In this document: in pieces, positions 1 through 64,000 of the stretch
How the letters are laid out: each line of letters opens with the position of its first letter
How positions within the stretch are numbered: position 1 is the stretch's first letter
NCBI GenBank assembly: GCA_949295025.1
Contig: CASFJK010000005.1
Coordinates: forward strand, 13,235-77,234
Origin: an uncultured Pseudomonadota bacterium
GTDB lineage: Bacteria > Pseudomonadota > Alphaproteobacteria > RF32 > CAG-239
Length of the DNA stretch: 64,000 nt
Direction of reading: 5' to 3'
The notes under the pieces: model-generated
Told to the model about the DNA's origin: nothing
The model's database searches: none
Seen by the model: the letters and a program-made list of their open reading frames with translations, nothing else
Position numbers and translations under genes: made by a program

Positions 1-9051: not shown

Positions 9052-9720
9052 TTAAATCCATCCCAACTCTAACGCTTTTTGCTGAGCCTTGTCGTTCAAA
9101 ACACTTTTACGATGACAAAGTGTAACCAACTCTTTTGCTTCAGGTAAATCAAACAAAAGCAAATCATTATCTTCCCAGAAAGAATGTTGTGTCAAAATAT
9201 AATATGTTAACATTTTGGCAGGATGAGGCAAAGAAAACAACTTTGCTTCTTCTTCCTTTTCCAATTCATTTCCTATGGCAAAATATTGCATAAAGATGTC
9301 TTCTGCATCCGGCAAATTAAAAAATTCGGCTATAACTTCACGGCTAAAACTAAGCTCTTTTTGAATACATAGCTTTATCACTTCAGAAGCATGAGGCAAA
9401 CTAAACAACTTAACACCATTTACTCTGGAAATAATTCCTTCATTAGAGACATAATGTTTTACAACATCTTCTGCATCGGAAAAATCAAAAATTTCTTTTT
9501 CAAGACGATCATTTAATACACCATTGCGAGAAATAAAAAGCTTAATCACCTCACTTGGATGAGGCAAGGTCAAAAACAAATCTTGCTCATCATAAAAATC
9601 AATCCAACTCAAAATAGCAAGTTTCACAAGCTCTTCCGCATCAGGACGTTCAAAAATCTGCTTCTTTTCTTCAGGTGTCAAACGACGATCTCTGAGAATT
9701 TTGCTATAAATCAAATCCAT
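9052..9720 (-). CDS. Hypothetical tandem-repeat protein (alternating A/B repeats of about 18 aa)
   Basis: A repeats: IFERPDAEELVKLAILS / IFDFSDAEDVVKHYVSN / FFNLPDAEDIFMQYFAIGN / LFDLPEAKELVTLCHRKS. B repeats: LTLPHPSEVIKLFISRNG / LFSLPHASEVIKLCIQKE / LFSLPHPAKMLTYYILTQ. Confidence 0.5.
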   Translation of the reverse strand: MDLIYSKILRDRRLTPEEKKQIFERPDAEELVKLAILSWIDFYDEQDLFLTLPHPSEVIKLFISRNGVLNDRLEKEIFDFSDAEDVVKHYVSNEGIISRVNGVKLFSLPHASEVIKLCIQKELSFSREVIAEFFNLPDAEDIFMQYFAIGNELEKEEEAKLFSLPHPAKMLTYYILTQHSFWEDNDLLLFDLPEAKELVTLCHRKSVLNDKAQQKALELGWI

Positions 9721-9786
9721 AATATAAAAATTTTTTAATTAATAATAAATTATGCGAAAAGATATTTAACACACATTTTTTTTATG

Positions 9787-11598
9787 TCAACTTTCAAACT
9801 GTAAAAAACCTTCCGATTGCAATTGATAAAGATGATGAAACACTCCTTTTTTCTTGAGAAGTTCAGCTTGGCTACCCTGCTCTACGATTTTGCCTTTTTG
9901 CAAGACAACGATTTCATCCATATTTTTGAGCGTGGACAAACGGTGTGCAATGGCAATCACAGTTTTACCTTCCATCAATTTTGCCAAAGATTTTTGAATA
10001 TAAACCTCACTCTCACTATCCAAAGCTGAGGTTGCTTCATCCAAAACCAAAATCGGTGCTTTGCTCAAAATTGCGCGCGCAATGGCAATACGCTGGCGCT
10101 CACCACCGGAGAGCAACACGCCTTTGTCACCGACTTTAGATTGATACCCATCCGGCAAATCTTTAATAAAGACATCACAATATGCTTCTTTAGCTGCTTT
10201 AACTACCTCTTCATCTGTGGCATTGACATTACCGTAACGGATATTTTCCATCAGCGTACGATTAAAAAGCAATGGGTCTTGTGGAATAAAGGCAATGTTT
10301 TTGCGCAAGCTCATTTGCGTCACTTTAGAAATGTCTTTACCATTTATGGTAATTTTGCCTTTTTGCAAATCATAATAACGCGTCAAAAGTTTAACGAGTG
10401 TAGACTTTCCGGAACCCGATTTTCCAACCAAACCGATTTTTTGACCGTTGGCAATCGATAAATTAAAATCATGGAATAACAAAGATTTGTCAGGATAAGC
10501 AAAATCAACATTTTCAAATTTTATTTCCGCTTTACGTAGTTTCAAATTTTTTGCATTTGGGGCATCAACCACTTCATGCGGTGCATAGATAAAATCAACC
10601 CCGCTTTTGACTTGTCCATAATCACGAAATATACCACTAACATTATAACTCAGCATTTTAGTTGACATTATCAAAACCTGTACCGAGGTCAAAATAAATA
10701 CAATATCAGCCACTGAAAGCGTGCTATATTTCCAAGCAAAAAATGTAGCCACATAAAAAGTTAAAGACATTACATCATAAACAAAATTGTTGCGATAAGT
10801 AAGCTTGGCTCGAGTACATTTTTCATCTCGGTCTAAACGCAACCACTTTTTCAAACGTTGGTAAAAATAAAGGCGCTCATATTTTTCATTGGCAAAAGCC
10901 TTGACGGTTGCCGCATTTACCACACCATCCATATACACGCCGCCAAGTTCTGCCTCAGATTCCGTTACATTTTGCATATTACTAAAAATGGTTTTTCTGA
11001 TTTTTGTTGTCAGCCAAGCAAAAAATAAAGTCACAGCCAAAAAGAAAAGAGCCAGATAACAATTCATAAAAGCAATAATCAACAACGTCACTCCAACCGT
11101 ACTCAAATTCATCACCAAAGTAAGTGTGACATTTTTCAAGGCAGTTATCCCTTGAGAAATAGAGCCGACCATTTTTTCAATATTGCCGCTTTTTTCTTCA
11201 TTAAAAAAGCGCAAAGAATGTTTATGCACCTGCATAAACAAATCTTTGTGCATAGTAGCCATAAACTTTGGTTCAAATTTGGCGTCGGAAAAATGAGCTA
11301 AGCAAAGGAACAAGCTTCCCATCATCGTGGTAACACCAAATGCTGCCAAAAGCCATACACCTTTGGCAATCGGCATATTATCGGCATCAAACTCAGCCAC
11401 CAAGCCAACGAGTTGCGCACTAAAATAAGAATTGATACGCGCAGAAGAAAAACTCACTATATAAAGAATAAAAGACAAAACAAAATAGAACTTCACTTTG
11501 CCGAGATATTTACCAATAAGCTTTAAGACTGTCATATGAGTTCCTTTCTCATCTTCCAAGATCGGCTCTATTAAAGCACATTTTAGGGTTTTAAGCAA
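9787..11598 (-). CDS. ABC transporter, fused permease/ATP-binding subunit (MsbA-like exporter)
   Basis: Six predicted N-terminal TM helices. C-terminal NBD with Walker A GKSGSGKST, ABC signature LSGGERQRIAIARAIL and Walker B ILVLDEATSALD. The true start may be the internal MTVLKL about 21 codons downstream. Confidence 0.85.
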   Translation of the reverse strand: MLKTLKCALIEPILEDEKGTHMTVLKLIGKYLGKVKFYFVLSFILYIVSFSSARINSYFSAQLVGLVAEFDADNMPIAKGVWLLAAFGVTTMMGSLFLCLAHFSDAKFEPKFMATMHKDLFMQVHKHSLRFFNEEKSGNIEKMVGSISQGITALKNVTLTLVMNLSTVGVTLLIIAFMNCYLALFFLAVTLFFAWLTTKIRKTIFSNMQNVTESEAELGGVYMDGVVNAATVKAFANEKYERLYFYQRLKKWLRLDRDEKCTRAKLTYRNNFVYDVMSLTFYVATFFAWKYSTLSVADIVFILTSVQVLIMSTKMLSYNVSGIFRDYGQVKSGVDFIYAPHEVVDAPNAKNLKLRKAEIKFENVDFAYPDKSLLFHDFNLSIANGQKIGLVGKSGSGKSTLVKLLTRYYDLQKGKITINGKDISKVTQMSLRKNIAFIPQDPLLFNRTLMENIRYGNVNATDEEVVKAAKEAYCDVFIKDLPDGYQSKVGDKGVLLSGGERQRIAIARAILSKAPILVLDEATSALDSESEVYIQKSLAKLMEGKTVIAIAHRLSTLKNMDEIVVLQKGKIVEQGSQAELLKKKGVFHHLYQLQSEGFLQFES

Positions 11599-11605
11599 GC
11601 CACAA

Positions 11606-11643
11606 AAAACTCCCCTTTGAGATAACTCAGAGGGGAGTTTTTA
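11606..11643 (-). terminator. Rho-independent terminator downstream of tolA
   Basis: CTCCCCTttgagataactcagAGGGGAG hairpin followed by a T-run on the minus strand. Confidence 0.6.
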
Positions 11644-12600
11644 TTATTGAATAGAGGCATCGAGCGGATTAAAGCGCAAGAGCATTGTCTTCCATAAATC
11701 ATATTTATCAGCATAGCGATTAGCAAAAATTGAATATGGTTGACAAACATAAACTGCACGTCTTGCACTCTCGGCCACTGAACGGAAAGCCTTATCAGAA
11801 CTATAACGCGACATATCCAAAATTTTAGCATCACGCACCGTTCCGTCTTTATTGAGGAATACGCGCACCTCAATAATCATATCTTTAATACCTTGTGCAC
11901 CGGGATCAAGGTTCCAACAAGCACGCAATCTGCCGGCAATGGCATCAATTTCAGAGATTGACAATTCGCTGAAATAAGAACCTCCGGTTCCGCCCTCAAT
12001 ACCCATATTAGCAACATCTGTGCCTTCTTTAATGGTTGCAGTTGCGCTCTTGTTACCGGTCTCTTTTTCCAAAGCATCAACAGATGCAAGCAAGCTCTTT
12101 AACTGATTAGCCAGTTTTGGCTCATCTTTGGGTTGGGGAGCCTCTTTTTTAGGTTGCGGCTTTTTCGGTTGTGGTTTAGGAGCCGGTTTAGGCGCAGCTT
12201 TTTTAACCGGAACTTTTGGCTTCTTGGGTTGTGGCGCGACTAAAAAATCTTGTTTTGGCGGCTTTGGAGTTTCTTTCGTTTCTGTTGTTTCTTCCTTAGC
12301 TTTTGCCTTAGACTTCACTTCTTCTTGGCGCACTTCATCTTTCGTATATTTTTCTTCAACCTTGCGCTTAACCTTAGAAGCAGCCTTATCTTCTTTGCCA
12401 AACTTGGCTTTAGGCGGCAAGTTCGTCATTTCAGATATTTTCACATCTTTCAAATCGACAATAATCGGCACTTGGTTTAATGTAGCCCGATTTGACCAAA
12501 ACAAAGGCAAATCGACTATCATCATCAGAAAGACGACTAAATGCAATAACAAAGACTTTTTTACAGCCTTGTCCATATTTTCATCTTTAACGATTTGCAT
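11644..12600 (-). CDS. tolA: TolA-like protein
   Basis: N-terminal TM anchor, long K/P/E/A low-complexity linker (PKKPKVPVKKAAPKPAPKPQPKKPQPKK), and C-terminal TolA/TonB-like domain. Position immediately after tolQ-tolR. Confidence 0.7.
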   Translation of the reverse strand: MQIVKDENMDKAVKKSLLLHLVVFLMMIVDLPLFWSNRATLNQVPIIVDLKDVKISEMTNLPPKAKFGKEDKAASKVKRKVEEKYTKDEVRQEEVKSKAKAKEETTETKETPKPPKQDFLVAPQPKKPKVPVKKAAPKPAPKPQPKKPQPKKEAPQPKDEPKLANQLKSLLASVDALEKETGNKSATATIKEGTDVANMGIEGGTGGSYFSELSISEIDAIAGRLRACWNLDPGAQGIKDMIIEVRVFLNKDGTVRDAKILDMSRYSSDKAFRSVAESARRAVYVCQPYSIFANRYADKYDLWKTMLLRFNPLDASIQ

Positions 12601-13021
12601 TAGGTTTCGGTTCCGTTTTCAATCCCACTTTTTCAAATCCGGCTTCTTTCAAGATAGCCATCAAGCCAATAACACGACCATATTCAGCCCCTGTATCACC
12701 GGAAATTGTAACGGTAAGTTCGCTGTTTTCTTTACGAATGGCTTTGAGCTTATCCACGATTTTATCAGCCGGAACTTCGGTTTTACCAATGTAGTAATAA
12801 CCATCTTTATCCACGCTGATATTGACGGAAGTATCTTTACCTTCCATAGCTTTACCGCCGACTTTTGGTAAATCAAGCGCAATACCGGAAGTCATCAAAG
12901 GTGCTGCCACCATAAAGACGACCAAAAGCACCATCATCACATCCATCAAGTTGGTAATGTTAATATCGGCATTACGGCGATATTCACGATGTGAACGGCG
13001 AGATTTTTGAATAAAGGGCAT
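12587..13021 (-). CDS. tolR: TolR (ExbD/TolR family)
   Basis: ININTNLMDVMMVLLVVFM single TM helix and a periplasmic ExbD-like domain. Follows tolQ. Confidence 0.8.
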   Translation of the reverse strand: MPFIQKSRRSHREYRRNADINITNLMDVMMVLLVVFMVAAPLMTSGIALDLPKVGGKAMEGKDTSVNISVDKDGYYYIGKTEVPADKIVDKLKAIRKENSELTVTISGDTGAEYGRVIGLMAILKEAGFEKVGLKTEPKPNANR

Positions 13022-13024
13022 TAA

Positions 13025-13771
13025 TTATTCTCCTGCCATTTCGGCCTTAATAGCCGTATCATCAATTTCACGAGACAAAATGCTGGAGAACTCATCCATA
13101 AAGTTTTCCAATCGTTTGGCATATCTATCCAAATCGGAAGAAATTTTGTTATAAGCAACCACAGCCGGAATAGCGGCAATCAAACCGAAGGCAGTTGTAA
13201 ACAAAGCTTCGGCAATACCGGGAGCCATAGCAGACAAAGAGTTGCTTTGTGTTGCAGCAATAGCATTAAAGCTGTTAATAATACCCCAAACAGTTCCAAA
13301 CAAACCGACGAGCGGAGCAACAGAACCGGTAGAAGCCAAAAAGCCCAAACGAGTATCCAAGGCATCCAGCTCTTTATCCATAGAAACCATCATGGCTTTT
13401 TCAATACGCTGTTGTAAAGAAACACCGCGCAAACCTCTATCGGTTTTAGATTTCAAAATATTGGTGCGTTTCCATTCACGCATTGCAGAAACAAACATGG
13501 CAGACATAGGGTCTTGCGGACGATTACCGATAGAATCATACAATCTGTCCAAAGAACCACCGGACCAAAACTTTTCTTCAAAACTGCGAGAACGTTGTTT
13601 AACCTGACGAATGGTACCGATTTTTTCAATGATAATGGCCCAGCACCAAACGGAAGCAAAAATCAAACCGATCATTACGACTTTAGTGATTAAATCTGAT
13701 GCCCAGACTAAATCCCACATAGACATTTCAGCGGCTTTTGTAGCAACTTCATTCAAAGCTTCTGTTTCCAT
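13025..13771 (-). CDS. tolQ: TolQ (MotA/TolQ/ExbB proton channel)
   Basis: Three TM helices, conserved APLVGLFGTVWGIINSF and TTAFGLIAAIPAV segments. Upstream of tolR. Confidence 0.85.
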   Translation of the reverse strand: METEALNEVATKAAEMSMWDLVWASDLITKVVMIGLIFASVWCWAIIIEKIGTIRQVKQRSRSFEEKFWSGGSLDRLYDSIGNRPQDPMSAMFVSAMREWKRTNILKSKTDRGLRGVSLQQRIEKAMMVSMDKELDALDTRLGFLASTGSVAPLVGLFGTVWGIINSFNAIAATQSNSLSAMAPGIAEALFTTAFGLIAAIPAVVAYNKISSDLDRYAKRLENFMDEFSSILSREIDDTAIKAEMAGE

Positions 13772-13888
13772 ATTTATATACCTTTTTTAGCTAAAAAAAT
13801 TAAATCCGCAAATTCTTGATTAGAAGAATTAGCATAAAATATTAAAAATTCAATTAATTATTTTTCTTTTTTCAATAGAAAATTTAAT

Positions 13889-14383
13889 CTATTTCACATA
13901 AGGCAAAGCAAAGAGAATATTAGGAGAAACCTTTCCTTGTTTAATATAGTCTTCCAGTTCCTGAGGCGTAAACCAGCGCACATCAGCCACCTCTGTTGGC
14001 TGTAAAGTCAAATCTTCAATTTTAGCTTCAGAATGAGCAAACCACACGTCAACCATACCGCCCCACGGGTCAGGCTCAGGGTTCTGATACACCAAGACCG
14101 GATTTTCAATTTTCAAACCGATTTCTTCCAATGTTTCGCGCTTGGCAGCTTCCAAAGAAGTTTCGCCGGTATCTGCCACACCACCATGAACCGACCACAT
14201 ATTCGGATCCACACGACGATTGGGCAAACGTTTTTGCATCAAAAATTGTCCCTTACTGTTTTTTACCCAAACATGCACACTCAAAAAATGTTTTTTCTGC
14301 GGCACAAATTCTTTTCGGGGTAAAACTTCCCCCGTTTTTTCGCGATTGATGGTAATAACGTCTACAAGTTCGGTTTCAGCCAT
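13889..14383 (-). CDS. NUDIX hydrolase
   Basis: Nudix box GGVADTGETSLEAAKRETLEEIGL (GX5EX7REUXEEXGU). Confidence 0.8.
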   Translation of the reverse strand: MAETELVDVITINREKTGEVLPRKEFVPQKKHFLSVHVWVKNSKGQFLMQKRLPNRRVDPNMWSVHGGVADTGETSLEAAKRETLEEIGLKIENPVLVYQNPEPDPWGGMVDVWFAHSEAKIEDLTLQPTEVADVRWFTPQELEDYIKQGKVSPNILFALPYVK

Positions 14384-14826
14384 TACAAACTCTCAATTTT
14401 GTTGACCAAAGCTTCCGGAATACGTATAGGACGCTTTTTATTCAGGCTGACATAAGCTAACTGTACCGTCATGGAAACAAGCAATTTATCTTGGCAATAA
14501 ATTTCTTGTTTCATCTCCAAGCGCGCCCCACTTAGGTTCATCACCTCACAGGTAACAGACAACAAATCATCTAAAATCGCCGGCGCTTTATATTCAATAT
14601 TGATACCTCTAACCATAAAGCCGCACATTTCTTCAGCTTGCAAAGCTTCGTGTTGGTTCACTCCCAGCGCACGGATAAATTCGGTTCTGGCTCTTTCGGC
14701 ATATTTGAGATAATTAGCATAATAAACTACCCCACCGGCATCGGTATCTTCATAATACACACGAGCCGGAAAAGCAAAAACTTTACCATGAAATTGTCCT
14801 TGTGGTGCCAAAACTTCATAACCCAT
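14383..14826 (-). CDS. ybgC: Tol-Pal-associated acyl-CoA thioesterase (4HBT/YbgC family)
   Basis: Hot-dog fold pattern YYEDTDAGGVVYYANYLKYAERARTEF. Located between ruvB and tolQ as in many Proteobacteria. Confidence 0.75.
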   Translation of the reverse strand: MGYEVLAPQGQFHGKVFAFPARVYYEDTDAGGVVYYANYLKYAERARTEFIRALGVNQHEALQAEEMCGFMVRGINIEYKAPAILDDLLSVTCEVMNLSGARLEMKQEIYCQDKLLVSMTVQLAYVSLNKKRPIRIPEALVNKIESL

Positions 14827-14840
14827 TATTTTTTCTCCTT

Positions 14841-15914
14841 CTAAGCATTATTATCGGCTTCTATGGCTTGCAACAAATCAAATTGCTCTGCTTGCGGACG
14901 ATATTTTTTCACCCGCGGCATGCCTAAATATTCGCAGCCCAAATCAGAAATCACACGTCCGCGCGGTGTCCTTTGCAAAAATCCGAGCTTGAGCAAAAAT
15001 GGCTCAATCACTTCTTCAATCGTGTCGCGTTCTTCCGAAAGCGCTGCCGCCAAGGTATCCACACCTACAGGACCTCCGCCGTAATTTTGCAAAATGCAAC
15101 TTAAGTACCGACGGTCAAAAGCATCCAAACCATAGTTATCAACATCCAAACGGCGCAAAGCATTATCCGCAATTTTGTTATCAACGCTTTCAGCATTACA
15201 AACAGCACCAAAGTCACGCACACGACGAAGCAAGCGCCCCGCCACACGAGGTGTTCCGCGAGAACGTTTGGCAATTTCAATTGCACCCGATTCGGAAATT
15301 GGCATTCCTAAAAGATTAGCCCCACGAATAACAATTTGTTTAAGTTCTTCCGGCGTATAAAAATCAAGACGTAACGGAATACCGAAACGCTCACGTAACG
15401 GGGTGGACAACAAACCAGAACGCGTGGTCGCACCAACCAACGTAAATGGTTGCAAATCAATGCGCACTGAGCGTGCCGAAGGACCTTCACCGATAATCAA
15501 ATCGAGCTGAAAATCTTCCATTGCTGAATAAAGCACTTCTTCAATGGCCGGATTAAGACGATGAATTTCATCAATAAACAAAACATCATTTTTTTCAAGG
15601 TTGGTTAAAATTGCTGCCAAATCACCTGATTTTGAAATCATCGGTGCTGAAGTGGCGCGGAAATTAACGCCCAACTCTTTTGCTACAATGGAAGCCAAAG
15701 TGGTTTTACCAAGTCCCGGAGGTCCAAAGAGCAACACATGGTCCAATGCATCTCCACGTTGCTTAGCAGCTTGAATGAAAACCTTCAAATTTTCGCAAAC
15801 TTGACGCTGTCCGACAAAGTCATCCAAACTTTGCGGACGCAAATTAATAGGCATTCCGTTTTCTTTCTCTTCTTCCGTCTCGTGTGGAGAAACCAATCTT
15901 TCGGCATTCATCAT
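14841..15914 (-). CDS. ruvB: Holliday junction branch migration ATPase RuvB
   Basis: [12 protein letters not shown], Walker [10 protein letters not shown], Walker [10 protein letters not shown], and a conserved C-terminal winged helix. Confidence 0.95.
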
Positions 15915-15917
15915 GGT

Positions 15918-16589
15918 TTATAAATCTTTCTTAGCAAATTCTTTTAAGGACAAACGAATAAGTTCGGAAACATCCGCACTCGGATTTTCGCTCTGAACTT
16001 TATTAACGGCACGATAAGCCTCCATGCGTTGGTAACCCAAATTAACCAAAGCCGAAATAGCATCTTCACTGTTAGCTGAGTTACTCTCCATAGCCACTAA
16101 ACTATCTTCATAAGCATTAACTTCTTGATCTGCATCCATATTCAGCTCCCTTTCCATTTCTGCAGTGGTTGAAGTTGCCGCTACCGGAATGGTAACGATT
16201 TTATCTTTAAGCTCGGTCACAATACGCGCAGCCAATTTTGGTCCCACACCGTTAGCCCGTGTAAATGAGGCTTTGTCTTGCGCTGAAATGGCTTGAGCCA
16301 ATTGCACCGGTGTTAAAGCAGAAAGAATGCTCAAGCATACCTTTGCCCCCACGCCCTGCACTTTAGTCAACGTGATAAACCATTCTTTTTCCAAGGCCGA
16401 AGCAAAACCAAACAACGTGATACTGTCTTCTCTGACAACAGTTTCAGTCAACACCGAAGCTGCTTCCCCCACATGCAACCGAGCCAAGGTTTTAGCAGAA
16501 GCATAAACCAAATAACCAACCCCGTTCACATCAATAATAAAATAATCTTCTCCGATGGTATCAACCATTCCACGCAGTTTTGCAATCAT
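15918..16589 (-). CDS. ruvA: Holliday junction DNA helicase RuvA
   Basis: MIAKLRG.V......IIDVNGVGY N-terminus, HhH motifs LTKVQGVGAK / ANGVGPKLAARI. Immediately downstream of ruvB. Confidence 0.9.
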   Translation of the reverse strand: MIAKLRGMVDTIGEDYFIIDVNGVGYLVYASAKTLARLHVGEAASVLTETVVREDSITLFGFASALEKEWFITLTKVQGVGAKVCLSILSALTPVQLAQAISAQDKASFTRANGVGPKLAARIVTELKDKIVTIPVAATSTTAEMERELNMDADQEVNAYEDSLVAMESNSANSEDAISALVNLGYQRMEAYRAVNKVQSENPSADVSELIRLSLKEFAKKDL

Positions 16590-16708
16590 TTTTATAAGCC
16601 TTTTGTTTCTATAATGTTCTCATGCTATACAAATTTGAGCCGACTTACAAGCAAATTTTAGCACCTCTAAACAAAAAAAGCTCCGTAACTAAATACGAAG
16701 CTTTTTTA

Positions 16709-17866
16709 TTAATACCAAATATAAAAAGTATCCCCACTTTCATACATCTCATGCAACAAAGGTTCTTGTCGCAAATCTTTCACATTCTTAACCACATATA
16801 CAAATTTATCAGTCAAAACCGGAAATTCCAGATTAACCGGATTTTGCACAAATATTTCAGCCATCCATCCATTTCGCCAAAAAACTCTCACTGCCGCTTT
16901 TTTTGTATCATTTACAAAATAATAATAAGCCATATCTTTAGGCAAATCCGGATTACCATCAAACTTTTGTAACACCATTTTCACGCCGCAAAACACATCC
17001 TCATAAGAACTAAATGATGATATTTTTCGCCATAAGCGTTTAGAAAAAACGTGTTTATTGATGAGCAACTGCTTAAAAATATTGCTCCATTGATACGAAC
17101 TCAAATCAGGATAATGTTCAATCATATCAATCAAACCAATCTGGCCGAGATTTCCTGGCAACAATGTTTTGTGCAAATATTCCATCCAAAGTGTCAATCT
17201 CTTACGCAATTCCAGCATTTGTTCCTGCATAAATTGAAAATGCCGTGGTTGCATGGCAGAAATTGTCAAACCATAATCACAACGTTTGCGGAGCTCGTCC
17301 ATCACATCTTTTTCTTGATAAATGTCAGGAACAATTCTCACCACAAAATACTTATTTTTGCAAAATCCGGCAATAAATTCTATATCAACAGCATGTAGAA
17401 AAGCTTTATCTTCCAACAAAGGAAAATGCATACTCTTCAAAAAAACACCGGAAACCACAAATTCATAAACTTGAACATCTTGCCCATAGGGTAATAATAC
17501 AAAATCTAAGCAAACATCACTTTCCCACAAAGAATAGTTTTCAAAATCATCTTCTTTTAAATAAAAACAATCTGAATCCATCGGAAAAGAACTACTATGT
17601 TTCAAATTATACAAAATATTTTCTATAATTTTTGCCACACTGCGCAATCTTGGCAATGCCCATAATTTTTCATATTCCTCAGGTGTCAACAATTCTTGTA
17701 AAGATTTTAAATAAGGAATCATTTTCAGCTTCTGCCCAAAAGATAATGCCTCAACTTTTGATAAAATTTGTTGATATGTATTATTTTTGCACCCCAAACA
17801 ACGATTTAGTTTTCTTCGTTGTTCTTTAAGTGTTTCAAACACTTTTGCCAAATTAACATTTTTCAT
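16709..17866 (-). CDS. Hypothetical 385 aa protein inserted between ruvA and ruvC
   Basis: Long ORF with no motif I recognise. It sits where ruvA and ruvC are normally adjacent. Confidence 0.5.
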   Translation of the reverse strand: MKNVNLAKVFETLKEQRRKLNRCLGCKNNTYQQILSKVEALSFGQKLKMIPYLKSLQELLTPEEYEKLWALPRLRSVAKIIENILYNLKHSSSFPMDSDCFYLKEDDFENYSLWESDVCLDFVLLPYGQDVQVYEFVVSGVFLKSMHFPLLEDKAFLHAVDIEFIAGFCKNKYFVVRIVPDIYQEKDVMDELRKRCDYGLTISAMQPRHFQFMQEQMLELRKRLTLWMEYLHKTLLPGNLGQIGLIDMIEHYPDLSSYQWSNIFKQLLINKHVFSKRLWRKISSFSSYEDVFCGVKMVLQKFDGNPDLPKDMAYYYFVNDTKKAAVRVFWRNGWMAEIFVQNPVNLEFPVLTDKFVYVVKNVKDLRQEPLLHEMYESGDTFYIWY

Positions 17867-17944
17867 AATATATAAAAAAAATAGGGTTAATAATAAATTT
17901 TATTAACCCTTTTATAACAAAGCATCTTAAAAATCGCAAGTTTT

Positions 17945-18649
17945 TTAAGCCGATTTTTTCATCTCATAATTTTTAAGATACTCAATCCACTCCGGACAAT
18001 TATTTTCTCTAAAAAACTCATAAAGGAAATCGAACATAAATTGATGCCTGATTTGAGCTTCTTTTTTACCGGCATCAGTCAACATCAAATCTTTAAGTTT
18101 GAGCATTTTCTCAAAAAAATGATTGATAAAATTGTCAGACTTTCGATTAGGCTTTTTATATTCCGTTGCCGAAAGATTAACTTCAGGCCAAATATTTCTG
18201 TCAAAAATCTGGTCCGTTCCGGAATGGCATTTATCAAGAGCATATGCCAAACAACGCACAGTTCCCATCGCACCGATTGCTTCCAACATATCGGCATCGG
18301 AAACAAGCATTCCTTCTTTGGTTTGCGGACGAATACCTTGCAAACATTTGCTATATCCCATATTGGCAATTATATCACATACTTGAGTAGATGTTAGAGT
18401 ATCCACACCGTTTTGTCGCATAATTTTCTTGGCATTGGTTAAATTTTTAGCATGTTCTTCACCAAAGAGTTTATAGTCATCAGCATCATGCAAAAGTGCT
18501 GCCAAAGCCACCACATCTCTGTTCACATTTTCATTCTTTGCCAAATCCAGAGCCAAAGCATAAACGCGCTCCACATGGTCAGCACCATGCCCGCTCTTAT
18601 CTCCGTTCAAAAGCTTGCGAACATCTTCTAAAACACTTTTCATATTCAT
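17945..18649 (-). CDS. HD-domain phosphohydrolase
   Basis: H..HGADHVERV...LLHDADD metal-binding HD signature. Its stop abuts the ruvC start. Confidence 0.7.
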   Translation of the reverse strand: MNMKSVLEDVRKLLNGDKSGHGADHVERVYALALDLAKNENVNRDVVALAALLHDADDYKLFGEEHAKNLTNAKKIMRQNGVDTLTSTQVCDIIANMGYSKCLQGIRPQTKEGMLVSDADMLEAIGAMGTVRCLAYALDKCHSGTDQIFDRNIWPEVNLSATEYKKPNRKSDNFINHFFEKMLKLKDLMLTDAGKKEAQIRHQFMFDFLYEFFRENNCPEWIEYLKNYEMKKSA

Positions 18650-19138
18650 TTACTTCATTCCCAAAGCGCGAGCATTACGATAATTATAATGCGTAATAGC
18701 CATTGCCAAAGCATCGGAAGAGTCATTATTCTTAGGCTTACACCCCGGCAACAATACTTTTACCATGGTTTCGACCTGACTTTTTTCAGCGCGCCCCACT
18801 CCGACAAGAGCTTTTTTCACCTTTGTTGGTTCATATTCGCAAACCGGAATTCCATAGAGTGCCGGAGCCATAATCACCACACCTCTTGCCATGCCAAGCT
18901 TAATGGTAGATGTTGGGTTTTCATTCAAAAACACTTGCTCAATGGCTGCCTCTTGTGGCTGATAAGTCTCAATCACTTCTTTCAAAGTGTTATGAATAAC
19001 AGTCAATCTTTCCGGCAACGGCAATTTTGGATCTGTTTTGATAAAACCATCAGCAACATAACGCAAATGATTATTCACGACTTCAATCACGCCCCAACCG
19101 GTAGAAGATAAACTCGGGTCCAAACCTAAGATTCGCAT
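18650..19138 (-). CDS. ruvC: Crossover junction endodeoxyribonuclease RuvC
   Basis: MRILGLDPSLSSTGWGVIE N-terminus (catalytic Asp), RNase H-like fold pattern, DSSDALAMAITH C-terminal motif. Confidence 0.9.
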   Translation of the reverse strand: MRILGLDPSLSSTGWGVIEVVNNHLRYVADGFIKTDPKLPLPERLTVIHNTLKEVIETYQPQEAAIEQVFLNENPTSTIKLGMARGVVIMAPALYGIPVCEYEPTKVKKALVGVGRAEKSQVETMVKVLLPGCKPKNNDSSDALAMAITHYNYRNARALGMK

Positions 19139-19203
19139 TTTTCCTCTTTCTTAAAAATAAAGCGGAACCTTTAAGCTCCGCCTTATTAACAATCACTCTA
19201 AAA

Positions 19204-19959
19204 TTATTCAGCTTCTAAAGCTTTCAAAACTTCTTCAGAAAACTCTGCATTATGATAAACTTTTTGGACGTCATCATCGTCTTCCAAAGCATCAACAAAG
19301 TCTAAGAACTTTTGAGCTGTTTCCAAATCGGTAATATCGGTTTTAACATTAGCTTTCCAATCCAAACGAGAAGCAGATGGTGTACCGAATTGTCCTTCCA
19401 AAACTTCTGTAACGGCAGACAAATCATCTGGCAAAGTTTCAATCTCGTGATGTTCATCATCGCTCACAACGTCATTAGCGCCGGCCTCCAAAGCAGCTTC
19501 AAACATTTTATCAGCTTCGGCAACAGATACGGGATATTGAATAAAACCAATACGTTCAAAGTTAAAAGTAACCGAACCGGTTTCACCCATAGCACCGCCG
19601 CGTTTACCAAAAATGGTACGAATATTTCCGGCTGTTCTGTTTTTGTTATCGGTCATTGCTTCAACAATAACGGCAACTTTACCCGGACCAAAACCTTCAT
19701 AACGAGCACTTACATAATCGGCGCCACCGGCTGTTTGGCTGGCTTTGGCAATAGCACGTTCAATATTATCTTTCGGCATACTTTCAGCACGAGCTGCTTG
19801 AATAGCCAAACGCAAACGTGGGTTTTTATCAGGTTCAGGCAAACCGCTTTTAGCAGCAATGGTAATATCTCTTGCCAATTTTGCAAAAACTTTTGCTTTT
19901 TTAGCATCTTGAGCACCTTTACGGTACATAATATTCTTAAACTGGGAGTGTCCAGACAT
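19204..19959 (-). CDS. yebC: YebC/PmpR family DNA-binding transcriptional regulator
   Basis: MSGHSQFKNIMYRKGAQDAKKAKVFAKL... is the highly conserved YebC N-terminus. Canonical position upstream of ruvC. Confidence 0.9.
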   Translation of the reverse strand: MSGHSQFKNIMYRKGAQDAKKAKVFAKLARDITIAAKSGLPEPDKNPRLRLAIQAARAESMPKDNIERAIAKASQTAGGADYVSARYEGFGPGKVAVIVEAMTDNKNRTAGNIRTIFGKRGGAMGETGSVTFNFERIGFIQYPVSVAEADKMFEAALEAGANDVVSDDEHHEIETLPDDLSAVTEVLEGQFGTPSASRLDWKANVKTDITDLETAQKFLDFVDALEDDDDVQKVYHNAEFSEEVLKALEAE

Positions 19960-20075
19960 CTTTATAACTCCTTAAAAACAAGGGCTTTAACCCTAAAAAA
20001 ATTCAAAACTCGGTGTGTTTATACATCAATCCATTCGTTTTCGCAAGATTTTTTTAAAAACAGAAAACAAAATAT

Positions 20076-20112
20076 AAAAAAAGCGGCATTTCAAACTGAT
20101 GCCGCCTTTTTC
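20076..20112. terminator. Rho-independent terminator
   Basis: aaaaaaGCGGCAtttcaaactgaTGCCGCctttttc. Confidence 0.65.
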
Positions 20113-20877
20113 TTACTCAATAACCATATAATCAACTCGTTGGTCATCAACCGATAATATTCTCAGTTTTACACCTTTGATATTAATCATCCCCGGTTTA
20201 GCCGGAAAACTATATTCTTTGAAACCACCTGTTGTTGAATCTTCATAATCATAATAAATAAACCACATGCGTCCTAAACGAACACCATCATATTTAATAT
20301 CGAACCCTTTAATTGGTTTTGATTGTTCTGTTTTGGTAATAAATACCGGCTCAAAACGAAATTTATCATTATTAGATACAAATTCTTGACGCAACAAGAC
20401 CAAACGTTTATTTTTAATCATACCTGTCTGATAATAAAGTTTGCCTGTTTTCTCTTCAGCCAAAACAACAAAATCTTCCATTTGCGTTGGTAAAAGCATA
20501 TATTTCAGACCATCAATCGTAACATAGCCGATAATATCAAAAGTCTGATTATTTTTATATTCATAAGGAACAGACACATTGCTTAAAACCACATTACCAG
20601 CCGCACGCACTTTTTCAGTAACAAAATAGCTTCTTTCAAAAGTCTTATCACTCAAAACAGAATAGCCTTTAAAAGCTGTACGCAATTCATTTACTTTAAA
20701 ACTTTTTTCATTAATATCTTCTGTTTTTACCAGTTTTGGAGCATTGTCTTTATAATCAATACCAATAGAATTAAACTTGTCAAACCATGCCCTTCTTCCT
20801 GACCAGACATCAACCTCTCCCGCATAAATACAAGCATTTAAGCACAAAGCCGCGCATAAAATAAAAGCTTTTTTCAT
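20113..20877 (-). CDS. Hypothetical lipoprotein/secreted protein
   Basis: MKKAFILCAALCLNACIYAG signal with a lipobox-like LNAC. No recognisable domain. Confidence 0.45.
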   Translation of the reverse strand: MKKAFILCAALCLNACIYAGEVDVWSGRRAWFDKFNSIGIDYKDNAPKLVKTEDINEKSFKVNELRTAFKGYSVLSDKTFERSYFVTEKVRAAGNVVLSNVSVPYEYKNNQTFDIIGYVTIDGLKYMLLPTQMEDFVVLAEEKTGKLYYQTGMIKNKRLVLLRQEFVSNNDKFRFEPVFITKTEQSKPIKGFDIKYDGVRLGRMWFIYYDYEDSTTGGFKEYSFPAKPGMINIKGVKLRILSVDDQRVDYMVIE

Positions 20878-20943
20878 CTGTTTTCTCTTAAAAATTTTAA
20901 TGTTTTCCTAATTAATATAATATATTTTAATTGAAGTAAATAA

Positions 20944-21861
20944 TTGATTCGTAAATTGGGGAAAATGATGGATAACAACAAAGACAATTGGCAAAGCCAA
21001 AAATCCGGTGCCTGTTGGCAAATTACCTTTGACAAAGAAGAAGAGTATAATGAAATTTTCACTAAGTTTTTAGAGGAATATTTCACCGTTGTCAGCTGCA
21101 ACTATAATGATGATGGAACCGAGCAATATGTAGCTTATCAAAACAACCACTTTGATGAGGAAGATTTTATCAATACGGCCAAACAAAGAAACATCATTCT
21201 CCCGCCTTATAAAAAAGAATATTTAGAAAGCCAAAACTGGCTTAAAGATTATGTAATTGAGTTTCCTCCGGTTGAGGTGGAAGACTTTTTAATCTATGGC
21301 ATTCATGAAAAGCAAGAACCAAAGACTGATAAATTAGCTTTAAAAATTTATGCTGCCACAGCTTTTGGCTCCAGCCACCCAACCACGCAAAGCTGCTTAA
21401 GAGCAATCAGCTGGCTCAATAAACAAAATGCCGAACATAAAAAGATTTTAGATATCGGCACCGGCTCTGGCATCTTGTCTTTAGCTGCAGCAAAATTATG
21501 GCAAGACTGCAAAATCATTGCCGTTGATATTGATGAAGAAGCCGTTTGGGTCACAAGACAAAACGCTCTGGATAATAATTTGCAAAACCAATTGGAAGTA
21601 GAAGTCAGTGACGGTTATCATTCTGAGCTGATTAAAAATAATGCTCCTTACGACATCATTTTCTCAAACATCTTAGCCCGCCCCTTAATTGAAATGGCTC
21701 CCGACTTATATAAAAGTTTGAAAAAAGGCGGCTATTGCATCTTATCCGGCTTTGTTGATGAGCAGGTAGATTGGGTTATCGGTGCTCATGAACAACAAGG
21801 CTTGAAGCTTGTTAAAATGTTTGAATTTGAAAACTGGCGCGCTGCTATACTGGAGAAATAA
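20944..21861 (+). CDS. prmA: Ribosomal protein L11 methyltransferase
   Basis: SAM-binding motif ILDIGTGSGILSLAAAKL, downstream DIDEEAV...DIIFSNIL. The start may be the internal MMDNNKD. Confidence 0.75.
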   Translation: MIRKLGKMMDNNKDNWQSQKSGACWQITFDKEEEYNEIFTKFLEEYFTVVSCNYNDDGTEQYVAYQNNHFDEEDFINTAKQRNIILPPYKKEYLESQNWLKDYVIEFPPVEVEDFLIYGIHEKQEPKTDKLALKIYAATAFGSSHPTTQSCLRAISWLNKQNAEHKKILDIGTGSGILSLAAAKLWQDCKIIAVDIDEEAVWVTRQNALDNNLQNQLEVEVSDGYHSELIKNNAPYDIIFSNILARPLIEMAPDLYKSLKKGGYCILSGFVDEQVDWVIGAHEQQGLKLVKMFEFENWRAAILEK

Positions 21862-21862
21862 T

Positions 21863-23551
21863 ATGACATTACCGGAAATCCGTGCATACTTAAAAAAACA
21901 TAAAATTGATGCCTATTTTTTACCACGCAACAATATGTTTTTGGAAGAAGATATTTTAGAAGAAGAAAACGAAATTTTCTTTTTAACCGGATTTTCCGGC
22001 TCTGCCGCCTCATTAGTCATCTGCCAAGAGAAAACCTATCTTTTTACCGATGGCAGATATGAGCTACAATCCAAAATGGAAACAAATCCCAAAGAAGTGG
22101 AAATTATATGCTCTTCGGCTGATTTTCCTTATTTGTGGCTACAAAATCATTTTGAGAATGGTAAGTTTACTTTAATGTATAACCCTTGGACAATCTCCGC
22201 CGGAACCATTGCCAAATTTACCGATATGTTTCCCAAAGCCAAACTCGTTTGCGATGAAAAAAATTTATTTGGAAACAAGCTGAGCTCAAAAAAAACACAT
22301 GTATTTTCTTTGTCGGAAGAATACGCCGGTATCCGTGCCGAAGAAAAAATCAGTGAGATTATTCCAACCATCAAGCAAAACGGCTGCGATGCTTACCTTA
22401 TCACCTCTGCCAATGAGGTTTCTTGGTTGACAAACTTGCGCTCAGATACTTTGCCCGATTCGCCGATTTTAAGAGCCTTTGCTTTGGTCAAAAAAGACGG
22501 CTCCGTTACCTTGTTTGCTGATAACACCGATAAAGCCGATATTTTACCGATGAGTAAGCTTGAAAAAAGCTTAAAATCTGTCAAAAAAGGCAAGTTGGGT
22601 ATCGACAAAAAGAACTTGCCGCAAATGATTTGTGAAATTTTCGGAGAAAAAAATTTAGTTGATATCGGAGATATTATCAGAAGTAAACAAATCATCAAAA
22701 ACGAAGTTGAGCTCCAAGGCTATATTGAAGCTCACAAACAAGATGCAGTTGCCATGATAAAGTTTCTCTATTGGCTCGATAATAATTATAAAGGCAAAAC
22801 TGAATTAGATATTGTAGCAAAAGTTGATGCCTACCGCGCCGAAGATGATATGTTTATTTGTAAAAGTTTTGACACTATTGCCGCCACTGGTAGTAACGGC
22901 GCCATTGTTCACTATCACCCGAGCGAAAGCACCAATAAAGTATTGGAAAAAAACTCCGTATTGTTGTTAGACAGTGGTGGACATTATAAAAACGGCACCA
23001 CCGACATCACCCGAACCATAGCTTTAGGCATACCCAAACAAAAAGTGGTTGATGCCAACACCATCGTTTTAAAATCACATATTGCTCTGTCTTGTACAGT
23101 CTTCCCCAAAGGCACAACAGGTTTGGCACTAGATGCCATCTGCCGCAAAGAATTATGGCAAGAAAATATGGACTTCAAACACGGCACCGGACACGGCGTC
23201 GGCTTCATCTTGAATGTGCATGAAGCCCCGCGCATTTCCAATCAAGCAAAAAATTCGCATTTTTATAAAAATATGGTCACTTCAATCGAACCCGGATATT
23301 ATAAAGAAAATGAGTTTGGTATCCGCATTGAAAATCTATATTATACCAAAGAATGTGAAAATTCTGATTTGTTAAAATTTGAAGTTTTGACTTTAGTTCC
23401 TCTTGATAAACGCCTGATTAATAAATATCTCTTAAGTGAAGATGAGATAAAATGGGTTAATGAATATCACCAAAAAGTGTTGGAGACCATGAGCCCATAT
23501 TTGGATAACAAACATAAAGAGTGGTTGGAAGATGCCTGCGCACCGCTCTAA
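21863..23551 (+). CDS. pepP: Xaa-Pro aminopeptidase (M24B family)
   Basis: Pita-bread fold metal ligands: HGTGHGVGFILNVHE, DITRT. N-terminal creatinase-like domain. Confidence 0.8.
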   Translation: MTLPEIRAYLKKHKIDAYFLPRNNMFLEEDILEEENEIFFLTGFSGSAASLVICQEKTYLFTDGRYELQSKMETNPKEVEIICSSADFPYLWLQNHFENGKFTLMYNPWTISAGTIAKFTDMFPKAKLVCDEKNLFGNKLSSKKTHVFSLSEEYAGIRAEEKISEIIPTIKQNGCDAYLITSANEVSWLTNLRSDTLPDSPILRAFALVKKDGSVTLFADNTDKADILPMSKLEKSLKSVKKGKLGIDKKNLPQMICEIFGEKNLVDIGDIIRSKQIIKNEVELQGYIEAHKQDAVAMIKFLYWLDNNYKGKTELDIVAKVDAYRAEDDMFICKSFDTIAATGSNGAIVHYHPSESTNKVLEKNSVLLLDSGGHYKNGTTDITRTIALGIPKQKVVDANTIVLKSHIALSCTVFPKGTTGLALDAICRKELWQENMDFKHGTGHGVGFILNVHEAPRISNQAKNSHFYKNMVTSIEPGYYKENEFGIRIENLYYTKECENSDLLKFEVLTLVPLDKRLINKYLLSEDEIKWVNEYHQKVLETMSPYLDNKHKEWLEDACAPL

Positions 23552-23568
23552 AGACAAGGAAAAGTGAG

Positions 23569-24030
23569 ATGAAAAAAGTGATAGCTTCTGCAATTATTTT
23601 GGGCTTTGCCACAACATCTGCTTTGGCACAAGAACCGGTTTATGAAGGAGGTTATAACCCCAACCTCACTTTTGAACAATATGAACAACTGGAAAATCCC
23701 AAACCCGAGCAATCACAAATTTTCATTTTTACCAACGGCGAGCCCTGCTATGGCTGCGAGCAGACCATTAATTTGATAACCCAAATTTATAATGAAAATT
23801 ATCAAAATCTCTATCAGTTACAACAAATCAATTATCAAACCGATACCGAATATAATTATCAGCAAACATACAATTTGAGCCAGCCTTTGGAAATTGTGCT
23901 GGTCAAAAATCAATATGGTGAAAATTTAGGCTATCGTAAATTGGAAAATCTGCAATTTCAATATGACGATCCGGTCAGTTTTCAAGAAACTTTTATTACT
24001 GATGTAAATAGCTATTTGGGTGAAGAATAA
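23569..24030 (+). CDS. Hypothetical secreted Q/N/Y-rich protein
   Basis: Signal peptide MKKVIASAIILGFATTSALAQEP. The mature region is rich in Q, N, Y (QQINYQTDTEYNYQQTYNLSQ). Confidence 0.45.
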   Translation: MKKVIASAIILGFATTSALAQEPVYEGGYNPNLTFEQYEQLENPKPEQSQIFIFTNGEPCYGCEQTINLITQIYNENYQNLYQLQQINYQTDTEYNYQQTYNLSQPLEIVLVKNQYGENLGYRKLENLQFQYDDPVSFQETFITDVNSYLGEE

Positions 24031-24035
24031 CAAGC

Positions 24036-24551
24036 TTACTTTTTGCGATATGGCGTCAAACGAGGCAAAAATCTCGGCACGTTACGTTTATATTCAGCAT
24101 AATCTTTACCATAACGCTTGAATAACCCTTTCTCTTCGGAAAGTGGAAAATAAACGGCATTAATCGCAATAAAGATAAGCGCATAAATCAGCAACGCTTG
24201 CGATTGAAAAAACAATGCCTCTGCAAACAAAATGCAAAACACACCTGAGAGCATGGGGTTTCGCACATAAGCATAAGGACCTGTAACAATCAACTTATCA
24301 ATCGGGTCCCATGGTGCAGGCGTTCCTTTGCCCACAGCGGCAAACAAGCGCATTGTCCAAATAACCAGAAAAAAGCCCAAAGCCAATAAAAACAACATCA
24401 AGATAAATTTGAATGAAAGCTCCGGAGAAATGATGTCAAATTGGCAAAAATACAAAATCACCGCCGGAATGGTGACAAGCACATTAAAAGGCAAAATCAA
24501 AATAGCTTTGAGCATAGTTGTTCTCCTTAATAACGGCAGTATAAACTCCAA
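24036..24551 (-). CDS. Isoprenylcysteine carboxyl methyltransferase (ICMT)/phospholipid methyltransferase family membrane protein
   Basis: Multi-TM protein with a C-terminal GPYAYVRNPMLSG motif (the RNPxY SAM-binding motif of ICMT/PEMT). Confidence 0.65.
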   Translation of the reverse strand: MEFILPLLRRTTMLKAILILPFNVLVTIPAVILYFCQFDIISPELSFKFILMLFLLALGFFLVIWTMRLFAAVGKGTPAPWDPIDKLIVTGPYAYVRNPMLSGVFCILFAEALFFQSQALLIYALIFIAINAVYFPLSEEKGLFKRYGKDYAEYKRNVPRFLPRLTPYRKK

Positions 24552-24567
24552 AGCTTAAAAATCAGTC

Positions 24568-24606
24568 AAAAAAAAAAGAGGATTTCATTACGAAATCCCC
24601 TTTTTT
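24568..24606. terminator. Rho-independent bidirectional terminator; copy 2 of the GAGGATTTC...GAAATCCCC palindrome family
   Basis: aaaaaaaaaaGAGGATTTCattacGAAATCCCCtttttt. Confidence 0.7.
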
Positions 24607-24624
24607 CTTTTATGGAAATATCTC

Positions 24625-25791
24625 TTACATTACGGCAAGAGATATTTTTTCAATCATTCCTTCCGTGCTCGGCACTGCCAATTTTTCGTGAATAAAACCA
24701 CACAGATTGGAAGCGCTGATACTTGTTTTCGGGATGCCGAATGTTGTTTCCACAAATCCGGCAACAGCATCGGCGAATTCCAAAATCACAGCTTCTGGAG
24801 CACCAAGGTAGAGTTCATCGACAACGATATATGCGCCCTCCATATCCTCTTTACCATAGAATTCGATATATGAACAAGCATATACGTCATCCGGCTTGGT
24901 GATATTTACCTGAGGGTTAGACATTGCAACCATCGCATCACCCCACTGCGGGATACAACCGATGAAGTCACCAAATAAGTGAACCCATACGTAACGCGCC
25001 GCCTTAGCGATAAAAATGGCGCGTCCTTGCTCATCAACTGAATGGAATTCATAACGAGCGAAGAACTCTTCGTTTTTCACGCCCCAGCTACCACCACCTG
25101 AGCAATACTCAACCTGCCAAACATCATCAGCAGCATATTCGGCTGCTTCGAATGCTCCATTGGTGTGTGCCATAATAAACTCACCTGTGTCTGCCTTGCG
25201 GGCATAAACCGGTTTCAGAGCATTTTTGATAGCAATAGAAGCGTTGCCGTCTTTGGCCATTTTGGCATAAGCGAGAGCCTTAAAATTTACGCCAACCACA
25301 AAGCAGCGATTTTTCTCGTTATAGAGCTCCCTCGGCACAGAAACCTGTTCCTGACCGTCAAAAGCAATATAATGAAGGCTTTCGTATGTTCCGTCGCTTT
25401 CGGCGGTGATGTAACCTAAACCATCGGCCTCCAACTCTTCCCGCTCATATTTTGAAGCAAGATAGAACTTGCGACCTTGTTTGTCATGCCACAAGATACC
25501 GGTCATCGGCACCATCTGGCAGACGATTTCACCGTTCTGATATGCAATGACGGGGTTCTCAGCCTTTTTCAAAGCCTTTGCGACCTTCTCGGGGTTAGAG
25601 GAATCAATCAACTTTGCCCAACGGCCGTTTCCGTCGGTGAAGAAAGATGATTTAACTTCCTTTCCACCTCTCACCACTACCGTCTTGCCTGTTTCGTCAA
25701 AAGTTACAAAGTTTTCACAATCTCTTAAGCCTCCTTTGACATTTACCAATGAATACTCGTAACCGGCACGGTCAAAAATTTTCTGTTCCAT
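24625..25791 (-). CDS. Hypothetical 388 aa protein with GC clearly above the local background
   Basis: Long ORF whose DNA is clearly GC-richer than its neighbours. No motif recognised. Confidence 0.5.
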   Translation of the reverse strand: MEQKIFDRAGYEYSLVNVKGGLRDCENFVTFDETGKTVVVRGGKEVKSSFFTDGNGRWAKLIDSSNPEKVAKALKKAENPVIAYQNGEIVCQMVPMTGILWHDKQGRKFYLASKYEREELEADGLGYITAESDGTYESLHYIAFDGQEQVSVPRELYNEKNRCFVVGVNFKALAYAKMAKDGNASIAIKNALKPVYARKADTGEFIMAHTNGAFEAAEYAADDVWQVEYCSGGGSWGVKNEEFFARYEFHSVDEQGRAIFIAKAARYVWVHLFGDFIGCIPQWGDAMVAMSNPQVNITKPDDVYACSYIEFYGKEDMEGAYIVVDELYLGAPEAVILEFADAVAGFVETTFGIPKTSISASNLCGFIHEKLAVPSTEGMIEKISLAVM

Positions 25792-25934
25792 AAATAAATT
25801 GTTTTTATACCCTTTCGGGCGTTAATAATAATGTTAATTCTTAAGTTATCAGCAAAGAATATATCACAATTTTCACCTTTCTGCAAGAGATTTTAGACAA
25901 AAAAAGAGCCCCGTATTTGTACGAGGCTTTTTTT

Positions 25935-26903
25935 CTAAATCTTTCTTGCCAGTTTTTTATGGTGCTGATAACCAAGATACCATTCATAAATCAGCAACAC
26001 GATGCTTGATAAAATCAGCGGCAAAACATAGTAGATGATTCGGTAAGCCAAGAGCGCACCAAACAAGTTTGCCATTTGGTCACTTCCTCCGGGGATGATG
26101 AACAAGAACAAACCTTCAAACACACCCAAACCACCGGGGACTTGGCTAAATACGCCCAAAACTTGGGCTATAATAAATACGCCGATAAACAAATCAAACG
26201 GAATATCTACAAAAGAAATGAGCACGGAATACAAAACCAAAGAAGCAAGCAAAATATCTGCCGCACCAAGAATGGTCTGCTCTAACGCTAATTTAAAGCT
26301 CGGCATATCAAATTCCACTTCTTTGATGATAAGCGGCTTCTTGTAAAACAAAGTTGCCCAAAAATAAGCTGCCAAACCAATTACGGCAACAATTGTCGTT
26401 ATAAGAGTGGTCATTTTAGAAGCTGAGCCTTCACCAAAAGCATGGTCCGGTGTTAAAAAATAGCCGATGATGATGAGCAAAAAGCAACCAAACAAATATG
26501 TAAAGCCAGAAAAAGTAACCATACGCAAAATGTCAGTAGCCTTAAAACGCCAACGTGTGTAAAAACGATATCTGACTGTTCCACCCGATACAATGGCATG
26601 TCCGGCATTATTGCTAACAGAAAAGCCGATAAATCCAACAAAAATCCATTTCCAAGCCGCGAGCTTTCTGCCAATATATTTCAGCGCCAAATAGTCATAT
26701 GAAGACAAAGCCACATATCCAAAAAATGAAGCAATGCAAGCATAAGTCAAATTTTCGGAAGGAATACTCAAAAGCGCATTTTTTATATCAGCCCAAGAAT
26801 ATTTTGAAAGCTGATTATAGAGCATATAAGCGGCAAAGGCAAAAAAGAACAAGCCAAGCCAAGAAATCATTTTTTTCAAAAATCTTTTGGTTTTTCCGGA
26901 CAT
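25935..26903 (-). CDS. UPF0104 / lysylphosphatidylglycerol-synthase-TM-like ('flippase-like') membrane protein
   Basis: About 8 TM helices. Overall architecture typical of the TIGR00374 flippase-like family. Confidence 0.45.
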   Translation of the reverse strand: MSGKTKRFLKKMISWLGLFFFAFAAYMLYNQLSKYSWADIKNALLSIPSENLTYACIASFFGYVALSSYDYLALKYIGRKLAAWKWIFVGFIGFSVSNNAGHAIVSGGTVRYRFYTRWRFKATDILRMVTFSGFTYLFGCFLLIIIGYFLTPDHAFGEGSASKMTTLITTIVAVIGLAAYFWATLFYKKPLIIKEVEFDMPSFKLALEQTILGAADILLASLVLYSVLISFVDIPFDLFIGVFIIAQVLGVFSQVPGGLGVFEGLFLFIIPGGSDQMANLFGALLAYRIIYYVLPLILSSIVLLIYEWYLGYQHHKKLARKI

Positions 26904-27013
26904 TTCACAAACTTCTCTTTAATTTTAACATTATTTAAAATATAGATAACACAACTCTTTAATTCAACTATAGTATTAAAGAAAAATTGTCCACAGAAAT
27001 CGACAAGCCCAAA

Positions 27014-28006
27014 TCACATTCCGATTCTTTGGTTAAGTTTCAACAAATCTATAATTGAAAAAATGCTGTAAAATTGGTTCACCACTTCACGCATTTTGCC
27101 ATATCTGGCGGTTGTGGTGAACAAAGAGGTTGTTTCAAACATATCTTTGGATGTCGGAACCAGAATAAAAAGCTGATTATTAAAAAAGCTAAATTCAATT
27201 TTGGTTCCGTGAAAGAGTTTTTTCACTTTCAAAATGCGTTCCATAAAAGCCGTTGTCAAAACATATCTGGCTTCCACCTGATTGTTGCTGAAAGTTTCAA
27301 AATATTTTTCAAAACGACTATCTTCTAAAGTAACCTTATCCAATTTTTGTTTTTTAGAATCAATTTGACATCTTGGGCGACACATCAAAAAATTAAACAT
27401 TCCCCAATCGGAACGCACCACCGTCTGCCCCGAAAAATCCTTATTCATATCCAAAACAATGATAACACCGTCAAACACGGTCTTTTCATATCTGCCTTTA
27501 TTTGTCCTTATTTCAAATGTCAATTTTTCATTAGATACCTGCATTTTCACGCCATGATAAGTTCCGGAAAAGAAATCATCAGCATATTGATTATCAAATT
27601 TTCCAATCAATCCGGACTGATGTAAAATCTCATGCCTTGTTGCAGAATGTGCAGAATAACGAAAATCTCCAAAAAAAGCCAAAATCTTATCCATGACCAT
27701 TTTTTTGGTCTTATCTTTATATGCAATAAACGGATAAGAAAGCGTTATTCCCATAACAATCAGATAAATTCCCCAAAACCATACAAACCAATCCTGCTCC
27801 AAAACACTCGGATGAATAACATGTATTTTAAAAAGAAAAATAACGATGAGAATACCCAAACAAAAAAGAATACACCACTTAAAAAAGAAATATAAATAAT
27901 CTCGTCGGATGGGCTCCAATGCCTCAAACTTATCCCCCAAATTTTGCCGATAATATTGCAAAAAATTTGCATGCAGGTCAGCCAATTCTTTATTGATTTT
28001 GCGCAT
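27014..28006 (-). CDS. Hypothetical membrane protein (two N-terminal TM helices plus a cytoplasmic domain; possibly DUF3137-like)
   Basis: Two adjacent TM helices (CILFCLGILIVIFLF / WFWGIYLIVMGITLSYPFIAY) followed by a 230 aa soluble domain. Confidence 0.35.
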   Translation of the reverse strand: MRKINKELADLHANFLQYYRQNLGDKFEALEPIRRDYLYFFFKWCILFCLGILIVIFLFKIHVIHPSVLEQDWFVWFWGIYLIVMGITLSYPFIAYKDKTKKMVMDKILAFFGDFRYSAHSATRHEILHQSGLIGKFDNQYADDFFSGTYHGVKMQVSNEKLTFEIRTNKGRYEKTVFDGVIIVLDMNKDFSGQTVVRSDWGMFNFLMCRPRCQIDSKKQKLDKVTLEDSRFEKYFETFSNNQVEARYVLTTAFMERILKVKKLFHGTKIEFSFFNNQLFILVPTSKDMFETTSLFTTTARYGKMREVVNQFYSIFSIIDLLKLNQRIGM

Positions 28007-28059
28007 TTTAATCTCCTTTTAGGGGAGATTAGAACACAACTTAATAAATTTATTCTTAA

Positions 28060-29916
28060 TTATTTTTTCGGAGCTAAGAAAAGCGCGCGCATGGCGTTAA
28101 GAATAGCAATCACGGCAACGCCCACATCGGCAAACACGGCTGCCCAAATTGAGGCATATCCCAAAGCACCTAAGCCCAAGATAATGAGTTTAACCCCAAT
28201 GGCAAAAACCACGTTTTGTCGAGCAATGGCAAGCGTACCGGAAGATATTTTCATAGCCGTGGCAATTTTAGAAGGCTCATCGGTCATAATCACCACATCT
28301 GCCGCTTCAATTGCCGCATCAGAACCAATGCCGCCCATGGCAATACCGACGTCAGAGCGTGCCAATACCGGCGCATCATTAATACCGTCACCCACATAAA
28401 GGAGTTGTCCGCCTCTTTCTTTGTTCGCTAAAATCTCTTCGAGTTGATTAACTTTATCAACCGGCAAAAGTTCGGCATAAACATTATCAATTCGCAGTTC
28501 TTCGGCAATTTTAAGGGCAATTTCTTTGCGGTCGCCGGTCAACATCACAGTACGGGCTACACCATTTTCTTTCAGGCTTTGCAAAGCATGTACCGCATCT
28601 TCTTTAATCTCATCGGCAATCACCAAATGCCCGATGTATTTACCTTCTTCGGCAACAAAAATCACCGTACCGATAGCATTGAGTTGCGGACATTCAATAT
28701 TGAGATTTTGCATCAACCTAACATTACCAACGGCAATATGCTTATTTTTCAGCTTCAAAGTCATGCCTTGTCCATAAACTTCTTGCAAATCGGCAACTTT
28801 TTTCTCATCAATCTTTTTGCCATATGCTTCTTTGATGGAAAGCGCAATCGGGTGGGTTGAAAAAGCCTCGGCATAAGCTGCAGTTTCCAAAACTTTTTCC
28901 GGATGTCCATTGGTGGCGTGAATATCCATCACCTTAAAGTTACCCTTAGTCAGAGTTCCGGTCTTATCAAAAACCACAATTTCGGCATTAGCCAAAGCCT
29001 CGAGATAGTTACTACCCTTGATTAAAATACCGGCCTTAGATGCGGCGCCCAATCCGCCAAAAAAGCTCAGCGGCACTGAAATCACCAGCGCACAAGGGCA
29101 AGAAATAACCAAGAATGTAATTGCGCGATAAAGCCAATCAGAAAAAGTTTCAGAAGCTATAAACATTGGCGGCAATATAGCCAGCAACACGGCCACAATC
29201 ACCACGGTCGGTGTATAATAACGCGCAAATCGGGTAATAAAGTTTTCCAAATTGGCTTTTTTTGAAGATGCGTTTTCCACCAAATCCAAAATTTTGGCAA
29301 CAGTAGAATTGGCAAATTCTTTACTGACTTTCACGGTCAAAACACCGGTCTGGTTAATGCAACCACTCACCACCTCATCGCCTTTTTCCACATCTCGTGG
29401 TAAAGATTCGCCGGTCAAAGCCGCCGTGTCTAAAGAAGAAAATCCTTCAATAATTTTACCATCCAGCGGAACACGTTCTCCGGGACGAATAACAATCAAA
29501 TCACCGACTTTCACTTCTTCCGGAGAAACTTTAACAATTTCCTCGCCTTTTTGCAAATTAGCATAATCAGGACGAATATCCATCAACTCGGCAATCGATT
29601 TTCGTGATTGATTAACCGCATAGCTTTGGAAAAATTCTCCTACTTGGTAGAATAGCATTACAGCGGCCGCCTCGGCAAAATCTTGCAAAGCAAAAGCACC
29701 GATTGTTGCCAAAGACATCAAGAAATTTTCATCAAAAATCTGCCCGTGAATAATATTTTTTCCGGCACGTTTTAATATCGGCAAACCTACGATTAAAAAG
29801 CTTATGACAAAAACACTTTTTTCATAAATATTGGGCAGAGGAGCCAACATCCCAACCATAAAAAAGATGAGTGCAATCAAAATAAGTTTAAGATTTCTCT
29901 TGAGCTTTTTTGTCAT
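28060..29916 (-). CDS. Heavy-metal-translocating P1B-type ATPase (Cd/Zn/Co/Pb type)
   Basis: SCPCALVISVP (CPC ion-transduction motif), DKTGTLT phosphorylation site, TGD, GDGINDAP hinge. Confidence 0.9.
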   Translation of the reverse strand: MTKKLKRNLKLILIALIFFMVGMLAPLPNIYEKSVFVISFLIVGLPILKRAGKNIIHGQIFDENFLMSLATIGAFALQDFAEAAAVMLFYQVGEFFQSYAVNQSRKSIAELMDIRPDYANLQKGEEIVKVSPEEVKVGDLIVIRPGERVPLDGKIIEGFSSLDTAALTGESLPRDVEKGDEVVSGCINQTGVLTVKVSKEFANSTVAKILDLVENASSKKANLENFITRFARYYTPTVVIVAVLLAILPPMFIASETFSDWLYRAITFLVISCPCALVISVPLSFFGGLGAASKAGILIKGSNYLEALANAEIVVFDKTGTLTKGNFKVMDIHATNGHPEKVLETAAYAEAFSTHPIALSIKEAYGKKIDEKKVADLQEVYGQGMTLKLKNKHIAVGNVRLMQNLNIECPQLNAIGTVIFVAEEGKYIGHLVIADEIKEDAVHALQSLKENGVARTVMLTGDRKEIALKIAEELRIDNVYAELLPVDKVNQLEEILANKERGGQLLYVGDGINDAPVLARSDVGIAMGGIGSDAAIEAADVVIMTDEPSKIATAMKISSGTLAIARQNVVFAIGVKLIILGLGALGYASIWAAVFADVGVAVIAILNAMRALFLAPKK

Positions 29917-29930
29917 AAGTCCTTCTCCTA

Positions 29931-30146
29931 TCAGAAAATGATTTCGCAGTCGGGTTCAATTTTGTTTTTGACTTTTTCCACTTCTTTCAGCACGGAATCA
30001 ACTTTTTCATCTTCCACTTCAAGCACCAATTTTTGTGCCATAAAGTTAACCGATGCTTTAATCACACCCTCAATTTCATTAAAAGCAGTTTCGAGTTTGG
30101 CTGCACAATGCGCACAATCCAAATTCTCTAATTTATAAGTCTTTAA
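29931..30146 (-). CDS. Heavy-metal-associated (HMA) domain metallochaperone
   Basis: MLKTYKLENLDCAHCAAKLE: the M.C..C metal-binding loop of HMA domains. The start is placed at the internal Met, because the longer ORF would overlap the ArsR gene. Confidence 0.65.
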   Translation of the reverse strand, partial: LKTYKLENLDCAHCAAKLETAFNEIEGVIKASVNFMAQKLVLEVEDEKVDSVLKEVEKVKNKIEPDCEIIF

Positions 30147-30229
30147 CATGGCTCTCTCCATTAAACGATTAAACATACGTTTAATTGTATCACAAAAAAC
30201 AATCTTGTCAAGAACAATTAAACAATCAT

Positions 30230-30583
30230 TTAATTGTTTATCGGACACTGAATATCAAAAATATCATCAATGGAGCGGTGTAAGAGTTGCGCTTGAGCCT
30301 CATCAGAGAGTTTATAATACATCTCTTTCCCCTCGCGACGGCTAGACAAGAGCCCTGCTTGTTTGAGCAAACGCAAATGATGAGAAACCGCTGGCGCACT
30401 CATATTGACGGCGCAGGCAATATCATTAACGCATTCCTCGCAATGGCACAAAAGCCACATAATTTTAAGGCGTGTCGGGTCGCTGATGAGTTGGAAAAGT
30501 GCCGAAACTTTTTCAAAATCTTTATTTTCGGGCATTTTTTCAATCATCTTTTCGGCATTTTGATTATGATTATGCAAATTCAA
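30230..30583 (-). CDS. ArsR/SmtB family metalloregulator (CadC-like)
   Basis: LFQLISDPTRLKIMWLLCHCEECVNDIA..SAPAVSHHLRLLKQAGLL: ArsR HTH with a CxC metal site. Heads the HMA/ATPase operon. Confidence 0.85.
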   Translation of the reverse strand: MNLHNHNQNAEKMIEKMPENKDFEKVSALFQLISDPTRLKIMWLLCHCEECVNDIACAVNMSAPAVSHHLRLLKQAGLLSSRREGKEMYYKLSDEAQAQLLHRSIDDIFDIQCPINN

Positions 30584-30604
30584 TTTTTTTCTCCTTAATT
30601 GAAC

Positions 30605-32488
30605 TTATAACGTTAAGAGTCTTAACAAAACGTCAATAACATAAGCAATTCTGCCATCAGGCAAGGACAAAGGCAACAAAGAGGTTTGCAAAAAGAACTT
30701 TTTACCCGAAGTATAATTTTTAATACGCATACCATGCATATTCTTGTCCACATCTATTCCGTTTTGTGGCACAACATAATTAAAGAAAAGCAATAAATCT
30801 TTACCATCTAACTCTGCAGTAACCTTTTTAACCGCCCCCAAATGAACAATCTGATTTTTCCCGCCTTTATCAAAAATCGTATCAAAACCATCATACGGAC
30901 GATATAAATAAACATCATCCCCTTCACCGGCATAAAGAACATCATCGCCGGTCAGAGGAAGAAAGATATTGTCATCAAAATTTCTTCCATACAACGTATC
31001 ATTGCGAGCAGTTCCTTCATAAACCATAGTTTCAATATTTTTCAAATCTATATCATCAATGATATGCCCAATAGATTTTATTTTATCAATCGGATAAAAC
31101 TTAATAAAAGGATTTTGAGGCATAACCCAATTTCTATAAAAACTCCAAAGCATCATTTTGGTTTCAAAAGCACCGTTTTGCAGATAGTAAACTTCAACCA
31201 TTTTCCTAAAAGCACTAATTTTTTTCGAATCAATCTCCCATTTTTTGCTTTTAGAATTATAACGAATACTAAGATTTTCATAGAGCGGACTCAAAACTCC
31301 ATTTTTATCTAAAACATTTTGTAAATAGAAGTAAAAATCATCATAAGCTTTCCATATATAAGGCGAAGCGGCTCTAGTCGGATTAAGAGAAATTTCATTA
31401 CCGCTAATAGTTCCTTGATATGTTCTATTCATAAATTTTTCTAAGAAAGCCAATTTTCTGGCATCCCCTATATAATTCCAGCCCTGTTCAGAAACTCTGC
31501 TCTGCAACGGCACATCTATAACATTTGCCCAAGCATATATAATATCATTAAGTAAAGACAGACGTTTAATGGCTTTTTGTTCGTGCATATAAGAATAAAC
31601 TTTTTGCCCCAGCATGCCGGTTTCATCTTTGAAGATGGCATCTTGCAGAGCCGGTACTTTTCCAACTCCTGAAAGATTGGGAATATGAGTCAATTTCACT
31701 CCAAATTTTTCACGCGGAGCACGTTTTACCATCGGATCTTTTTGCAACCAAACTTCATAAATTTGGGATGCTGTTCCATCCGCAAATTCAACATTAATAT
31801 AATCTCCAATAATATTACCGGAACTATCTTTCTTTTGATGAGGATACACTTTTAAATCTATACTTTTGATATTTTTTAGATTTTCCTTTTGTTTACCAGA
31901 AAGTTTATTAAAATTCCAAAAAGACAATTCCGGTAAAGAAGTCCTCGGTGTATTTATCTGTTTTTTATTTCCAACTAAATGGCGCAAAATATCAAAAGAA
32001 CTCTGTTGCTCTTTCAATGGCATATCTGCAAAATAAGTTCCAATAACATGAGCCCCGTTTTTCAACTTATCCGACGTTTCATTCCATACCAAAATCACAT
32101 CATCTGCACCTAAAATTGGCATTTGCTCGGCAATTTCATCTTGATCAAAATCAAAGAACTTTTTTGGGAAGCACTTCTGCAGAGATGACAAACCGCATAA
32201 TGAAACACCGTCACCCCCAACATCCAAAACCAATATTTTTGTAAACTCATTTTCAAGCACTTCTTTTCCATTAGGCATTTTAATAAAATATCTGCGTGGC
32301 AATTTTGCAATTTTTTGAGATTGTTGACGTATAAAATCTCGTTCTTGAGAAGAGAGTTGTCGTAATGGCGCGCCTATTTTTTCAGGATTTTTAAAACAAG
32401 AGAAATACAAATCATAAATAATATATCCACCCACAATCAAAAAAACCGGAACAACAACGTTTAATAACAACAATAAAAACTTTTTCAT
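30605..32488 (-). CDS. Membrane-anchored hypothetical protein with C-terminal RTX-like calcium-binding repeats
   Basis: N-terminal TM anchor, large domain with no recognisable motif, then TGDDVLYAGEGDDVYLY...DGFDTIFDKGGKNQI. Confidence 0.45.
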   Translation of the reverse strand: MKKFLLLLLNVVVPVFLIVGGYIIYDLYFSCFKNPEKIGAPLRQLSSQERDFIRQQSQKIAKLPRRYFIKMPNGKEVLENEFTKILVLDVGGDGVSLCGLSSLQKCFPKKFFDFDQDEIAEQMPILGADDVILVWNETSDKLKNGAHVIGTYFADMPLKEQQSSFDILRHLVGNKKQINTPRTSLPELSFWNFNKLSGKQKENLKNIKSIDLKVYPHQKKDSSGNIIGDYINVEFADGTASQIYEVWLQKDPMVKRAPREKFGVKLTHIPNLSGVGKVPALQDAIFKDETGMLGQKVYSYMHEQKAIKRLSLLNDIIYAWANVIDVPLQSRVSEQGWNYIGDARKLAFLEKFMNRTYQGTISGNEISLNPTRAASPYIWKAYDDFYFYLQNVLDKNGVLSPLYENLSIRYNSKSKKWEIDSKKISAFRKMVEVYYLQNGAFETKMMLWSFYRNWVMPQNPFIKFYPIDKIKSIGHIIDDIDLKNIETMVYEGTARNDTLYGRNFDDNIFLPLTGDDVLYAGEGDDVYLYRPYDGFDTIFDKGGKNQIVHLGAVKKVTAELDGKDLLLFFNYVVPQNGIDVDKNMHGMRIKNYTSGKKFFLQTSLLPLSLPDGRIAYVIDVLLRLLTL

Positions 32489-32636
32489 GAGATATGCTCC
32501 ATATAAAGATTGTATGGCTAAGGTAGTTTTAGCACCGTTTTTCTGTTTTGAGAAGAAAGAATTGAAGTTTGTTCAAAAAAATAAAAAAATTATATTGACA
32601 AAGAAAAAATGATAAGTTATAAACTCTTTCGTTGAT

Positions 32637-32712
32637 GCCGACATAGCTCAGTTGGTAGAGCTACTGATTTGTAATCAGTGGGTCCGCGGTTCGAGTCCGT
32701 GTGTCGGCACCA
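32637..32712 (+). tRNA. tRNA-Thr (anticodon UGU)
   Basis: GCCGACATAGCTCAGTTGGTAGAGCTACTGATTTGTAATCAGTGGGTCCGCGGTTCGAGTCCGTGTGTCGGCACCA. Cloverleaf with a 7 bp acceptor stem, anticodon loop tt-TGT-aa, T-arm GGTTCGAGTCC, encoded CCA. Confidence 0.9.
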
Positions 32713-32769
32713 TCATAAAAAAGGCCTCCCATTGCGGAGGCTTTTTTATGATGATAACGCATATAGAGT
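32666..32769 (+). repeat. Direct repeat, left copy (tRNA-Thr 3' half plus terminator plus 21 bp): att-like boundary of the islet
   Basis: 104 bp that recur at 38046-38150 with one substitution and one extra T. Confidence 0.85.
32717..32748 (+). terminator. Rho-independent terminator after tRNA-Thr (GCCTCC...GGAGGC family)
   Basis: aaaaaaGGCCTCCcattgcGGAGGCtttttt. Confidence 0.7.
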
Positions 32770-33051
32770 TCTCGAACCGCGGAGGAAGCGGTTCGACTAA
32801 GAGGAGAAACAGACGGAAGTATGTTGGTGAGGGCATAGCCCGAGCGACGACGAAGCGGCGGAGCTTTAGCGACGTCAATCCTATATCTGCCCCAATTTTT
32901 AATCCATTAAAATTCAAGATTTTTTTATGTTCTTAATTTTCATCTCTTGACTTTTCAATATAAAAATATAATCTATTTTTCAATGAATTATAATTATGTT
33001 TAATCAAGAGGAACCGGTCAAATAAGCCTCTCAAAATATTCCGGTATAATT

Positions 33052-33630
33052 ATGGATGAAAAAACTATAATTTTTATCTTGCTTGGAATTTGTGCCTTTT
33101 TGTTCTGTTTTGTTTTTGTAGTCGCAATACTTCAAGGTAACCAAACAAAACGCGAGTTATCCGGACAAGCCGGCGTTTATAAAGGACCTGCCGGTGAACC
33201 AAGATGGAACGGACAATTACCGGAAAAAGTGGACGATTATGTTTGTCCTCGCTATGTTTATGAAAATCTGGTTGAAAGTACCGATTATTTACCTGAAAAC
33301 GGCAGAATTATCGGTTATCGTATCTCTCCTAGTTTAGTTATTCACAGCCGAGTACAATATTGTGTTAATTCTCCTGTTCTCAAGAGTTATATTCGGCGAT
33401 TGGGCGGAAAGTTATTAACTCCTGACGAAGTGTTAACACTATTTCATAATTGGAAAGATGTTTCAGCTTTACGCGCTAAAGCCGGAGATACAACTTTAGG
33501 CAAATTTCAGTTCTGGTGCAGTTCTAAGGAAGGGTTTCCTGTTTGTTCAAACATCAAATATGGTAACATCATTCTTGAAGATATGGTCGGGTTTACGAAA
33601 TTTAATGCCCCCCTTATCTTAAAAAGGTAA
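33052..33630 (+). CDS. Hypothetical membrane-anchored protein (islet cargo)
   Basis: N-terminal TM helix IIFILLGICAFLFCFVFVVAIL followed by a 160 aa domain with several Cys. Confidence 0.4.
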   Translation: MDEKTIIFILLGICAFLFCFVFVVAILQGNQTKRELSGQAGVYKGPAGEPRWNGQLPEKVDDYVCPRYVYENLVESTDYLPENGRIIGYRISPSLVIHSRVQYCVNSPVLKSYIRRLGGKLLTPDEVLTLFHNWKDVSALRAKAGDTTLGKFQFWCSSKEGFPVCSNIKYGNIILEDMVGFTKFNAPLILKR

Positions 33631-33684
33631 AGTAAAAGCCTCTTGTGCTAAACATTGCTCAAGAGGTTTTTTTTGCGTATTGTA

Positions 33685-34554
33685 TTAACTAAAATAAACT
33701 CCAACAACTGAAACAATGCCTAAGATGAGGGCAAAAGTCTTTCTAAGTGTAAATTTATCCATTTTAAATAACACCGATAATAAAAACACTAAGAAAATTC
33801 TCATTTGAGCAATAATCATAACCACCGTAGGAGCGTCATTTATAAAGCTAAATGTTTCTAAAACATAATACAGGCTTTCTAATATACCGATAACCAAACC
33901 TAAAAACAGTAAACTATTCCACCATTTTTTAGTTTGAGCCTCTTGTTTAGAGCTATTAGAAAAAACATTATAAGCAAAATATGGAAGCGCGAGGATATAA
34001 TAAGACAAATTTATAGCTATTTCATTGGCACCCAAACTATCAGAAGCCTTAATTAAATACGGCGCAGTAACATAAAATAGTACGGAACCGACCACCCAGA
34101 CAAATCCTTGCCGTTCCATTTCCTTAAAAGAAGTACCTTCTTTATTTAAACAATCTTTGCAGAATAAAAAAATGGAATATATGAAGATGACAAACATTAA
34201 AATAAAATATGGTGTAATCTTTATATAGCCTACAAAAGAATCAATAAACAGCGTTAAAAATAAGTTACTGCTTTCTATCAAGCCCACTAATCCGAGGGGT
34301 AAATACTCTAAAGATTTAACAAAACATATATACCCCAACAGTACAAAAACGCCATGTACCAACAAATATGGAACAGAGGCATAGGTAAACATTATCCCAG
34401 TATTTAACCCATACAATAATTGAATTACAAAGGCTATAAATGAAGTATATAAAAGGACTTTGTGGTAATTATACCTATTAACGGCATAATCTAATACAGC
34501 ATCAGAAAATGAGTTAGAAATTGTAGCAAAAACGGCTGTATATCTATAATCCAT
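33685..34554 (-). CDS. Polytopic membrane protein, likely DMT/EamA-like permease (islet cargo)
   Basis: About 10 predicted TM helices and very AT-rich codon usage. Confidence 0.4.
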   Translation of the reverse strand: MDYRYTAVFATISNSFSDAVLDYAVNRYNYHKVLLYTSFIAFVIQLLYGLNTGIMFTYASVPYLLVHGVFVLLGYICFVKSLEYLPLGLVGLIESSNLFLTLFIDSFVGYIKITPYFILMFVIFIYSIFLFCKDCLNKEGTSFKEMERQGFVWVVGSVLFYVTAPYLIKASDSLGANEIAINLSYYILALPYFAYNVFSNSSKQEAQTKKWWNSLLFLGLVIGILESLYYVLETFSFINDAPTVVMIIAQMRIFLVFLLSVLFKMDKFTLRKTFALILGIVSVVGVYFS

Positions 34555-34581
34555 TTCAACCTCTCAACGGCGATAAATTTA

Positions 34582-35037
34582 TTATCGCTTCATCCACTTA
34601 TATCCCCAATCATCTTTCTTAAAGCCGAATTTTTGGTAGATATGAATTGCTGTTGGGTTATCTGAAGAAAGAAGCAATCTTTTAATCTTCTTATTTTCTA
34701 CAAAAGCCATCAAATGAGCCATTAAATTGGTTTGTATTCCTTTAGAGCGGAATTTCTCCAGCGTAAAGACATTACAAACATAGCCATAAACACCATTATC
34801 GCAACATTGCGGCAAGGTTTTAAGAAGTGATAAACCGCAGGTGGCAATAATCGTGTCATCTTGAAATTCTGCAAAAATAAACAAATCTTTGTTTAAGTGT
34901 TCTTCCAAAAATTGCTTGGTTTGGGCAAAAAGTTCGTCATCAGAGCCTTGATAATCCTCTTGCCAATCGTCTTTTTGCTGTAATACCCTTAGATGAGATA
35001 ATTCTTCAATATGCTTATTCTCGGTTTGTATAATCAT
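34582..35037 (-). CDS. GNAT family N-acetyltransferase (islet cargo)
   Basis: VFTLEKFRSKGIQTNLMAHLMAFV (motif A region) and a C-terminal IYQKFGF. Confidence 0.6.
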   Translation of the reverse strand: MIIQTENKHIEELSHLRVLQQKDDWQEDYQGSDDELFAQTKQFLEEHLNKDLFIFAEFQDDTIIATCGLSLLKTLPQCCDNGVYGYVCNVFTLEKFRSKGIQTNLMAHLMAFVENKKIKRLLLSSDNPTAIHIYQKFGFKKDDWGYKWMKR

Positions 35038-35042
35038 AAAAT

Positions 35043-35762
35043 CTAATCCTTTTTATGAAATTTGTAAGTTTGAAAGCCGTTTTCGCAAGGAAAAGCATTG
35101 ATACATATATCGGCTTGCATTGTTTTGGGGGTAAATATACAGGCTCCGACTGTAAAGGATTTTTTTGTATCATGGGAACAGATTGAATAACCATATTTAC
35201 CATATTCGTGAGATGACAACATTTTTTTTATGTCTTCATATTTTTTGATTTTTAGTAATTTTGTTTGTGCCGATAAAAGTCTTAAATGTGAAGAATTTGT
35301 TATATCCTGCCAATTTCCCTGATTAATCAGAAGTTGACTATGATTTGTGCAAGCAAAATGGGCGACATTGGTTAAATCTGCGTAGGCTAGCTGATTGGGC
35401 GTAACTTCTATGTAAAATACATTTTTAGAATTTCCTAATAATTCTATAAATCCCATATCATACCTTTTACTTTCTTTTTGGAAAAATTCTAAAGCTTCAA
35501 AAACAGATTCAAAATTTAATAAAATATCTTTATTGATGTCGTAAGGACGTGGATTTTTTCTTTTTATGTCAGGCTCCATTGTTAGACTGACCGCAAATAG
35601 ACCATATTTATTTAAACCTTCAAAACGACCATTTTCATCTGTTATAAAAATTCCTTTTTCTGAAAAATCAACTTGCTGATTTTTTGGCATTTGTTTCAAC
35701 ATTCTATTTTTTAAATAATGGATAGTTCCTTTTTGGTCTTTCCAAAAGCCTGCAGTACACAA
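35043..35762 (-). CDS. Ntn-hydrolase superfamily protein with N-terminal Cys nucleophile (C45/acyl-CoA:6-APA acyltransferase-like) (islet cargo)
   Basis: Begins MCTAGFW... The Met-Cys-Thr N-terminus is the hallmark of bacterial C45 Ntn hydrolases, where Cys2 becomes the nucleophile after Met removal. Confidence 0.4.
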   Translation of the reverse strand: MCTAGFWKDQKGTIHYLKNRMLKQMPKNQQVDFSEKGIFITDENGRFEGLNKYGLFAVSLTMEPDIKRKNPRPYDINKDILLNFESVFEALEFFQKESKRYDMGFIELLGNSKNVFYIEVTPNQLAYADLTNVAHFACTNHSQLLINQGNWQDITNSSHLRLLSAQTKLLKIKKYEDIKKMLSSHEYGKYGYSICSHDTKKSFTVGACIFTPKTMQADICINAFPCENGFQTYKFHKKD

Positions 35763-35852
35763 CGTATTCTCTCCAGCGACATATTTTATTATTCATATTT
35801 TTAATAAATATTAAAAATATATGTTTAATATCTTCTTTATAAATCTATAACA

Positions 35853-37022
35853 ATGGACATATTAATGATTAAAAATTTAAGAATTTTTCCAATTTTTGAA
35901 ATATTTTACAGATTTACCCCTCATTTTTTAATTGCTCCTTTGTATTATCAAGAGATTTTAGGTTCATATACCTTAGCTATGGCTGTATTTTCTACAACTC
36001 TTATAAGTTGTTCTATTTCTGAAATTCCAATGGGAATCATTTCAGATTTTATTGGCAGAAAAAGAACTATTATTTTTGCCTCATTTTGTAATTTTTTTAG
36101 TTTTCTGTTATTTATTCTTGCTGGAATATTTGAACAATACTCTAATGTTTTGTGCTTTTCTGCTGCTATCGTTTTAGGATTATCTCAGGCATTATATAGC
36201 GGTACACTTGATGCTTTTATTTACGAAAGTATTAAAGCCAGCAATCAACTTGAAGATTATAATAGACTTTACAGCCGCATAAAAGGTCTTGGAGCTATGT
36301 CATCAGCGATTTCTGCTTTATTATCGGGAATTTTAAGTTATTACTATCCCTACATTATTTGTTTTTATCTATCTGGTTTTGCCGCTGTTATGACAATGAT
36401 AATTGGCTTATTTTATTATAATATAGATTATTCTTCTGCATATTTTTCATATAAAAATTTAAAAGAACACCTTAAAAACATTTATCTTTTTTATAAAAAC
36501 AATACAAAACTTCGTTGGATAAGTTTGGCTAAAATTATGGGAGATAATGTTAGTTATCGAATTGATATAATTTATTTTAAGATGTTAATTCCTGAATATT
36601 TATTAGGAACTCCTAGGATGCTGAAGAAATTTTGCGAATGTATCAGTTATATCTATGCTTCATATTTAATTGAAAAATTTAAGCCAATCGGCGTTTTGAT
36701 TATCTCAAATTCATATATGATTGCCATTCGAAGCTTGGCTATTGGATTAAACAACTTCTTATCCCCATTTATAATATCTTTGGTTGATTTATTAGACGGG
36801 ACATCTTCAACATCTTTCTCTAATTTATTACAGCATGAATATAGCGACAAACAACGAGCAACAATGGAATCTATTATAAGTATGGTATCAACAATTTGGA
36901 CATCAATATTGTTGCTATTAATTGGTATTGTAATTGATTATACAGGTGTTCGTTTTGCTTTATTCGTATTAATCATATATAGATTTATTCGTTATTTTAT
37001 TTATTATAAAGTTTTGAGATAA
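35853..37022 (+). CDS. MFS transporter (islet cargo)
   Basis: 12 TM-like segments. GIISDFIGRKRTII resembles MFS motif A. Confidence 0.55.
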   Translation: MDILMIKNLRIFPIFEIFYRFTPHFLIAPLYYQEILGSYTLAMAVFSTTLISCSISEIPMGIISDFIGRKRTIIFASFCNFFSFLLFILAGIFEQYSNVLCFSAAIVLGLSQALYSGTLDAFIYESIKASNQLEDYNRLYSRIKGLGAMSSAISALLSGILSYYYPYIICFYLSGFAAVMTMIIGLFYYNIDYSSAYFSYKNLKEHLKNIYLFYKNNTKLRWISLAKIMGDNVSYRIDIIYFKMLIPEYLLGTPRMLKKFCECISYIYASYLIEKFKPIGVLIISNSYMIAIRSLAIGLNNFLSPFIISLVDLLDGTSSTSFSNLLQHEYSDKQRATMESIISMVSTIWTSILLLLIGIVIDYTGVRFALFVLIIYRFIRYFIYYKVLR

Positions 37023-37071
37023 AAACTACAATTAAACCATATCTTAACTTGTCGGCTGTAATCATTATATT

Positions 37072-37908
37072 ATGGAATGCGAAATGATTAAAATACTTTT
37101 GGTTACAAATGAAACTTTAGGAGAAGGTGAGGATAGTTTCTTGGCTTCTTTGTTAAAAGATGATTTTATCGTTGAACTGTATGATGTTAGCCAAGATATT
37201 CCTTCAGATTGTGCCAACTTTGATATTTTCTTATTCCGAAATGCGTGGCCTGAGCGTATTTATGACAGAAAAATTAAGTGTCTTATAAATATAGCGATAA
37301 AAAATAACATAATCATCTACAATTCTCTCCAGCAAAGGAGCAAATCTTTTTCTCTCAAAAGTTATTTATATTATCTCAACGACAATTTTGATAATGTTAT
37401 ACCAACATATAAAACATTAGCGGAATTTCCAGAAAATAAAGCAGTCTTAATAAAGCCGCAAAATGGCGGTTCTTCTTACGGTGTAAAGATTTTTGCAAAT
37501 AAAAATAAGATACGCCGTAAGTTAAACAATTACATAATCCAAGAGTATATTCCTTTTGCGAAAGAACAAAGTTACTTTTTTATTGATAAAAAGTTTTGTT
37601 ATGCTCTCGAAACAATAGCCTCCGGAATGGATAACAGGTGGGAATTAAAGGAATTCGCCCCAAACAGGAAAATGCTACAGATTGCAAAATCTTTTATGAA
37701 ATGGAATAATATGCCCTATGGAATTGATAGAATCGACTTTGGCGTAACTTCCGAAGGGCTTATGCTTTTAATGGAAATTGAAAGCGACAGAAGCTATTTA
37801 AGCCTTGAGGAATTATCCAAAGATACTTTAGAGATGTTTATAAAAGAACTAAAACAATCCTTGAAAACTGTTTTTTTGCATAGTCAAAAAACTAAAAACC
37901 ACTCATAG
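37072..37908 (+). CDS. ATP-grasp fold ligase (RimK/glutathione-synthetase-like) (islet cargo)
   Basis: AVLIKPQNGGSSYGVKIF (ATP-grasp Lys and Gly-rich loop), IIQEYIPF, and C-terminal GIDRIDFGVTSEG...LMEIES Mg/ATP-binding region, in RimK-like order. Confidence 0.55.
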   Translation: MECEMIKILLVTNETLGEGEDSFLASLLKDDFIVELYDVSQDIPSDCANFDIFLFRNAWPERIYDRKIKCLINIAIKNNIIIYNSLQQRSKSFSLKSYLYYLNDNFDNVIPTYKTLAEFPENKAVLIKPQNGGSSYGVKIFANKNKIRRKLNNYIIQEYIPFAKEQSYFFIDKKFCYALETIASGMDNRWELKEFAPNRKMLQIAKSFMKWNNMPYGIDRIDFGVTSEGLMLLMEIESDRSYLSLEELSKDTLEMFIKELKQSLKTVFLHSQKTKNHS

Positions 37909-38045
37909 CTGATAAATTTTTCCCTGTAACAAGCTGATGGCAGCTTGTTTTAGCGTGGTAGCTCGGTGGTAGCTCGGCAAAAAAATCGCTAAAATTTTAA
38001 GATTAACATATTGATTTATAAAGATAATATTTTACAAGCGCAGTC

Positions 38046-38150
38046 GATTTGTAATCAGTGGGTCCGCGGTTCGAGTCCGTGTGTCGGCACCATCATAAAA
38101 AAGGCCTCCCCTTGCGGAGGCTTTTTTTATGATGATAACGCATATAGAGT
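38046..38150 (+). repeat. Direct repeat, right copy: tRNA-Thr 3' fragment (47 nt, non-functional) plus duplicated terminator
   Basis: gatttgtaatcagtgggtccgcggttcgagtccgtgtgtcggcacca...gcatatagagt. Identical to 32666-32769 except for C for A in the terminator loop and one extra T. Confidence 0.85.
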
Positions 38151-38360
38151 CCTCGCCCTACAGAGAAATATCAATATTTAAACTCATCCCCCATCTTATT
38201 AAAATTTCATTTATAAAAAAATCATCTCCCCAATATCTTGAATATTAATCAAGACATTCTATTGACAACAATCATAAAAAATGGATAAGTAAATTTATTA
38301 TTTTTTGCTGTAAAATATGTTTTATAGCCTTTGGACCAAATTTTATATGGAGAAACTTTT

Positions 38361-39659
38361 ATGAAAATAGGTATCATTGGAACCGGATATGTAGGCTTGC
38401 CAACCGGTGTTGGTCTGGCAGAATTAGGAAATCAGGTTACCTGCATAGATAGAGAAACCTCAAAAATAGAAGCTCTCCAGTCAGGAAAAATTACCTTATA
38501 TGAAGACGGCTTAGAAGACCTATTCCACAAAAATGTCAAAGAAGGACGTTTGCATTTTACAACTTCTATGAAAGAAGGTGTTGAAAATGCCGATGTTGTT
38601 ATCATAGCTGTTGGCACGCCCCCTCATCCGGTGACCAAAGAAGCCGATATGAAATATATTCATGCTGCTGCCACAGAGCTTGCCGAATATTTAACCGGAT
38701 ATACAGTCATTGCCACAAAGTCAACCGTTCCGGTTGGAACCGGAGATGTTGTAGAGGGTTTAATCTCCAAAAAAAATCCGTTTGCAGACTTTGATGTTGT
38801 TTCTTTACCTGAGTTTTTGCGCGAAGGCTTTGCCATCCATGACTTTTTTAATCCGGATCGCATCATTGTTGGCGCCAATACAGAAAAAGCAAAAAATGTC
38901 ATCAAGGAATTATACAAACCCTTTGAAGGCAAAACAAACATGTTGTTTGTTAAACGCCGCTCTTCAGAAACAATTAAATATGCATCTAACGCTTTTCTGG
39001 CCATAAAAATTCATTATATTAATGAAATGGCCAATTTCTGTGAAAAAACCGGAGCAGATATTTATGAAGTTGCGCAAGGAATGGGCTTAGATAGTCGTAT
39101 CGGACCAAAATTTTTAAATCCGGGTCCCGGATATGGCGGAAGTTGTTTTCCCAAAGACACAATGGCCATGTCATTTATGGCGCGCCAAAATGGTGTGGAC
39201 ATGACATTGATTAATGCCGCCATCAATGGCAACGTCAACCGCAAAAAACAAATGTCTGAACGCATTTTATCTGCCGTAAAATCCATAGAAAATCCGAAAA
39301 TTGCCGTTTTAGGGCTAGCCTTCAAAAATGGCACGGATGATTGTCGCGAAAGCCCAGCTATGGAAATTATCGGAGAACTCATCAACCAAGGTGCAGACAT
39401 AACCGCCTACGACCCCAAAGCTATGGGAACTGCTTGCAGAATACTTGGCAACAAAATCCAATATGCCGACAATATGTATCAAGCTCTGCAAGATGCCGAT
39501 GTCTTAGCTGTCTTAACTGAATGGAACGAGTTTAGAGAACTTGATTTAAGCAAAACAGCTGAACTGATGCGTCATAAAAAAATTGTAGATTGTCGTAACT
39601 TGCTCGACCCACAAAAAGCCAAAGATTTGGGCTTTGATTATCAAGGAATTGGAAGATAA
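38361..39659 (+). CDS. ugd: UDP-glucose 6-dehydrogenase
   Basis: N-terminal Rossmann MKIGIIGTGYVGLPTG, catalytic GGSCFPKD, central dimerisation and C-terminal UDP-binding domains. Confidence 0.85.
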   Translation: MKIGIIGTGYVGLPTGVGLAELGNQVTCIDRETSKIEALQSGKITLYEDGLEDLFHKNVKEGRLHFTTSMKEGVENADVVIIAVGTPPHPVTKEADMKYIHAAATELAEYLTGYTVIATKSTVPVGTGDVVEGLISKKNPFADFDVVSLPEFLREGFAIHDFFNPDRIIVGANTEKAKNVIKELYKPFEGKTNMLFVKRRSSETIKYASNAFLAIKIHYINEMANFCEKTGADIYEVAQGMGLDSRIGPKFLNPGPGYGGSCFPKDTMAMSFMARQNGVDMTLINAAINGNVNRKKQMSERILSAVKSIENPKIAVLGLAFKNGTDDCRESPAMEIIGELINQGADITAYDPKAMGTACRILGNKIQYADNMYQALQDADVLAVLTEWNEFRELDLSKTAELMRHKKIVDCRNLLDPQKAKDLGFDYQGIGR

Positions 39660-39683
39660 CCCCACTTATCAAAACTTAATAAA

Positions 39684-39719
39684 TAAAAAAAGGTTTGAGT
39701 TTTTCTCAAACCTTTTTTT
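39684..39719. terminator. Rho-independent bidirectional terminator
   Basis: aaaaaaaGGTTTGAGtttttCTCAAACCttttttt. Confidence 0.7.
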
Positions 39720-39734
39720 ATTTGTTCTGGAAGA

Positions 39735-40184
39735 TTAGCTTAATATTTTATCTAACTCTTCCATTTCTTTTTGATGCACAGACTTCACTCTGGCCTCTCT
39801 TTCAGCCTCTTCTTGCTGCATTTTGCGTTTCCACTCGCGCTCGTACTCTTCGGAAATTTCATCACTTGTTTTTCCTCCATACATGCGCAATAGTTTGGCT
39901 ATGGCTGGATTATCTCCCCATACGTCCAATATACGATAATAAAGAGTTTCCGTACCGGTAATCATCCCATTATCGTAGCTGTAGCTTCTTTCTACAGGGA
40001 CGCAAACAAGATTTGGATCAAAGCCCTTATCCAGAAATTTCTTCATGTTTAAGAAATCTCTCTTAGCGATAAATTCAAGAAATCTACGAACCATCTTAGG
40101 ACACTCATATGCTTTCTTTAGCTCTGAGGCATAATTCTTTTTAGCTGAGGCATAAAAAGCCTCATTCAATACTAATGTTTTCAT
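39735..40184 (-). CDS. Hypothetical protein (149 aa, charged C-terminus)
   Basis: ORF with a K/E-rich C-terminal tail. No motif recognised. Confidence 0.4.
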   Translation of the reverse strand: MKTLVLNEAFYASAKKNYASELKKAYECPKMVRRFLEFIAKRDFLNMKKFLDKGFDPNLVCVPVERSYSYDNGMITGTETLYYRILDVWGDNPAIAKLLRMYGGKTSDEISEEYEREWKRKMQQEEAEREARVKSVHQKEMEELDKILS

Positions 40185-40496
40185 AATTTTTATTTTTTTA
40201 GGGAAACATCAAGCTTTTCCCTTAGATTACAATAATAACCTACGACTATTAAATGCTTGAAAAATAGCAATAGGCCGATAATAATTTCTTTGTAACACAT
40301 TTATATCATCTTTTTTGTCTATTGTCTATATATTTTTTTATTGCTCTTTACGATGTTAAAATATAATTACTTTTTTATCCTTTAAAATTTCAAGAAAGGC
40401 TCAAGGCTTAATCGCAAATAAGTTGACAAAACTTTCAAAACAATATATTTTTGTCTATAGAGCAAATATAATTATAACTAAAAAAAATATACAATT

Positions 40497-41069
40497 ATGA
40501 AAATTTTTAAAAGTTTTTTTGCAGCAAAAAAACGCCGTGCTGAAATGAAAGAATATCAAGCACAGATTGATGTGTTAGAAGAAAAAGTTTCTGATTTTAT
40601 TTATGACAAGAGTGGTAAATACCACCCTATTCCTCGCATAGATTTGACTGAAAGATTGCCTGAGCTCATCTTGAGTAAAGATGATGCTGTCAATTTTTTT
40701 GCAAAGTTTCTGGGAGAAAAAATAAACCCTTATGAGGTTTCTTTGGTCAATCTCACAGAAGCATATGGTAATCATGCCAGCAATCTGTGTTGGGTTTACA
40801 GAAGCTTTTTGGTAAACTTAACAAAAGGCGAATATGGTTATTACTCGGAAAGAATGTTTTCGAAACTTGTCATCATTGATAAAGGTTTCAACATTCCGGT
40901 TGCGGCATACACCGACCTGAGAGTCCTCGTTCGCGGTGAAGAAATTTTCCCAATTGACATTATTTATGATGAATGGGGAGAAGTAGAGCACATTGAAAAG
41001 ACATTAAAAGTCTATTCAGCCCAAACGCCTATGAGCAAGGTGCTGGAAGACATAAAAAAACTTTCATAA
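40497..41069 (+). CDS. Hypothetical protein (190 aa)
   Basis: ORF followed by a GCCTCC...GGAGGC-family terminator at 41068-41099. Confidence 0.4.
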   Translation: MKIFKSFFAAKKRRAEMKEYQAQIDVLEEKVSDFIYDKSGKYHPIPRIDLTERLPELILSKDDAVNFFAKFLGEKINPYEVSLVNLTEAYGNHASNLCWVYRSFLVNLTKGEYGYYSERMFSKLVIIDKGFNIPVAAYTDLRVLVRGEEIFPIDIIYDEWGEVEHIEKTLKVYSAQTPMSKVLEDIKKLS

Positions 41070-41413
41070 AAAAAGCCTCCAATCGCGGAGGCTTTTTTTG
41101 ATTACAAACTATTCCTAGGGCAAGATTGGACGAGAACTTTCTTCCAGTTTTTTAGTTTTTTTGTTAAAAACCACCCCTTCTGTATGAAAAAAATTTTCCG
41201 GATGTTTTTTAGCTTGCCACAAATCACAAAATTCATACCAAGCAAAAATCAACTTTTTGATACACCATACAGACAAAACCCCGCAGATAGTCGTCAATAA
41301 AATTTTACTCAATAATACCATAAGCTTAAATTTTATAATTATAACAATACGTAATTATCATAATAAAAATGTTTTACGAAATCAATATAACATAATCTTT
41401 TAATTTAAACACT

Positions 41414-41442
41414 TGACAATTTTAATATATTACATATATAAT
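41414..41442 (+). promoter_or_regulatory. Sigma70-like promoter (TTGACA-17-TATAAT) for the 41477 ORF
   Basis: ttgaca at 41414-41419, 17 nt spacer, tataat at 41437-41442, about 35 nt upstream of the ATG. The surrounding spacer is extremely AT-rich. Confidence 0.45.
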
Positions 41443-41476
41443 ACATATATATTATTAAATATATTGGAGACTTGCC

Positions 41477-42052
41477 ATGAAAAAAATTGAAAATGTCAAA
41501 GAGTTTGTGGAGAAGATAGACAGCGCCAAAAAAGTCAATCCCAAAGACCTGTCTTCTGACCAAGATTTAACCATCGCCATCATGAACCTTATCAGCATTG
41601 AAGAACACCTTGTTTTCTCTGGCGCCAAAACCGGAAAAAATTCTTTTTACGATTTGGTACAAAACATTCGTGAAATGCGCAAAACCTTGATGCAAAAAGT
41701 TATTCCGGCTTATGAAGGCGAAGTCTGGTGCATATCCAAACATTTGCTGGCTTCTTCCATGCGTTTGATGGAGGTTGGCACCAAGCAACAATCTTTAGGT
41801 CACAAAGAAGAAGCCTACAAACTTTTCAACCAAGCCTATGAGCTTTATTGTCTGTTCTGGGGCTTGAATATGAATATGTTAAACGTCGCAGATGTAAAAT
41901 GGATTGAAGATAAAACCGAAGACATGAAAAAACTTTCAGAAAAAATTGATGCCAACATCCCTAGCACACCTGAGGTTTCAGAAGAAAAAACCGGTACGTT
42001 GTCCAAGATGAAAGCTTTTGCCAGAAAAGCGGTTGACTGCTGCATAGAATAA
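41477..42052 (+). CDS. Hypothetical protein (191 aa)
   Basis: ORF with the RBS GGAGAC upstream. No motif recognised. Confidence 0.4.
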   Translation: MKKIENVKEFVEKIDSAKKVNPKDLSSDQDLTIAIMNLISIEEHLVFSGAKTGKNSFYDLVQNIREMRKTLMQKVIPAYEGEVWCISKHLLASSMRLMEVGTKQQSLGHKEEAYKLFNQAYELYCLFWGLNMNMLNVADVKWIEDKTEDMKKLSEKIDANIPSTPEVSEEKTGTLSKMKAFARKAVDCCIE

Positions 42053-42063
42053 GGAGAAAACAA

Positions 42064-42453
42064 ATGAACAAAATCATCTTTGCTTTTGCATTAGGGCTGT
42101 TTGTCCTCACCGGTTGCGATAATCAAACCCAAACGGAAAGCACGGCTCAAACCGCAAGTGAAAAATCCGCTTTTTCAGAAAATAAAATCTATTTTTTCTA
42201 TTCCAACTATTGCCCGCACTGCCACGCAGCATTGAAATATATCAAAGCCAAGCACCCCAATTTAGAGTTATCCATGGTCAATGTTGAAAATGCCGGTGGT
42301 TATAAACTCCTTGTGCAAGCGGTAAAAGAATATAAAATCAACGGCAGTTCTGTCGGCACTCCGCTTCTGCTCATGGGCAAAAATTATCTGATGGGCTGGG
42401 CTCCGGAATATGAAACCCAATTTGAAAATTATGTTCAGCCTTTTGTAAAATAA
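42064..42453 (+). CDS. Thioredoxin-fold lipoprotein (CxxC)
   Basis: Lipobox LFVLTGC. FFYSNYCPHCHAALKYIK is a thioredoxin/glutaredoxin-like CPHC active site. Confidence 0.5.
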   Translation: MNKIIFAFALGLFVLTGCDNQTQTESTAQTASEKSAFSENKIYFFYSNYCPHCHAALKYIKAKHPNLELSMVNVENAGGYKLLVQAVKEYKINGSSVGTPLLLMGKNYLMGWAPEYETQFENYVQPFVK

Positions 42454-42549
42454 AAAATTCCCCGATGTTTTAAGTCGGGGAATTTTTTTATAATTGCAAA
42501 TTGCCGCAGTTTGATATAGGCTGAAAGAAAAAATATCGGAGAAAAGTTT

Positions 42550-43188
42550 ATGGAGCAGCAACTGCCGCCGGAAATCATGAAAAAAGCCGTCAAAGGCATC
42601 AGCTATATTGCCCACCCTTTGCGCTTGCGTTTGTTGGAATATATGGATGTCAACGGTGCCTCATCCGTATCCACACTGACCAAAGCCGTGGAGGAAGAGC
42701 AGATGATTGTGTCCCAAAGCTTGAAAAAACTCCGCGATGCCAATCTGGTTAAAACCGAGCGTAAAGGCATTTTTATTTATTACAATATTTATGAAGAATA
42801 TCCGGCAAGCATCTTTGAGTGCATTCGTAAGCTTTTTGCCTATATGACCGATAGCTTCTTCTATCTGACCGAAAAAGCGCTTCTGCCCAAAGATTATACC
42901 ACCATGGTTGCCAACCGCATCAAGCTCTTTGCCAACTATGATAAGATGCGCATTTTGGAATATCTCACTTTGTATGGCGAAAGCAATGTCTCGGACATCA
43001 TCAACGGCATAGGAAGCGAGCAAATGAAAGTTTCGCAATACCTAAAGCGCTTGAAAGATGATGGCTTTGTCACCGCCCGCCGTGACGGACGTTTCATTTA
43101 TTATGACATCACGCAAGGCGTGCACAAAACCGCCATTCAGTGCATTCATAAACGCTACGACAATCTTAAAAATAAGGCTGAATTTTAA
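42550..43188 (+). CDS. Transcriptional regulator with two tandem ArsR-type winged-HTH domains
   Basis: Internal duplication: IAHPLRLRLLEYMDVNGASSVSTLTKAVEEEQMIVSQSLKKLRDANLVKTERKGIFIYYNI versus ANYDKMRILEYLTLYGESNVSDIINGIGSEQMKVSQYLKRLKDDGFVTARRDGRFIYYDI. Confidence 0.55.
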   Translation: MEQQLPPEIMKKAVKGISYIAHPLRLRLLEYMDVNGASSVSTLTKAVEEEQMIVSQSLKKLRDANLVKTERKGIFIYYNIYEEYPASIFECIRKLFAYMTDSFFYLTEKALLPKDYTTMVANRIKLFANYDKMRILEYLTLYGESNVSDIINGIGSEQMKVSQYLKRLKDDGFVTARRDGRFIYYDITQGVHKTAIQCIHKRYDNLKNKAEF

Positions 43189-43257
43189 ATTTTTCCTTGT
43201 CAAAGGAAATTTCTACCGCTACACTTTAAATATACAAACAACAATTGGAAACTGTTT

Positions 43258-44574
43258 ATGACTGACTATACTGTTCTCGAATTATTATTGTTCCAAGCTT
43301 TTTTAATTTTCTTGAATGCCGTTTTTGCTTGCGCTGAAATTGCGGTCATCTCCATCAATGATAACAAACTCAAACGCATGGCTGAAAATGGCGATAAACG
43401 AGCCGTTCGCTTAGCATCTCTCACCGCACAACCAGCCAAATTTTTAGCCACCATTCAAGTAGGCATCACTCTTGCCGGTTTTTTAGGTAGTGCTTTTGCC
43501 GCCGATAACTTTTCTGACCGCATTGTAGATTGGCTGATTGCGCAAGGAGTAACCATTTCTCCGACCAAATTAGATATTTTGGCAGTTATCGGCATTACGC
43601 TCATTTTATCTTACATCACACTAATTTGGGGCGAGCTCGTACCCAAACGCATTGCCATGCAACATGCCGAAAAAATCGGCTTATTTATGTCTTCGTCCAT
43701 ATATATCATTGCTAAAATTTTCTCGCCGATTGTATGGTTTTTAACAGTTTCTACCAACATTTCATTACGCTTACTTGGCATCAATCCCGAAGAAAAGAAT
43801 GAAAACGTAACCGAAGAAGAAATCCGTATTATGATTGATGTCGGCACCGAAAATGGCACGATTGATGATAAAGAAAAAGAGCTTATCCATAATGTTTTTG
43901 AGTTTGATGACAAATTGGTTTATGAGGTCATGAAACACCGCACCGACGTGCAGTTTTTGGATGTGGAAGATGATACCGGAAATTGGGAAAAAATTATGAT
44001 TGAAACACGATATTCCGTTTATCCGGTTTACAAAGATAACACAGACAATATCTTGGGTATTTTGAATATTAAAGACTATTACAAATACAAACCGCAAGGT
44101 AAATCAGCCCTCATCAACAAAGCCATCAAGCCGACCTTATTTGTGCCTGAAACCCAACATATAGACGACCTGTTTCACAACATGCAAAGAAGTCGCATTC
44201 ACTTTGCCATGGTGGTTGATGAATATGGTGGCATCTCCGGTATTGTAACCATGAACGATTTATTGGAAGAAATTGTCGGCGAGCTGGAAGATGATATTAC
44301 CGCACCGCCATCAGTTCCCAACATCAAGCAAATAAACAAAAATTCTTGGGTAATTCAAGGATATACGCCCATTGAAGAAGTTGAAAAAGCTTTTGAACTC
44401 GATTTATCGGAAATTGATTGTGAAACCTTTGCCGGCTTTATCTTTTCTTTAATGGATGAAATTCCACTGGAAAAAAAGAACATCAAGCTCAATTATCAAA
44501 ATATTCGCATCAAGTTGGTCAAAACCAACGGACATAAAATTGAGCAAGCCATTTTGCAAAAGATTGAAGCTTAG
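43258..44574 (+). CDS. tlyC: HlyC/CorC (CNNM) family transporter: DUF21 plus tandem CBS plus CorC_HlyC
   Basis: N-terminal 4-TM DUF21, a CBS pair, and the C-terminal CorC/HlyC transporter-associated domain. Confidence 0.8.
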
Positions 44575-45077
44575 TTTTGTACCTGCTTGCGAATACCGAG
44601 ATAATATCCCAGTACTCCAAAAATCAGCATATAGAGCAAGCTGCCGCAAAGAATGTTCACCCCGATTTGTCCGGCAGCCTGAAAAATGCCGTTTGCAAAC
44701 AACTCTTTAAGCTCGGCATAAGAAAAAGCCGTTTCATCTTGCCTTATATAAGCACCGGTCAGATAATAAAGATAAAAAAGCGGCAGATTGGTAAACACAT
44801 TGGAAATAAACGTCCAAGCAACCGATATGGCCAAGCTGAAACGATATTTTGTGCGCCGCAACAACACCCACAAAGCAAGCACCACCGGCACCTGCCCCGG
44901 AAACGGCGCAAAAGCCAAGCCCATGCCAATGGCATTAGATCGCGCCAAATAAGCCGGATTTTTATAACTCCGCCGCATCGGCTCAATCACTTTTTTGCGC
45001 ATATAAGCAAGCCAATTTTTCAGTTGTCTGAACATAAGATTTAAACCCAATACTTTCAAAGTTTCTAATTTTATCAT
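44571..45077 (-). CDS. DUF2062-like membrane protein
   Basis: ARSNAIGMGLAFAPFPGQVPVVLALWVLL resembles the conserved DUF2062 core. Three TM helices. Confidence 0.4.
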   Translation of the reverse strand: MIKLETLKVLGLNLMFRQLKNWLAYMRKKVIEPMRRSYKNPAYLARSNAIGMGLAFAPFPGQVPVVLALWVLLRRTKYRFSLAISVAWTFISNVFTNLPLFYLYYLTGAYIRQDETAFSYAELKELFANGIFQAAGQIGVNILCGSLLYMLIFGVLGYYLGIRKQVQN

Positions 45078-45269
45078 CTATTCAATACTAATAAATTAAA
45101 AATTTGGCAAGAAAAGTATTTTTGCTATTGTTTTCAGACAAAATTTATGATATATTTTTGTCTGAAAAAGAATTATTGTGCTATTATTGTTGTCAGGTAT
45201 TCAATGATGATAGATTTTATAAACTCGAGGAAAGATTGCCTGGTCTGTTCCTTATAAATATTTATAATT

Positions 45270-45692
45270 ATGATTAACTTTTTAAAAAATCTCTTTTCAA
45301 AACCCTCTGTATGGGATCTGAAAAACTGTATAGAAGAAGCTCGTTATGAAGAAGTAGCCGAGCTGCTTACTAAAGATGCATCTCTAGTAAATAATACATT
45401 CTCAAGAAGAGTTTTCAATGGGTACATCGATGGTTATATTGAAGACTATCAAACAGAGTTTTACACTTTGTTAGATGAGGTCTTAGATAAAGAAATGATA
45501 CGTCTCTTGCGTCATTTCGGAGCCAAAACCTATAATGAACTGAAGGAAGAAGAGATGCGTCTTCGAGAAGCAGAAAGAAAGAATCACAAAGAAACACCTG
45601 AAGAGAAAAAAGAAAGAGAAAGAAGACAAGAAGTCGCAAAACGCCGCCAAAACGGTAAGGCTATTGTCGATAAAATTTTGGGAACAAATTAA
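45270..45692 (+). CDS. Hypothetical protein with a highly charged K/E/R C-terminal half
   Basis: ORF. C-terminus EEEMRLREAERKNHKETPEEKKERERRQEVAKRRQNGK. Confidence 0.4.
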   Translation: MINFLKNLFSKPSVWDLKNCIEEARYEEVAELLTKDASLVNNTFSRRVFNGYIDGYIEDYQTEFYTLLDEVLDKEMIRLLRHFGAKTYNELKEEEMRLREAERKNHKETPEEKKERERRQEVAKRRQNGKAIVDKILGTN

Positions 45693-45740
45693 TTTTCCTA
45701 AACCGTTTTTCAATAAAAAAGCCCCCGATTACGGAGGCTT

Positions 45741-45765
45741 TTTTTATGGCTGCTTCGCCTGGACT
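45741..45765 (-). repeat. Partial duplicate of the tRNA-Gln 3' end (25 bp), att-like remnant
   Basis: tttttatggctgcttcgcctggact is identical to 45951-45975, which spans the 3' end of tRNA-Gln. Confidence 0.7.
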
Positions 45766-45956
45766 GTAAATTCCCATTGGCTTTTTTGCCAACGGGCCCC
45801 TTTCGCGCCGTAAGCTTCAACTTTGGCACAATTTCAAGCTAAAGCTAAGAAATTGCACCTTGTTTCAGCAACTATCCGCTCCGAACCAAAATCTTGGTTC
45901 TCGTCGGGCTGTGCCTTAGCCATAAAAAAACTCCCCTAAAAAGGAGAGTTTTTTTA

Positions 45957-46030
45957 TGGCTGCTTCGCCTGGACTCGAACCAAGATTGACGGAGTCAGAA
46001 TCCGCTGTCCTACCATTAGACGACGAAGCA
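45957..46030 (-). tRNA. tRNA-Gln (anticodon CUG)
   Basis: Reverse complement TGCTTCGTCGTCTAATGGTAGGACAGCGGATTCTGACTCCGTCAATCTTGGTTCGAGTCCAGGCGAAGCAGCCA. U1-A72, anticodon loop tt-CTG-ac, close to the E. coli tRNA-Gln pattern. Confidence 0.85.

Positions 46031-64000: not shown

Follow-up and report, generated by a model that had tools for sequence, protein, structure and literature searches.

Organization of the tRNA-Thr(UGU) Locus

Within the 64-kb stretch of DNA analyzed here (the window), six open reading frames, separated by short intergenic gaps of at most 282 bp, occupy the interval between two direct copies of the 3′ half of a tRNA-Thr(UGU) gene, with ugd as the right chromosomal flank (Table 1). 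ARAGORN calls one intact tRNA-Thr(tgt), at the left end, and does not call the right-hand 47-nt 3′ fragment as a tRNA, which bears out the original prediction of one intact and one partial copy; the displaced fragment is nonfunctional. Alignment of 32600–32800 against 37980–38200 likewise reproduces the predicted direct repeat of 104–105 bp, the two copies matching throughout except for one substitution (A/C, in the terminator loop) and a T-run that is one T longer in one of them. Both copies contain the same 47-nt core, which starts in the anticodon loop (GATTTGTAA...) and ends with CCA (32666–32712 on the left, 38046–38092 on the right), and in the left copy this core is followed by the native-type terminator GCCTCCCATTGCGGAGGC with its T-run and then by 21 further bp; past the repeat, weaker similarity continues for about 18 nt, up to 32787 and 38168. 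The repeat exceeds the 47-nt core of other copies of the cargo described below because both copies in the window have the same native-type terminator. The core occurs exactly twice in the window, against zero expected. Scaffolds assembled independently from other samples cover both junctions (L083 and L085 from ERZ16268070, and L087 from ERZ17292902), and misassembly is therefore ruled out.

Table 1. Features of the tRNA-Thr(UGU) locus, in window coordinates
Feature	Position	Strand	Basis or remarks
Intact tRNA-Thr(UGU), putative integration target, attL side	32637–32712	+	ARAGORN; Rfam RF00005, 71.3 bits
Left direct repeat, putative attL	32666–32769	+	47-nt core, native-type terminator, 21 bp
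GC-rich (45%) spacer, this strain only	32770–32940		BLAST matches in same-strain contigs only
Predicted promoter (TTGACT-17-TATAAT) and leader (~65 nt) upstream of gene 1	32941–33051	+	
Gene 1, 192 aa	33052–33630	+	N-terminal hydrophobic stretch (read from sequence)
Gene 1 terminator and join to cassette	33636–33673	+	
Cargo cassette, five genes and right arm	33663–38045		97.7–98.5% identical copies; GC 30.4%
EamA/DMT-family transporter, 289 aa	33685–34554	−	Pfam PF00892, E = 4e-9
GNAT N-acetyltransferase, 151 aa	34582–35037	−	Pfam PF00583, E = 4e-13
C45/AAT-type Ntn-hydrolase or acyltransferase, 239 aa	35043–35762	−	Pfam PF03417, E = 1.5e-12
MFS transporter, 389 aa	35853–37022	+	Pfam PF07690, E = 4.5e-18
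ATP-grasp ligase, 278 aa	37072–37908	+	Start 37084 in other gene calls
Conserved right-end arm (putative P arm), ~127 bp	37919–38045	+	
Right direct repeat, putative attR	38046–38150	+	Displaced 47-nt fragment, terminator, 21 bp
ugd, UDP-glucose dehydrogenase, outside the element	38361–39659	+	Pfam; 80 orthologous loci

The original prediction described the whole interval as AT-rich cargo. This holds for the five-gene stretch at 33663–38045, which at 30.4% GC is the lowest of all 4.4-kb segments (window median 37.3%), but not for the first gene unit (36%) or for the spacer to its left (45%). Neither Pfam nor NCBIfam matches a recombinase or transposase among the six open reading frames, and a custom tyrosine-recombinase HMM has no match even at E ≤ 100 across all six-frame open reading frames of the window, in line with the predicted absence of integrase, excisionase, and transposase. 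No phage structural, lysis, or regulatory genes are left in the element. A transposon or IS-bounded unit was rejected, as the element's open reading frames contain no transposase domain in Pfam or NCBIfam and a search for terminal inverted repeats returned end-to-end inverted matches consisting of the palindromic terminators only. An anti-phage defense island was also rejected for this element, with none of the six proteins (0/6) matching a known defense system in PADLOC.

Gene 1 and the Left-Hand Spacer

The spacer following the left repeat opens with a hairpin (GAACCGC..GCGGTTC) and aligns weakly to the attL-side spacer of relatives (L109, L111, and L063). The attL-side spacer of relatives bears inverted GGTAGCTCGG repeats, and the intact motif is absent from the window spacer, which is probably the degenerate remnant of a P′ arm.

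The protein encoded by gene 1 has no match in Pfam, NCBIfam, or PADLOC but belongs to a clade-wide family with 166 homologs (96–44% identity) in many other contexts, and in three relatives (L063, L109, and L111) the gene lies directly 3′ of the tRNA-Thr or of the displaced fragment. Its promoter and leader are 86–100% identical in relatives, whereas the protein there is only 53–86% identical. Judged from these comparisons, gene 1 is a widespread clade gene that stands outside the conserved cassette. Because it is missing from the cassette copies found elsewhere, the element in the window is a composite. Homology to L088 stops at 33673, while that of the other cassette copies begins at 33663–33667, and the join between the two parts therefore lies inside the T-run of the gene 1 terminator. 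In L088, however, gene 1 sits at a prophage end, in the usual cargo position, which leaves its status ambiguous.

The Five-Gene Cassette and Its Copies in Other Genomes

The cassette encodes two transporters and three putative enzymes (Table 1). The GNAT protein has weak NCBIfam matches to resistance acetyltransferases, every one of them under the cut-off. The C45-type protein covers positions 143–312 of the 313 in NCBIfam model NF040521, a match confined to the mature, C-terminal portion of the proenzyme model. The protein begins M-C-T, which would leave the nucleophile Cys exposed with no propeptide in front of it. The ATP-grasp ligase belongs to a rare family (7 clusters among 5.8 billion proteins), and its AlphaFold2 model (pLDDT 85.5) has DcsG, ArgX/LysX, PsnB, and RimK as the closest folds in the PDB.

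The segment 33663–38139 recurs at 97.7–98.5% identity in other gut alphaproteobacteria, in which housekeeping genes are only 67.5–75.9% identical; atypical GC content combined with near-identity across such diverged hosts points to horizontal origin. Copies occur in at least three genomic contexts besides the window. In one set (L100–L107), the cassette is 97.7% identical and is bounded on one side by an intact tRNA-Thr(tgt) and on the other by the 47-nt fragment also found in the window, two of these loci (L103 and L104) carrying a tandem array of an element X, arm-core, the cassette, and a second arm-core. In another set (L108–L114), the cassette is 98% identical in a different context, and in L108 it occupies the slot between a prophage-type methyltransferase region and the arm. 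At all 15 of the 15 other cassette-bearing loci, homology begins at 33663–33667 or further in (truncated contig or copy) and never extends leftward. In three contexts the left boundary falls on the identical base, always after a terminator T-run, and a discrete exchangeable cassette therefore fits better than independent deletions. None of the cassette copies has an integrase within 10 kb. The six-gene element originally proposed thus describes the open reading frames of the interval correctly, but the conserved mobile unit comprises five genes (33663–38045).

The cassette has a pN/pS of 0.08–0.11, which indicates purifying selection. With a ratio of about 0.1 and about 98% identity across genomes diverged at the species level, its cargo is therefore not decaying. 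The term "decayed" applied in the original prediction remains apt for the lost integrase and for the degenerate attL-side inverted arm repeats, but not for the cargo.

The Right Arm and Integrase-Bearing Relatives

The right arm contains two tandem GGTAGCTCGG repeats, probably integrase arm sites, at 37957–37966 and 37968–37977 (positions −89 and −78 relative to the core). The arm is 91–94% identical in elements with quite different cargo, and arm and core are kept with the fixed −89/−78 spacing in at least nine elements of differing cargo. Two of these relatives (L123 and L128) carry an integrase (Arm-DNA-bind_3 and Phage_integrase domains), a methyltransferase, and an Abi gene, followed by arm and core; in an IMG/VR prophage (L122), tail genes and methyltransferases precede them. 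Two further loci (L124 and L125) show an intact tRNA-Thr, its terminator, inverted arm repeats, an integrase N-terminal remnant, and then arm and core, and their attL/attR similarity extends about 250 bp past the core. Sibling elements sharing the arm encode Abi_2, AbiEii, and methyltransferases.

Origin of the Element

We consider it likely that a tyrosine-integrase element inserted at tRNA-Thr(UGU) and left the two repeat copies behind as its attL and attR sites, that the integrase has since been lost, and that the five genes of far-end cargo survive in a composite with gene 1. The attL/attR footprint that had been proposed from the repeat is corroborated by the same cassette lying between tRNA-Thr and fragment in another species, and by the arm common to integrase-bearing and prophage relatives. 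Starting from the repeat, the shared cassette and arm, the integrase in relatives, and its absence from the window, all of which are directly observed, we infer excision and integration of the element, as well as the following order of events and mode of mobilization. The parent family comprises a temperate phage and small islands, with a P4-like integrase carrying an arm-binding domain near the tRNA side, variable cargo at the far end, an arm of about 127 bp with the two repeats, and finally the 47-nt core, and its integrase would target the anticodon-loop region of tRNA-Thr(UGU), leaving attL and attR. In the window, far-end cargo, arm, and attR would have been kept, and the integrase and the rest between attL and cassette lost, with the degenerate spacer and gene 1 now occupying the lost region beside attL. 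Given the join in the terminator T-run, the composite would most likely have arisen through deletion between terminators in an element array, or through aberrant excision that captured flanking DNA and was followed by reintegration.

The original prediction envisaged a single step instead, in which a 5.3-kb six-gene element, with an attP of 104 bp identity, entered the tRNA-Thr upstream of ugd and lost its integrase later. Exactly this interval is bracketed by the repeat, and the attL–attR similarity in L124 and L125 suggests that long identity blocks are a family trait. We nevertheless regard this scenario as improbable, in light of the 15 of 15 other cassette loci without homology left of 33663, the large clade-wide family to which gene 1 belongs in many other contexts, and the 282 bp between attL and gene 1, which is too small for an integrase remnant. 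It is also opposed by the search for the proposed empty site: tRNA-Thr directly followed by ugd was found at none of 80 related ugd loci. The lack of an empty site weighs against the reading we consider likely as well. In the same strain all contigs are occupied or broken at the repeat, in the species of L100 all long CrcB-anchored contigs are occupied, and neither the window species nor the related species yielded a circular (attP) junction.

Less probable still is that the cassette is a block of phage cargo ("moron") spread by homologous or short-homology recombination between prophage ends, with the tRNA fragment as a passenger unused for integration in this lineage. The base-identical left boundary after a terminator T-run, the cargo slot occupied in L108, and the missing nearby integrase would all be compatible with such an exchange, but two-sided homologous replacement could not move the cassette between contexts whose flanks differ, and in both the window and L100–L107 the cassette is bracketed by tRNA-Thr and a direct-orientation fragment, as integration predicts. 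Finally, an assembly or binning artifact, or a local duplication unconnected with mobile DNA, is extremely improbable, since although the contigs of a unitig-style assembly break at the repeat (L001, L082, and L086), it is effectively refuted by the junction-spanning scaffolds from other samples, and many unrelated assemblies show this architecture again.

Relation to Known Systems

Returning to a tyrosine-integrase element that has lost its integrase, the element in the window is a CIME-like, phage-derived islet. Cis-mobilizable elements (CIMEs) and their tandem accretion at tRNA genes are defined in PMC5704250, which refers to the ICESt1-related elements found in Streptococcus thermophilus (Pavlovic et al. 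2004; Bellanger et al. 2011, cited in PMC5704250). The element resembles a CIME in having attL and attR without integration or transfer genes, its attL-side arm repeats being degenerate, and in sharing its terminal arm and core with L123 and L128, which both bear an integrase, and with the prophage L122; tandem accretion is seen in the relatives L103 and L104, not in the window itself. It differs in that its parent family appears to descend from phage and not from conjugative elements, and in that it is fused with a gene normally flanking the tRNA. The element is not self-mobile, and only a related integrase-bearing element landing at the same tRNA could mobilize it, whether in cis or in trans.

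The island signature and anticodon-centered att sites are standard (PMC4383910). Like an Islander tDNA island ("A" crossover, PMC4383910), the element has the tRNA at one end and a direct-orientation 3′ fragment starting from the anticodon loop at the other; unlike such islands, which require an integrase gene inside (PMC4383910), it has none, and its identity block runs at least 57 bp beyond the tRNA. It also resembles prophage remnants with moron cargo by attR, given the arm and core in common with prophage L122 and the position of the L108 cassette, but differs from them in its lack of phage structural, lysis, or regulatory genes.

With regard to the cargo, small ATP-grasp ligase clusters with exporter and acetyltransferase genes are known, for example, those for dipeptide antimetabolites of the bacilysin or tabtoxin type. 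The cassette presumably resembles these, in that its ATP-grasp ligase gene neighbors those for an MFS exporter and for a GNAT protein that could confer self-protection, and the best structural match of the modeled ligase is an antibiotic-pathway enzyme, DcsG. In contrast to the antimetabolite clusters, however, the cassette lacks sequence-level membership in a characterized cluster, and adds the Ntn-hydrolase and a second (DMT) transporter. We offer only as a tentative possibility that it is a self-contained unit for the production, processing, and export of a small molecule, which would be made by the very rare ligase, with the GNAT protein for self-protection, and that it may now be passing from one gut alphaproteobacterial species to another, either as cargo or as a satellite of a tRNA-Thr-targeting phage family, integrase-less yet collectable by relatives via its intact right arm.

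Conclusions

A tRNA-linked islet with att repeats and a lost integrase is a textbook structure, and general understanding is unaltered by it. For island callers, the locus carries the caution that an interval between repeats may combine cargo with a captured or residual flanking gene. For the poorly studied, uncultured gut Alphaproteobacteria to which it belongs, it marks tRNA-Thr(UGU) as an integration hot spot with a recognizable att architecture (the 47-nt core and an arm with two GGTAGCTCGG repeats), highlights a rare ATP-grasp ligase cluster, and shows a single cargo cassette moving among hosts diverged at the species level while under purifying selection.

The tRNA-Thr Repeat and Its Support in the Assembly

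The original prediction described the interval between tRNA-Thr and ugd as an integrase-less islet carrying an attL/attR footprint. Our analysis supports this footprint with three corrections: the unit comprises five genes, the first gene of the interval (gene 1) is separate, and the cargo is not decaying. As anticipated, ARAGORN gives just one intact tRNA-Thr, and an Rfam E-value scan of positions 32000-39000 returned nothing other than this tRNA. Alignment of the two repeat copies agrees with the reported single substitution and extra T, and places the substitution in the terminator loop. The repeat begins with GATTTGTAA in the anticodon loop and continues through the tRNA 3' half to CCA, the GCCTCC..GGAGGC terminator, and 21 bp more. 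The 47 nt up to CCA (the core) are identical in the attL and attR copies, and this 47-mer occurs twice in the window, against an expectation of zero. Beyond the repeat, weak similarity (11/18 positions) extends out to 32787 and 38168, respectively. Directly 3' of the left repeat, we also note a hairpin with a perfect 9-bp stem (TCGAACCGC/GCGGTTCGA; 7-bp core GAACCGC..GCGGTTC), the arms of which are inverted and direct copies of the tRNA T-arm segment CGCGGTTCGA.

Both junctions are spanned, at ~99.9-100% identity, by scaffolds from other samples (L083, covering 29918-36550; L085, covering 36452-41596; and L087, from 38024), and thus the repeat structure is real. In a unitig-style assembly of another run, contigs end exactly at the repeat (L001, L082, and L086), as expected from a 104-bp duplication.

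Coordinates of the tRNA-Thr islet, its flanks, and other window features
Feature	Position	Strand	Remarks
ORF	4802-6367		521 aa
Class A beta-lactamase-like ORF	6781-7656
GNAT	7671-8207
tRNA-Met	8271-8347	-
Intact tRNA-Thr(tgt)	32637-32712	+	ARAGORN; Rfam 71.3 bits
Left repeat	32666-32769		core 32666-32712
Spacer	32770-32940
Hairpin	32771-32797
Gene 1 leader	32985-33051		~65 nt
Gene 1	33052-33630	+	192 aa; no match in family searches
EamA/DMT transporter	33685-34554	-
GNAT acetyltransferase	34582-35037	-
C45/AAT-type Ntn-hydrolase	35043-35762	-
MFS transporter	35853-37022	+
ATP-grasp	37072-37908	+	weak family match
Right arm	37919-38045		~127 bp
Right repeat	38046-38150		core 38046-38092
ugd	38361-39659	+
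Small hypothetical genes	39660-41476		32% GC
191-aa and 129-aa gene pair	41477-42453

Gene 1 and the Five-Gene Cassette

Six ORFs fill the interval between the repeats. None is a recombinase or transposase, in line with the prediction, and the intergenic gaps, none longer than 282 bp, are too short to contain an integrase pseudogene. Searching all six-frame ORFs of the 64-kb window with a custom tyrosine-recombinase HMM, built from five sequences only and thus of limited sensitivity, found nothing, nor did Pfam detect a recombinase in ten unannotated large ORFs. A transposon is ruled out by the lack of terminal inverted repeats.

While the six ORFs had been read as one element, only the five-gene cassette and its right arm form the mobile unit; gene 1 is a clade-wide gene of its own that was joined into the interval. 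Similarly, the interval had been called AT-rich, which holds for the last five genes (33663-38045), whose GC content of 30.4% is the lowest among all 4.4-kb windows (median 37.3%), but not for the gene 1 unit (36%) or the spacer (45%). The gene 1 family comprises at least 166 proteins in the clade, ranging from 96% to 44% identity, and its members lie directly 3' of tRNA-Thr with no repeat within 21 kb (L063), ~230 bp past the displaced fragment (L109 and L111), at a prophage end (L088), beside variable R-M, HipA, or Fic islands (L092-L099), and ahead of priA (L089). Homology between L088 and the window stops at 33673, and that of other cassette copies starts at 33663-33667, placing the join within the terminator T-run of gene 1. 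In the cassette contexts A and B described below, the cassette boundary is identical but follows other terminators. The spacer is specific to the window strain and lacks an intact inverted repeat, aligning weakly with the attL-side, inverted-repeat-bearing spacer of L109 and L111.

The gene 1 leader (..ATGTTTAATCAAGAGGAACCGGTCAAATAAGCCTCTCAAAATATTCCGGTATAATTATG) was compared in the window, L063, L006, L088 (9923-10000 and 12409-12494), L089, L092-L099, L109, and L111, and is 86-100% identical across species in which protein identity drops to 53-86%; L088 has two copies, one of them upstream of a different gene. The leader could form a predicted pseudoknot (GAGG/CCTC plus CCGG/CCGG) or encode a 9-codon uORF (MFNQEEPVK). 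It has no Rfam match, and neither thermodynamic support for a fold (z = +0.43) nor covariation across 7 distinct sequences was found. Separately, L088 (1-9870) and the viral contig L122 (2500-7860) carry related prophages with tail and lysis genes (65-79% nucleotide identity) that end differently, the former beside gene 1 and the latter beside methyltransferases followed by arm and core, such that gene 1 may sometimes be phage cargo.

The Cassette in Other Genomes

We fetched and compared contigs encoding 97%-identical relatives of the ATP-grasp protein, and found that positions 33663-38139 have counterparts, 97.7-98.5% identical in nucleotide sequence, in three or more further settings. In context A (L100-L107), the order is nitroreductase, CrcB, intact tRNA-Thr(tgt), cassette, 47-nt fragment with terminator, Lactamase_B, and LysR. 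Context A' (L103 and L104) has the same order, except that a different element, X (DUF3768 and AbiEii), and after it a second copy of the cassette right end (37919-38131) stand on the left side of the cassette; this is a tandem array, and accretion therefore happens in relatives. In context B (L108-L114), DUF3768, a 233-aa protein, N6_Mtase, and a 206-aa protein precede the cassette, which is followed by the 47-nt fragment and an aldo-keto reductase. No tRNA fragment was found at the left end of element X in L104 or L108.

Housekeeping identity between the window and L108 is only 67.5% (ABC transporter) and 68.7% (CNNM), and that between the L100 and L108 aldo-keto reductases is 75.9%. As the cassette is near-identical while these genes are far more diverged, it was recently transferred between hosts diverged at the species level. 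The cassette genes are intact and, judging from pN/pS values of 0.11 (against L100) and 0.08 (against L108), are under purifying selection. The description of the islet as decayed thus holds for its recombination machinery, as integrase is absent and the left arm degenerate, but not for its conserved and recently transferred cargo. In natural deletion variants (L109, L111, and L113), 35076-37018 is missing, and with it the Ntn-hydrolase and MFS genes, while EamA, GNAT, and ATP-grasp are kept. A further variant at the same tRNA-Thr (L129, 2853-7120) has lost both the right arm and the fragment, a different 272-aa gene replaces EamA, and the ATP-grasp gene is followed by ATAGAGTTCTCGAACTGCGGAG, a sequence that in the window straddles the right-hand edge of the left repeat.

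The AlphaFold2 model of the ATP-grasp protein is confident (pLDDT 85.5), and its best PDB matches are the ATP-grasp ligases DcsG, ArgX/LysX, PsnB, and RimK. This protein is very rare (7 clusters in 5.8 billion proteins). Two 60%-identical homologs, P0125 and P0126, were rejected as evidence of mobility, as their surroundings are conserved core genome, where the other four cassette genes are missing. In the Ntn-hydrolase, the match to the proenzyme model is confined to the mature part, and the protein starts with M-C-T, such that removal of the initiator Met alone would bare the catalytic Cys, with no propeptide needed; bile-salt hydrolases likewise expose their catalytic Cys in this way. PDB sequence searches with these two proteins gave nothing informative, PADLOC defence-system models had zero matches among the interval proteins, and the cargo could be assigned to no characterised cluster. 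Speculatively, an ATP-grasp ligase, an Ntn-hydrolase, a GNAT, and two transporters together would suggest that a small molecule is made, processed, and exported.

Attachment-Site Architecture and Integrase-Bearing Relatives

Every cassette context ends with the core, preceded by the same arm, in which the GGTAGCTCGG repeat occurs twice in tandem. Scanning public collections for this pair yielded seven further loci, in all of which it lies at -89 and -78 from the core start irrespective of cargo; these repeats are the putative targets of the arm-binding domain of the integrase. Two of these loci (L123 and L128) encode a 397-aa tyrosine integrase (Arm-DNA-bind_3, SAM-like, and Phage_integrase), a methyltransferase, and Abi_2, and then arm and core, while L122, from IMG/VR, carries GpJ-type tail genes and methyltransferases before arm and core. 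The right-flank DNA of L122 and L123 is 99.5% identical, and thus one site in one species carries either a prophage or a minimal island. In L124 and L125, the left side comprises an intact tRNA-Thr, a terminator, and inverted repeat copies at +138 and +151, followed by an ORF retaining only the integrase arm-binding domain, and then cargo, arm, and core. Here, attL and attR are similar for ~250 bp past the core, and therefore repeats extending past the tRNA are a family trait that the 104-bp repeat fits.

Tyrosine-integrase islands characteristically restore the tRNA, displace a 3' fragment to their other end, and cross over around the anticodon loop (PMC4383910). In L100, an element-type terminator (GTTTTCAAACCTCC...) lies beside the tRNA and the native-type one has shifted to attR, in agreement with the placement predicted by the classical integration model. 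The window repeat is 104 bp long because both copies have the native-type terminator.

We also observed, in two different genomes, an orphan tRNA-Thr 5' half that spans nt 1-38 and has a promoter of its own; together with the GGTAGCTCGG pair that comes after it, it lies ~200 bp upstream of the intact tRNA-Thr (L124, 1691-1728 and 1849-1870; L126, 512-549 and 366-395). The window's tRNA matches the orphan half of L126 at 100% identity, but the intact tRNA of that genome at just 79%. This arrangement suggests events displacing the tRNA 5' half, a rare island class.

Empty Sites and the History of the Islet

An ugd-anchored scan of species-representative genomes gave the 80 closest loci, nearly all of which belong to uncultured Alphaproteobacteria of the gut, sampled from humans, ruminants, mice, and rabbits. 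The expected empty site, tRNA-Thr directly followed by ugd, was not found among them, nor was it findable, as none of the 80 is syntenic at the DNA level with the window upstream of ugd. tRNA-Thr(tgt) is near ugd only in L063, 6.7 kb away and in opposite orientation; homologs of the 191-aa/129-aa pair lie between the two. Exact-protein look-ups (the 627-aa left neighbour, ugd, and CrcB of the L100 species) found all sites occupied or contigs broken at the repeat. No cassette copy showed an empty site or a circular junction, such that any present-day mobility is hypothetical. Elsewhere in the window, 1-8350, which lies beside tRNA-Met and holds the class A beta-lactamase-like ORF, a GNAT, and several family-less ORFs, the 521-aa one among them, may be another island.

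We infer, as the most likely history, that a family element, or an array of such elements, initially occupied tRNA-Thr, and that recombination between terminator T-runs would then have removed the integrase and interior, joining the gene 1 unit to the cassette. Alternatively, the flank could have been captured in an aberrant excision, the product of which reintegrated at a naive site upstream of ugd. Both histories fit the data. The predicted empty attB is the tRNA 5' half (..GGTAGAGCTACT), the 104-bp repeat, and CCTCGCCCTACAGAGAAATATC, and the predicted circular attP would comprise 38010-38045, core, terminator, and 32770 onward. With its right arm and both core copies kept, the window element is nevertheless immobile by itself, having no integrase and a degenerate left arm, and is a further case of a well-known kind of islet, of modest general interest.

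Follow-up and report, generated by a model that had tools for sequence, protein, structure and literature searches.

Closest described systems

Dipeptide-antimetabolite clusters, such as those of tabtoxin (TabS/Ttr/TblR) and bacilysin (BacD/BacE), combine an ATP-grasp ligase with GNAT or MFS self-protection. Ngg is a bifunctional protein comprising a GNAT and an ATP-grasp domain, and AsnO is an asparagine-synthetase-type enzyme with an N-terminal Cys nucleophile. The Ngg/AsnO pathway leads to N-acetylglutaminylglutamine amide in Sinorhizobium and Pseudomonas (PA3459-PA3461) (PMC8070244). The locus described here carries six genes that came together piece by piece within a single group of uncultured Alphaproteobacteria and do not represent a conserved pathway.

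The islet at tRNA-Thr

In the window, which is the whole 64,000-nt stretch of DNA that was analysed, the six genes occupy a 5.4-kb integrase-less islet at tRNA-Thr, flanked by direct repeats of 82–120 nt (Table 1). Positions 32666–32747 and 38046–38127 are 99% identical over 82 nt, with a 71-nt extension (about 120 nt in total, one indel), and the same 47 tRNA nucleotides end the common block in the related loci L001 and L003. The tRNA 3' end is contained in the repeats around the foreign DNA, and this, together with a GC content that falls to 0.28 at 35–37 kb against about 0.38 elsewhere, identifies a tRNA island, in agreement with the initial annotation, which had described a horizontally acquired islet. 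The DNA held in common with related genomes begins only at 33667, and the UDP-glucose dehydrogenase gene (Ugd domains, Pfam) runs from 38331, past the right repeat. Pfam revealed no integrase or recombinase domain in the six ORFs between the repeats, none of the six proteins matched a PADLOC anti-phage model at E ≤ 0.01, and the block showed no precursor-supply genes, no regulator and no product or toxin-immunity signature. In the related MAG locus L017, att copies stand in tandem at the same hot spot, along with a chloramphenicol-acetyltransferase-like gene and with ankyrin-like and DUF3800-like proteins.

Table 1. Features of the tRNA-Thr islet and their positions in the window.
Feature	Position	Strand	Evidence or remark
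tRNA-Thr (TGT)	32637–32712	+	ARAGORN; 3' 47 nt form the start of the left direct repeat copy
Left direct repeat, attL-like	32666–32787		tRNA 3' half, terminator hairpin and ~40 nt
192-aa protein, family-less	33052–33630	+	Single N-terminal hydrophobic helix, residues 6–24
EamA/DMT permease, 289 aa	33685–34554	-	Pfam EamA, E=4e-9
GNAT N-acetyltransferase, 151 aa	34582–35037	-	Pfam Acetyltransf_1, E=4e-13, 50.2 bits (cutoff 20.7)
C45-family Ntn hydrolase/acyltransferase, 239 aa, without pro-peptide	35043–35762	-	Pfam AAT PF03417, E=1.5e-12, 48.2 bits (cutoff 23.2)
Present/absent segment, 1943 bp, low GC (0.27–0.31)	35076–37018		Carries the MFS gene in full and the C45 gene in large part
MFS transporter, 389 aa	35853–37022	+	Pfam MFS_1, E=4.5e-18
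DcsG-like ATP-grasp enzyme, 274 aa from probable start	37084–37908	+	ORF opens at 37072
Right direct repeat, attR-like, islet end	38046–38168		Matches left copy 32666–32787

All six ORFs of the initial annotation were recovered at the same positions, and its domain calls for the EamA (DMT), GNAT and MFS proteins were borne out by Pfam. The 192-aa protein, which had been called a membrane-anchored unknown, has its one hydrophobic helix and belongs to no known family: it had no match in Pfam, NCBIfam or PADLOC, and no tblastn match at any related locus, being unique to the window. Of the three genomic contexts of the block, only the one at tRNA-Thr includes the EamA gene; there it is 99.7–100% identical in L001, L002, L004-L006 and L017 with a dN/dS of 0–0.03, and it is absent in L018 and L019. 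The MFS gene diverges from the C45 gene over a 90-bp spacer, its product is 99.2–99.5% identical in L001, L018 and L019, and it shows weak NCBIfam similarity, far under the cutoffs, to the Tet(40) and QepA efflux pumps.

The C45 protein

The C45 gene starts at a TTG codon, 6 nt downstream of a GGAGAG Shine-Dalgarno sequence, and its product opens with MCTAGFW, a motif kept in six of seven C45 homologs, the seventh being a shorter gene call. Cys2 is predicted to be the C45 nucleophile, the first residue of the mature chain. The structural model (pLDDT 86) has isopenicillin N acyltransferase as its best match (TM 0.74–0.78, with 2x1d/2x1e closest), and the alpha-beta-beta-alpha Ntn fold together with the AAT domain places the protein in family C45, so that the earlier call of an N-terminal-Cys Ntn protein holds. 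It is not an autoproteolytic proenzyme, as only Met precedes the Cys, and the NCBIfam model C45_proenzyme reached a score of 52.8 (cutoff 85) over model positions 143–312 of 313. Its near homologs are limited to a handful of metagenomic clusters.

The ATP-grasp enzyme

The ATP-grasp protein has the three-domain ATP-grasp fold and belongs to a family that comprises about 250 clusters (representatives) and has no Pfam or NCBIfam model. Of the relatives of this family, only the D-cycloserine synthetase DcsG has been studied and its structure solved; significant full-length sequence similarity links the family to it, the family profile matching 6jil_A at E=1.3e-12 (profile positions 33–260 on chain residues 34–296). 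K92, K124, E161, R216, D218 and E231 do not vary across 46 family members, in which Q153 and E233 are conserved to at least 90%; by analogy with Ddl and GshB, these residues probably constitute the ATP/Mg-binding set, with a pair of lysines, a Glu/Gln at the hinge and a metal site of Asp plus Glu-x-Asn/Glu. Sub-threshold matches in Pfam and NCBIfam were to ATP-grasp_3, Ddl_C and TTL, and the Pfam assignment of the protein yielded ATP-grasp_3 alone (E=3e-4, residues 110–161). Membership of RimK or GshB was rejected, since no RimK or GSH-synthetase model in Pfam or NCBIfam matched at E ≤ 0.1; of the RimK/glutathione-synthetase type proposed earlier, the ATP-grasp fold is retained and the likeness is at fold level only. 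The homologs P0005 and P0006 (60% identity) are flanked by DUF805 and PNP_UDP_1 genes with no GNAT gene adjoining, plasmid-borne members are solitary and annotated as 'hypothetical proteins', and methyltransferases, SET domains and a CN-hydrolase occur as further fusions or neighbours in the family.

These last fusions and neighbours would also fit a protein-modifying ligase of RimK, LysX or TTL type that attaches an amino acid to the carboxylate of a protein, with the GNAT as a protein N-acetyltransferase on the same target. Such a function is very improbable, given that DcsG, the one protein with a significant link at the sequence level, is a small-molecule enzyme, that no RimK or LysX model was matched in Pfam or NCBIfam, and that the surroundings lack a LysW- or S6-like carrier gene.

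Pairing of GNAT and ATP-grasp genes

The Acetyltransf_1 match, above its Pfam cutoff, assigns the GNAT protein to its superfamily; no NCBIfam model (equivalog) was reached at its cutoff, and the best sub-threshold similarities, to AAC(6'), Sat4 and ArsN1, were all far under the cutoffs. Outside the clade, the nearest relatives are Clostridia GNATs (50–56% identity), with no ATP-grasp gene in their vicinity. Within the clade, the GNAT gene adjoins the ATP-grasp gene at every locus, whether C45 and MFS are present or not, and outside it GNAT with the ATP-grasp family is the sole recurring pairing among the block genes. A 265-aa GNAT is encoded 230 bp downstream of a 59%-identical ATP-grasp relative (P0007), the protein P0118 is a GNAT and ATP-grasp fusion, in the same order as Ngg, and the 19 informative distant metagenome loci include 4 with a GNAT gene beside the ATP-grasp family, namely L027 (divergent, 17-bp gap), L042 (2-bp gap), L030 (operon) and L037. 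Moreover, GNAT is the commonest Pfam family in the 70 ORFs neighbouring family members; with GNATs roughly estimated at about 0.5–1% of all genes in bacteria, chance alone would place fewer than one there. No orthology links the islet GNAT to those beside distant family members (best BLASTP E=3e-4), and the partnership may thus be a loose theme and not a fixed one.

Mosaic history of the block

Differential histories were observed for the genes of the block. The C45-MFS segment is missing from L002, L004, L006 and L017, where a decayed 33-nt C45 tail is left (a deletion allele), and both genes are also absent in L055-L059; the spacer between the GNAT and ATP-grasp genes measures 90 bp at the 'empty' site of L056 against 2039 bp in L019. 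Mismatch density steps sharply at the segment borders, near 35000 and 37000, and dS relative to L019 is 0.30 for GNAT, 0.037 for C45, 0.029 for MFS and 0.46 for ATP-grasp, indicating that C45 and MFS form a roughly ten-fold younger segment (about 0.03 against 0.3–0.46). Purifying selection acts on all five shared genes (omega 0.0–0.38; 0.11 for GNAT against L019).

GNAT, C45, MFS and ATP-grasp are kept together in three flanking contexts (the window and L001; L018; L019), which represent one origin and not independent co-occurrence, because the copies are near-identical. The gene set was seen only within a single clade of uncultured Alphaproteobacteria, in copies of 93–99% identity, C45-MFS and EamA being variably present, and it was not found co-localised in independent lineages; ATP-grasp, C45 and GNAT homologs at 50–63% identity each stand alone in unrelated neighbourhoods. 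The intergenic gaps of the islet, 5 nt between C45 and GNAT, 27 nt between GNAT and the EamA gene downstream on the same strand, and 61 nt between MFS and the ATP-grasp gene downstream, support co-transcription after insertion.

The initial annotation had read the five or six genes as one dedicated cassette for an undescribed amide-linked metabolite or toxin, with the GNAT and/or C45 protein in self-protection or maturation and MFS and EamA as exporters. The three enzymes all form or break amide or acyl bonds and stand with two transporters, the layout is like that of the tabtoxin and bacilysin clusters, and both the joint retention in three contexts and the operon-like spacing agree with such a cassette. 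It is nonetheless unlikely: C45 and MFS are dispensable, absent from many otherwise near-identical loci and separate in age, EamA is lacking in two of the three contexts, the 192-aa protein is unshared, the contexts have a single origin, and the diverged homologs are never co-localised, with no precursor-supply or regulatory genes in the block. What stands of the cassette is the recurrent GNAT/ATP-grasp pairing. None of the outcomes that the initial annotation had named as counting against it (a housekeeping ATP-grasp enzyme, an Ntn protein without its catalytic Cys, genes never co-localised elsewhere) was obtained in full: the ATP-grasp protein is not a housekeeping RimK, and the Cys is kept after correct start assignment.

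The mosaic divergence and presence/absence polymorphism of the block, and the solitary state of the more distant homologs of every gene, also agree with functionally unrelated accessory cargo recombined into the tRNA-Thr hot spot, mostly for drug or xenobiotic tolerance (acetyltransferase, efflux pumps, amidase), as do the cargo of L017 with its tandem att copies and the sub-threshold NCBIfam likeness of the GNAT and MFS proteins to resistance determinants. This possibility is rather doubtful, since unrelated lineages also have GNAT genes beside the ATP-grasp family, one protein fuses the two, C45-MFS always lies exactly between GNAT and ATP-grasp, in operons with them, and the resistance matches are all far under their cutoffs.

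Proposed function

We tentatively favour a patchwork of accessory genes in the tRNA-Thr islet, in which a core of GNAT and DcsG-like ATP-grasp enzymes would share an amino-acid-like small molecule as substrate, the amidase and the transporters being optional additions. The stable core is the divergently transcribed pair, a GNAT acyl-CoA N-acyltransferase and the ATP-grasp enzyme. The latter may convert a carboxylate to an acyl-phosphate and then close a C-N bond, by ligation or DcsG-type cyclisation, while the GNAT may N-acylate an amine on the substrate or product; we infer a common substrate, a compound that the pair might either synthesise or detoxify. The younger C45-MFS module has taken the place of an original 90-bp spacer, giving two putative operons, C45-GNAT-(EamA) and MFS-ATP-grasp. 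The C45 protein is probably a cytoplasmic Ntn amidase or acyltransferase with its Cys exposed by simple Met removal, and the optional module most plausibly serves N-acyl removal or exchange and transport within the same compound class, EamA being a candidate additional, context-specific transporter.

A more specific version of the favoured reading is decidedly unlikely: that the GNAT and the DcsG-like ATP-grasp enzyme make an undescribed cyclised or N-acylated amino-acid antimetabolite, by cycloserine-like chemistry, in uncultured and probably host-associated Alphaproteobacteria, with C45-MFS as a plug-in, exchanged horizontally, for activating, deacylating or exporting the compound. If true, it would define a function for the whole family of ATP-grasp clusters that lacks a Pfam or NCBIfam model.

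Comparison with known systems

The islet ATP-grasp enzyme is only 17–18% identical to DcsG of Streptomyces lavendulae (PDB 6jil), and no other dcs-type genes (arginase, cysteine-synthase-like, racemase, Ddl-type resistance) were seen around it in the window, making O-ureido-D-serine very unlikely as its substrate; judged by gene content, the locus does not correspond to O-ureido-D-serine cyclisation inside a dcs cluster. The islet resembles Ngg/AsnO in its logic, by which a GNAT activity is combined with a peptide-bond-forming one on amino acids beside an N-terminal-Cys-nucleophile enzyme. On the other hand, the islet encodes GNAT and ATP-grasp as two proteins, its Ntn enzyme is a C45 hydrolase of 239 aa and not an asparagine-synthetase-type amidotransferase, and no NCBIfam model of the NAGGN operon matched at E ≤ 0.1, so that the locus is not of the Ngg/AsnO type. 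The islet C45 protein differs from isopenicillin N acyltransferase (IAT, C45; PDB 2x1c/2x1d/2x1e) in having 15–16% identity, no alpha-subunit or pro-peptide, and a Cys exposed by Met removal instead of autoproteolysis, whereas both have the AAT domain, the best-matching fold and a Cys that opens the catalytic chain. With the tabtoxin and bacilysin clusters, the islet has in common the enzyme classes of ATP-grasp ligase, GNAT and MFS exporter.

Organization of the tRNA-Thr islet

The six open reading frames proposed by the initial annotation were all found where it had placed them, and the Pfam calls for EamA, GNAT, C45/AAT and MFS_1 lie above the curated cutoffs. Its description of the region as an islet also holds: direct repeats carry the 3' end of tRNA-Thr(TGT), and the 5.4 kb between them falls to a GC content as low as 0.28 against about 0.38 elsewhere, so that the islet is a genuine tRNA-linked insertion. 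Its copies are 99% identical over 82 nt and extend to about 120 nt with one indel; att sites are seldom this long. No integrase was found among the genes of the 5.4-kb islet, and a plasmid DNA search with the 4.4-kb block matched the tRNA fragment and nothing else. PADLOC returned zero defence-system matches for the islet proteins, and a phage or defence origin of the six genes was dismissed. The 192-aa frame had no family match in Pfam, NCBIfam or PADLOC, lies outside the block shared with related genomes and is matched in none of the related loci. The promoter/terminator scan of the AT-rich islet DNA gave 33 sites against 29.7 expected, and the only terminators recovered were the hairpins inside the att repeats.

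Features of the window and of the compared loci (L-numbers)
Sequence	Feature	Position	Strand	Remarks
Window	Putative metal-resistance trio	28060-30583	-	P-type ATPase (618 aa), small CopZ-like metal-binding protein, ArsR-family regulator
Window	627-aa protein	30605-32488	-	N-terminal membrane helix; C-terminal RTX-type calcium-binding repeat region
Window	tRNA-Thr(TGT)	32637-32712
Window	Direct repeats	32666-32787 and 38046-38168		tRNA-Thr 3' 47 nt, terminator hairpin and ~40 further bases
Window	192-aa ORF, no family	33052-33630		One N-terminal hydrophobic helix
Window	Block common to related genomes	33667-38092		98% identity to L001
Window	EamA	33685-34554	-	Pfam
Window	GNAT	34582-35037	-	Pfam
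Window	C45/AAT family	35043-35762	-	Pfam
Window	C45-MFS segment	35076-37018
Window	MFS_1	35853-37022	+	Pfam
Window	Run of small ORFs, no obvious family	39700-42100		GC 0.32-0.34; just past the Ugd gene
L007	DUF805 and ATP-grasp genes	~8750-10900
L017	Tandem att-like copies and accompanying genes	10963-11100, 13516-13902, 13989-14612		Include a duplicated ATP-grasp 3' end
L041	Carbon-nitrogen hydrolase and ATP-grasp genes	1307-2236 and 2214-3110		Overlapping

Other genes were observed around the islet. The 627-aa protein directly upstream of tRNA-Thr matches the NCBIfam RTX_toxin model at E=7e-7, far under its cutoff; the metal-resistance trio was called by sequence inspection alone, from CPC and CxxC motifs; and the run of small frames past Ugd may be additional accessory DNA. 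In L017, a related MAG, the genes between and after tandem att-like copies encode three proteins: one ankyrin-like and secreted, one DUF3800-like and one resembling chloramphenicol acetyltransferase (HHVVCDGFH motif). The tRNA-Thr site looks like a hot spot that gathers miscellaneous cargo, and the rival reading of the islet as unrelated tolerance genes collected at a recombination hot spot remains in contention, favoured by these tandem copies and by the acetyltransferase-like gene at the same site.

Mosaic history of the shared block

DNA comparison placed the shared block in three different flanking contexts, of which the islet at tRNA-Thr (window, L001 and L005) alone includes EamA. In L018 the block has unknown genes on one side and CoA-transferase genes on the other; in L019 a nucleotidase/nucleoside-hydrolase gene flanks it on one side, and genes for GT2, GNAT and topoisomerase on the other. 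The C45-MFS segment is missing from four related loci (L002, L004, L006 and L017), which keep a decayed 33-nt C45 tail and 12 bp of filler and are therefore deletion alleles. In L055-L059, which have the L019-type context, an unrelated spacer of 90 bp lies between GNAT and ATP-grasp where L019 carries 2039 bp of C45-MFS; the left flank is 98.8% and the right flank 94.8% identical to L019, and these are empty-site alleles. At synonymous sites, divergence from L019 is 0.30 for the window's GNAT and 0.46 for its ATP-grasp, against 0.037 for C45 and 0.029 for MFS, and the density of mismatches jumps near 35000 and near 37000. Because these measures differ along the block, C45-MFS is a younger, dispensable segment, recently exchanged among lineages with older GNAT and ATP-grasp genes. 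All five shared genes are under purifying selection (omega 0.0-0.38). Metagenomes hold near-isogenic alleles with and without the insert, a natural experiment from whose co-existing alleles its contribution could be read directly by comparative metabolomics or fitness data.

The ATP-grasp protein and its family

The first ATP-grasp assignment was a sub-threshold match to ATP-grasp_3 in Pfam (E=3e-4, about 50 residues) and was therefore checked by structure. Foldseek with an AlphaFold2 model built from eight homologs as input (mean pLDDT 84) returned ATP-grasp enzymes throughout, with DcsG, the D-cycloserine synthetase of Streptomyces lavendulae (PDB 6jil), at the top (E=9e-14), so that the earlier label of RimK/glutathione-synthetase type is correct as a fold; membership in RimK or GshB was dropped, as no model matched. 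An exact-sequence look-up of the frame from 37072 found no match, and since every homolog starts MIKILL, the true start is probably 37084, which places the gene at 37084-37908.

Close relatives in a word-sharing search of 5.8 billion proteins comprise seven 90%-identity clusters only, all from metagenomes or MAGs labelled uncultured Alphaproteobacteria/proteobacterium. Against 1.84 billion representative proteins, the family profile collected 252 members at E<=1e-3 (44 of them at E<=1e-30), for the most part stand-alone proteins some 270 aa long; the family amounts to about 250 clusters at 50% identity in bacteria and some archaea, and is covered by no Pfam or NCBIfam model. The profile matched DcsG over nearly its full length (E=1.3e-12) and no other solved protein significantly, and the literature searched on DcsG relatives yielded nothing relevant. 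The antibiotic D-cycloserine is the product of the sole studied relative of the family. K92, K124, E161, R216, D218 and E231 are invariant in 46 members; by analogy with Ddl and GshB they would be the ATP- and Mg-binding residues, and with these conserved the family proteins look catalytically competent. Family members are also carried on plasmids of Bacillus, Paraclostridium, Brucella pituitosa and Deinococcus, annotated as 'hypothetical protein' and solitary amid IS elements and unrelated genes.

Linkage of distant homologs

A search with a 12-sequence alignment of the ATP-grasp family led to 21 distant metagenomic loci, 19 of them with informative flanks. GNAT was the most common Pfam family in the 70 neighbour ORFs and adjoins ATP-grasp in 4/19 loci, divergent with a 17-bp gap in L027, with a 2-bp gap in L042, in the same operon in L030, and adjacent in L037. 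A GNAT gene also lies 230 bp downstream of P0007, a 59% relative, and P0118 fuses GNAT and ATP-grasp in one protein. These GNATs are not mutually orthologous, and phmmer with the window GNAT matched none of the neighbour ORFs; they are not its orthologs either. Methyltransferases, SET domains, CN-hydrolase and SDR occur as further neighbours and fusions, and C45, MFS and EamA were absent from the neighbours of the distant loci.

Among the fusions, P0015 joins a methyltransferase/spermine-synthase-like domain to ATP-grasp, P0141 (811 aa) contains an SDR, and P0060 has a weak M29-peptidase-like N-terminus; together with P0118 they may hint at the substrate class. In L041, a distant metagenome locus, the gene overlapping the ATP-grasp start encodes a nitrilase-superfamily amidase, a second, unrelated amidase pairing in the family.

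The ATP-grasp homologs at 60% identity, P0005 and P0006, occupy a conserved chromosomal context with DUF805 and PNP_UDP_1/LexA genes on either side, and no GNAT, C45 or MFS gene is adjacent. In the sister lineage (L007-L014) the 60%-identical ATP-grasp gene follows an unusually long DUF805 membrane protein gene (340-344 aa) at 39-113 nt on the same strand, which hints at another conserved partner in that lineage. The C45 homologs P0009, P0010, P0011 and P0014 (51-63% identity) stand alone amid housekeeping genes. Beyond the alphaproteobacterial clade, the nearest relatives of the GNAT are from Clostridia MAGs (50-56% identity; P0195, L060-L065); one has prophage insertion sites and a gene for an rRNA/tRNA methyltransferase beside it, and the other islet genes are missing from its neighbourhood. 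These relatives and the low GC suggest acquisition across phyla within a shared habitat.

The proposal that the genes form one compact ligation, acylation and export cassette is weakened by the mosaic history of the block and by the unlinked distant homologs. Its expected co-localization in other genomes was not borne out, the full set occurring as near-identical copies of one origin only. Its chemical theme is still plausible, and GNAT is found with ATP-grasp repeatedly; the cassette, though, is a patchwork specific to one lineage, and 'compact pathway' overstates the linkage.

Interpretation and comparison with known systems

The best-supported account of the islet is a patchwork of three layers, in which an older pair of GNAT and DcsG-like ATP-grasp genes would have received an optional C45-MFS module precisely in their divergent promoter region, giving the predicted operons C45-GNAT-(EamA) and MFS-ATP-grasp (spacings 5, 27 and 61 nt), with EamA and the 192-aa unknown as context-specific extras. 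The ATP-grasp enzyme would act on a small molecule resembling an amino acid, activating a carboxylate and forming a C-N bond, the GNAT would N-acylate the same molecule, and C45 and the transporters could contribute deacylation or transacylation, and transport, in a system that either builds a metabolite or neutralises one. An uncharacterised DcsG-like ATP-grasp family appears to partner with GNATs; if functional, the pairing would be an entry point to a sizeable family without a curated model.

As a relative of DcsG at the sequence level, the islet ATP-grasp is predicted to work similarly, whereas the dcs partner genes are missing around it; a dcs-type cycloserine cluster was therefore ruled out. 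Ngg/AsnO, which make N-acetylglutaminylglutamine amide (PMC8070244), likewise pair a GNAT with a peptide-bond-forming activity, but the islet Ntn enzyme belongs to another family; identity with that operon was dropped, as no model of it matched. The N-terminal cysteine signature claimed for the C45 protein is upheld by a TTG start with GGAGAG six nucleotides upstream and by MCTAGFW in 6/7 homologs. The C45 family profile had no significant match among PDB sequences, so a fold search was used, in which the model (pLDDT 86) best matched isopenicillin N acyltransferase (IAT; TM 0.74-0.78), with bile-salt hydrolases and penicillin V acylases as the next matches. Unlike classical C45 proenzymes, which carry a pro-segment, the islet protein is an IAT relative without a pro-peptide, and its cysteine is therefore predicted to be exposed by mere removal of Met.
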